Assembly: GCA_973895155.1 (NCBI GenBank)
Contig: OZ316892.1
Location: 3,971,223 to 4,035,222, forward strand
Reading direction: 5' to 3'
DNA from: Marsupella aquatica
Lineage: Eukaryota; Plantae; Marchantiophyta
DNA length: 64,000 nucleotides
Positions 1-64,000 of the stretch are shown here, piece by piece. Position 1 is the first letter of the stretch; each line of letters opens with the position of its first letter. Under the pieces are notes generated by a model. The model had not been told where the DNA came from. It ran no database searches and worked only from the letters and a program-made list of their open reading frames with translations. The translations under genes and the position numbers were made by a program.

Positions 1-23
1 CTCATTTCTCCCCACTTGAGCAA

Positions 24-333
24 TCTACCATTACACCAGAGTCTCTTGGTCAAAAGAGCCCTCCCATGTTTGCTATCTTTGCGCAAGGTTTGGCAGCAGT
101 CGCGGGCAGTGGGTATAGAAAGTTATAAATGACTCTCCAGGGACTGGTAACCCTGAATCAAAGAGAAGCCAAGCCAGAGCACTCTACCATTTACACCATA
201 GTCTGCTGGTCAAACGAGCCCTCCCATGTTTGGTATCTTTGCACGGGTTTGGGCAGCATTAGCGGACAATGGGTATGGAAAGTTATAAATGACTCTCCAG
301 GGACCGTAGCCAGAATCAAAGATAAGCCAAGCC
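24..333. repeat. Two diverged tandem copies of a ~160-bp unit
   Basis: tctacca...ccctcccatgtttg...aagttataaatgactctccagggac...aatcaaaga.aagccaagcc occurs at ~24-175 and again at ~183-333. Confidence 0.8.
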
Positions 334-405
334 GGAAATATCATAAAATTCTTTTTTTGCATGTTTTTTTGTAAATTTCATTTCTAATTAATTGGGCTAG
401 TTGTC

Positions 406-571
406 TTGAAACCACCACTGGCCACATAAAAAGAGAGGAGTGTCCAAAATTTCTCCCGTTTTCCCATTTACTCTCCTCTACTGTGACGTTTTGCTCCTCA
501 ATTTGAGGAAAAGTTACTAAAATGGTGGAATATGTGGAACAATGTTTTTGTCATAGCTAGTGGCTCTTTAA
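406..571. mobile_element. MITE-like element (copy 1) with terminal inverted repeats
   Basis: Ends are aaaccaccactggccac and tcatagctagtggctctttaa. It aligns along its length with the reverse complement of 43664-43832. Confidence 0.6.
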
Positions 572-639
572 TACATATTAGGTTCAGAGTTCAGAGCGGG
601 GCAGAAAGAAAAAGCACACGAGCGGAAGGACAGAAGATC

Positions 640-936
640 TCACTGTTCATCAGTGATTGGAGAGCGTCTCGAAGCGCAGGCAGCAGAAGGTGGAATTGGT
701 CGACGGGATCGGATGCGCTGGAGAAGATCGTCGTTTTCGCTTCCGGCCATGGACTGTAGTCGTTGTTGTTGCTGTTGGTGACGTGCTGCTGGCAGTGGTC
801 GTGGCGTGGAAGCTTGTACCAACAGTAGCCAGATCACATCCGGGAGAAGGAGCAGAAGGAGCAGAAGAAGAAGAAGAAGAAGAGATCGACCTTTTCGCCG
901 CTTTCTCGTTCGCTTTGCGCGGCGTTGTCTAAGCAT
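640..936 (-). CDS. Candidate small secreted peptide precursor (98 aa, IDA/IDL-like PIPPSA motif)
   Basis: From ATG at 936: basic N-region (MLRQRRAKRTRKRRKGR), poly-Leu hydrophobic region, VQA/STPRPLP cleavage-like site, C-terminal RRPIPPSA. The Leu run is microsatellite-encoded, so the ORF may be fortuitous. Confidence 0.4.
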   Translation of the reverse strand: MLRQRRAKRTRKRRKGRSLLLLLLLLLLLLLPDVIWLLLVQASTPRPLPAARHQQQQQRLQSMAGSENDDLLQRIRSRRPIPPSAACASRRSPITDEQ

Positions 937-2393
937 CGCAAAGGTAGTTTTGTTCTCGACATCGTTCTTGCCATCATTCTTCCTTGCCCTTCGCCTTTGC
1001 CGCTGCGTTCGTTCCGTTTTGTTTCGTTCCGTTCCGTTCCATTTGGTCCCGTTACATTCGAGAGGAGAGGAGAGGAGAGGAGAGGAGACGGGGGAAGGAG
1101 TTGATTGATCAATCATCTATTCTTGAAATGTCGCGTGATCGATAGGAGGAGTCGCCTTTCGAGAGTTTGGAGGCAAACGAACGGAAGAATGAACGAACGG
1201 CTTTTGGCGCGGCGAGGGAATTGTCTTCGAACGGAGACTCGGGGTTCTGCACTGTAGGAGGAACGATTGTGGAGGATCATCATCATCGTTGTCGTCACCA
1301 GCATCATCGCAATCATAATTTTTAAGAGTATCATTATTGCAGTTCTACTGTGCTCTCCGGTTGCGGGCGGGTGGCGATTTCTGAATTGTGACCATTCATT
1401 GTTTTCTATCGTGAAACGGGTAGGGAGTCATCAACATGGGGCTGGACCGCAGATAGCGACGAGTGTGGCAGTTGAGCGGACGAGGAGCTATTACTGCCTC
1501 TAGCGCGTTGAAGGTGTGAGGTCTTCTTTCTCAAAACTGTGACTGTTGTTAGAACCTCAGTGCACAGCGACGGACGGGCGGACTCTGGACTTGAGCGAGC
1601 GAGCGAGCCGGCTCATACATAGAGAGAGGGAGAGCTGCAAGAGTGGCGGACGCAGCAATAGAAGCGAGATCTAGTAGGGCTAGCGGCGAGAATCTGCTGC
1701 ACGACGAGGAGGAAGAGGGCGTCCGATGCTATTTTGCGAGCAATTACTGCATGCGATTCTCACTTCTTGTTTACTGACGATGGGGGATTGAGGAACTGAC
1801 CTCGTCCATAACCATAGGAGAAGGGACGCTGTGAGCTACCGCTACATGATCTTCGGCTTCGCAGGCTGTGGTAGCGTTTACGGAAATATTCAGAGTGTTG
1901 TGGGACATAGAGGCGACAAGATAGGGCTGGGGCTCGCTCCTGGCATGTTCTTGTAGTGGAAACTTGGGTTTTGCTAGGATTGGCTCCGCTTGGCTTGCAA
2001 AAGCTTCGAATGCATTGGATGTGTCGAAAGCACGGTCCGGGGATTGTGCACTGAGGTTGGCGATGGACTTGGATTGCGGGGCTATGACTATGGGAGTGAA
2101 GGAGTACTCTGAAATAGCGCGGAGGATTGGCATGGTGACATCTGACGACATCTCCATAGTGTGTACGTTTTGGTCGCGTAGATGGTGAGAAAAGACAGCG
2201 TAGGAAAATAAACAGGGCAGCTTAGGGAACGGACGAAGGCGGGACAGTGAAAAACGCTAGGTGGCTGGGAGGAGGACGCTGAAGAGTCTCAGATAGCATA
2301 ACATGATGGGCTCACTCTTCTTCTAGGTTCGCGTTCTCGTTGTAATCAAACAGCTCGATTTGGGCAGGGGAGGGGTTTTACTATCGCTCCTCG

Positions 2394-3428
2394 ATGATGG
2401 TGCAGCTATACCCTCTCCGGCACCACGTTCTGCTCTCGGGTGTCGGCGGGAAACTCCCACATCACTGCAATGACGACCTCGCCAATTATTACGCATCTCT
2501 TGCGACAGGGCTGGAAACTTTGGAGCGAGCGGCTGCCGCAGATTTCATGTCGTTCGAATTCATTTCGTCTGGGATCGATCTCTTGAGGTCAGCTCACTCT
2601 GGAGCACTACTCTTGATTGAGACGCTGCGTCTGCCGGTGTCTACAAACGGTGAGGAGTGGCTAAATGAGTACATGGATGAAACAGTGAAGCTTCTGGACG
2701 TTTGCAACGTCTTGAAGTCTGCTGTGTCAGGATTGGAGCAGTATCAGAATTTGGTGGACTTTGCGATCAGAGCCCTGGATATTCCCGGCAATGTGAGGTA
2801 TCAGGTGCACCGTGGACTCCATACCCTGAACGCCTGCAAACAGGAGATGCTGCAAATTGAGACCGAGCATAGGATTTTGATGGAGACGAAAATTGAAGCG
2901 GCAGGGAAACTTACGGTGAATCTCGGCGATAAACACGTGGAGAATAAGTTTGTCAAGTGGAACGGATTTTGGGGTGTTCTCTTTGCTCTGAAGAACATGA
3001 GTTCATACATTTGTCGACTACTTCTCTGCGGCATTGTGTATATTGGCCCGATTCCAGCTCTGAACGCTGATCTGGTGTCTGTGAAATCTCTATGGTCGGG
3101 TTTCCTTGTGCGCTTGCACCAGAGCGTCACTGAGGAAATTGGAAAGACCAAGAATGTGAGAAAATGCCCTATAATGTTCTCGAGTGAGGTGGAGCTTCTG
3201 GAGGAAGCGTTGGCGGACCTGCGAACTCAGCTACAGCCTGTCATGAGGGGCGCAGGTTTTAGGAACGATGATGGTGAGAAATTCAGGCAGACAATACAGA
3301 GCTTGAAGAAGGGATCCCAAAAGCTGCAAACTGGAGTGGAGACCGTAGATTGGCACGTCAACGATCTCTTCGATGACATTGTGGAAGGGCGTAACAAGCT
3401 GTTGAACCTATTCAGTGCGTCTCGGTGA
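2394..3428 (+). CDS. BYPASS1/BPS1-like (DUF793/DUF241-type) protein, 344 aa, single coding exon
   Basis: Family-like motifs LRLPV...EWLNEYMDETVKLLDVCNVLKSAVS and C-terminal DLFDDIVEGRNKLL. An acceptor ttcttctag at ~2328 suggests a 5'UTR intron. Confidence 0.8.
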   Translation: MMVQLYPLRHHVLLSGVGGKLPHHCNDDLANYYASLATGLETLERAAAADFMSFEFISSGIDLLRSAHSGALLLIETLRLPVSTNGEEWLNEYMDETVKLLDVCNVLKSAVSGLEQYQNLVDFAIRALDIPGNVRYQVHRGLHTLNACKQEMLQIETEHRILMETKIEAAGKLTVNLGDKHVENKFVKWNGFWGVLFALKNMSSYICRLLLCGIVYIGPIPALNADLVSVKSLWSGFLVRLHQSVTEEIGKTKNVRKCPIMFSSEVELLEEALADLRTQLQPVMRGAGFRNDDGEKFRQTIQSLKKGSQKLQTGVETVDWHVNDLFDDIVEGRNKLLNLFSASR

Positions 3429-6400
3429 TCACACATCTTGGAGTTTTCGCAGTTGGATATGGATATTGTATCTTATGAGGGGATTTTCTTTGAGGAAGCT
3501 CCCATATACCTAATTCTGCCCTTGTTCATACGAAGATGTTGGGTACTGGGCAATCAGAGTATGAACTTCAAGAACGGGTTACATGAATCATCGGCAAATC
3601 CTTATTAAGAGGTGCGAAAGTTTTGCTAGACTTGTTCAGGTGAAAGAGGAGTGGGCTAGGCTTAAGGAGTGCAAAAAAATTTCATCGACAGATTTTTTGG
3701 ACTAACGCGTCTTCTTCTGAGATGGAGGGTGGACCCTAAAGCTGAAGCTCACGGTGACGGCAGTTGTTCATGGCTTAGATTAATATGCAAGCGTTTCGAT
3801 AGTGAATGTACGAGACCCAATCTCTGCAATTTGCAGGGCGTGCACTGTGGATGCTCTTGGACGTATTTTGCCAAATGCAAATGAGAATGGCAGACTGAGG
3901 ACGGTTGTGGCATGGATCGCCATCGTTGCACATCGCGTCTTTGACTGTCAGTCACCCTAGTTCCACTACATGTGTGATATTTTATAGCTTGGCGCTCTTC
4001 TATACAAGTAAGGGCCCCTTATGGTGTTACACCGAATGGAAGCTGCTGTCTTTTCCTTCACAAGATCACTTTTCGTCTTCTGTGACCCGAACTCTAACGG
4101 ATCGCAGAACCGTGACACGAAGGCAACTTTTGCAGATTGCACTTCCTATCGGCCCAAGGAGTATGTACTGTTCTTGTGACTGGCACCTGAAGCACTTTGG
4201 CCGGGACGTTCAGTGACGATCTCAAACGGCGCGGAATGAACTTCTTGTTCCTGTTGAATCACTAGTAATCTGCGCATTATCCCATCTCTCATGGTGAGGT
4301 TCCTGTGCCACTCTTGTAGAAGGGTGGTGTTAGCTGGTCCTTGAGAGGGCATAACCTAGCGTACTCATGGCAGACTTTTGATCTGAGGCTGGCTCTGGGT
4401 GTGTGTTTTTGAGTCTGCCATATTCATTTATTCCGGACAACGGCTAGACTGTCAAGACTATGTGTTTGCCTCTAGTACAGTAATCACAAGAAGGCCAAAC
4501 TGAGGCTTGAAAGAAAATGGGTCCTACGGATTATAGTTGAATGCTCACAAGTTCATGCCGCTATGTGACCTATAGAGACATGCTTAGTTTTGTCAGCGTA
4601 ACTGGACTTATTCGTGACATTGGAAGACCGAGGTATCCGATCTAAGGTAGCATTTGACCTTGCTTCTGATAATGTTGTGGACGCGGACAAAACTGGAAAG
4701 TGTACATATGGGCCTCCAGAATTACAGCATAGTCCAGAATTGGTGTGGGGAATTGAACTAGGGTGTCAGGAACTTTTGCATGGTATCCAATGGAATACCA
4801 GTTCTCTCATTCATATGAGAGGAAGTTTGTTTCCTTAATGTCGTGGTTCGGATCACTTGAGACTGATTTATGCTTGATACACTGAGGGAAGAAATATTTG
4901 TCTGGTGTTCAAAAATTCATATGACCTCATGTCAGTACCGAGATGAGATTAAGATGTCTGATTCCTGGATCATATGAATGTTACGAGTTACTGATGAGAC
5001 TAGTACTAGGTGTTTACAAATGGCGAAAACTGGATCCGCGATGCAAGTTAAGAATTGCTACGCAACTGACAAGAAAGTAATGCATGTTCATGATGATCTA
5101 TTTCAACTAAAGCAGAAGGAACGTCTCTCATAAAACACACTGATCGTGAAAATGCAATATGACCAGACTACCGGAGGGGTAACACCATAGTTCTATAATA
5201 GAACCTTGTCACCAGCTTTCATAGTCAATAGAACTCGATTGATTGGCATGCAGCGCTTGAGAATGAGAGGGCATTAGAAATGTAGACAGAAGATTCCTGG
5301 CAGTTATTTGAGTGGATAATGAGTAAAATTCAGGGAAGAGAACCCCCAAAACTGCATCACGAGTATAGACTATATTTTCAACTGTTGTCTCACAAGCGCA
5401 CGGCAGAGATGGGAAATCCGCCGTTGTCCCTCCACATCTCAATATGTCTTCTCAGCAACAAACTTCGCTTTTTCCCAAGAAGGACGAGTACTGTGCAAGA
5501 TCAGCAATTACTATTGTACAGTCTTTCCAAGTACTCATATCAGCGGAACAATTGTTTACCCGTAACAATGATATGAGGTAAACTCAAGGCCGAGACAAGA
5601 AGCCCTACAATTTAATCGAAGACCTACAGTAGCTTTGGGTCCTCCATCCGGCATGTGGAGGTGGTCACACTGTTTGCATATTGCCTTCAAAGGATGAGCA
5701 TTTTGACTGCTCGCTGGCTTTAAGAAAGTTGGTGCCACGGAGGTGGTGTCAGGTCCTTGTAGTGTAAACAATAAAAAAACTTACTCACACTAGCAATTTG
5801 TTTTGTTCACATGACCCCTATTTTTCTATATCCACTTGCATCGCCAACAAAAGGTAACATCCATTTGTGGGACTCCTTTTTTGGCTAGAACTCGCTAGCC
5901 ATCTGGAGTCTTAAAAAAACACCAAAAATATAAAAGGCAACCAAAATCAAAAGAAAATACAACCACAAGTGACTCACTAACAACACTTCACTCTCTTCAC
6001 TCTCAAAATTCCAGTTTGCTTGCATTATACAATACCTCACCTACATGTCCATAGAAATAATATTCATGTATTTGATTGCTCAATCTCTTCAGAGCCGTCC
6101 AAAAACTTAGTACATGTGAACCTAAATTTTAATTTAATTCCGCGAATATGCCATTGAAACCTTAGAACTTGATGTCTTGGGTCCAAGGGCCTTGTACGCT
6201 GGGCTAAGCGTCACATGGCTGGTACTCAGCTTCACAGCCTTACGCCCTGTAGAATCGCGATGGCTCATGGCTTGCTGAAGGAGCTCATCAACGTTTTTAT
6301 TCTTGATGTCCGCCACTCTTTCATTCTTATTTGCTGCACAGAGTGTATCATTGTCACAATTCTTCACATCCACCACCATCCCTACCTACTTGTCGATACC

Positions 6401-7051
6401 TCACACGACACCGGTGTCTACCCTACTTAATAATGAAGAGAACTCTTCACGGAATCCGGAGGCAGATGTAGGTCGGAATACTTGCCCTATCCAGAAAAGA
6501 TTGAAATTAACAAGGCAGTGATCACTGAATTCCACAAGCTATCTCATCTGCTGAACCGATGACTTAAAAAAATCTCCTTTCAAATGCGGATGATGGCCTC
6601 AGAGGAGCTCCACACGGAGGGTTGCCGCTTTAGGACTTCGGCAACGAAACGTCCACATACTTCTGCAGATGGCGACCCAGATTTAGGGCTTATATTCCAT
6701 CGTCGAGACAAGAGAGAGATGACTAAACTAATCTTCCATCGTAAGCCTTACCCACATTCAGAGAGAAAATTCCCCCGGAGAGTATTGAATTCCAGGCCCC
6801 CAAGGAGAAGAAGAAATGAGTTCTCACCCTCGAAACCTAGAGAAGTGAGGTTATGGAAGTAAGCTATCAATCACGGGTCCCAGCAAAAACTTGTAAGAAA
6901 GTGGAGCCATTTGGCAAAGCCTGGCATTACCAGGATAACTTCTCTACATACCTGAGTTATATGGGACCTCCCATAAAAATTGTGTGAGTCTATCTTGCTA
7001 CTTAATAAACAAAAATTGTTAAATCTAGGTTAAGTTAATGTACTCCATACA

Positions 7052-7148
7052 CACAAAACATGAACCAATACACTAATATTTATAATCTACAAAGCAAAAC
7101 ATCACAAAACATGAACCAATACACTAATATTTATAATTTACAAAGCAA
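7052..7148. repeat. ~51-bp tandem duplication
   Basis: cacaaaacatgaaccaatacactaatatttataat(c/t)tacaaagcaa occurs twice. Confidence 0.85.
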
Positions 7149-8029
7149 GTTATTTGAATTACATGTGTCTTGATTTATGTTCTGGTTGTATAGGTGACGT
7201 AGATTTAACTCGCGGTTAAAGAAAACCGGCAAGCTCACCACTTCACCAATCGCACTTCAGGTGAAAATCCAGAAAACCATAAATTCATGAAGGGCATTAC
7301 AAATATAATATTGTCCTGTTTATAAGGGCATTGTGGGCTATAATGGTCCCCCAAAAACAAGGCTTCAGCTCCAGTATTATATTAAATTTTCATAATACCC
7401 TCATTCAAAGCTGGACTGTGAATTTTTCTCCATGAAAGATACAAAGAGAAAAATAAAGAAGAGCACTGTGTCATATAATGAGTTCAAGTTTTGAGGGGCT
7501 ACTATTGTTAGTAATGGCATTGCTAACAAAACCTTAATACACTTAGAGGCCTTCAATCTTGATTGGGCATCCATCTCCAAAATGCCCTAAGAAAATCACT
7601 AAGGGCACTAACAAGCTGTATAAATAGTACACTTGGGGTATCCCAGTCTCATCCCCAAAAACTCCAAAAGTAACCTATGGAAGTTTCTGGATAAGGCATA
7701 ATGATCATTCGAATGATTTGGAGAAGGGCATTAATTAATAGGATTTGGGACTCGCAACCATTTGGCTCCGCAGAATCGGTATAGCTTGAAGATATGGCGG
7801 CACTGTGAGTACCTATCTCTCTGAATCTGATCCGCTAGCTCTCGTTTCTTTTCGTTGGTCCACTCTTGATCGACTGATTTCCGAAGAATTCTCGTCCGTC
7901 TTCTGTTGAGCTACTTCTCTCTTTCTTGTGTCTCTTCTCTCGCTGTCTCTCTATTTCGCCTTCTGGCCGTCGAAGTCTTCGATTCAATCCATCAATCGAC
8001 TTCGAAGTGTCCTAAAAGCTGCTGAGCGA

Positions 8030-8031
<2 letters not shown>

Positions 8032-8070
<39 letters not shown>
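8032..8070. repeat. (CT)n microsatellite in the probable 5' leader of mTERF6
   Basis: Uninterrupted TC/CT dinucleotide run. Confidence 0.95.
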
Positions 8071-8071
<1 letters not shown>

Positions 8072-8613
8072 GGTGTATTTCTCGTCTCTCTCTTCATTGC
8101 GCGTTTTTGGGGATCCTGGACTTCGAAATCGATCAAGCTAGTCTCCGTTGGAGCTCGACATTTCGTTCTTTTGCTCACTTGCTGGCTTCGTTTGATTGTC
8201 TCGGTACTCAGCCTCGTACGTGACCTAATTTCACGAACCTTACTTTTCTAGTCTCGGTGCGCGGAAAACAATTGCTTGTTATCTGCAACCCGCGATTGTG
8301 GTTCGTGTCTTACCCGGAAATCCTATCGTATTTCCGCTTCGTACTGTCTCTCGTTGAGGACGAGGGCTAGCCGACGTGAATCCCTGTCGTAGGTGAGGAG
8401 CGAGGAACGGGATTCTCAGATTTTCGGAGGAATCACTTCACCTGCGGAGGATGACTATCGACGAACTCGGCTAGAGCTCGTTTTTACTTTCCACTTGTCT
8501 GAGCAGTGTATCGCTCCGAATTCAATGTCAGGTGGGTCTTGATCTGATTTCTCGTTCTTCTTGCGGAGAAACTGTTGAAGAGTTCGATTTGTGCTGTCGA
8601 TCCGTCGGGCGGG

Positions 8614-9654
8614 ATGGAAAATGTGCCCCATGAAAATGGTGGTGGGAGTCTGGTCTCGTTCTTGAAAGGGAAGGGGTTGGAGGATGAGATGATCGAGCAC
8701 ATGCGGAAGAAATGCGTGCGTTTGGAAGCTGCCAGCTCCGTTGCAAGAGTCAGAGGCAATTGGGAATTTTTGGAGAGGGAAGTCGCGGTGCCAGCGAGGA
8801 AGATGCCGCTTGTGGTGCATCGGTGTCCTCAGCTGCTTGTAATGGGAGTGAACGAAAGGCTTCTTCCTATTCTAAGCTGTCTTCGTGCTCTAGGAATTAA
8901 AGACAAGGAGCTGGTTGGTGTGGTTACCCGTTTCCCGCACATCCTCACTCACAGCGTAGAAGAGAAGCTGTGTCCCATCCTGGCCTTTTTACAAGGGGTT
9001 GGAGTGAAGGAGGTGAATCTCCCCAAAATCATTCTCCGCTGTCCTCGTTTGCTTAGCTACAGCATAGAGCGGAAATTGGCCCCCACGGTGGACTACCTCT
9101 CGTCTTTGGGGCTCGGAGAGAAGGAGATGGGGAGAGTCCTTACTCAAAGCCCCAACATCTTGGGCTACAGCGTTGAAAATCGCATTCGCCCAACTGTGGA
9201 ATACCTCTTAGGGATCGGACTCAGCGCGGAGCAGCTACGGAATGTGGCCGCCTTTTTCCCTCACATTTTGTGTCGTGAAGCGGACAAGGCGCTCCGTCCA
9301 GCTGAGGAGTACTTCCGCAGCATTGGGTTCGCTGCACGGGAAATATCCGTTCTCATTGGAGGGTTTCCTCCGATTCTCACCAAGAGTATAAGGACCTCCT
9401 TGGAACCCAAAGTGCAGTTTCTAGAAAATGCCATGGGTCTCCAAAAGGTGGAGCTGGTGAATTTCCCGACTTACTTTGGATATAGTTTGCATCGAACTAT
9501 TCAGATCAGATTCAGAAAGATGAAAGCGCAGGGGGTTCAAATTAGCTTGTCTGAAATGTTGGGCTGTAATAAGAAACAATTCGCCTTCAAGATTGGTCTT
9601 GGTGATTTTTCTCAAAAGAAATTGACAGGAATTGGTGGGGAGATACTGTGCTGA
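8614..9654 (+). CDS. mTERF6: Mitochondrial/plastid transcription termination factor, mTERF6-like (346 aa from ATG 8614)
   Basis: Repeated mTERF motifs (RCPQLL, RFPHILTHSVEEKLCPILAFL, RCPRLLSYSIE, SPNILGYSVENRIRP). The N-terminus FLKGKGLEDEMIEHMRKKC resembles plant mTERF6/PDE191. A 5'UTR intron is likely at ~8393-8531. Confidence 0.88.
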   Translation: MENVPHENGGGSLVSFLKGKGLEDEMIEHMRKKCVRLEAASSVARVRGNWEFLEREVAVPARKMPLVVHRCPQLLVMGVNERLLPILSCLRALGIKDKELVGVVTRFPHILTHSVEEKLCPILAFLQGVGVKEVNLPKIILRCPRLLSYSIERKLAPTVDYLSSLGLGEKEMGRVLTQSPNILGYSVENRIRPTVEYLLGIGLSAEQLRNVAAFFPHILCREADKALRPAEEYFRSIGFAAREISVLIGGFPPILTKSIRTSLEPKVQFLENAMGLQKVELVNFPTYFGYSLHRTIQIRFRKMKAQGVQISLSEMLGCNKKQFAFKIGLGDFSQKKLTGIGGEILC

Positions 9655-10567
9655 AACGTGGTATAGTTCTCTTGATCCTTCTATCACAATCTCGATTGCC
9701 GAGGAGACAGAAAATGAGCGAATGCTTTTGTGGGGAAATGCGCTCAGTTAACATTCTGTGTCATCCATTTCACGTTGTCCAAGCAGTTGACATTTAAGAA
9801 GTTGAATTTACAAGTACTCAGATTGCTCGTTCCCCTCCTCAGGGGATATTAATCTTGAGCTCGTGCTTTGTCCACGTATTTCAATGCAAAGCTTCTTAGA
9901 ATATGAAGCCGAAAGAGCCCATTATCCGTCACCCATGGCATGAACTGACTTGAGACGGCAAACAGAGACTTAGAAGACAAAACAGTTTTCGTACATGAAG
10001 TTGATTTCGATCGGCTCGCAGTGTTAGACCGCATGCAGGCCAACAATTTCGGGCCACTTGGTTTTTCGCTTGCACGCATTTCTGCTGCGTTGCTCTCGCG
10101 AAACGTGTATTTTTTCATTGTCCTGTACTGTCGGTGGATGCCTTAAATGGATCAGTGTCGTCTCTCGCCTCACTCGCGCTCGCATCCCTTTGGACTCACC
10201 CTGAATGTTACCTTTGCAGAGTAGTTGCATTGCAATTGTTTTACCCTCATTTCCTGTCCGCCTCTTGCCCGATTTTCCTGTTTCAATAGACGTGAAAATC
10301 AATTCGAGTCGATTGCCTCCTCCCTTTAGTGAGCAATGTTTTGGAAACATTCACTATTCCTCTTTTCATGAGGGTCATTGAAGGGCTTGATAAGAGCGAG
10401 TGGTGGTGATGCAGAGCAATCCACCTAATCAACACCTCTAGAGGGAGCTGAATGCAGCAGGACGGGTGAATGGTGCTTGTCAGATTTTCAGGGGGCGTCT
10501 AGCTCCTGGGTCGACACATTTTCGTTATCGCCTGCAGGGAAATAAGAAAAGGTTGACTGTAAGGATT

Positions 10568-11575
10568 ATGGAGGAGGGTGTTCCACCACCATTGGCAACA
10601 AGTCGACGAAAACAACTCCTTTTTGATCGTCGTTACGGATGGGTGTGAGTGGTCTCCTCCTGTTCATGTTGAGGGTTTAGGGTTTACGTGACTCAGATAT
10701 CCTTCTTGTACGTCTGCAATATTGAAAAGTCCCAACATATGTGTTCTATTCTCAAGGTTTCCTAGCTTCATTGACTTTCAGAGGAAATGTCTTAAACTTA
10801 GTGCACTCCGCAGGTATGAGGAGTGGACTGATCCAGTTGAAGTGGCGAATATTGGGGGTCGAGGAATGTAAGTAGGCCATCTAATTAAATGCCAAGTTAA
10901 CTTTAGGTTGTGAGGAAACTTAGCTGTTGTAACGAAATCTCAGCCATAATGGCATACGGATTGTGGCATTTATTGTTTTCACGGGTTTAATGATCAGGCG
11001 GGTATTTTTCAGAATGAGATTTAGTGCCAGTCTCTTGGTTTTGCTCAAAGATGCACTTTTCGTAGATTCATTCGAAGGACATGTATTTGACAGGCTATCT
11101 TGTTTTCTTCAATAGGTTTTCTTTGGTGCCCCTAACTGCGGCAACCATGGATGGGACTCTTCATCTGGTAAGAGAATTTTTCCTTTTATTTGTGGCAAGA
11201 GGGAGGAAGGGTCGTTTTAAGAAGCCACGCAGGTTTCTTTTTTAGAGAAATCGTTGAAGAAACTCGCTAATCACCGCAATTGTAGTCCTTCTCTTTTCAG
11301 CTCACCAAGATGTGCTGTGCTTTCAGGCTTAATTGCGCGTCGTATATTTCAGGAACTGATTGTACCTAAACTTGCAGGCAAATGTTGCTGCAGATGCAGT
11401 TGCACGAACCCTGCAGTCTCGTCAGTTCTCACATTGGCCCTTCCAAACCAAACAAGCAGCTGATGATGAGAAGACTACTCAGGTTCCAACATCTGATATT
11501 CCTGTAGACAGACCAGTCGCGCCCGCTTTTGTAAAGTTTCCTAGAAGACAAGTAGTAGACGAGATAAGTGCGTGA
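10568..11575 (+). CDS. Small 4-exon uncharacterised protein (126 aa; RRKQLLFDRRYGWVYEEWTDP...GGRGMF)
   Basis: Exons 10568-10644, 10814-10867, 11116-11167, 11378-11575. Donors are gtgagt, gtaagt and gtaaga; acceptors are cgcag, aatag and ttgcag. Phases join into an open 381-nt frame ending in TGA. Confidence 0.75.
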
Positions 11576-13984
11576 CGGTGGTTTTGCCTTGCACTGGGAA
11601 ACTACACTTCCAGTCAACCTTAGTAATGAATCGAAACTGCTTTCTTGAATCTCAGAGACAATTAACAAGCCACAGGAAGAAATCTGCTCTCGTCTGGCGT
11701 ACAGTGTGTAGTTCAACATTTCAGTCTATGGAAAGTGGTCAAGCGCCGCTCCCATTTCATGCCCATTCTTCGAAAGTGGAGCTGCCTAACAATAAGAGCA
11801 GACAAAGTGGGGAGGACTAATCCTTCTTGTAACTTAGTAAAGGTATCGAAAATGGGTGAGTCAAAGTTCACCTTCTATGTGTCTTTGTTTCAGCCGTGCT
11901 TGTGGCAACCTATTATATCTCACAGATTACTGGTCAACGTTTCGATAATGTCTAGTGTTCTTGTGCTTTCGTCACTCTTCCAAACTTGAGCGAATTCTCC
12001 TTTCAGTCTCTCAATTAAGGGCTCAACGCTGTGCTTCCGAGGCCTGCATGTCGTATGTCAGATGGTCGTGTTGCATCTATGTGGTGAGTTGGTGAGCTTG
12101 CGGTACTCGAGTCACCGACAAAGATAGCGACAAAGACCATTCCTGGATTACGACTTTCCAGAGAACCTGAACTGGATGAAAGGACGTTTTCGCTATCGGG
12201 GCCTACGAAACCTAAAGAATTTGTCTGTCATCCTGTGGTAAAAACAGAGCTGAGGCAGACTAGCGGACAGAAGTGGCAATTTGGAGAGAACAGTTAAGTC
12301 TCAATGATCTTGCGAGATGGGTTTAATTCTATTCTGAACTCCATTGCATTCTCCGAGCGCTCAGTGGCAGCATCCCTAGAGGCGCCTAAAGGATTTTTAG
12401 TGTCACGTCTTCCCAAGCGTTCCCCTTGGCCCTGAAGACCACAAATAAAGAAACTAATGTGGAAAGAAACCTTTGTGATGTCAAAAGAGGAGATGGAGGC
12501 TGAAACCCTTGCTTCGTAGAATTGTGAGAAGAAGTGATACAAATAGAGCAGGGACGATGTCGCGTAGTGATTTCCTTGGTGCCAGAAATGTTGTTCCACA
12601 TATGCAACAGGGTATTAACAAGATCGATAGACTACTCAGATGCTTAAAGCTCTCCGTTTGGAACGTCAGTTTGAGAGACAACGGGGCTGTGATGAGGAAG
12701 ATATTGTGCATGAAACTCTGCTATCAAAGATACGGATAGCGCGGGGAAAGATCACAATGCAACGCAAGGCAAAGGAATGTAAACATAGCTATTGTGGTGA
12801 GAAGTTGCTCCTTACATTCTAGAATTGTCCATGCCTTCTACTGATGGCTTCCTATTTCACAAGTGCATAGGAATGTAAATCAGTGTATCCTATACAGTCT
12901 GCTAACACAGATGTGCAGCTAAGATGCTCATGAAGAACGTGAAATGGGAATGCAAAAACATAACTCTCACACTAGCCCATCTGCACAAATTCTGACTGCC
13001 GAACCATATGTACGACGGCGACAATCCATAGTACTAGCACTTCCCTGAAGATAGCGTATGTCAGTTGGTTAGTGAGCGTAAGAATCCTCGACAGGAACGA
13101 CGGGAGTACTGACAATTGGCAAGATTTGTCGAATTTTAGTAAGGTCGTGTCAATCACGTTTTTCCCGTCTCGAAGAAAAGTACGACAGCAACGTAGTCCT
13201 TTCTTCCAAACTCCAAATTAAGATTTTGTACAACTTATTTTGAATCACGTCTCTTGACTGATGACTTGATTTTGAGTGACTAAAAATTCTTTCATGGAAT
13301 AGAAAATGCTGTTTTTTAATCATCTTATTCAAGGGTCCAAAGTGAGACACTCGACCAAGTAATCCATATGTCGATGACTTGAGAGCGTACGAATGTACTG
13401 GAGTGGGGCCATCACGATCTTCAGTTGTTGGTTTGGAGCGAATGAGAACTCGCAAATGTGCTGGAGTGGGGCCATCAAAATCTATGAATCAAGATTTCGC
13501 TGCTACAGGTATACGGAGTCCCTTGCTCTCAGGTCTGCCTGAGTTGGATGGCACCAGCAGACCCCTGTCAAACGATCGGGGGTCCACAACTTCAGCCACT
13601 CGTGGATCTCAAATGATTTGAATAGTCGGACACGGTACAGTACAGGAATTCTCCTCTCCCGTTTTCATTACGTTAGCTCCGACTTTCTTGCCACATGAAT
13701 TCATGGATACAGAGAGAACTCTCTGTGATACACCACCTCGCTATAAGTATCGCAGTTCTGTTACATCGGTCTTGGACGCAGGTATCCTTTACTCTAGAAG
13801 CAGACGCAGCCGAAGAAATTCGGAGGATTGGAAGATTTAGTGTTCTCTCGTCTGAAAGCTCTGATGAGAGCTTGGATTTGAGTTCTCCTCATTTCCTTGC
13901 TGAATAGGTTCCGTGTGGGGGAGCTGATATTAGGGTTCTAACTCTTGGAATGTACGAGAGTAAGATTGTTCGGTGAGAGCATCG

Positions 13985-16280
13985 ATGCCGACAGCGATGG
14001 CGAAGCAATTCGCTACAATGCCAGTACTGGACATGAACGGAATTATAGGAGATCAGCAAGAGAAAGGCGCAGCGGGCAGTCGACGGGATTTGGTAGCGGC
14101 ACAGCTGAAAGACGCTCTGCAGAAATATGGAGCTTGCTATTTGGTCAATCACAGCATACCTCTTCCGATTCTCAAGCGTTTCCAACAGGACTGCATTGGA
14201 TACTTCAACCAGCCCGTAGAGGAGAAGTGGAAACACCACCCCGACATATTGCCTCAGGGTAAGCACGGCGAGGTCGGTGTGCTGCGAGAAGGGTTCCACT
14301 CATTCGATAAAGCGGTTGTGGACGGGGGCGAAGAGTACATGCGCGCGCGAGAGTCATTACTGTTCTACGCTTGGCCCGCTGCCATCCGCACCGAGGAGCT
14401 TTGGCCGGAATCGATCAAGTATACCTCTTCCACATAATACTTTGTATATATCAACTCCATACACCCCTGTATCACAGTAGAAATCCTCTATGTAGGAACT
14501 GCATGAATGCTCCAAATTCTTCCAGACGGTGATTGAAATTACGAATCACAGATGATTGCGCGTCATATAGAAATGATACTTTACTGGAAAGTTTTTATCT
14601 CCTTATTGTTGCAGCTAGGTTGCTGGTTTGAAGTCACGTTGTTGGCTGGCTAGCGGTAGAAGTTGGCGGCTGCCATTATTGTCACTCGATCTCTTATGGA
14701 CGAATCAGTGAGCATTCATGCATCAAATCCACTCAGCTAACTGTTACAATCTACATCCGCTGGATGATTATTTCCTACTTTTCTCATAAAATTGAGTGAA
14801 TGACCAGTTTCCATTGAAACGGCACAGATTGCGCTTCAGCCGATTTGGTTCTATGTCTGCAGGAAAGATCTGTCAATCTTGAGCACTACACTCCATGAGT
14901 TGTCGGCGCTAATGCTGGTGTTGCTCGCCGAAAGCCTAGGCATTCCTCCCACCTCGTTCGGGGAGGCTATCAACAACGCTGATATACAACTCGTTACCGC
15001 CCAATACTACCCTCCCCTCCCACAGCAAGCTATTCTTGGGGAGAAATTTGGGTTAGGAGCACACGTGGACACATCGCTTCTCAACATTGTCCTGTGCGGT
15101 GAGGTTCCAGGTTTGCAAGTGGTGGAGAATGGCAAATGGATGGACGTGCCGGTCATGGAGGGAGCTTTGGTCGTCCAGGCGGGTGTGTTGTTGCAGGTAA
15201 GGAATTGGAGTCAATTTCCATATCTTTCTCGGCATTTGACAATGCAACCAATGTCTGGTGTGATGTTCGATGAATATGTGTTCGCACAGAGAATTGACAC
15301 AACTGAATTTCTTATTTGCCCTTCGTCCAGAATCTTACAATTCCTACCGCACCTTCCATTCATGATCCTTGATTCAAAGTTCGTCAAATTCATTTTCAGC
15401 TCTAGGCTCTACTGGACTACAACAGGTTAATTAGATTAGAAGTCAGTGACGAGCTTTGAGGGTTATTTACCTATCCAGAGTGATATATCAGTCTGTCTCA
15501 TTAATTGGGTCCAAAGACGGCCGGCTGGAAGCTTCCATCACGAGCCTTTACATTGTTGATAATTTACTGTCAAAATGGGCAGCAAGCTAGCTTCCATTAC
15601 GACTTCTAGCTCAAGACATTCTTACTCATGTTCGACTTTAATGTCATAGTCAACAGCCCAAAGAAAACTACCGTTAGTAGCTACTCTGCATCTGTGAGCT
15701 GCTTCAACTGCAATCATCGAACGATGGAGGTTTACTCTGTCTAAGTTTATGTCGTGAAAATCTCCACAGGTTGGGATGGGGTGAGGTGCTTGGATTGCAT
15801 CTTCACTCAAGAATGAATGTAGCTTCCATTCTACCTTCGTCGCCCTTCAATCCAAAACTCCAGTGATCCACACATCAACAAGGATACTGGCTACAGTCTA
15901 ATCTAAATGCTTTGTGAGCTTCACAGTGCAATGAATTCGAGGTCCATGTTGGTCAATAGTAACCTGTACATATCTGAGCCGGGCTTTGCCCTTGAACTGA
16001 TGAAATCTTGGGCTGACGCAATGGAATGCAGGTGTTGAGCAACGAGACAATCAAGGCTAAGCTTCACCGGGTGAAAACTACATCAGTCCAACGTTGCAGT
16101 CTGGTCTCTGCAACTCGGTTGCCATCAACAACGGTTGTTGAGCCCCTCCACCATCTCGTTGGAAATGAATCCCCAGCTCTCTTCACCCCATTTCGTGTAG
16201 GCGATTATTTCAAGCAAATGTGTGCAGGAGCTACACACGCGAAAGATACTCTGGAGGCTTTTAGAGTACCACAGAATTGA
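13985..16280 (+). CDS. 2-oxoglutarate/Fe(II)-dependent dioxygenase (DOXC class), 3 exons
   Basis: Exons 13985-14418, 14863-15196, 16032-16280. DIOX_N-like MPVLD...YGACYLVNHSIP, HxD (AHVDTS), GLQV..NGKW, distal His (LHRV), RxS (QRCS). Confidence 0.9.
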
Positions 16281-16599
16281 GTGACAGATACCAACATTTC
16301 TCGACTAAACTCGCTTTACCCACTGCAAAAGCAAAACATGAAATGGCAAATGAAAACCAGGCCTGCCATGGAACCTGGCTTCTGCAGTAGGGAGTGGGAG
16401 TGTCAGCCAGGGCAAAGAACTCATGAGAGCATCCTATGCAGTTAACCTCATAGCTTTACCAAACTCCTGGGACCTTCCTATGCAAGTTTACCTAGGAGCT
16501 ACCAGGCTTTTCAGAGCATCATAGGTAGTCTGTTTGGCCTTCCGTGTTTGGGGTTTCACCTGGTGACCTTCCCTTCATTGGGTCTCCTTGCCTCTGGGA

Positions 16600-17250
16600 T
16601 TGGGTCTCCCGGATGGGTGCCTTTGTTTTTGGCAGTGTGATGTATATAATACTCACCACTAGGTACTTGCTCCTTTGTTTTCGGCAGTGTGATGTATATA
16701 ATACTCAGATGTATATAATACTCACCACTAGGTACTTGCTTCCCCTTCATTGGGTCTGGTGCCTTAGGGATCATGTCTCCCTATGGGGCACCTTTACCTT
16801 TTGTTTCTTTGGGCAGTATCGTATAGGTACTTGCTTCCCCTTTATTGGGACTCTTGTCTTTGGGATTGTGTCTCCCAGTGGGGCACCTCTTGGTTCTTTT
16901 GGCAGCCTGATATATATGTACGATATAGGTACTTGCTTCCCCTTTGTTGGGACTCTTGCCTCTTGGTTCTTTTGGCACTCTGGTATATATGGATATATAT
17001 GGATGGTATAGGTACTTGCTTCCCCTTTATTGGGACTCTTGCCTCTTGGTTCTTTTGGCACTGTTATATATATGGATGGTATAGGTACTTGCTTCCCCTT
17101 TATTGGGACTCTTGCCTCTTGGTTCTTTTGGCACTGTTATATATATGGATGGTATAGGTACTTGCTTCCCCTTTATTGGGACTCTTGTCTTTGGGATTGT
17201 GTCTCCCAGTGGGGCACCTCTTGGTTCTTTTGGCACTGTGATATATATGT
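16600..17250. repeat. Minisatellite, ~70-100-bp units built on ataggtacttgcttcccctttattgggactcttg...ggttcttttggca
   Basis: The core recurs at ~16820, 16925, 17008, 17081 and 17154, with degenerate copies upstream. This explains the cluster of spurious ORFs here. Confidence 0.9.
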
Positions 17251-17427
17251 GGTACCACAATCTTTTGACTTACCTCTCTTGGGTATTTTAATGTATTTTA
17301 ATATTATACCCGGCAAGGCCTGGTGAAGAAAGAACACGTTGGCCGTTACTTTTTATCACCGCCAACAGTAATGACTCATCTTTAATGCAAAGTGTGTAGT
17401 TATCAAGACAAAGATCTCAAGAAGGAC

Positions 17428-17619
17428 TCATGTATCTTAACTATCTGTAGTTTGGCAGGTTTCAAAGACAGACAGAACCTATGCCTTGACTTCCTGGATG
17501 AACCCCTGAAATCTAAATGTCAGTCATGTATCTTAACTATCTGTAGTTTGGCAGGTTTCAAAGACAGACCGAACCTATGCCTTGACGTCCTGGATGAACC
17601 CCTGAAATTGAAATGTCAG
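17428..17619. repeat. 96-bp tandem duplication
   Basis: tcatgtatcttaactatctgtagtttggcaggtttcaaagacagac...aaatgtcag occurs twice, nearly identical. Confidence 0.9.
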
Positions 17620-17636
17620 TTCGATTCACCGGTATC

Positions 17637-17678
17637 GATTATTAGGTTGCTTTAAAGTTGTAAAGCAACCTAATAATC
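17637..17678. repeat. Perfect 18-bp inverted repeat with a 6-nt loop
   Basis: gattattaggttgcttta - aagttg - taaagcaacctaataatc. Confidence 0.9.
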
Positions 17679-17790
17679 ATGCATGATTCACCAGCAATAA
17701 TTATCCGGTTGCGGAAATTTGTAAGTGGGGTTTAAATGGAGGATCACTATAAATTTTAAGAAAGGCTTGGTCTTGTCAGCATATTGCTTA

Positions 17791-18062
17791 GGGTTCACAT
17801 CATTTGTTCCACAAGCCCACAACCCATGCATTGCACAGAAAACATTGCAGGGCAACTCCAACGGTCAGGAAAAATATCTCACTAAGTGCACCCTCTCCAC
17901 TTTGGTTGCCCTCCAACGGTCAGGAAAAATATCTCACTAAGTGCACCCTCTCCACTTTGGTTAAACATTGCAGGGCAACTCCAACAGTCAGGAAAAATAT
18001 CTCACTAAGTGCACCCTCTCCACTTTGGTTTTAGCTATATTCTGATACCCCGAACATTTCTA
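17791..18062. repeat. Dispersed repeat (copy 1) with internal triplication
   Basis: ctccaac.gtcaggaaaaatatctcactaagtgcaccctctccactttggtt occurs three times. The whole unit is homologous to 25613-25804. Confidence 0.8.
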
Positions 18063-18084
18063 AATTAATTTGTGGACCCCCATA

Positions 18085-18407
18085 TGTGGGGAGAAATCAG
18101 GTCAGGAAAAACACTCCAAACATACATGTGTTCAATAGTTACATGGTTCGCCTCAAGGTTGGCTACATCCACGGGAAGACCAAGCTTTATTAATGGTTAT
18201 GTGTTTACTCATGCATCACCATAGCTCTCATCTCTTCAAGCTCTCATCTCTTGTTGTATCACTGTGTTCTCTCTTGAGAACTCTCTTGTGTGTTCTCACA
18301 CCACATAGAAGTTGAAGAGATAAGGACCAACTCTTCAACTAGGGTTTACTCTAACCCTAGTTAACATACTAACCATAGTTCAACCCAAGACTGAGTTAAC
18401 CTCTACA
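18085..18407 (-). repeat. 3' LTR of the copia element
   Basis: tgtggggagaaatc...ttaacctctaca, with the polypurine tract (aactcccccttga on plus) adjacent. Confidence 0.95.
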
Positions 18408-18601
18408 AACTCCCCCTTGACTCACGTCTTGGGAGGGTTCATAACATTGTCTTTTCCTTACAAGTTCCTCCGCGGGAAGTTCAAGACAGTAGGGCCAAAA
18501 GACCCTCCCCCTAATGCAAGGGTTAACTAGAACTAAGTCGTAGCCGATATGCCATCGGATGGAGTACTCATATAGAGACATTTTCTTGGTTAACTCTATA
18601 T

Positions 18602-21600
18602 TTACAATATTTGTAAATAATTACAATGCCTTGAAAAACTATTGGAGTCTAATACTTTGGTAAAAGCATCCGTTGGATTAAGCTTTCCATCAATCTTGAC
18701 AAGCTCAAATTCATCATCCGATAATGCCTGTTGGATGAAATGATAGCAGACATCAATGTGCTTTACCCTGCCATCCATCACCTGATTCTTGGCAATGTAA
18801 ATTGTACTTTGACTGTCACAATGAAGATATACACACTCCTGTGATAAACCCATCTCCGTGACAAGCTTTTTCAACCAAATGGTCTCTGATGCTGCTTCTG
18901 CTGCTGCTACATACTCGGCATCCATAGTAGACTTTGCAACACACTTTTGGAGAGTAGACTTCCAACTAATGCATCCACCAGTAAGTGTAAATACATATCC
19001 AGTTGTCGATCTCCTCTTATCCAGATCACCTGCGTAGTCTGCATCCACATAACCTTGAAGCACTTTCATATTGTTTGAATTTGCATCAAACAATAAACCC
19101 TTCTTAGTGGAACCTCTGATGTAGCGCAAAATCCATTTCACTGCTTTTTAATGAACTTTTCCTGGATTTGCCATGTATCTGCTTACCTTGCTAACGGCAT
19201 AAGCTATGTCTGGTCGGGTGCATACCATGAGATACATTAAACTACCCACAACACTTTCTTAAGGAACTTTGGACATCAAACTTTTTTCTGTCGCATCCGA
19301 TGGACATAATGCTGCAAAAATATTGAAATGCCTTGCCAAAGGAACACTCACAGCCTTAGCATCTGCCATGTTGAATTTTAAGAGTACCTTCTCTGCATAT
19401 CTTTTTTGCATCAGCCAAAGTTTGGCTTTGTTAACATCCCTGAAAATCTCCATGCCTAGGATCCTCTTGGCTGTGCCCAAATTCTTCATCTTAAACTCAG
19501 AACTGAGTTGGGCCTTAAGCTTATCAACTTCGCCCCTATCCTGTGCTGCAATGAGCATGTCATCCACATAAAGTACAAGGATGACAAGCTTAAAACCTGT
19601 GTTGTTCACACGCCTTATGTAAACACATGGATCGTACACGCTTCGCACAAATCCAAGCGATTTCAAAAATTCATCAAAACGCTTGTTCCACTGCCTTGGG
19701 CTCTACTTTAATCCATACAAGGATTTTAGCAACCTGCATACCAAATTTTCCTTGCCCTTTTGCACAAAACCCTCTAGTTGCCTCATGTAAATCACCTCAT
19801 CCAACGATCCATATAAGAATGTCGTGACAACATCCATTTGATCTAAAACCAGATCAAATAAAATTACAAGAGCACATAGCAAACGTATTGTTGAATACTT
19901 TGCTACAGGTGAAAAAATCTCATTGTAGTCTATACCTTTTTGTTGAGTAAAACCCTTGGCTACCAACCAAGCCTTAAATATCTTCTCAGCATCCTCCGTG
20001 GGTCCATCTTTCTTCCTATACACCCACTTGCTGTCAACAGTCTGCTTGTCACTAGGTATACTTGTGAGTTCCCAAGTCTTGTTATCATGAAGTGATTTCA
20101 TTTCCATGCGCATCGCCGTCTGCCACTGTTGCTTCTCCATAGAAGCTAGGACCTCTCGAAATGAGGATGGATCTCCATCTTCTGTCACCAATGCATCAAT
20201 AGATTCTTCATCCAAATCCACTTGATCAGAAGGAAGCCAAGTTCCATACCTTTCCCGGGCTTGACGTTTGCAAGTTCCTCTTCGCACTGAAGACTCTGGC
20301 TGATCTGATTGTAGTGTGCTTTGCCTTACAGTGGTGTCAACATATTCTTTATTTGACACATCCTTTTCCCTTATATCCTCTAGAGGAGAAGATTGCTCTT
20401 TGTTAGTAGTAGGGAATTGATCTATCTCCCCCTTCTTCAATGATTTTTCTTCATTGAAGGATACATCCCGACTAACAAGTAACTTGCAATCAATTGGATC
20501 CCATAACCGATAACCTTTAACTTCACGCTGATAACCAAGAAAAAAGCATTTATGGGCTCTAGGATCTAGCTTAGTCCTATTGTTGCTAGGAACATGTGCA
20601 TATGCTTCACATCCAAAAACCCTAAGCTTTGAATAATCAGCAGGTTGATTGTGCCATAGCTCAAAGGGGGTTTTGTAAGTAATTGCCCGACTAGGAGAGA
20701 GATTTACTAGATAAGCAGCTATGTTGACAGCTTCTGCCCAAAAGATTTGTGGCAATTTAGAGTGGCTCAACATGCTCCTTGCTCGCTCCAACAATGTGCG
20801 GTTGAGTCGCTCAACAACATCATTTTTCTCAGGAGTGCACACAGTTGTGAGATGGTGAGTAATTCCCTTATTTGCACAATATGTGTTGAACTCGCCAGAG
20901 GTGTATTCACCACCATTATCTGATCGTAGATATCTCACATTCTTTGTGTCTCAACTTGAGCTACCCATGATTGTTTGAAGATGGAAAGCACTTCAAACTT
21001 ATGGGCAATGAAATAAATCCAAACAAACCTTGAGTAATCATCGATAAACGATACATAGTATTGTTTGCCTGAATGTGAGGAAACCGGAGCAGGACCCCAC
21101 ACATCGGAATGAATATACTCAAGTACAACTTTAGAATGATGAATGGCAATCGGAAATGGAGTTCTTGTTTTCTTGCCGACAATGCAATGATCACAAAAAC
21201 TCAACTTGCATGCTTGCAATCCTGGTAGGAGATGTCCATTGTGTAGGATTTCCAAACTTTTTTCACTCATGTGACCAAGCCGAGCATGCCATAAATTATT
21301 TTCTTCTCCTGAGATGTGACCAAATTGACTTCGGCAAGAATGGTGGTGCCTTCCAACACATAGATGTTTCTTTTCCTCTTGCCAATAAGAACTTCAGTTG
21401 ATCCATGCGTGACTGTTAACACCCCATTAGTTGCACTCCATTGATAACCCTTCGCATCCAAGTAGCCAAGAGAAATCAAATTCTTACACATTTCTGGAAT
21501 GTGTCTAACATTTGATAGAGTACAATACTTGCCACCGGGTAGTTGAATCCTTACGGATCCAATCCCTAAAACTTTGCAAGAATGATTATTTCCCATCAAA

Positions 21601-22631
21601 ACAGATTCATTGATAGGAGTGTAGGATGAGAAAAGTTCACGCATATAGCACATGTGATACGAGCAAGCGGAATCCAAGATCCATTGACAATCCTCAACTT
21701 GGGAAGTGGTACACAATGCAAATCCTTCACTATCCTCTTCTCGAATAACTACTTGGGCTGAAGAACCGAAAACTTCCTTGAATGTATCTTTGACGCAACA
21801 ATCCTTCTTCATCTGGCCCACTTTGTCACACTTCCAACACTTTATCTCTCGAGTAGACTTGGATGGTGATTTGGATCGAGATCTAGATCTAGATCTAAAC
21901 CTGCTCCTACCAAATGATCGCTCTTGGAACCTTCCTCGCTCCATGGGTAGAGGGTTAAACCTTTTATTTTCATGAAATGGCTCCCTTCTCTTGCCTATTT
22001 CTACCAACAGTGTTGTTGATGATGACGTTGAGGTAGGATGAGTTGAAGAAACCAGCTTAGACTGCATATCATTGGTCAACAGGGCACTCACCACATCATT
22101 GTAGGATATAGTGGTCTTATCATAAAATAGAAGAACTCGAGACAAAGTTTGGTACGATGGTGGTAGTGAACTCAAGAGTTGTAAGGCTTTCTTTTCTTCG
22201 CTCAAATGTTCCCCCAAATTCTCTAGGTCAACCACAAGATCATTGAATTGATCGATATGATCTTGAATCTTGACTCCATCTGCCATTTTGAATTGCATGA
22301 GCTTCAGGCTTGCATACATTCGGTTTGGCATCTCCTTCTTGTAGTACTTGTTGCGCAATGCTTGAAACAAGTCCATCACCGTTTGTGTTGTTTTTTCCTC
22401 GAACTGCTTCTTCACATTGTTTTTCAGGTACATGCCAACAATACTTACCGCTTGATCCTAGAGATTATGCCAATCATCATCTTTCATCTCCTTGGGTTGA
22501 GATCTTAGTACCTTGCCTAGGCCCATCGCCCTAAGTGCATCCCTCACGTTACGTTCCCACATTGCATAGTCCATCAGACCATCAAATTTTTCCACCTCAA
22601 ACCTTTGACCTCCAATCCTAGTAGTCGCCAT
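18602..22631 (-). pseudogene. Copia gag-pol polyprotein, disrupted
   Basis: Start MATTRIGGQRFEVEKFDG at 22631. Motifs: zinc knuckle CWKCDKVGQMKKDC, protease WILDSACSYHM, integrase HSDVWGP and LRSDNGGEY, RT LYVDDML, RNaseH GYVDADYAGD. In-frame stops at ~22458, 19703, 19259 and ~19148; frameshifts near 21290 and 20950. Confidence 0.93.
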
Positions 22632-23800
22632 CGTTGGAATGCCAAATATAGTGTGGAGTCGTCTTCCGACAAGAATTAAACGTCGAATGCTCAGATGTGG
22701 GGTGTGAAAATAAGGCCAAAAATGAAAGTTGGTGAATTTTGAAACTGATCACTCCTATGTGTAGCCCACAAGATAACGCTCCAAATTCTGAAAACGGTTT
22801 GTCAAATGGACTCTCGAGTGCCAAGAATATTTACTCCGATCGGAGGGGGGTAAAAGATGAAATAATTACCCCTCGAGGGAATCTCTTATGCCAAAGATTC
22901 CACTAGTATACTTTTTCAAAATTGAACGCACCAATACTTGCCTAGCTTCCCCAAGTATGCCTCTCCAAAAGTTGAAGTTGATCCATTTTATTTGTCGCTC
23001 AAAATCTTTGACCTTCGGTAAAAATTTAAGCCTCTGGAAAAGAATCTTTTTGGGAAATTCTGTCCGCCCTTGTACAGCCCCTGTGGGGGACTTCACAGGG
23101 GGCACTTCTCCCTGCCCGAGCCCTGTCGAGCCCTAAAAGGCCTCCTTGAAGTTTTCGACCTCCTCGCGCGTCCGCGGAAGTCGCGACTACTCGCGGCAGA
23201 AAGTACCCCTTGACGGATTCACTCAAATTCCCGTCTCAATTTTTGACGAAATCCAATTCTGATTTCAGATTCAGAAACTAGACTTCGAAGGCATTAAGAT
23301 TGATATAAAGAACTCGCAAAACGGTGGAGTAATGAGGGAGAAACAATTCTGTGAAAGTGACTGATATTAAGTTATCCGCCATAGCCAAAATTTTGAGCTC
23401 AAAAAACGAGAATTGAAATTAAGATTGCTTCTCAACCGTTTGATGAAATTCAACGATGTTGATATCGAAACGTCTAGAAAGACAAGGCGCTCAAGCGCAT
23501 CTCAGTTTCAAGTCCCGATAGAACAATCAAAAAGACTGATCTGAGAAATTGACCTTATCTCTTGCTCGATAACGTAAATTGAAAACCGTCACTTACAATT
23601 GTTTCCGTTTCTGACCTCAGGCCTTCATTGCTTCACTGAAATGAGCCCCTGGTTGTGTGCTCCACACTTGTGAGAAGATTGAGTCCGATCTTCTTTCAAT
23701 AGCTCCGCTTCGAAGAGGAAATCATCCGCTGTTCGCTTTGCTTGAAGCAAGTTCTATGGAGTTCCTAATCGACTGAAAAAACCTGAGCTCTGATACCAAT

Positions 23801-24123
23801 TGTGGGGAGAAATCAGATCAGGAAAAACACTCCAAACATACATGTGTTCAATAGTTACATGGTTCGCCTCAAGGTTGGCTACGTCCACGGGAAGACCAAG
23901 CTTTATTAATGGTTATGTGTCTACTCATGCATCACCATAGCTCTCATCTCTTCAAGCTCTCATCTCTTGTTGTATCACTGTGTTCTCTCTTGAGAACTCT
24001 CTTGTGTGTTCTCACACCACATAGAAGTTGAAGAGATAAGGACCAACTCTTCAACTAGGGTTTACTCTAACCCTAGTTAACATACTAACCATAGTTCAAC
24101 CCAAGACTGAGTTAACCTCTACA
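23801..24123 (-). repeat. 5' LTR of the copia element
   Basis: Same 323 bp as the 3' LTR; PBS lies 2 nt inside. Confidence 0.95.
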
Positions 24124-24734
24124 CCATGTTCATCCCAGGAATGTGTGTGTGATGAAGTGCAATCATTTTAAGCAAGCGGGTAACCAATCATTTTGAGTCT
24201 CCTGGTGGTCTTGGTGTGTGTTCGTACAAAAGACAATACTCGAAAGGTACAGGAGATTGATCTGGTTGAGATTACATCTCTGGTTTATCAAATGGAAGGT
24301 TAAATGTGGAGGAATTGAGTTTTTTTACAGTTTTCATTTACACATTGAAAATATCGTGTTTCTACCATTCATGATTGATGGTTTGTGAGTTACATTGAGC
24401 ATTACCGCCACACGACAGACTGGACGACAACACTCAATTGATTCGGTGGGAAGAACGCACAAAATGGACGAGCCATCACTTCACATGAAGGTTTTGTAGT
24501 TTTTTTATTCAAGAAAGTTATGGTGGGAGGGGGAGACTAGCAATTGTTTCTTCAACATAAAGGCTGCATTTGGCGTCAACCTATGTTTAGAGTGAGCTTC
24601 AGTTGAAGACTGGAGGGACACAAACAAGTTGGGAAGCAGGCATTGCGGACAAGCAATGGCAATGTAATCAACTAAATTAATTTGCAACGACTAAGTTTGT
24701 GACGGTGATGAGATTGTGACATTTCTTAATCGAG

Positions 24735-25225
24735 AAAAAGTTTCCAATGAGCCTCAGATTGACAAATTTTGTCAAGTTCCAAATGAGTTTTTGAATTTCT
24801 CTACCTTTCTAATGAATGTGACAATACAAAATTTTGATCATGAGTTCATGAATTCTTTTAGTTTTCCAACATTGAGTCTGACATTGACAAATTTTGTGTT
24901 AGTTTTTGTCACAATATTAAAGAGATCATGAAGTTTTCAATCTCTCTAGCTTTCTAATGTGTGACATTGGGAGTATTCCTCAAGAATTAGAGAGATCATG
25001 AATATCTGAATTTCTCTAGCTTTCCAATGAACCTAACATTGATAGATTTTGGCAAGTACTAAGGAGATTATGAGTTTCTAATTTTACTGTAGCTTTCCAA
25101 TGAGTGTGAAATTGAGAGATTTTATCAAGAGAGTACTAAAGAGGTAATATTAAGTTTCTTGATTTTGAGCTTCCCAATGAATCAAACATTTGATAGATTT
25201 CATCAAGTACTAAGGAGATTGATTA
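24735..25225. repeat. Degenerate ~60-75-bp tandem repeat
   Basis: tttc(c/t)aatga...acattga.a.attt...caagtactaa.gagat recurs about 7 times. Confidence 0.65.
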
Positions 25226-25580
25226 TTTAGTTTTATAATGTGGAGCCAAAGGGGTTCTAACTATGTACATTTCTATTGATTGGTTATTTTTCAAACTTGC
25301 AAACAATTAAAAAATACAAGCATTTTGATGTAAAACATTGATATATCATTGACAAATATCAGAATGGTAGCTCTATTTTACTAAATAACATCTCTTCCTT
25401 TGCATGCTTAATACTTTCGACATGGCGCCCCAAAATTTACGTTGTTTTTGTCACAAACATGAATGTACGCTTTGTTACTGTCAAAAATATGATCTGTCCT
25501 GTTTGTGGCTGGTTGTGCTGATGTGGTGCAACTTCGTCGCAGGGAATTTGCAAGGGACCTCTCATAGGGGTCCGTAACTA

Positions 25581-25836
25581 ACAAGAATACCTCTCTAATT
25601 TCAAATTGACCAGGTTCACATCATTGGTTGCAGGTAACAAGAAGAATTATTTTTAGCCTGTATAGACAACACGCCCACAACCCATGCATTGCACAGAAAA
25701 CATTGCATGGAAAATCTGACCACCAGGAAAAAGATCTCATTAAGCGCACGCTCTCCACTTTTGATTTTGGGTATATTCTGATACCCCCAAACGTTTCTAC
25801 AATCACAAGAATACCTCTCTAATTTCAAATTGACCA
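25581..25836. mobile_element. Dispersed repeat copy 2 (25613-25804) flanked by 32-bp direct repeats
   Basis: acaagaatacctctctaatttcaaattgacca at 25581-25612 and 25805-25836. The interior is homologous to 17791-18062. Confidence 0.65.
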
Positions 25837-27639
25837 AATCCCCTTTCTTGGTCTTTGGAGTTCCCCTTCTCTTAGTGTACCAAAAGTATCAGGCTTTGCG
25901 AGTCCTCAATGGTCCATTGTCTTCTTTTTATTCCCTCTGAGATTAAATCTGGACTGTGTATGAATGGAATAGTTCTAGTTGCCTTTACAAGAACTGGGGG
26001 CAAAACCTCCCAAATGTTTGCCAAAAGTGAACGTATATGCAAAAAAAGTATTCTATGAGTAAAAATTTGACATTTCAAATAATCCATGGGGGTATGGATC
26101 ACAACTTTTGACCTCAAGACTCACATGGCCCAAGCATTTTTTTGCACACAAAAAAGTGTGCAAGGAATACGTATCATTTTAGTAGAAAGTGGTCTTTTAA
26201 GACAATCCATGCGAGGATGGATCACAAAGCTTGAACGCACGATTCAGATGGACAACACATTTTTACACCCAAAAAGTGTGTGGATATACAAAGAAAAAAC
26301 ATTATGTGAGCACAGAGTGATCGTTCAAAATAATCCATGGGGAAAAAAGGATTAATTTAAAAATGCTTCAAACAAAGTACAAAGCGCGATCGAGTAAAAG
26401 CAAAGAGGTCCAGAAAGGACAAACAAAAAAGTGGAAAGAAGAGGGCAACCACTAACTGTAAAAACCTAGAAAAAGAAACTTTACAAAATAAAGATTTACC
26501 ACTAGAGCCAAAGCAGGCATGCCTGAGTGGCATCTCACTTGAGTAGGGACTCATACATCTTGGGTTAGAAAATTCTCTCCATTTCTGTGGAAAGAAATTC
26601 TCACAAACTTTTTCATAGGGGAAAAAGTGTCTGGTGTCAATGGGTTGCAAGGAAAACTAATCCCATGGGGAAAGCAAAAAATCTATCAGAGAAAAAAAAA
26701 ACGCTCTATGCAAACAAAAAATATGCATGTAGGGTGATGCAAAGAATATAAAATGGAAGACAAAGGAAAATAAAGTTTATTGACCAAAAAGAAACACTTG
26801 AATCACCTTGTCACAACAATTTGCATGCACTCACAAATGGAAAAAGAGATGTTGACCTCACCTCAGAAAAGACATGAAAGATGCAAGAGGGTGCAGAAGC
26901 GTTAAGCTTGGCCCCGTGAATTGATTGGCAACCCTAAGGAACAGTAACAACACCACCCCTATCCCTTCCAACAATATTTTAAAAATAGGCTTAGCGACTA
27001 AAAATTAAGAAAGAAGGGAGAATTAAACAAGAACAAATGAAAATTTCGTAAACTTCCCACCCATGATTAATATGTGTGCCTCTTGTATACAAGGTGCATA
27101 TCAGTATAGGTGCATCAGATATACAGTCATCCTTTTATTCAATCAATTTTTATTGTATGCTTTAATTGCACACGTATCAGAACCCTTTAGTAGCCTACTG
27201 TACATTCTCCGACAGGTCTTCCTTTGGGCACCCAAGGGACACAATCCAAGGGCGACAAAATAAGTGTAGGATGTATTTGATGGTTGGATATTATTCCCTC
27301 CATTCAAGTTTATAAGGAGTCTATGAACTGTTTTGGCAGGACTTATTTTATAATACTTGATGCAAGTAGAATTAGAAAGCAAAAAATGAGACTACACTAA
27401 GGGCATTAAGAGTAGAAAGTCATTCTTCAAAATAATTTATGCTACTCTCCAAACTGCCCGGTTTGGCCTTGACAGGCAAATGAGGGGTCTGGACCCCGTC
27501 ATCCGGCACACCCGGTCATCCCTACCGTCTGGTCCCGGCCCCACCCCAACCTCATTCCAACCCCGTCCAGTCCCGATCCCATCCTGACCCTGCCCATTCC
27601 CCGACCCCGTCCCGCCCCACCCAGTCCTGACCCCGTTCT

Positions 27640-27971
27640 TGTTGAACTAAGACGTCATTCGCAACGACCATACAACCATGATTCATTCCATGCACACATA
27701 GTTGACACAATCTCTACGTGGTTCACCTTTTCTCCAAGGCTACGTCCACACGAACACTCAAGCTTTACTTCAAGAGTAGACGAACACACATGCTCTCTCT
27801 CTTCCTCCTGTTGCTCTGTTACAATGAGTAAGCACCACTCACCAGCGGTTTACACTAGCCCTGGTATATACAAGGTCACACACGACTAACCTAACCTCAG
27901 CTAAGACCCTAACTGTGGTTAGCCTAAGTGCCGTAACCTTTGAGTCACAAGACTAAGAGCAATCCTTAACA
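27640..27971. mobile_element. Solo LTR (332 bp) of a second copia-like family
   Basis: TGTT...AACA termini; perfect 5-bp TSD GTTCT at 27635-27639 and 27972-27976. The internal motif tggttc...aaggctacgtccac is shared with the copia LTRs in this window. Confidence 0.85.
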
Positions 27972-30077
27972 GTTCTGACCCCTCCTCGACCTGACCCAAC
28001 CCCGCCCCAGCCTGACCCCTAACTGAGGACCGGCTAAACTAGGAAGCCCAGGACCGTGCCGGGAAGGGGTTCTAGAGAATTTGTGACTGGCCAGGGAATA
28101 AAGAGTAATATGCGTCACTTGGTCCCTTATGGAACCATAATGTAATGAGTTTAAAGTGTGGGGCAACAAGTAAGCTTGCCTGTAAACTCAAACCCAGCCA
28201 AAGTCCAAAGTCAGGGTTAGATATATGTCAAGTTAATGGGCTCATATTTATGATCTAGAAACCAAGTGATTTGAACTACACCTAGATTTAACACGTCCCT
28301 CTAATTCCATCAGCATCATGTCACGTACTGCGATGTATTATAGCTTCGGTTCCCACAATTATGGAGGTAAACTACTCCCAATTGGCCAAAAATTCGCCTA
28401 CGAAAAAGGATAGAAAAGATGCCGAGAGTATGTTTCCCTTCAAAGGAATTTTTGGGTTCTCGATACCGAGAGAGCCGAGAGAATTCGTGCAGACAGAGTG
28501 ATGAGAGAGGAGTGAAGCTGTTGACGGGAATGGGAAGATTCCGACAGTACATTCCCTTTCAATGGAGTTCTCGATGCGTTGCGTTGAGATTTCGTGAGAG
28601 GAGTATATTCCCGTTCAGCAGACCTTTTTGTGTTCCGCATTTCGTGAGGATGAGACGAGTACAGGGGCAATGAGTTGGTGAGACGGCCTCGGGAAGCGGC
28701 AGAGCTGTTCAGGAGTGGCATCGTTTGGGCGTCAGCGTCAGTGGTCTTGCGTACAACGTCTGGACCAGAGGTGGGCTGTCCAAGTGTGGGTCTCTGTGTC
28801 CACATCCTAATTCTTGCTCGACATTGGACAGCTCACATGCCCCGCTGAAGAGATCGACATCTGTGCTGGCAAAGGTCAGCAATTGGCTCCATTGTCAGGT
28901 CGATCTCCCTCTGTGTGTCCTTTCCGGTTTTGAACATTGCAAATTCGGGCTGGAGTACTTGATCTCCTCTGTCAATTGATGGGGGGCCGGGGGAGAATGG
29001 TCACGTACAGTACCTCACAGCATTGCGCTTTCGCACTAGTGTTCCGGGAAGAATTGTTTTGCTGATTTGGATTGATGTATGTAGCATTGCCTGCGCAGTT
29101 TGAGGGACTGTCGTTGGGCGTTTTCTTGTGGCTCAAGTGGGGACTCATGAGCCGGGGGGACGTTGAACCAATGCAGGTAAAGTTTTTCCCCCCTCGAGAG
29201 ATCGAATTGGTTCTGATTGGTTTGTATCCAGGCTAGTGTGATCCTGCCTTAAGTCTTCACGTTTGCCCTCAGCGGGAACGGGGAATGCGTAGTTGTAATG
29301 TCTCCATGGATTGGTTGCGGCGAGGTGGTCAGCTCAGGTTGGGGCAGGAGCTTATAGTCATTCTATCTGTCTGTCTGTTTCTCTGTCTCAGGTTTGTTTT
29401 TGGGTCCTTAGGGACCCAGTCTATCCGTCTGTCTGTTCCAATAGTCTCTTGGTCATTGGGATCTTCGGAATGTGGAGTTTCCTCAACTGGAGGCTTTCGT
29501 TTACAAGGAATCGCTTTTGGATTGGCTGTACGGTCCGCAGAGCTCCAATGGGGGAAATGGACACAGAGTAATTGATTGCTTGGTTTCAGCTGACGAATGT
29601 TGTAGTCCGGTGTGAGTCTCTTACCGGATGTGACCTTCGCGTTACTCTCCGTTGCCTAACATGGGCCTGATTTGAGAGACCTTTCGATGGTATCGACAAA
29701 ATCTTCGTTTTCTGGTAAACTGGAGCAATGTTGGCTTTCGATGTGGTGGCAAATGGCAGCGCAATTTGTGGATTGTCTGCAGTCATTCTGTATTCTGCTA
29801 AGCTGCACTCATTTCTAAATTTTCTCAAGAGGGGAGTGCGGACACCTGACATCTTCTTTGTTTACAGACTGATTTGGTTCCGGGAATGTTGCTCCCAACC
29901 AAGGGTCTTTTATTTGCAGGTGGAATTATTCCCTTCTACAAGGAATTCTGCATGTGAAGGTAGTTTGGGACTCTCTAGTGTAGGTGCGTCAAGGCGTTTT
30001 GCCGAAGGCTTCATTGAAGTGGAGGGGAGGAAGAGGGAAATAATTTAGGAGCCTTGGTGGACCTCGGGGAAGGAAGG

Positions 30078-33000
30078 ATGGACAAGTCTCTTAAAGCCTG
30101 TTGCACGGTGGGGTCTGTGGAGGATAAGGAACCGAAGTATCTGCTGCACGGTGTTCTAGAGATAACTATCGATGAGTTGAAACTCGAGAAGCTGTCTAGC
30201 AGCGTGTGGGCGGTACGTTTCCTTCCAAAATTTTCCTCCAGGCCAATCTGCCCTGCATGTCAATTACTCATCTTGAAAAACTGGTCACCCTCAGCCAAAA
30301 TAATGGATTTATTACCTCTGGTTGGGGAATATGGTGTCAGAGGATGTGGACTCCCTAGTCATGATGAGGTTTATCGTTTTGGGGACGCAGGAAATTAACG
30401 ACCACAGGGGAGGATGCCATGTGACTGTACAACTTCCACCAGTCAAAATAGGCAAGACAACAGCCCAGCGAAGTCACAAGGGAAGGGTGATCTGGCAGGA
30501 AACCCTTCGAGTCTACTGTGCGAATAATGTCGCTCACGTAGTCTTTTCTATGAATGGTCATGGATATAAAGGGACTGCACGAGTTTTGGCCTCTGAGATC
30601 TTCGAGAAGAGACATTTAGATGGCTGGTTTAGTGTGGATGGCAACTTTAAAAGTCACGGGAAGGTCCACATTGTACTTAAGTTCCTGCCTGCCAGTGAGG
30701 ATCCTCTGTGGGGTGCGGGAGTTGGTGATGCGTCGTCTTTTCAAGGTGTACCGAATACCTTCTTCCCAATGCACAAGGGATGCAGGGTGACTCCGTACCA
30801 AAATTCGCACGTAGAGGACGATTTTTTGCCCCCAGTTGCTTTAGCTGGAGGGAAGCCATATAAACCCGGCAAGTATTGGCAAGAGCTCCACGAGCATATT
30901 CGCCAAGCCAAAAAAATAGTGTATATTGCAGGTGCAACTCACGAGGAACTTCTGCTACCACTTTGGTGAATCTAGCTGCATATGCATGTTTATATCAGGC
31001 ACCATGGAATAGACCATAAATTCTATTTCAAGTGCTACTTTAATTGGCGGACCAAAACGTAGAAGGAATGATGAATTACTTGGAGTCCATTATCATAGAT
31101 ACTGCTTTGGTGGGACACGGGAAAAGGTAGATTTGGGGCGATTGGTAGCCTCCTGTTTGAGAATTGTACCTCGGCTTCATGATTACAGTGATAAAGTCCC
31201 AAGATCTTCTTTTCACAGGCCGAAAAAGAACAAAATAAAGGCATGAAAAAGAATTGACATAAAAATTATCGTTGGAGTGATTTTCTGTGGACAATTTCTG
31301 CAACATTTGCTCACAAAAAATACAATGGGGTTCATCTGTGATCAGTCTTATTCTCATTTGATTTGAATGGTGCCTTTCTTGCACGGTTGTCGGTAACATG
31401 TTCGATTAAATAAATGTTAATCCTTTACAACTGGCAAACGAGGTGATGACTAATCCGAGAAAACATGCCTTTTTACATTACCTGCAGGATGGTCTATGTT
31501 TGCGGAGATAGCCCTCGTCAGGGGGCCTGGAGGGGAGTGGCTAGGAGAGTCTCTACAAACTCTGCTCATTAGGAAAGCAGAAGAGGGAGTGTCAGTTCTG
31601 ATTATGATATGGGATGACAAGACCGACAACCTCGATGGGCTGATATCCAAGCAAGGCATGATGCACACTCATGATGAAGACACCCACAAATCATTCATGG
31701 ATTCAAAGGTGAAGGTGTTCCGGTGTCCCAGAGACCCAAAGCATGGCGCTTTCCACTTAGTAGATGGCTTCGTATTTACCCACCATCAAAAGGCAGTGGT
31801 GCTAGATGCTCCTGAGCTGAATCCCAGTAGCAGCAGGCGACGTCTGATTGCGTTTGTGGGTGGCATTGATCTGTGCGGTGGGAGATATGACACTCCTACA
31901 CACTCTCTCTTCCGCACCTTGGACACTGTGCACAGCCGGGACTTCCATCAAGAGGTCCTTCCCGGTACTCCTCTTGAACCAATAAGTACATCTGTCTGTG
32001 ATGGTCCCACTTCTATTACTTTCAGTAGAACCTCTGTAGTATTGTGGATGATTTCCTTTCATGCTTGTACGTTCTGATGATGGCTACAGAGCAATCTCCT
32101 CCCCTCCTTTTACTAGCTGGAGCCAGTAGGATCTGAAAACCAATTTCCATTTACTGTCTCCCCGACTATCATTTAAATCAAGACTATTAGAAAACGAATA
32201 TCTGAATGCGTGCTCAAGTTGAGTTCTTGTCCTTCCTATGGGATTGTGGACTTTGGTTCAACTCTTTTGTTGATAAGTACCTTTTTTTCCGTGCCGCGTT
32301 GAGGATCTGTGGACTTTAATTTAAATTTCTTCGTGAGTGCATTCATTCGTTCGTTTTCTGGAAGCCTTTGAAGCCGTCAGGTATATATTATTATGCAAGC
32401 TTCGCAACAGAAGAGAGTCTCTATATCTTTTGCATTAACCGTGCCTTTTATATATAAAGAACGGGGATGGTGATGAAATCGTCCAACTATATGCATTCTC
32501 AGGTGCCAAACTTCAGAATGGTGGGCCGCGGCAGCCATGGCATGACATTCATAGTAAGCTAGAAGGTGCAGTGGCGTGGGATGTTTACACCAACTTTGTA
32601 CAGCGATGGAGTCACCAAAGTGGAGCGGAGAATGCAAAACTGCTCGTTAGCGTCGATGATGAGACAGTTTTCTGCCCTCCTTCTCCTGTTGACAGTGAGC
32701 AAGACCTTTCAACATGGAATGCCCAAATCTTTCGATCAATAGACTCGACCTCACTGCAATTTCCTACTGATTCTGAGAACGTTTTCAAGAAAGGATTTAT
32801 CAGGAAGCACAGTCATGTTGTAGAACGGAGTATTCAGGTAAGTCTTACCTTGCGCTTGACTTATTGCTCAGTTCTTATTGTTCGTTCTTAGTCGAACACG
32901 GTAAGATCGTATCATGATGCGTATTGTTTGCTTATTGTTTTTTTATGATTTACATTTTTTATATGGTTTTTCTCTTGACATCCCGAACTGTGATTGCCCC

Positions 33001-34624
33001 CAGGATGCTTACATCTGTGCAATTCGACGCGCTAAGCGATTTATTTTTATCGAGAATCAGTACTTCATGGGGAGCTCCTTTGCGTGGAGAGATGACCCTG
33101 CATGGGAGAGCTACATAGCAAACTTAATCCCAGTCGAAATTGCGCTCAAGATTTCTAGCAAAATTCGGGCAGGTGGGAAGCTTTGTCCACGTTGTCTGAG
33201 AACATCCTCTACTTCGAATTTGGTAGTAAAATCAGTCAAGTTCATGATATCTTGTATTTTGCTTAGTTGTCTCTATGAACAATCATAGTTCGTATAAGAC
33301 TTGAGATTGGACTCTGTATTTTGTAGTGTTTCCAGCATAAAGGACACGTTTGTATACCACCTTTGAACATGTGAAGGTGCTCATCATAGATATCAGTTGG
33401 TTGGAGTTTTCTGCTAAGTACTCGTGTGTCTTCGATAGCGTCAAGTGAAGAGACGGCGCAATATTTAGTTGAGCTGAATCGGGCGCGAATACATCGTACG
33501 CAAAGGAAGACAATCGCCATCAACTGGCCAAAACGTCTTGTATCTGTAGACACCTTAGCGAACCCAATTCGTTCAGGTCTTTTGGCTGGGAATACTGTTT
33601 GGGTTTCTACATATAGTGCAGTGGATGCCCCTGTAAAATTTGATGAGCCAACCGAAACTTGATAAATTGATTTTTTGTTACAGGAGAACGCTTCTCTGCT
33701 TACGTCATCATACCTATGGCACCAAATGGACCAGTTGGTAGTACATCAGTCCAGGATCTTCTTCACCATCAGAGGAAAACAATGGAAATGATGTACAGCA
33801 TTATCCGAGAAGCTTTGGAAGATCAAGGTCGATTTGGAGAGCATCCTACAGATTTTCTGCGCTTCTTCTGCTTGGGTAACAGAGAAGCCAAGACGAAGTC
33901 TGAGTACAAGCCACCCGAAGGTCCTCCAAAAGATTCCTACTATGCAAGAGCCCAGGAGAATCGTCGCTTCCCAATATATGTACATGCCAAGTTGATCATT
34001 GGTGAGTTCGATCGAGATCACAAGCTCTGGGAATAATTTACATTTCAAAATGCCTGCTAACCTCTTACTTGTGGACAATGCATCCCCTTCTTATCAATCT
34101 TCACTATGTAGTCGTTTTATTTTCTAAAGTGCCAGGAAAGGCTGTATATGACGTTGGCCTGATATTTGTTTGCAGTGGACGATGAGTATCTCATAATTGG
34201 ATCAGCCAACATAAATCAACGAGCCATGGATGGAGCTCGTGATACAGAGATGGCGGTGGGTGCCTTCCAGCCTTTCTTCACTATCTATAATGCTCTGGAC
34301 AAGGACACACCTTGCGGTGAGGTCTATGCCTTTCGTATGTCACTATGGTACGAGCACCTCGGACTTTTGGACCCAGTGTTTGAAAAGCCCTGGGAATTGG
34401 AGTGCATGAAGAAAGTGCAGGAGCTGGCTGCTGAGAACTGGGTTGATTACATTAAACCAGGACCTCCTACTGACCTCAAGAGACATCTCCTTGCTTACCC
34501 AGTGAAAGTGGCTAGAGATGGGCGAAAGATTTATACAGAGCCTGGGGATGAACACTACCCTGACACAGAAGCCCCCATTTTGGGTACTGAAAGCCCGCGT
34601 CTTCCTGCGATGTTGACAGCTTGA
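30078..34624 (+). CDS. PLD: C2-domain phospholipase D (PLD alpha/delta-like), 7 exons, ~807 aa
   Basis: Exons 30078-30212, 30391-30931, 31488-31964, 32503-32837, 33004-33172, 33684-34001, 34176-34624 (2424 nt, in frame). HKD1 [43 protein letters not shown]2 [18 protein letters not shown]. Confidence 0.95.
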
Positions 34625-36215
34625 TTAGTTGTTTTCTGCATTCAAGTTTGTCTGGGCTTGTTTCTGAGAGCCCTGACGTCGGCATCCAACCACTAGCTAG
34701 GCTATTCCGATGACAGAAACCACTTTCTAAGTTGTCACAAATCTGGCGCCTCATCTTCGACAGCATGAAGATCGTTCTACTTCGCACTTGTACATTGAAA
34801 TGTGGTGGGTAAACTCAATGAGATCACAGCTATCTCCTCGAGTGTGCATGTTTTTGAAAGGCAGAGGATAACGAGTAGACATCCTGCTCATGATTTCGAA
34901 AGGTGATCCACAGCTAGAAAGATAAGGAGCCCAAGTCCGAATTCATGATCGCAGGATGGTTCTGCCCTGGGGAGAAAAGATCTACCCATCTCAGATTGCC
35001 ATTCATCTAGGAATTTCTTCCAGAGCCTTGGCGTGCAGTGATTCATATTCATTCTAGTACTGTCACACTACTGTGAGATATACTCCGTGGGAGGTTACAG
35101 GTTGGAGCTCAACCGATTACTCATTATCCCTTGAGCAGCTGTGGAAAAAGACGTGTAACCAGGAGTTTTGTCCGCAAGATTAATCTCAAACGGGCAATTT
35201 AAATGAACTCGCGTTTCCAGTGACCTTTGATGTATGGGTATGCCAGCATTCTAATGTCGTTTTCATAGAGATATGTTAAGTGTCAATTAAGACTCGTGAA
35301 GGTGCAAACACATCCTTTGGACCACTTAACTAGGGCATTCCCTCTAAAGAGAATCTGTCCAGTATGATAACAAGTTTAGTAAATGAAAGACCTCTCGAAA
35401 AACAAAATTCCATTGTTGGTAAATGTTAAGAGAGCCTCACGTTTAGTCGATCCCAACGTGGTGATCATGGACGCCTGCATTTCTGAATTTTGATCTAGGT
35501 AAGAGACTTTAATCTGCTAGACGCCAGGTAAAGAGACTTGAATTTGCTAAACGCTAGTTAAGAGAAAACAGAATTGAAAGGAAGCGTGATTTTCTTTGAA
35601 AGGCAACCAAGACACGTTCACAGCAATGTATCGCAGTGTAGACCACGACAGGAACATTGCTCAATGTTTTAATTACGCATTTCACTCACTGCCCGTTTGT
35701 GGCAGCGTGCTAGAGAGTACATCCCCGAATCTGTACATCTTCGTAGAGTTGTCAGGGATACAATACTACACCTGCCTGATTCATTCATCCTGATCGTGAT
35801 GGTTCCAAACCCTCCGACCGTTCATGAGGCTGCCTACTTCCATAACTAGAGTTCAGTTTCCTCGCTCCTAAGATTTGTGGGGTTTTCATTGTACCTGAAT
35901 CTCAGTAAACTTACGACACGTGCAGTGTCAACTGGACCTCGGTCAAGTAGGAGCATCAGCACAAGTGATTACCGTGCCATAATACGCAATCCATATCATT
36001 CGCATCTGCCTCAACTCTTCTACACTTAATCTGCATGACTTGTCGAAAGCGAGAGGGCAAACCCACCTTAACTAAGTATTCGTACCACCTCCAAGAAACT
36101 TCCCGTTCCCAACGTCCCAACCCAAGTGGGATGATAGATCTCAACGGTCGGTAACTACATGCACGTGTCTCGCCTTCAGCGACTTTTACTCATTTAAATC
36201 AACGAGTTGTTGTAC

Positions 36216-39200
36216 CTATTGTAGCCTGCCGGCACTCATTTGCCTGGCCGCCTCTCTGGATAGGCTTAACTGCAACGCTTTGTCCCACGAAAATTGTGTG
36301 CGAGTGACTGGGAGTTTCCTTCGGAGCTCCTGCAAATATACAAACGAATCTTGTAAATCTAGCTGACACACGAATTGCATTACACACCAGTACGATTAAA
36401 AGATGCATTCGTAAGCAGGCGTAAGATGACCAAACAATTTAGAACAGTGGCCTCTAAAGAAGATTTATTTATTCCAGAAACCTAAGGTCTTCGGAAGTTT
36501 AAATGCCCACACCATAATTACTCTTCAAACAAAAATAGTGAAAACACCGGTGTTTCTCAGCTCATTTATTTGACTTTGTCTCCTGGACGGACAAGTAGCA
36601 GTTAAAGTACCTTAAATGTTACGTCTGAAAGATTTGCGTACTTTTCCTGTCAGAAAGAAATACACGAATTAGAATACACGATTCTTAGGACTCTTCCCTG
36701 ACCGGCCCAATATGACCCATCACGATGATTCCAAATTCAGGCTGCTGTTTAGGAAAAATCATTCCATTAAGTAAAAAGCTGGGTCCGATGCCACTGCGTC
36801 AAACAAGCAAACAAGCTAACATAAGCCATGCAATACTACAAAATGCATCAGATCTTGTTTATGGTTCCCTAGCGAAAACGCATGTCATCACATCGATGAA
36901 AATATAGGACGCATGTCGACGCACATCTAGTGACCCTAGGTATTCAGATTCTTGATGTCGAATTGCTGCGACAATTGAAACCGCAGTTTCCTTCGGATCC
37001 TGCAAATCAGACAGGTAGGACTCCGTTAGTTTACTCTGCTCTTCCACACCACATGTGCATGGTTCAATTGAAGTTTTAAAATGATGAACAGCACGTACCT
37101 GAAGAGCAGTTGAGTCCGTGCACTCATATTCAGTATTGAGTTGAACATTGCCTTCCTCAAAGTAGTGCGCATCGACCTACAGTGGGCCCAAGAAAAATTT
37201 CAACACCTAAATGCCACGTCTGTTCAGATAAAACAAGCGAACCTGCAGCTTCGTTGAATGACGAGAACAGTATTGAACGGAGAGCACCTAATAGTAAGGC
37301 GCCTTCATTGTTAAAGTTGTCTGTTCCATCCCTTGGGTGTCTATAGTTGAATTGATCATCAGGGTGGCCAATCGAGAGGCCAACTCATTCAGGATTTCAA
37401 ATCTAAACATTTCCAACAACTTAACCGACCGTAATATCCAAGTAGATGCCTCAGTATAGGTATGCCATTATTGCAGGACTCACATTGATTTTTCCTCTCA
37501 TGTCAACTGACTCCTTGCGTTGACTAAATTCTATTTTCCAAACAGATCTCCAGCGCCCACCTCTGCAATAAAGATATGAGAAACATATGAGAAGGGATGG
37601 CCATACACAAAGAATGAGTCTACTTGATATAATCCAAACCAGTAACTGCAGTTCACACGAATCGAGATCAAAACGACACCAGAGAGTGACAAACTAGGCC
37701 AGCAAAAGTAGGTAGAACCCACAACTGCAAATTAACCTACTCCTACAGGCTCACAGGCAAGAACACATTGGTATATGCTGGGAGTACTGCTGACGAGGAA
37801 AGCGCAAACATGAACCAGGTGGTTTATCTGGTCCAAAGAAGATGATATTGCCGCAAACCTATAATTCTTGGGACTGTAGCTGGAAGTTGAGATAACCACT
37901 GTCAGCTCGAATTCCCCACCACGCTCTTTGGAATCTTTCCCACGAGTGCAATAGACTGAACAACTGCCTCTCGGGTAAGCATCTTCAACATATCTGAGAA
38001 GCTCGACATCCACGGAAGATCTGAAGCAAGAAAGAAATTAACACTCAATGTCAAGATGGGCAAGAAATATGACCAGTGGAACTCATTATGAAAACTATGG
38101 CAGCCGATAGACATCACTGTTCACAATGCCCATCATATGAGCTACATATTGTTCAGCTCTCCTGCACCTTCAAAGCAGCAGCATACATTTGCTCAGACAG
38201 AGTGATGCTAGTGCTGTGGTTTTATTGTCCTCACCGATATTCTTCCACGAAAGCTGACGGCAACTCCCCATCTGACGCAGCTCGCACCGATTTGCAAACC
38301 TGCGAGAGTCAGCAAAATGCTATGTCACAATCGTATCGTTGCTCTCAACAGAAGATTCCTGGGGAAGTCAAATGAGCATATGTACCTGAGAGCGAAAGTT
38401 TCCAGAAATTCCACGACATGTACTCAGAGGGACGAGGAAAGAACTTAGCCAACCTGTTTCACATGGTCCACAGTTGCGACTTGAGCTGTCCTTGGGTCCA
38501 AATAGCAACTTCCATCCAGTTCGGCAAAGCGGCTCACAATTACCTGCCACCACATTGCAGGAGCACAGCTGCCTGCCAATCAGGAAATTCGAATCTCAGA
38601 AGGCCACCCCTACTGTAACATGCACCGTGGACTTAGAAGGGCTGCCTGGATCTTTCCATTTAGCTTTCATGGCCCTTTTCAGAGCAGATCGATCCACATA
38701 GTATATTTCACCTAGAACTAAAACTCATCGCTTTCCGTTGATAGAACGAACGCAATTGAGCGTTCGTTGTCTAAATTGACGCCTCCCCAGCACCTCCCCC
38801 CTCTCCCCAACCAGAAACAGCAGCTCAGCCTTGAAGCCATTTTTGCACGAAGGATAAAATGTCGAGGCATATCCCAAATTCGTCCTAGTCGTAAGATTTC
38901 TTTCCAAATTCGCGGAGGAATGATGAGATTTGATTCCCCGTTCATGCAGGAATCATTCAATGCATGAATAGATGACAACTAGCGAGACAAGACGCAGGAG
39001 CTCAACCAAAATTCAGAAGAAGGAGTCCAAGCTGCACGTTACAGTGTTTCAAACGGGAGACAATCGAGGCCAGCAGGTACACACCTGACCAGTGCCGTTA
39101 GGCATTTCCAGAGAAATCATCTGCTCGACATTATATTGGGGAAATGCCTCCCCACAAGCCTGGTCGAAGAGGACCGAATCGGACAGCACCTTCTGAACAT

Positions 39201-40558
39201 CTGAGATAAGAATGAGCAGCACAATTACTTTAACATTGCAACTACGCATAATGAAAATCGAGGTTCCTCCAGTAATATTAGCATGCCAATTAGAAAGGGA
39301 AGAATCCTCAAGGTTTTGAGATTAATCCTGACAGTGGAACAAGATTGACTGGCCACCCGAGAGGCACCCTCGGACCAAAATGAATTTAAACCGTTGAAGG
39401 AGCATTCACTGAACGGAAACAACAGTAAGACATGTAAATTCACTAATGAGAGGCCCCGAGACAGAGGACCACTACCAAAACGACACAATCCACTTGGAAT
39501 TGTACTCTGCTGTAATCACTAAAGTCATCAGCGGTACAAGAGACCGTCATCATTACGGATACGAATATCGGTTGATTCTGTCCAAGATTCACCCCACTCC
39601 AATTTGGGCATCAATCGGCTGCTCGAGTTGGCTAGTCGTGGTTCCCATTACATCATGTAAGGGGTATGGGACCTGTCTTAAACAAGCTAGGTAATTTTCA
39701 AAAGCCAGGTCTGCGAGTCCACGCCAGAAAAGCATCTTCGGTGATTACATCGAAAGGCTCGCAGTGACGAGGACGCTTCAGTACTAAAGTCGATCATTTG
39801 AAGCGGGGAATGTGGAGACTGAAAACACCATCCTATCCAGGGAAATTGAGACCTGATTGAAATGTCATCTTCAGGAAAGGTGAAATCACGGCCTCGGCCG
39901 TTACAATGCATCAATGGAATTCCCTACCCGGCAGAAGCGTACCACCGTACTTCAGTCACTTGACCAATTGGTGACTCGGTAGGCCAAAACTACGAGACAA
40001 CGAAGGAAAGGAACTATAATTGTCGCCAATGCAGAATCAAGAACCGGGCCAGACGAATATCTGCTCACATTTGAAAATGGTCACCGTCCTCTCCAGTCAC
40101 CGTCATTGTCATGGCAAGGCGTCCCATCCGATCGGGCTTCGTGATCTTACATTGTGCTCCAGGTTGAAGGACTGCAATTGTTGTCATTGCTGACCTGATA
40201 TCTACTTCTCTGTGTCTCCCTTTGATATTGAGATTGGAGCTAATTTTGACAATGGTCAAGTAAAAGTGGACGAGGCCGAGGCCGAGGCCGACGTTGCGAC
40301 GGTAGGCATGTAGACAGCAGCCAGGCTCATTGGGCTGTCTGGAAATGATGGAGAACCTCCAGTGGGATGATCAGAATGGTGAGAGATGGACACACAAGTG
40401 AACTTGTTTAGATATAAAGCGCATATCCTACCTTTAGCGACCTGTTGAATTTCTTCGGAAGGCGCACTTAGGAGAAACCAGGTGGCTAGAGACACCTTCT
40501 GGTCCGCGTCCAGCTCCACTGCATCTTCTTCCTCTCCGTCAAGAAAACTCTCCGCCAT
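36216..40558 (-). CDS. CPA: F-actin capping protein alpha subunit, 10 exons, 313 aa
   Basis: Exons 40558-40432, 39200-39085, 38543-38454, 38299-38235, 38020-37859, 37562-37484, 37176-37099, 36999-36925, 36646-36611, 36329-36216 (942 nt, in frame). Motifs YLDPRTAQVATVDHVKQ, GRWRSVW, AHYFEEGNVQL, FKELRRKLPVTRT. Confidence 0.95.
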
Positions 40559-41554
40559 TCGACTATCCTCCTCCTCCTCCTGGACCTTCTCCTCTACTAC
40601 TGTCCTCGTGCCGGTAATGATGGTGGTGGAAACGTTGATGAGCCTAGAGTATCGCCGGCCCGGAGGTATAATATTATGTAAAAGGGAAAACTTGGACGTC
40701 GCACGGGAACAACGCGAGACACTGTCACAGAATCAAGACCTGCTCAAGAAGAGCAGCAAACGAGCAGAGACACGGCCAATTTCAGAACTGCAACCACCAC
40801 CGAAGACAGAGCCCCCAATTCAAGCTCCCATTCACAACTCCCGCCTCGTCTCGTCTCTCTTTGCCTTTTCTCCACGCTCCGCGGAAATGCCCGCCGTCCT
40901 GTAGAATGAGATTGGCGCCGCACCTGATAAATCCGCAACTCCCGTTCCTCTCCTCTCCTCTCCTCTCCTCGCTTTCAATGCCGTCGCCCGAATCGAAAGC
41001 ACTTGATCAGACAATGCGTCCGGTCGGTCAACAACACGATTACCCAACGCCTCCTCCGCCTTTCCCTCTCTTGTTTCAATGCCAACGGCGAAATCGAAAA
41101 CAGACTCGATCCCAGGACGACTCGACTCCTTCCCACTCGAGCGGCAGGGGACGGCTGGATGCCGCCGACACCAGAAGCCGATTCTATATTTTACTGCTCC
41201 TCCTCTCTTTTGCTGCTGCAGAGCTTTTGCCCTCTCGATGCGAACTAGACGACCGACGTGACGACCATCGGAGGAGGCAGAGGAGGTGAGGCCCAGAGAC
41301 AGGAACAGAGAGGGACACAGAGTGAGGAACAGAGAGGGGCCTCGAGAGAGGGTGGGGACTGGAGGGTTCTGTCCCCGACGAGGACTAGGGACTAGAGGAC
41401 GAGGAATACAACTGTACCGGCGAATCCGGCCGGACGGCAGGACTGGGGCTGCCAACGACGGTCCGGTACTCCGGTACTCGGGTATCGTAGTGCGGGCAAA
41501 TTCGCTGCCGGCCGTCTGAACGCGGGAAGCCGGGGTGCGAAAAAGGTTTTTAAA

Positions 41555-41870
41555 TCCGTTGGGCCTGGAAAAGAATCGTTTCAGTTTGACAATGTCGTAA
41601 AGTCTATAACAAATGTAAAACTGCGCTAATAGGGCGTAAAGTCTATGATAAGTGTAACTACTCTAATAGGGCGTTTCAACGCTGCCAATTTGATGTACCG
41701 TACCTTCCTAGTTATGGGTTATGGACCTGTTGTGGTAATTGATTTCTTTGTTTGTCTACTTTTTCGGAAGTGGGCCTGAGTTTTGTCCAATTTATTACTT
41801 ACAAGTTTTGGATAAATTGTAAGTTGGACGTTTTGTCTGTAAGAAAGACAAAAAGAAGTGGGCCTCAGTC
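41555..41870. promoter_or_regulatory. Putative CPA promoter region with TGGGCC (site II-like) motifs
   Basis: tgggcct at ~41560, ~41771 and ~41859, upstream of the GC-rich CPA 5' region. Confidence 0.35.
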
Positions 41871-43663
41871 TTGACTTTTTAATAGTCCTGAGTTTTAAAA
41901 GCAGGAAGAATATGCCTGAATTGGTTTCTTAACAGAGGTTAGGGGGCATCGTCATAAAATTCCAGAAGATCCTAAAACCAAGACATGTCTCAATTAATGT
42001 TCGCCCATAATTGATATTTGATAGTGTATAATATTGAAGGTCTACAGGAGTGCGGGAGCAGGAGGGCAGGAGTTACCAGCACGGCAGGAGTTCATGGTTT
42101 GTTTGTTTTTTTGTCTAACTACAGTAGTTGATGATAAGTTTTGGGGCCTTTACTCCTGAGTTTGAAAAGCAGGAAGCTTATGCCAAAATTTATTTCATTA
42201 AAAACTGTAACGTCTTGGTTAGAGTTTACTTTTTCACAAAAAAAATTAATGCCAGATCATTAAAATCCATATAACCGAAGGCCTGTCCCACTGATTGGCA
42301 CCCATAATTTAATGTTTAGTTATTGGTTGGCAACCAGCATATATAATGTTAGTTATTGGTTGAAAACTTACAACTCAAGCTTAAGACCACAAATTGTTCC
42401 AGCGTAAGAACAAGGGTTCCAGAAAGATTTCTCATGATGGGCCGTTCCTATGTACCAGTCGTTGCTGTCGTTCAAAGGAGGTTGGTACAACATTTTCCCA
42501 TGGGATAGAAATAATGACCAACCTAGCAACTGACTTATTCACCAAGGTACCGCCTATTTCTTGACTCTGGCTAGATCAACATGAGGAAAGAGAAGTGAAT
42601 GGGTTTTAACTTTGAAACAACTTGCCAAAATATGAAACACATCCGAATTTTCATTCAGTGGTATGACTACTTGTACATTCAAGGGAATTTATCAGAACCC
42701 AAAAACATGATAAAAGAGGATAGTTACCTTCTTTTATGGAAAGGAATTATTTCATTTACACTAAATTTTGCATGGCACTTGCCTAACCCTGAACCCACCA
42801 ACCCTTCCCCACACACAGTGCAAAAGGGCAACTTTAGAGTGAAAAAATGGCACTCCACATGTGAGAGATAGGGCACATGAACTCAATGCCAACCTTCAAT
42901 TGGTGGCACACCAATATTCAGTGCTTGTATGTGCCTCAAAAATCTCTTTTGGGGGAGGGGGGCAAGGGTGTCACTTCAATGGAAGTGGCAAATCACATGC
43001 GACAAGGTATAGGGTCATTTTGAGAAAGACTTACTAAGCTTTTAGTAGTATATATTAGGATTAGCACGACTGTCGCCCAACGGCCCAAACTGACAGCACA
43101 AGCAACCAACGTACCGCATTGGTAAGTAACCCACTTTGATCTCGGACCCCAAAACCATTGTCTTGCCTCAAGCTCAACAGTTTTTAGTAAGTAGGACAAC
43201 GGATAGAGCGTCCCAAGCCCTTGTGGCCTTGTCATAAGTTGAAGCTAAGGTCGGCACCCATTGTTCGTCGGGTTGTTCGTACGTTGTCAATAACCCCAGG
43301 AGCCGCCCGAGCTTCCCCACTTTCTATTTGTCTTCGGGTGACTGCCCTGCCTCTAGGACATGTTCACAGCCCAACTTGCTAGGTAGCTTGTCCCAAATGC
43401 CGAGACCAGTTAGGCCCTAACTCTAGCAACAGTCTCTACGGCTCTAGCTGAACCGGGAGTCCAGGGGTAAATCTCATAGTATACTTCCACCTCACTGAAA
43501 ATTCTTAGCTACTTTTACCTTTTTGTCTTGGATAAGCCACTGCCCCACTTAGCCATAGACACCGTTTGTCAGAATCTGATGGTACGTTATCTTTAAAAAC
43601 ATGGAGTTCTGTCCGGATATAATCTAGGAAAGTTAGATAAGGGATATTATTGGCACCTTCTCC

Positions 43664-43832
43664 TTAAACCACCACTAGCCATGACAAAAACCTGGTTACA
43701 CCAGGTTTCACCAATTATCCTTTCCTGAATTTGTGGAGAAATTGGAACATGAGAGGGGAAGAGTGAGAGGAAAGTGAAAAGGGAGAAGGCTTGGATAATT
43801 CCCCTTTTATATGGCTAGTGGCGGCGGTTTAA
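43664..43832. mobile_element. MITE-like element (copy 2), bounded by TTAA
   Basis: TIRs ttaaaccaccactagccat and atggctagtggcggcggtttaa. Homologous to 406-571 in the opposite orientation. Confidence 0.7.
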
Positions 43833-44029
43833 CACAAAGTGACATTGGCCACATTGACAATAAAGAAAAATCTTTAAAATCGCCTTGACCCTGGTGTGTT
43901 AATGAAAATGATGTCATATGGGAAGTTAAAAGGAGCAGTCCATGTCCTTGATTTGATTCTAGATGAAGGCAACAAGTGCGAGTAGCCCATCTCCTCATCA
44001 TCTTATGAACAAAAAATTTCAATCCATGT

Positions 44030-44390
44030 TCGTTGCACAGAATATGTCGTTGCGCAAAAGATGTAGCTGCATAAAAGGTATCATTACGCAGAACATGTCT
44101 TTGAGGCAAAGAAGTTGTTGCAAAAAAGATATAATTACGCAAAAGATGTAGTTAATAAGTGAAAGAAGTTGGTGCGTAAAATATGTCATTTTGGCCAAAG
44201 ACATTGTTGCTTAAAGATAGGTGCAAACTATGTGGTAGACAAAAAGATGTTATTTTCTCAAAAGATGAGATTGTGCCAATGATGTCGATGAGTCAAAAGA
44301 AAATTATTGCGGTGCAAAAGATATCAATCATTCAACAACAAAAAATTATTTTCCCAAAAGACCTTATTGCGCAAAAATGTTATTGAGTAA
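44030..44390. repeat. Highly degenerate ~17-18-bp minisatellite (ttgcgcaaaagatgt-like)
   Basis: Periodic gcaaaagat/caaaaga words over ~360 bp. Confidence 0.5.
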
Positions 44391-45659
44391 AAAGGTATGG
44401 TTCCCTACTGTTTCCCCTCCACTTCTGTAGGTATGGTCCACTACTGTTTCCCCCAATCCTTGGCATTTGGTGTGTCTGCCCTAGCCATTTGGTGGATCTT
44501 TGATGTCCGATGACCTTGTTAGTCCCCCTCTTTGAGGCTTTGTAGCAGAAATCTGTTCTATACTTATCCCTTTATTGCATAAGGGTACCACTGTAGATGA
44601 CAACCTCTATTGCACATAGGGTACCACTGGAGATGATAAAGGTTCCCCTATATGAAGTATTGAAGTTTAAAGTAAGTGGGAACATCAATTACCGAGAGAA
44701 CTACTTCTAGAGTCCCACGACTTACTAAAAGAACCAATAAAGTTTTGCATCCACCACTGTTATGGCCAAAGAGAATGTCTGACTGCACAGCTTGTCCCCA
44801 ACAAATTTGTAAATCAGAATCCTGAACATGTTTCATCCACTAAGTCGACTGTCAGCAGACAGGGATCAGTGCACACCGACGCTCATAATTAATACAGAGC
44901 GATAAGTCACTATAAAATATGAACCGACCGATCAGAGACATGTATAAGTCTCAAATGCTACTCTCTGCCTAGAAAATACGTAAAGCTTTCACTAGTAATA
45001 TGGACATGATGCAGAAGTGAGGATGAACTACTCTTCAGGCAGAACAGGTAACTACTGTAGTGTTCTGTTATTAGAGACGCTGAGCTGTATCAGCGTTAGT
45101 AGAGAGTTTTATTTTGGTTACTTGCTAAAACATGGGCCAGGTCTTCGGCTTCCTCAACATGATCCATGAGTTTGTTACTCTTCAAATGAAGAGTATGACA
45201 CGCCAAAAGTTTACTTCAGCACATAAGTTTTGGAGTAAAAAGCAGACAACGGTAAGTCAGCGTGGAAGGGGATGTTGAAGTAAAAAACGGAGATGTCAAT
45301 CCTTGTTCCTAGATGGACTGGATCACAACTAGCGAAGGAGCTGGATCCGCCAAGGTGCGCCATCTATTACAGTGCATTTTCAACCTACAGTGATAAGGGA
45401 CAGCTTATAGAGCAATTCAGAAAAAGAATTATCAAAGGGAACCAAATCGAACAGAATCGATTCAACTCGACTCGAATGGAGTTACATGAATCCTAATCTT
45501 TTTGTTTCGGCAGGAACTACTTCCATTGATGCCAAGCTGACCAGCCTCACGACACATCAGCTGCAGTCTATCAACGTCCATCTTAAGCTCCAACTAAATG
45601 AGAATAGAAGGTCAGGAGAATGAACTATCATCACAGTCGAATACGAAGGTCACCATTCT

Positions 45660-46036
45660 AGCTGATCTTGCGTTTCTGGAGGGATACCATCTGCCAGGAA
45701 GCTCGACAAGCCCATCAAAAGACCTTCCGTTCCTTCAAGGATAGCCTTTGCGTCTTCAAGGTGCGCAAGGAACCAGAGACAGTGCTGCTCATTATTGCAA
45801 AACAGGCGATCGTGCAAGGCCGCATACTTCACAAGGCCAGCTTGCCCCTTCTTCGTTGGCAATAGTGAGCTTGAGAAAGTTGTTCTGGCAGCCAGATTTT
45901 GAAATACAAGAGCTGCAAGTTCTTGCACTCGAGGCATCTCTTGCGCATGGTCGTTGCTACCTCGTTCCCGGACCAACCTGCATGATCCAAGGGCATATTT
46001 ATCTGCTGATCCAAGTGGGCACAACAGAGCCAGAGT
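45660..46036 (-). pseudogene. Relic of C-terminal ARM repeats from the hydrolase-NB-ARC-ARM family
   Basis: LWFLAHLEDAKAILEGTEGLLMGLSSFLADGIPPETQ matches copy A LWFLAQFEEAKSILEGNEGLLMGLSSLLADGVPPETQ; frameshifted. Confidence 0.75.
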
Positions 46037-46188
46037 AATCTCAATAATGGGCGAGCCTGCGACAGGAATTGGGTTACCCACAGAGCGGGCATCATGACCG
46101 TCATGAAAGCCAGTACAATTTCCACCAAGGACCCTGGTAACTAAGGAATGTCGCGCCACAAAGCTGACAACGTGTGAGAGCCATCGAA

Positions 46189-49100
46189 CTATTTGAGTTT
46201 GTAACCCAGGTATTCTACGGGGCTTACTCCTAAACATTGACCCGTTTGGTCGTCCAGCTGGTCAACCCCTGGAGGTTTGATTCTAAGCGCCCACTCTGCA
46301 TCTGTTCGAGCTCCATCCTCATCCCCTAACAAGAATTTCACGTAGCCGCGGTGTTTCAGGCGCTCATAGTCGTCTGTTTCAAGTTTCAACCCTTCGTCCA
46401 AATCTGCTAGGGCACCCTCCAGGTTCCCCATCATTCGTTTCACCACACCTCTTTCTTGCAAAGAAAAAGCCTTGTGAGAATGGCTGTCGCTGACATTGAT
46501 AGCCTCATTGGCATCGGCAAGCGCCCCTTCAAGATCCCCAAGCTTTGATTTCACAAAACACCGTAGTCTGCCATCAAAGACAATACATTTAATACTGATT
46601 GAACATGTTTTGAAAATCATAAACAAAACTTGGCTCTTCGATTGCGAATTTGCTGGCACTAAATTTCGACATTACCTAGGCAAGTAAATCCAATGCAGGA
46701 CGTTATGAGCAGACGTCTACAATTCAGATTTTGTTCCGACTAGCTTTAGAAAGTAGAACTCCATCACCTAGAAGTCGCATTTGGGATGTCTTTGATCCAA
46801 TCTAATATGGTTAGCTACTGCGACTAATTAAAAGTTAAGAGTTCTCCCTTCCCGTTGAATTGTTTTGGGGACTTCAGTCACTAACCACTGTTAGTCGGAG
46901 AAGTCGAACCTTCTGACTTACCCAGTTGTAAGCAGAACGAGCGGAAACGCATCTTAGAATTCTAGAGAGAGTCCGGTCTGCTAGATCAGATCATCCCCTA
47001 AATCATGACGGTGAAAACTGCATGACTACACGGCCGACTTTCTCAATCCACTCTCATTGAATGGCACTGATAGTATGATAGGACCGATAGTCATATCGGT
47101 CTGCAAAGATGAATACTATTTGCGCATATCTTTGTCCCTTGGACTGGGATCTTCATGTTGATGAATTAATTACAATTCACGTACCTTAAATTGCCCAAAT
47201 CGGCTCCGTGTACTAGGTCATCCGCGTGACCAAGATCAGATAAGGATTCCGTGTACATTCCCATCAAGATGAATGCATCGGCCCTTCCTCGATAAGCCCG
47301 TGCGGAGGTCAAACTAGCTTGCTGGCCTTTTAAGGGGTTTATGAAAGTTAGCACGCCTGCCCCGATGTATTGCGTTTCTGGAGGAACACCATCTGCCAGC
47401 AAGCTTGACAAGCCCATCAAAAGACCTTCGTTTCCTTCCAGGATTGACTTTGCCTCTTCAAACTGCGCAAGGAACCACAAAGACATGGCTGCCTGTTTTT
47501 GCAAATCAGGGCAATCGTACAAGGCGAGACACATCACAAGGCCAGCTATTGCCCCCTCTTCTTTGGCGATACGGAGCTTGAGAGAGTTATTTCCTGTGAC
47601 AGCCAGATTGTGCAATGCTCGCCCTGCTTGACATTGAACTTTAGGCTTCTTGGCGGCAGACACGACCTTCGACAAGCTGGCCAAGGCACCCCCCTCATCA
47701 TTTAGAAAGTACGTTTGAGTCCGCATTGTGCCCGCTAGATTTGCCAAAGCCATTGTAGCATACTCTTGCAGTTCAGGACAGTCGTTGTCGATGACACACT
47801 TCATAAGATGCTCCAGTGCACCCTCTTCCTTTGCTATATGAAGCAGGAGAAAGTTGTCGTTTGTATTAGATAGAACTACAATTGCCCTTGCTGCTGCGGT
47901 CTGCACGTCAGGCTTATTGTCCGCAAATAAGAGCTCCACCAGACCCTTGAGGGCTCCCTTTTCATTAGCAACGGTCCACCTGATATGATCAGTGTGGGCT
48001 AGATTTGCAAGAGTATTCGTTACCCTTTTCTGCAAGTCAGGGCGGTCGTACAAGGCCAGACACGTCACAAGGCCAGCTAGAGCCCCCTCTTTGCCAGCAA
48101 TACGGAGCTTCAGAAAGCTATTTCCTGTGACAGCCAGTTTGTGCAATGCTCGCCCTCCTTGACATTGAACTTTAGGCTTCTCGTGCGCAGACACGACCTT
48201 TGACAAGCTAGCCAAGGCACCCTTATCATTTAGAAAGTACGTTTGAATCCGCATTGTGCCCGCTAGATTTGCCAAAGCCATTGTAGCATACTCTTGCAGT
48301 TCAGGATGGTCATTGTCGATGACACACTTCATAAGATTCTCCAGTGCATCCGCTTCCTCCGAAATAAGAAGCTGAAGATCATTGTCGTCTGTAGCAGATA
48401 GACCTACAATTACCCCTGCTGCTGCGGTCTGCACTTTAGGATTATCCTCCGCAACTAAGAGCTTGGCCAGGCCCTTGAGGGCTCCCTCCTCTTTAGCAAT
48501 GGTGGACCTGATAGGATCTATGTGAGCTAGATTTGCAAGAGTAACTGCTACCCTTTCTTGCAAATCAGGGCGATCGGACAAGGCCAGACACTCCACAAGG
48601 CCAGTTATTGCCCCTTCTTCATTGGCAATATGGAGTCGGAGATGGTTATCTCCTGTGACAGCCAGATTGTGCAATGCTCTCCCTGCTTGACATTGAAGTT
48701 TAGGCTTCTTGTGGGCAAACACGATCTTCAACAAGCTAGCCAAGGCACCCTTTTCATTTAGAAAGTATGTTTGAATCCGCACTGTGCTGGCTAGATTTGC
48801 CAAAGCCCTCATAGCATTCTCCTGCATTTCAGGGTAGTCGTTGTCCATGATACACTCCATCAGGCCCTTCAGTGCACGCTCTTCCTTCGCAATAAGGAGC
48901 TGGAGATCGTTGTCGGTTGTAGCAGATAGACCTACAATTGCCCCTGCTGCTGCTGTCTGCAATTCAGGGTTATTCTCAGCAAATAAGAGGTTCACTAGAC
49001 CATTGAGAGCTCCCTGTTCCTTAGCAATGGTCCACCTGACAGGATTTGTGTGGGCTAGATTTTCAAGAGTATTCGTAATCCTTTTTTGCAAATCAGGGCG

Positions 49101-52100
49101 GCCGTACAAAAGATACTTCACAAGGCCAGCTACCAACCCCTTTTCATTGGCAATACGGAGCCGAAGCTTGTTATCTTTCGTAGCAGATAGATTTAGCAAT
49201 GCCTCAGCTCCAGCTATTTGCACTTCAGGCTTATTGTGTGCAAAAAAGAGCTTCACAAGGGCATTGAGGGCTCCCTCTTCATTAGTAATGGCCCACCTGA
49301 TAGGATCTGTGTAGGCTAGATGTGCAAGTGTTTTCGCTACCCTTCCTTCCAAGTAAGGGCAATCATACGAGACCGGACACTTCACAAGGCCAGCCACTAC
49401 CCTCTCTTCGATGCCAATACAGAGCTTATTCAAGACCAGACACTTTACAAGGGCAGCTACTACCCCCTCTTCTTTGGCCACACGGAGCTTGAGATTGTTA
49501 TCTTCCGTAGCAGATAGATTTAGCAATACCCCTGTTGCTGCTATCTGTCCTTCAGGCTTGCTGTTGGCAGCCAATACGAGGTTCTTGAGGGCAGTGAGGA
49601 CTCCCTCTTCATTAGCAATGATCCGCCTGACAGGATCCGAGTGGGCTAGACTTGCAAGAGCATTCGCTACCCATTCTTGCAAATCAGGGCGGTCGTACAA
49701 GACCAGACACTTCACAAGGGCATCCACCAGCCCAACTTCCTTGGCAATACGGAGCTTGAGATAGTTATCTTTCGTACCAGATAGACATAACAATGCCTCA
49801 ACTGCTGCTATCTGCACTGCAGGCGCGTTGTCCGCCGATAAGAGCTTCATGAGAGCATTAAGGGCTCCCACTTGATCAACAATGATCAACCTGATATGAT
49901 CAGTGTGCGCTAAATTTGCAAGAGTATTCAATACCTTTTCTTGCAAATCAGGGCGGTCGTACAAGACGAGACACTTCACAAGGCCAGCCACTGCCCCCTC
50001 TTCGTCGGCAATGCGAAGCTTGACATGATTATCTGCGCAACCAGCTAGATTTTGCAACACTAGTGCTGCTCGTTCTGGCAGAGAAGAATTGTGGTGTGCA
50101 GATAATAGGTCCACCAACCTGACCAATACGTCCTCTTGATTGGCAATCCTCAATTGTATTGAAACAGATTGGCTATTCGCTAGGCTTGCTAATGCCCCCG
50201 CTGTATATGCTCTCACCATATCTGACAGGTGACTGGAGGCAAGTGAACTGACCAGGACCTGCAAAACACCGGGTGTGTCTACAATTCCCAGTGTTGAATT
50301 CTCTTCTCGAGCTTTCCAACAAATTCTGCGCAAGGTTTTGATTGCTTCCTCTTGAACTTGAGTTGGGAAACCCTCATTGAATCGTAGCAGATGCACAATT
50401 GCTTGCAAGAAGTTAAGATTATTTCTGGTGAATAAAGGCTTCTCTTCTATGACGCAAATGTCCCCAATAACTTTGAGAGTGGCCAACTGAGCCGGAGTAC
50501 ATACATCCAACTTCAGCAAGTGCGATATACTCACGTCCTCAAGCTGATGGTTGCAGATATATGTCAGAAGGACCTGCCATAAAAATACCAATTTCCAAGA
50601 GATTAAAATAGCAAACATAATGCATCTTGAATTGGTTGCTAATGACAAGTTCCAACTCCAATTTTAAACTAACAGAAAGACGAATATCGCAAGTTTCACA
50701 TCACATTTCGCATCTCCAACCAAACAATTCAAAATATACAATTCACCAAGGGACATCAATTCACAAATTTATATTTGAGCAATACTTTCAATTATTACAA
50801 TTTCAGTAAACCATGATTCAAGCTCCAGCAGGAAAAACACCTTTCTAACACACTGTACGTCTGAGTGTGTCCATTTTCCCTCCTCGACTGGCTTGTCCAA
50901 CATCCAGATAATGGGCTCCACTGCTTTCCGTCTAAGATCATGCACATTATCATAAAAATCTGTTGTATTGCTTGCAATACCAGCCCGAGTCATTGCATGG
51001 GTACCATCAATGTGCTGTCGGTCAAAGTACAGAGCACATAGAGCAATTGCTACTCTTCTCTTCTCACCCTGGTTTTCCTCTGTTTCAAAATGCCCTTCCC
51101 ATCCAACACTCAAGTCTGATGTAGATTCTTCACTGCCAAGCAATTCGCCAATTAGACTTCTGATTTCCCCTTTGCCAACCATGTTTTGTTGCATATAAAG
51201 CTTCACTAGAGACCGTAGTGACCACATGGTGGTCAACTGTTCTGTGTCATCGTTTTGGCCCATGCCCTGCATATCTGTTGTGCGGGCTGCCGTTTTCCCT
51301 GAATTTCTTTTCACTAGTTCTCTCATACGCAATTCGTCCAAGGACTTCATGAATGGGGACCTTGATGTCTTCATCCTGGTTTTCATGCTAGTATGCCAAA
51401 GTCTAAGAACTATTTCAGGTACTAATTCCCCTTTACAAGCATATATCAAGGAAAGTATGTTTTTCGCATCATCAGTGTCCAAAGATTCTATGCAGATTTT
51501 CATAGCAGCGCATAGACTTCGAGGAGCAGACTCAGTATTCCCTATCACAATGTTAACCTCTGCGCTATCCAGTAGTTCTTCTAAGTCTCTGAAAGCTCCT
51601 TGCCATGCTCGTTTGTCTTCATTATCTTGGCTGTAATCGAAATGACTAGCCAAACATGCCAATGCCAATGGATTTCCTTCTGTGATTTCAATCATGTCCT
51701 TGGCTATACCCTGAATTCAAGAGGACAACAAAGAATGCCTGAATGAGAAACTGTTAAGGGGTGCATGATAATAAAAGATAATGTAACGAGCGTGAGCTCT
51801 ACCTTAAGATTTATTTTGCATAATTTCTTTAAAACAAACTAGCCGAAATTTTGAACTTGCCCATCAGTGAAACATTTGAACCTCTAAGTGGTTGGGGAAA
51901 GTCAAAGAAGCACACCTGTAATTGCTCGGGTATAACTTTCCCTTCTAAACGGACATGAGAGGCAAGAATAGCCTTAGCTTCCTCTTCTGTGGGATCTCCC
52001 ATAGCAATACAGAATGAATCATTTTTAAGGTTACAGCAGATATTTGATCTTTGCGAAGTGACAAGATACTTCACATGTTTGGATCCCTTGACAACCTCCC

Positions 52101-54301
52101 ACATTGCAAATAAAAATCTCGGATCTGAAACATCATCTAAGATTATCAAGATATTCTTGTCAACAACGAAATGTTGAAATGCTGTTGCAACTCGGCTACT
52201 TAGCGAGCTCTTCTCCTGAGGTAGGGTATCCCCCAAACTATTAGGAGAATGGTCTGCCAAAACTTCATATTGCTTGTTGCAAGTATCCTTTACTGAACAC
52301 TTTGCACACGAAAGCCAGATCACATGCTCGAATAAGTTGCCATTTTCTCCATCTTTCCCATAACGCTCATACATGTACCGTGCAAGTGTTGACTTGCCTT
52401 TGCCTACTCCACCATGAAGCAAAATCACGTGAACTCCTTCAGGTTTTTCGATTTCTCGAATGACTTCGTTGTGTGAACTTTGGATTGGCACATAAAACTG
52501 TTCATTATTGAGGACTGACGTTGGTATGGCTAAGCCTGTATGTGATCCTTTCTGCAAAGTTTGATGATGGGCTCCCGCCAAGTCTGTTTCTTCCTGTGCC
52601 TCACCCTCTCCCTGGATTCCAGCAAGACAAGTTATAATAAAGCTTTAATGTTTTAGATGCGAAATTTAAGGACATGTAAGAAATACCCTACAGATTATTA
52701 CGATGATCGCTTGTTGTGCCAAATATCAAATATAACATGAATCACATTCCTGAGCAGTCTTGAAGAAGTACATTTGATAAACCTACCTGCAACGTTGTCA
52801 CAATGTTGTCAACGAGGGTTTTCAAGTGGTAGAACCTCTTGTCAATTCTGCTCCTTGGTTGACAAATTGAACTGTGATTAGCTATCACAATCAGGAAATG
52901 ATTCCCTTGTCTTGATGATGCTTCAGGTACTTCCACTTCATTGGAATGATTGAATAGAATGTTCCCAAGACAGTTCCAAAATCCCCTCCACTATTCTTGC
53001 AAAACGGTCAATTTACGTCACAGATTGCACTTGCTTTACAAAAACTCACATATGGGCAATCAGCAAGACTGGGATTCAAGCATTTGAAAGCTTTTCGAAT
53101 TAATAGATGCGGCTTACTTAATGGCTCTGTATCTAAGAAGAGATGACCATCAATATAACCATTAGATAAGGTAAGAGGTCCTTGAATACTTACTGATATA
53201 AAGGGAGGAGATGCACCAAGTCCAAAGATCAGCCACTCGTATGACAACCCCACATCCTCAAACTCTGAGTTCAAACGTTCTGCTTTATCATACAAACTCC
53301 CGAAGTACTTAAACAAAGGGCCAGTTGCTGCCTTTACAACACCGGAACTCCCATGATGAGGTGTACTGTAATAAAATACCCCTCTGATGTTTCTCAAAAA
53401 CTTCCCCAGCTTCTCCTTATGATTTGTGGGAGCTTTATTTGAATAGAGCTTGTAATGTGCTTGGCAACATGTCTCCTTGATCACCAAGCCCCCAACACAA
53501 TGACCCACCAAGATTACAGGGCAAGAGGGTATTTGCCCAATGCCACCTTGCAGAAGGTCAGATATCAAGTTTTCCCCCAACAAATACAAGTCGAAAATTC
53601 TAGCACATGCACTATAACTCACGCTCAATATGTGCGCCTCGGGGAAGAAATCAGGCAACCATTCCTGTGGCCAGATACAGGAGTCATCTGCGCTTTTCCA
53701 GGTCGATACATGTGCATCGACAAGTCTCCAGGCCCTAAACCATGGAAGAATAAGACTTGAATTTTGGGAGTCTCCTCAGGCTTGTATAATTCATACAAAG
53801 AATCATTCACCTGTCAGCACCGATGAGACCACCGTTAAGAAATCTAGAGAAGGATCATCGTTTCCAGTTATTCAAGGACCAGTCTGGAAAGCAAAGTGGC
53901 TGTCAGATATCCATTATCGTCGCAGTTATCACTGTGCCCTCAAAATTGCTAAAAGTAAACTCACAGGCTGACGTCGAAGTTATCATCGTTCCCTCGAAAT
54001 GCTAAATAGAACATTCATTGACAGTTTAGCTAGACATAAACGAGGAGTGGACCCGTGTTCACAATGTAACCAAGTTTGACACATGCCTTGTATTATCAAA
54101 ATAGTCATAACTTCGAAATGAAACTGAGTAGTGAGGCAGAGTTGAGGTTGTTGCTTTTGCACAACACAGACACGGAACGAACACAAAATACTTCACATTC
54201 GTCAAGACCAGGTTTCTGGAGGGCGCACTCACCTCACGAACTTCTTTCCTTCTGTTAGATGCAGAAGGCTGGGGAGATCTGGAAGAGGAGCCCTGGAACA
54301 T
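46189..54301 (-). CDS. NLR-like alpha/beta-hydrolase - NB-ARC - ARM array - TPR protein (copy A), ~2,074 aa, with one 1-bp frameshift (possible pseudogene or assembly error)
   Basis: Exons 54301-54233, 53810-53194, 52990-52787, 52611-51916, 51710-50841, 50573-47185, 46567-46189, all GT-AG; total 6224 nt, 1 nt short of an open frame. Hydrolase FFHGL, WPQEWL, GHCVGGLVIKE, YYSTPHHGS, NHSSICQP. Walker A GGVGKGKST, Walker B ILIILDDV, KYLVTSQ, GNPLAL. About 25 ARM-like repeats, then about 4 TPR-like repeats (GDLEGALAD.. twice). Confidence 0.85.
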
Positions 54302-54566
54302 TTTGGTTCGCTTGATACCGAGAATTGTTATCAGAGCTACCTTGGGATTTAAGTTCTTGAGGCGGACTGCATGCATATGCCTGTGGGACAAATCAGAAAC
54401 ATCTCGTAAGCCTGAGTGGGGGGTGAGGGAAAATGCTTTTAAGGGATTCCTGTGGTTTTCACGACTGCCAATACTTCCCTTTAAGGTCATCCCAGCAGGC
54501 GAGTAGCCCCAGACTGCTTCAGTGTAGCTCACAAATCATCCTAAGGACACAGAGAAGCCTGCTTTC

Positions 54567-54830
54567 GTACCGATGAGATTTCTTCTGTTACCAGTACCGA
54601 TGAGATTTCTTCTGTTACCAATCAAGTCGGACACAAAGTTGTCGCATGGACAGGAACAACTCACATGCTCCCGTTTCATCTGTGACAAATTGACTTGGGC
54701 TTCCCTATGGCTTGAGCTGCTATTCAAGACCTCTGTAACTTGATTGAGTTACTTATTGACAGTAGATGGTCGATCTTCCCTATTGTAACTTGGTTGAATT
54801 ACTTATGGACAGTAGATGGTCGATCTTCCC
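54567..54830. repeat. Two short tandem duplications upstream of copy A (27 bp x2 and 50 bp x2)
   Basis: gtaccgatgagatttcttctgttacca twice; tgtaacttg.ttga.ttacttat.gacagtagatggtcgatcttccc at 54734 and 54784. Confidence 0.85.
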
Positions 54831-56254
54831 AATTAATACTAACTAAGTTTAGATGGTGAACCAACTCCAGAGGGTAGACCTTGGGATGTAACGCCTACAT
54901 ACACGAGTCTAGCTGTATAGCAATAACAATGACTGCGTCAGCTCTACTTCAGCTCTTTGGATTGTGCAGGCGACCGATTCTATTTCATATGCAAGGGCTG
55001 GATTAGATTTCTAAGATCTAGCTTTTTAACATCTGATGACCGGCCTTTGTCAATCCTACGACTTCGCTGCTATCTTAGTGCTAGACCTCATATAGAATAA
55101 GTAGTCGAGATAATGTGGTTAGCCATAAGAGCACATTGAGCTTCAGCTCCAAGTTTTCAATTGCAGGCATCCCGACCAACTGGTTAACTCAGCAGTGACC
55201 ACGAACTAGTCTTTCCATGATTCCTCGATAAGAAGAGATGCACGTATAGTTGAGAGTTTCTAAATTCCTTAGCGATGGAAAGAGATCGCGACTCCCCATA
55301 CTTAGAAAGGAACACTGTTGGAGTGTTGCGTAACCAACTCCAAGCGAGATAAGCTGTGGAGTAGAAACGAATAGAAAGCAATACTCTAGTACGCATCTGA
55401 CGCAAGGCTATAAGTAAAAACGGGACCTCAATGCCGTCCACATTCGAAGGAAACAAATCAGAGTGACGAGCAGATTTGAGGGAACGCTCCTTTACACACG
55501 GATCAGCTGCTAATCCGACATTAGAACAGAGGAACAGAGGAACAGTCACCGTGATCTTTGCGTATTGCTAGCATGTTCAAACTTTATTTCATAAGAGACA
55601 GCCAAAACCCGTGCAATTACCTCAACTTAATAAAGGTTACGTATATACCTCTTTCAGAACACTTTGTCGCGTCGTGTAGATCTTTGCTCGGAGCTTGCTC
55701 CCCGACCTTGCCCAGTTCCGGCATCTACTGTACAGAAACGAAGCCGGGACTTTGACATCGCTTTCCACAAGTTTGTTGATAGAAACAGCGGATTTGATTA
55801 GATCAGTAACGTCTGGCCAGGGCACTTCAGGTCCACAGACTCGCAGTCAAGAAATCTTATCACCAAACAAAGCGCTTCGAAATGACTTCAGAAACGTCAT
55901 CAGACCCGAACCAATCAGGCTCAACAACACTCATATCGGTCAAAGTTCTTCTCCAACAAACAAATTCACGGTTCGGCGAGCTCATGAACTGCCGGCCATG
56001 TCAATCAATCACACTCCGACCAGGCTAGGCTAAAAAGCTATGAGGACATGGACAGAAAGGCAGGAAGGACGGATCGGGGCACTTCGGATCATATCATCTT
56101 CATCGATCGCCAATTCTGGTGTCCACTAATCACAAACGGCAAGGATGGATGATGCAGCTTGAGCGTAAGCATACAAAAGGTGATGAGAGTTGGAGAAGAG
56201 TGAATGAGGGCCTCCGACGTCCGAAGGGCACAATGCTTCTCCAATCCCCACACA

Positions 56255-57030
56255 TATTTGGTCGAGAGAAGTCTACAGTCCACACCCCTCTAGCTGTACT
56301 CCACCCAAGGAAACGAACGACATATTTTGTCGAGAGAAGTCCACAGGACCACAGTCCACACCCCTGTAGCTGTACTCCACCCAAGTAAACGAAATTTACG
56401 CACACCCCTGTAGCTGTACTCCACCCCAGGAAACGAACGACATATTTTGTCGAGAGAAGTCCACAGTCCACACCCCTGTAGCTGTACTCCACCCAAGTAA
56501 ACGAAATTTACGCACACCCCTGTAGCTGTACTCCACCCAAGGAAACGAACGACATATTTTGTCGAGAGAAGTCCACAGTCCACACCCCTGTAGCTGTACT
56601 CCACCCAAGTAAACGAAATTTACGCACACCCCTGTAGCTGTACTCCACCCAAGGAAACGAACGACATATTTTGTCGAGAGAAGTCCACAGGACCACAGTC
56701 CACACCCCTGTAGCTGTACTCCACCCAAGTAAACGAAATTTACGCACACCCCTGTAGCTGTACTCCACCCGAGGAAACGAACGACATATTTTGTCGAGAG
56801 AAGTCCACAGTCCACACCCCTGTAGCTGTACTCCACCCAAGTAAACGAAATTTACGCACACCCCTGTAGCTGTACTCCACCCAAGGAAACGAACGACATA
56901 TTTTGTCGAGAGAAGTCCACAGTCCACACCCCTGTAGCTGTACTCCACCCAAGGAAACGAACGAGTCGAGAGAAGTCCACAGTCGACACCCCTGTAGCTG
57001 TACTCCACCCAAGTAAACGAAATTTACGCA
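56255..57030. repeat. Higher-order tandem array: 29-bp core alternating with two linkers (112/120-bp period)
   Basis: Core cacacccctgtagctgtactccacccaag at 56281, 56357, 56401, 56469, 56513, 56581, 56625, 56701, 56745, 56813, 56857, 56925 and ~56985. Confidence 0.95.
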
Positions 57031-57311
57031 GTCCGATGTCTTGGTTTTCGGGTGGGCTAATTAAGGTCTTATGGGTCTGTGAGAATTTCTTGGTTTTCGC
57101 GTGGGCTAATTAAGATCTTATGGTTGTGATTAATTTAGATCTCTGATCCGTAGGAGGCATAGGCTCATGAAGATATTATGGCTGTGATAAGATCTTATGG
57201 TTGTCAGTAATTTGGATTAATATGAATCTGGTCCTCCGTATAGACCTGGTCCAAACATTGGGATTGAACTGACTAGTACATTTTACAATAGAGAAAAACC
57301 CTAAACCCTAA

Positions 57312-57547
57312 ATATCGTGCAAGGCCGCACACTTCACAAGGCCAGGTATTGCCCCTTCGTCTTTGGCAATAGTGAGCTTGAGAAATTGTTTTCTGTGGCA
57401 GCCAGATTTTGAACTACAAGAGCTGCAAGTTCTTGCACTCGAGGCATCTCTTGCGCCATCGTCGTTGCTACCTCGTTCCCGGACCAACCTGCATGATCCA
57501 AGGGCATATTTATCTGCTGATCCAAGTGGGCACAAGAGAGCCAGAGT
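57312..57547 (-). pseudogene. Second ARM-repeat relic, paralogous to 45808-46036
   Basis: Near-identical to 45808-46036 (gagctgcaagttcttgcactcgaggcatctcttgcgc...ctgctgatccaagtgggcacaa). Confidence 0.8.
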
Positions 57548-58872
57548 CCTAAAAAAAACTCTTAACGTTATGAACGCAATATACACGATATTCTATATGA
57601 TCCTATTCAACTCTAATTATTTCGGCTTTACAGGGAAACTGCATGTCAATCTAACTTGCTTACAATAACCTGATGATATTTTGAGGAAAAATATGTCAAT
57701 GACGCCAGATGCGGTGGCTATCACTGGCAAAATGCCTACCTGGAATCATCATGCTACTGCTGGGAGTTCCGTCGGATACCACCCTCTCATAGATAGAAGA
57801 TGGAGAGCGCTCCTGTTGTTCAATTTTACGAGTTGATCTTCTAGCCCCAACATATAGAAATCCGGATATCCGATTCAATGATGGTAAAGTCGGACCTGGA
57901 CAGGCCCCTTGATCGGAAAGCAGAAGCCTAAATCGCCACCCTTGTAAGAGATGTCGGACACAAGGTAAGCACTCCCACTGCCTGCATTTTACTCTGAGTG
58001 CTCCCGAGAGTGCTCCAAACCCTGCAAGAAAGAAACGACAGACATCAGCCCCACGCTTCAGTGTAACAATACTCTGTTTGAATTAGGAAGGCTCGTGGAG
58101 CAGATCCGACGACCATCTTGACAAATAAATCAGGAAGGACACATTTGAAGCTGGTGGAGACATAGAATGAATGGAAAAAGAAATTCTAAGCCCACGGAGA
58201 CAAAGAACTACTTATGGACAGATTTGAAGTGCAGACAGAAAGAACGATAAAATGAACAGTTATTCAACATAAAGGAATGAAGTAGGGTGAACAAACAGAA
58301 TTTTTGCTCAAGGGGATAGAGAGCAAAATTTAGTCTATTTTCAGTCATCGGTAATCAACAACGGATGAAGCCAAAGGAGTTGAAGCACACAGGGTCACGG
58401 AGCGAAAGAATCAACAGACCAAGAACAACAATAAAGCAATGAACACACCAACCTTGACTCCTGGAGACAAAACGAATAAATGTGACCTTCCGGTTGCTCT
58501 CTTGCGCACCTGGCACCGTTGTACAATAGCGCATCCCGTGCACAATTTGCGATACAATATCAATAAATGCTCAGTTCGCAGCATGGTCACTTGATTCGAT
58601 CCTCATAGACGTTTTAGTATCCTACGTAATGGCGAGAGCCTACGACTTGAATTTGTTTACTCACAGTGCGGGATGTCATGGCTGTAATGAAACCAGCAAG
58701 CTTTCATGACCGATATCTGACATAAACAAATTTAGCACAGTTTCAACCAAGGATCATGGCAAAGAAGGAATGTTGTGCCACAAAGCTGACAACGTGTGAC
58801 ACTGATCGAACTATCGTAGCCAATGTGTTTTACGGGGCTTACTCTTAAGTATGGATGTGCTACGTAGTGCTG

Positions 58873-60607
58873 TCAGCTGTCAACCCGTGGAGGTTTGATT
58901 CGTAACGCCGACTCTGCATCTGTGCGAGCTTCATCCTCATCCTTAAACAAGAATTTTACATACGCGCGGTGTTTCAGCATCCAATAGTCATCGGTTTCGC
59001 GTTTCAACCCTTCATCCAAATCTGCTAGAGCACCCTCCAGGGCCCCCTTCATTCCTTTGAACACACCTCTTTCTTGCAAGGCAAAAGGACTTGAAAAATT
59101 GCTGTCGCTGACATTGACAGCCTCATTGGCATCCTCAAGCGCCCCTTCAAGATCTCCAGGCTTTGGTTTCACAAACCGCCGTGGACTGCCATCAAAGACA
59201 CCACATTCAATACTAATTGAACAGGCCACTTACAACATGATAAACAAATCTTCACTACAATTGCAAATTTGGCCGGCACTGGATTTCGACATTACGCAGG
59301 CAAGTAAATCCAATGCAGGGTGTTATGAGCAGAAGTCTCCAATCTACGTTTTATTGCGACTAGCTTTAGAAACGTTAGACTCCATCACACCTAGAAGTCA
59401 GTTTTGGGATGCCTCCTATCCTGGTTAGCTACTACGAGTGAATTAGAAGTCAGAATTATAGATTGTCCTTGGATTGTGTTGGACTTCTGTCACTAGGTAC
59501 TGTTAGTCGGAGAAGTCGAACCCTCTTTGTAAGCAGAACGAGCGGAAACGTATCTTTGAATTCTAGAGAGAGTCAGGTCTGCTAGATTGGATCATCCCCT
59601 GAATCATGATAGTGAAAACCGCATGACGACACTGCCGAGTTTCTCAATCCTCTGTCTCATTGAGTAGCACTGATCATACCATGAGAGGACCGATACCCAT
59701 CCATGCCTATCTTGATCGAAATTGATATTATTTGCGCATATTTTTGTCACTTGGATTGGGATTTTTCATGTTGATGAATTCAAATCAATGCAGTAGAGGG
59801 TGGGAGTTTTGTACAGTTTATATTCACGTACCTTCAAATTTCCGCACCAGCTCTGTTGAGTACGTCAGCTACAAGATCAAGGTCAGATAAGGCTTCCGTG
59901 TACATTCCCATAAAGATGAATGCAATGGCCCTTCCTCGATAACCCTGAGCGGACGTCAACTGTGGGATTTATCAAAGTCAGGGCGCCTGCTCCGTATTGA
60001 GTTTCTGGAAGGACACCACCAGCAAGCTTGACAAGCCCATCAAACACCTTCTGTTTGTTGAGGCATCGCCTTTGCCCATTCAAACTGCGCGAGGAACCAC
60101 AACCCTAAACCATGCTGCCCGTTTTTGCAAAACATGGCGATCATGCATGTCAAACAACTGTACAAGGCCACCTATTGCCCCCTTTCATTGGCAACACCGA
60201 GTTTGACAGAGGTATTTTTTGTGGCAGCCAGATTTCGAGATAAACGGGTTTCCCGTTCTTGCAATCTAGGCTTCTGGTGTGCAGACAACAGATTTGCCAA
60301 GCTACCCAAGGCTACCTCTTCATTTAGAAAGTATTGTGGATAGCCACTGTGCTTGCTAGATTTGTCAAACCCACTGCATGACTGACTTCATGTGCGTACC
60401 AGAACAACGGTAATGCTCTTCCTCAGTAACACGGAGCCTGAGATTGTTATCTTCCGTAGCATATAAACTTATCATTGCACGTAATGCTGATGTCCCCACT
60501 TCAGGCTCGTTGTTCGCCAATAAGAGCTTCATGTGGGTATTGAGGACTTCTCTTCACTAGGAATGCTCTACCTGATAGGATCCGTGTGGAATAGATTTGT
60601 AACTTCA
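58873..60607 (-). pseudogene. Decayed 3' part of copy B (last ARM repeats, last intron, TPR exon)
   Basis: Colinear with 46189-47700 of copy A but with several frameshifts. The TPR exon (GDLEGALEDANEAVNV...) stops early at 58873. Confidence 0.8.
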
Positions 60608-63600
60608 TTATGGTCCACCTGACTGATCCGTGTGAGCTAGATTTGCAAGAGTCTTGGCTACCAGTTCTTGCAAATGAGGGCGCTCATGCAAGGCCTGACA
60701 CTTCACAAGGCCAGCTACTACCCCCCTTTGGTTGGCAATACGGAGCTTGAGATCCTTATCTTTCGTAGCAGTTAGATTTTCCAATGCCCTTGCTGCTGCT
60801 CTCTGCAATTCAGGCTTGTTGTCCACCAACAAGAGCTTTGCCAGAGCATTGAGGACTCCCTCTTCATTAGCAATGGTCCAGCTCATACGACCTGTGAAGG
60901 CTAGATTTGCAAGAGTACTGGCTACCCGTTGTTGCAAACCAGGGCGATCATAGAAGGCCAGACAGTGCCCAAGGCCAGGTACTACCCCCTCTTTGTTGGC
61001 AATATAGAGTTTGAGATCCTTATCTTTTGTAGCAGATAGATTTTGCAATGCCCTCACTGCTGCTATCTGCACTTCAGGCGTGTTGTCCGCCAATAAGAGC
61101 TTTGCGAGGGCATCGAGGACTCCCACTTCATTAGCAAGGGTCCAGCTCATACGACCTGTGAGGGCTAGATTTGCAAGAGTATGGGCAACCGTTTCTTGCA
61201 AACCAGGGAGGCCATACAAGGCCAGACACTTCCCAAGGCCAGCTACTACCCCCTCTTTGTTGGCAATAAGGAATTTGAGATCGCTATCTTTCATAGCTGA
61301 TACATTGTGCAATGCCCTGGCTGCTGGTATCTGCAGTTCAGGCTTGTTGTCGGCCAATAAGAGCTTTGCCAGGGCATTGAGGACCACCTGTTCCTGAGCA
61401 ATGGTCCAGCTGATCGGATGTGTGTCGGATAGATTTGCAAGAGTATTGGCTACCCGTTCTTGCAAACTAGGGCGATCATAGAAGGCCAGACAGTGCCCAA
61501 GGCCAGCTGCTACCCCCTCTTTGTTGGCAATAGAGAGCTTGAGTTCCTTATCTTTTGTAGCAGACAGATTTTCCAATGCCCTCGCTGCTGCTGTCTGCAC
61601 TTCAGGCTTTTTATCCGCCAATAGAAGCTTTGCTAGGGCATCGAGGACTCCCGCTTCATTAGCAATGGTCCAGCTCATACGACCTGTGAAGGCTAGATTT
61701 GCAAGAGTACTGGCTACCCGTTGTTGCAAACCAGGGCGACCATAGAAGGCCAGACAGTGCCCAAGGCCAGGTACTACCCCCTCTTTGTTGGCAATAGAGA
61801 ACTTGAGATCCTTATCTTTTGTAGCAGATAGATTTTGCAATGCCCTCACTGCTGCTGCCTGCACTTCAGGCTTTTTATCCGCCAATAGAAGCTTTGCTAG
61901 GGCATCGAGGACTCCCGCTTCATTAGCAATGGTCCAGCTCATACGACCTGTGAGGGCTAGATTTGCAAGAGTACTGGCAACCGTTTCTTGCAAACGAGGG
62001 CGGCCATGCAAAGCCAGACACTTTCCAAGGCCAGCTACTACCCCCTCTTTGTTGGCAATGCGGAGCTGGAGATCGTGATCTTTTGTAGCAGATAGATTTT
62101 GCAATGCCCTGGCTGCTGATATCTGCAGTTCAGGCTTGTTGTCGGCCAATAAGAGCTTTGCCAGGGCATCGAGGACTACCTCTTCATTAGCAATGGTCCA
62201 GCTGATAGGATGTGTGTCGGCTAGATTTGCAAGAGTATTGGCTAGTACGCTTTCTTGAAAAGCAGGGTTGTCGTATAAGGCCAGACACTTCACAAGGTTA
62301 GCTACTGCCCCCTCTTCATCGTCAATCATACGGAGCTCATTGTGGATGATTGTTGAGGGGTTCAGTACCACAGCTGCTTGTTCAAAGTCTTGATGTTGGG
62401 CTCCAGGCAGATTTGTTTCTTGATGGACCTGAGCCTCCTCCTGGATTTGAGCAAGGTAGATTGTAAATAATTGTTGTCCTTACCCTAGAATTGAAGCATA
62501 CTTTTAGTGCCCTTTAGCAAGAACATTCTTCAAAGATGTCGGATATATATATCAAACATCAACTGTGAACATCATTTACTTGTTGAAGAACGGCAATGGA
62601 TACAACTTACGTACCTCCAACTCAATGGCAATGGTGTCAATAAGGTTTTTCAAGAGGGAAAACCGCTTGTCGATCTTGCTCTTTGGTTGACAAATGGAAT
62701 TGTGGTCAGCTTCCACGATAAGGAAGTTATCTCCATGTCTTGATGATGCTTCAGGTACTACCACAACATTGGAATAATTATGTTGACTCTGTCCATTCGA
62801 AAGAACAACATACACTTGATCATCAGTATCATCATAAATATTACTGCAAAACCCAACCACTTGCACCACTCCCATACGAACCTGTCAAATTCCATCAAAG
62901 ACTGCACAAAACTTACAACAAAACACCTATGAGCAATAAGCACGAGTGTAAGTAATGCATTAAAAACTGTTTCAGATAATAAATGTGCATTCAAATGTTT
63001 TGTTGATGAAACGAAATATGCTCAATATGCGTAATCTATAGATACAACCACTAGATACAGGAAGTGATCCTTGCACACTTACTGATGTTGTTGGGAGACA
63101 TTCGCCAAGTCCAAAGATTAGCCATTTGTACTCTGGCTGCACACCTTCAAACTTGAAGTTCAACCGCTCTGCATTTTCATTTAAAATCCTGAAGAATTGG
63201 AACAATGGGCCCTCTGTTGCTTTTGCAACAATAGAACTTCCATGATGAGGTGTACTGTAATAAAACATACCCCTTACGTTTCCCAGAAACATCTTAAGCT
63301 GCTTCTTTTTAATTGGAGTTCTACTTGAATGGAGCTTGAGCTGGTCATGTGCTTGGCAGCATATTTCTTTGATCACCAATCCTCCAACACAATGACCCAC
63401 CAAGATTACAGGGCAAGAGGTAATTTGCCCAATGCCACCTTCGAGAAGGTCAGATACCAAGTTTTCCCCTAATAGATGCATATCAAAAAATTTAGCAGAT
63501 GCACTATAACTCACTGTAAATATGTGAGCCCCAGGAAAGATATCGGACAACCATTCCTGTGGCCAGATGCAGGAGTCATCCTCGCTTTTCCAGGTCGATA

Positions 63601-63703
63601 TATGTGCATCAGACAAGTCTCCAGACCTCAAACCATGGAAAAATATAACTTGCAGTGTAGGAGTCCCCTCGGGCTTGTACAATTCATATAAATAATCATT
63701 CAC
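60608..63703 (-). CDS. Copy B: alpha/beta-hydrolase fused directly to an ARM array (NB-ARC deleted), truncated at 60608; first exon lies beyond the window end
   Basis: Exons 63703-63083, 62881 (or 62788)-62615 and 62440-60608 are in frame. Intact hydrolase FFHGL..WPQEWL..GHCVGG..STPHHGS..DHNSICQP, then about 13 ARM repeats in 88-aa pairs. Confidence 0.75.
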
Positions 63704-64000
63704 CTGAAATAGCTGATGAGAACACCATTACGAAATTCAGAGATGGAGCATTGCCTTTGCTCATTCAAGGACCATCTGGGCCAGAAACTGTTGGTAAGAT
63801 GTGCAATTTTGAGACTGGGAGCATCATTCATCAACTTCATTACCATTCCCTCAAGATGATAGAGTTAAGTAGACTCACTGAGTTTCACTTTACTTCAGTT
63901 CTAAACAAGAAGCGGACCCAGTTTCACAATGTAACAACCCGGAGACATGAATACAAAAAATCACAATTTTGGAATGATAGTAAATGGTGTGGCTTCAGAT

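Follow-up and report, generated by a model that had tools for sequence, protein, structure and literature searches.

We read the gene described here as a liverwort NB-ARC-ARM-TPR gene, present as a frameshifted allele, in which an N-terminal coiled coil (CC) was likely replaced by the hydrolase of an LRR-type receptor, and whose intact protein is likely an immune receptor; taken as a whole, we hold this reading to be reasonably probable. The gene lies in a 64,000-nucleotide stretch of Marsupella aquatica DNA (the window). What appears to be new, in the literature searched, is the hydrolase as N-terminus on an NB-ARC-ARM-TPR chassis; the chassis and the hydrolase of the bryophyte Hyd-NLRs (HNLs) were already known. 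The features, in window positions, are as follows:

54301 to 46189, minus strand: whole gene, seven exons and six GT..AG introns at predicted junctions, 6224 coding nt
54233..54301, minus strand: exon 1, ATG and 23 codons; junction matched by Calypogeia fissa P0001
53194..53810, minus strand: exon 2, bulk of the alpha/beta-hydrolase, with HG motif, nucleophile elbow carrying Cys, and Ala at the predicted acid site
53718..53720, minus strand: exon-2 break of 1 nt that shifts the frame and ends translation after 84 aa; another haplotype has an open frame
52787..52990, minus strand: exon 3, hydrolase C-terminus with the catalytic His; least secure acceptor
51916..52611, minus strand: exon 4, HNL-like linker (~20 aa), inferred fusion point, then the nucleotide-binding domain of the NB-ARC
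50841..51710, minus strand: exon 5, helical and winged-helix parts of the NB-ARC, then a helical region
47185..50573, minus strand: exon 6, 22 full ARM repeats, then the first TPR
46189..46567, minus strand: exon 7, three more TPRs, conserved C-terminal tail, stop
58816..63703, minus strand: tandem paralog, hydrolase exons (63703-63083 and 62788-62615) fused to an ARM array
45668..46036, minus strand: remnant of decayed ARM repeats, downstream of the gene

A sequence-only reading had joined six fragments through GT-AG introns into one model of 2,074 aa. The introns stand, but the gene has seven exons made of eight reading-frame pieces, and the 2,074 aa are reached only by reading through the exon-2 break, the coding sum not being divisible by three. 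The order hydrolase, NB-ARC, ARM and TPR in one gene is real, as judged by Pfam, repeat analysis and the fold of a homolog. The model aligns with C. fissa P0001, an unbroken homolog, at 54% identity over 1375 columns that cross junctions 1-5; in the NB-ARC, identity is 67%. The weakest junction is the exon-3 acceptor, which has an out-of-frame AG 5 nt upstream; the site corresponding to the exon-3 acceptor of the tandem paralog is not AG in this gene.

The break consists of one base missing from exon 2 near 53718. With an X placed there, the remaining 2,000 codons are free of internal stops. Contigs from sequencing runs X1 and X3 match the broken frame and bridge the site without a gap, which disfavours an assembly error, though both runs may be the source of the window. 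Contigs from runs X2 and X4 carry one extra base at the break. In X2, the open-frame contig extends just 23 letters past the indel on one side, short of our 31-letter bridging rule; it could come from a homeolog or a sister species. We also considered rescue of the broken allele. The one in-frame acceptor past the break (53664) would remove the HG motif along with the rest of aa 24-72, and the Met that comes next (aa 377) lies past the P-loop, so this was rejected. As judged from its sequence, the M. aquatica allele likely yields no full-length protein. Separately, some contig joints skip ARM units (47984-48510 in X4, 49516-49815 in X2); their sides are 24-31 letters long and, as possible repeat artefacts, they were set aside. 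No contig joint coincides with an intron of the model, which carries no information about expression.

The P-loop NTPase proved to be of the NB-ARC/STAND type, as first proposed. Exon 4 matches Pfam NB-ARC at 44.9 bits (E 1.1e-11; the cut-off is 23.5), and P0001 at 70 bits. In the M. aquatica protein, exon 4 holds the P-loop at aa 364 and Walker B at aa 451, and exon 5 a GLPL-like motif at aa 541. The NBD-HD1-WHD fold was found on the CC-bearing relative P0004, used as a stand-in for the M. aquatica protein; the P0004 model superposes on resting NRC2 at Z 27.1 (rmsd 3.6, 331 aligned) and on ADP-bound Apaf-1 at Z 23.0. In place of the canonical motifs, both the M. aquatica gene and P0001 read TSQ at RNBS-B and LRS at the MHD position. 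The RNBS-B Arg, Gln in the M. aquatica gene, is absent from 23/26 ARM-clade rows, whereas HNL and angiosperm rows retain both this Arg and the MHD His.

Exon 6 gives a Pfam Arm score of 156.7 bits, and exon 7 a TPR_1 score of 30.4 bits (cut-off 27.8). The regular ARM array spans aa 919-1900 and thus measures ~980 aa, not the ~1,100 aa initially estimated, with 22 full repeats and one partial. Repeats alternate between ~43 and ~45 aa, and a 176-aa higher-order unit is present in three copies. Four terminal TPRs were found, as anticipated, one in exon 6 and three in exon 7. Diversification of groove sites is mixed: two of five permutation tests fall below 0.05 (0.013 and 0.038; the others 0.17, 0.17 and 0.63), and none of the five survives Bonferroni correction.

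The PGAP1 Pfam match in exon 2 is weak (E 0.078). The predicted SERAC1/PGAP1-like alpha/beta-hydrolase fold was nevertheless borne out by an AF2 model of the C. fissa homolog (pLDDT 83.9), whose best structural match has Z 16.3 and rmsd 3.9 with 223 aligned; the hydrolase is SERAC1/SesB-like. Fold searches returned many tied hydrolases, lipases and esterases in general, and therefore no substrate can be read from the fold. The hydrolase exon of the paralog, searched by sequence against solved structures, gave no match, and a profile search for hydrolase structures was swamped by NB-ARC/LRR columns. Fungal hydrolases are ~30% identical to the liverwort hydrolase. In P0001, the triad is Ser111, Glu206 and His243, each after a strand at its canonical topological place, the acid being assigned by conservation and topology alone. 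The M. aquatica gene departs from Ser-acid-His, with Cys as nucleophile, Ala at the predicted acid and His; P0007 and HNL P0033 likewise have Cys and Ala at the first two sites. The nucleophile is Cys in 4/5 hydrolase-ARM sequences, and already so in the nearest HNL donors, P0019 and P0033. The catalytic His is kept in 21/21 hydrolase rows. Against the tandem paralog, the hydrolase exon shows a dN/dS of 0.31.

This paralog has lost its NB-ARC. Its ARM array (62440-60608, 88-aa units) is followed by a stop, and its ARM/TPR tail has decayed. Its first exon was not located within the 64-kb window. A second ARM relic piece at 57314-57547 is 93.6% identical to the one downstream of the gene.

The origin of the gene was read from trees. 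The NB-ARC tree has 51 rows, including Marchantia, Riccia and Calypogeia, and is without RLS1 or TNP sequences; none of the 20 proteins looked up by name was an RLS1 or TNP. In two trees, the M. aquatica NB-ARC falls inside a CC-NB-ARC-ARM(-TPR) clade (100/99 and 100/98), grouping with Marchantia, Riccia and Calypogeia NB-ARC-ARM(-TPR) proteins, among them MpNBS-LRR15; HNL NB-ARCs separate from it at 100/100. This clade probably corresponds to the CC-NB-ARM cluster published for rice RLS1; it holds 41/51 rows (100/98): 33 with CC-type N-termini, two of unknown type and six with hydrolases, in four places. By contrast, the M. aquatica hydrolase nests among the HNL hydrolases of C. fissa, and likeness to HNLs is confined to the hydrolase and ~20 linker residues. 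The gene is a chimera whose NB-ARC and hydrolase differ in ancestry. With the NB-ARC in the CC-ARM clade and the hydrolase among HNLs, we conclude that the hydrolase likely replaced a coiled coil; it was likely taken from LRR-type immune receptors. The sequence-only reading had an ARM+TPR solenoid replacing the LRR and had proposed an NB-ARC phylogeny as a check. The tree places the NB-ARC apart from those of HNLs, and the swap runs the other way: ARM did not take the place of an LRR; the N-terminal domain was likely exchanged, and the solenoid belongs with the NB-ARC.

The swap likely occurred at least three times, according to trees, AU tests and differing junctions. The hydrolase of the M. 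aquatica gene (WIN) and P0001 is sister to that of HNL P0019 (92/98), and the P0007 hydrolase to that of HNL P0033 (100/99). A single clade of WIN, P0001 and P0007 was rejected both for the NB-ARC (p 0.0014) and for the hydrolases (p 4.6e-5). P0007 tracks HNL P0033 up to residue 309 (59%) and the CC-type P0004 from residue 310 (76%), and its junction still carries the final part of the last CC helix; the M. aquatica junction is placed elsewhere. The CC-type sister P0004 has a four-helix N-terminus whose likeness to MLKL/RPW8 (score 0.86) is no more than a lead. Such CC-type sisters coexist in the same C. fissa proteome. C. fissa accessions relevant to the fusion are CAM6088866.1, CAM6129886.1 and CAM6117780.1.

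No named class that unites the four parts came up in our searches. A hydrolase-NB-ARC-ARM description was not found in the literature searched, which lay mostly outside subscription journals; the NLR tables of PMC11218826 may list cases. For Marchantia, proteins with the three-part NB-ARC-ARM-TPR chassis are listed already in Table S3 of PMC12512272, and in the available part of that table 0/62 rows of the cluster list a hydrolase (two cells are incomplete). The Pfam list of P0013 resembles one member there, the ids being unmatched. CC-NB-ARM proteins (RLS1, LOC_Os02g10900; Mp5g21860, Mp5g08960, Mp5g10840) share the NB-ARC followed by ARM, and the Marchantia members also the TPR, but begin with a coiled coil where the M. 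aquatica gene has a hydrolase; rice RLS1 has three ARM motifs against 22. HNLs share the hydrolase family at the N-terminus and the ~20-aa linker, whereas they end in an LRR instead of Arm and TPR, and their NB-ARC, of another clade, keeps the RNBS-B Arg and MHD that this gene has lost. The fungal sesB-like/NB-ARC/TPR and sesB-like/NACHT/TPR(HEAT) proteins (Podospora Pa_2_10340, Pa_6_7270) likewise combine a lipase-like N-terminus, a STAND core and an alpha-solenoid. In fungal sesB-like NLRs, PMC4986451 describes N-terminal domains that were swapped recently, and repeats that are internally conserved. Groove selection, shown in fungi, is only hinted at here, and the M. aquatica NB-ARC and hydrolase are of plant lineages, with ARM plus TPR as sensor. 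TIR-NB-TPR proteins (TNPs) resemble the gene in combining an NB-ARC with C-terminal TPRs and in having no LRR, but carry a TIR and lack the long ARM array ahead of the TPRs; no TIR match was found in the coding exons scanned by Pfam (exon 1 has just 23 codons).

In an intact protein, the ARM/TPR solenoid would keep the switch shut and bind a pathogen or host ligand. Nucleotide exchange would then lead to oligomerisation, and the clustered hydrolase domains would give a defence or cell-death output, probably via lipid ester hydrolysis in members with an intact Ser-Glu-His triad. PMC11218826 reports HR-like death in N. benthamiana from two Marchantia HNL hydrolase domains, and PMC10030324 HR-like death and resistance in rice from a gain-of-function RLS1 allele.

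This copy has Cys as nucleophile and no acid at the predicted site, which makes a decoy role a live rival. The hydrolase would be an integrated decoy or pseudo-enzyme mimicking an effector-targeted host or HNL hydrolase, and the protein a sensor signalling through a CC-type NB-ARM helper. We give this a small but appreciable chance. Consistent with it are Cys in 4/5 hydrolase-ARM sequences, Ala at the predicted acid in the M. aquatica gene and P0007, the degenerate MHD and RNBS-B, the persistence of CC-type sisters in C. fissa and the repeated capture of the domain. Yet the hydrolase substitutes for the N-terminal domain and is not an addition, P0001 keeps Ser-Glu-His, the nearest HNL donors already had the Cys, and no row has lost the His. 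The frameshift, the paralog without NB-ARC and with a decayed tail, and the two ARM relics flanking the genes would also suit fusions thrown up by recombination among clustered NLR genes as neutral side effects, which decay without ever gaining a function. This is unlikely, as the fusion is common to the unbroken C. fissa model despite merely 67% NB-ARC identity, the 2,000 other codons are stop-free, the hydrolase dN/dS is 0.31, the frame is open in another haplotype and three separate fusions persist as models of 1455-1514 aa.

We consider it quite improbable that the protein is a STAND regulator outside immunity, acting for instance in senescence, chloroplast turnover or lipid metabolism, whose hydrolase is the enzyme under regulation. 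RLS1 was first tied to chloroplast degradation in leaf senescence, according to PMC10030324, and the fold matches lipases and esterases generally; but an expanded family with tandem copies, varying repeat number (model lengths 1002-2160 aa), swapped domains and a null allele that is polymorphic is in keeping with immune genes under birth-and-death evolution, and the donor domains derive from NLRs. An ancestral hydrolase, many times lost or replaced by a CC in the NB-ARM clade, would agree with the hydrolase-bearing Riccia pair P0057/P0070 branching first in that clade (96/81). It is highly improbable and already contradicted: ARM-linked hydrolases as one clade were rejected (p 4.6e-5 and 3.0e-5), they nest among different HNL hydrolases, and the P0007 junction holds a CC remnant. 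We thus favour the immune receptor with a hydrolase in place of its coiled coil.

The M. aquatica allele, probably dead, is itself of lower direct value. Hydrolase domains of plant NLRs cause cell death, and the RLS1-type NB-ARM family has received very little study. Since P0004 and P0007 are 81% identical in the NB-ARC and differ in the N-terminal domain, they form a ready-made controlled pair; P0001, with its Ser triad, against the Cys variants tests the need for catalysis. The repeated replacement of CC by hydrolase on one chassis suggests interchangeable executioners. More tentatively, as a minority possibility, liverworts may build fungal-style combinatorial receptors on the RLS1-type chassis, in which fast-shuffling ARM arrays with a variable groove would serve as programmable sensors, coupled by a switch without canonical MHD and RNBS-B Arg to an exchangeable executioner, either a four-helix CC or a captured, often Cys-type, hydrolase.

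Seven exons on the minus strand make up the window gene (54301 to 46189), a hydrolase-NB-ARC-ARM-TPR gene.

Exons of the window gene
54301-54233, minus strand, exon 1
53810-53194, minus strand, exon 2, hydrolase (weak PGAP1 match only in Pfam)
52990-52787, minus strand, exon 3
52611-51916, minus strand, exon 4, NB-ARC (Pfam 44.9 bits, cut-off 23.5)
51710-50841, minus strand, exon 5
50573-47185, minus strand, exon 6, Pfam Arm match
46567-46189, minus strand, exon 7, Pfam TPR match

All six introns (175-617 nt) are GT..AG, as the sequence-only reading had proposed, but they join seven exons and not six fragments. The exons total 6224 nt, 1 nt short of a full codon count, and with an X placed at the frameshift in exon 2 they give the 2,074-aa length reported earlier, free of internal stops. 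Pfam recovers the NB-ARC, Arm and TPR parts of the domain order claimed before, while the hydrolase is weak there and takes its fold from the model of P0001, a Calypogeia fissa homolog. The ARM array holds 22 full repeats (~43 and 45 aa) and a partial one, including three copies of a 176-aa unit; by eye we counted four TPRs, in line with the earlier estimate.

One base is missing near 53718 relative to the tandem paralog and P0001. Direct translation therefore halts after 84 aa, and no Met that would restart translation downstream of the break and keep the P-loop was found in the window gene. Contigs, the only data used here, from 4 of 8 listed runs lie on the gene and from four runs (three shared) on the upstream part. 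Those of runs X1 (53499-55000) and X3 (53655-54279), from one study and possibly the window's own source, span the site gap-free. In runs X2 and X4, from a different study and under a different organism label, the sole contig over 53725 carries one extra base at 53718 plus four linked substitutions. The X2 contig has 23 letters left of the indel, below the 31-letter requirement of the comparison; because its ~99% identity to the window continues across intron 1, it represents the same locus. From these sequences we read the window copy as a null allele, probably non-functional, and the open-frame X2/X4 version as another allele, a homeolog or a sister-species copy.

P0001 (1488 aa, 67% identity in the NB-ARC) is the closest match and an uninterrupted hydrolase-NB-ARC-ARM-TPR model; a leafy liverwort is accordingly the probable source of the window. 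The survey of bryophyte proteins proposed earlier did recover the same architecture. NB-ARC-ARM(-TPR) proteins were also found in C. fissa, Marchantia paleacea, M. polymorpha (MpNBS-LRR15), Riccia fluitans and R. sorocarpa. Most begin with a helical domain, labelled CC by eye and by lack of a match to the hydrolase profile. P0004, the only CC-type relative folded, is predicted to start with four long helices; a possible MLKL/RPW8-like resemblance (match score under 0.9) is a lead from this model. Its NB-ARC model matches resting NRC2 (Z 27.1, rmsd 3.6, 331 aligned) and also Apaf-1.

In trees of 34 rows (P0015, P0028 and P0033 left out, their P-loop being undetected) and 51 rows (hand-chosen from ~98 proteins), the window NB-ARC clusters with these proteins, away from the hydrolase-NB-ARC-LRR receptors (HNLs). 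Within this ARM clade, six of 41 rows bear a hydrolase, at four places: the window gene with P0001; P0007, sister of CC-type P0004 (81% identity; 99/91); P0078, amid CC-type rows (in a smaller tree, sister of P0093 at 98/91); and Riccia P0057/P0070, for which the five best Pfam families listed per model include no ARM. A single NB-ARC clade of window, P0001 and P0007 was rejected (AU test, p 0.0014), also with P0078 added (p 0.0006). In the 21-row hydrolase tree (six near-duplicate or long-branch rows excluded), HNL P0019 is sister of the window group (92/98) and HNL P0033 of P0007 (100/99), and a single clade uniting the window group with P0007 was rejected (p 4.6e-5). The tests used LG+G4 on groups set by architecture, after the first trees had been viewed. 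P0007 is P0033-like up to residue 309 and P0004-like from 310, retaining the tail of the final CC helix; the window gene is P0019-like up to ~residue 317 and ARM-clade-like after it, so the fusion points differ. Trees, AU tests and junctions therefore suggest repeated replacement of the CC by a hydrolase: Calypogeia-type genomes account for three or more such events, and Riccia may add a fourth. The earlier idea that an ARM+TPR solenoid had taken the place of the LRR is thus reversed: it was probably the N-terminus that was exchanged.

The P0001 hydrolase model (pLDDT 83.9) has an alpha/beta-hydrolase fold (best Z 16.3 with many ties; PGAP1 14.4), with Ser111, Glu206 and His243 after strands at the usual positions, the acid being assigned from topology and conservation alone. 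Of 21 hydrolase rows, 13 have Ser at the nucleophile site, 6 have Cys and 2 have Gly, and all conserve the catalytic His; the window hydrolase has Cys as the nucleophile and Ala in place of the acid. The Riccia HNLs P0034 and P0035 carry Gly as the nucleophile, so catalysis appears to be lost in some HNL hydrolases. The window NB-ARC keeps P-loop and Walker B. All eight HNL and angiosperm rows retain the RNBS-B Arg and MHD His, whereas 23 of the 26 ARM-clade rows lack the Arg, and in the window protein the MHD position reads LRS.

Near-identical overall, the ARM repeats of P0004, P0007 and P0078 differ at a few positions, of which many fall within helix 3 or immediately ahead of it. Six positions per repeat, taken to form the groove under ARM numbering, were tested on DNA of the window. 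For the five 88-aa units of the paralog, pN was 0.225 and pS 0.038 at groove sites, compared with 0.103 and 0.159 at other sites (p 0.013), and four window-gene tests gave p 0.038, 0.17, 0.17 and 0.63, with non-independent pairs and none of the five surviving five-test correction. Surface sites are more variable anyway. These sequences hint at groove diversification. X2/X4 contig joints at 47984-48510, 49516-49815 and 59647-60205 omit repeat-sized pieces, possibly through ARM copy-number variation or assembly-graph artefacts.

The locus shows birth-and-death behaviour.

Other features of the window
2346-3428, plus strand, ROH1/BPS1-like neighbour gene
8548-9654, plus strand, mTERF neighbour gene
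13964-15430, plus strand, 2OG-Fe(II) dioxygenase neighbour gene
18602-22457, minus strand, Copia-type LTR retroelement in several frames (gag, RVT_2 matches)
~30304-34624, plus strand, phospholipase D neighbour gene
56252-57021, satellite array between both genes (periods 112, 232, 344 bp)
57299-57547, ARM relic, 93.6% identical to 45809-46036
58816-63703, minus strand, tandem paralog, ~70% DNA identity to the window gene

The paralog's hydrolase is intact (dN/dS 0.31 against exon 2 of the window gene), its NB-ARC is lost through an in-frame deletion, and its linker passes directly into ARM repeats; an 876-aa frame runs from exon 2 to a stop, past which lies a decayed ARM/TPR tail. Two ARM relics flank both genes. 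The one at 57299-57547 ends adjoining two plant telomere repeat copies (57299-57312), possibly a healed break.

In published work, rice RLS1 clusters with Marchantia (NBARC)(ARM)(TPR) proteins (PMC12512272); our ARM clade probably corresponds to that cluster, judging from similar domain lists rather than ids or a shared tree. In Table S3 the CC-NB-ARM cluster comprises 62 rows (two cells truncated; no leafy liverwort seen among them), and none lists a hydrolase, a domain that Pfam often misses. Other papers mention NB-ARC proteins whose C-terminal repeats are of other types and hint at independent hydrolase gains in Sphagnum (PMC11218826), call ARM-type NB-ARC proteins rare (PMC8559963, PMC9825502), and report, for fungal sesB-like/NB-ARC/TPR proteins, N-terminal domains swapped recently and a concave repeat face under selection (PMC4986451). 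A hydrolase-NB-ARC-ARM protein was described nowhere in the literature searched, which excluded the supplementary tables of PMC11218826, and the combination had rightly not been recognised as a named class. Both parent types and N-terminal swapping are already known, but no published account of the combination or of its repeated origin was found. The window gene shares its hydrolase ancestry with HNL P0019 and its NB-ARC ancestry with liverwort CC-NB-ARC-ARM(-TPR) proteins. R. sorocarpa P0020 and P0061 combine a Ser- and His-less hydrolase and an HNL-like NB-ARC with a second, later NB-ARC, of ARM-clade type in P0061; P0020 additionally has a second hydrolase. They are probably fusions of adjacent genes, which would place both parent types side by side.

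On balance we favour the intact protein as a STAND receptor: the ARM/TPR solenoid would autoinhibit and sense, nucleotide exchange would drive oligomerisation, and the clustered hydrolases would take over where the CC acted earlier. Architecture and ancestry are established here, whereas every functional step is drawn by analogy from known NLRs. Published support comes from two Marchantia HNLs, whose hydrolase domains induce HR-like death together with ion leakage (PMC11218826), and from RLS1-D, the gain-of-function allele, which gives HR-like death and resistance (PMC10030324). The main rival, which we regard as rather unlikely, makes the hydrolase a decoy on a sensor that depends on a CC-type helper. 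The natural CC/hydrolase pair offers a test of hydrolase-NLR signalling.
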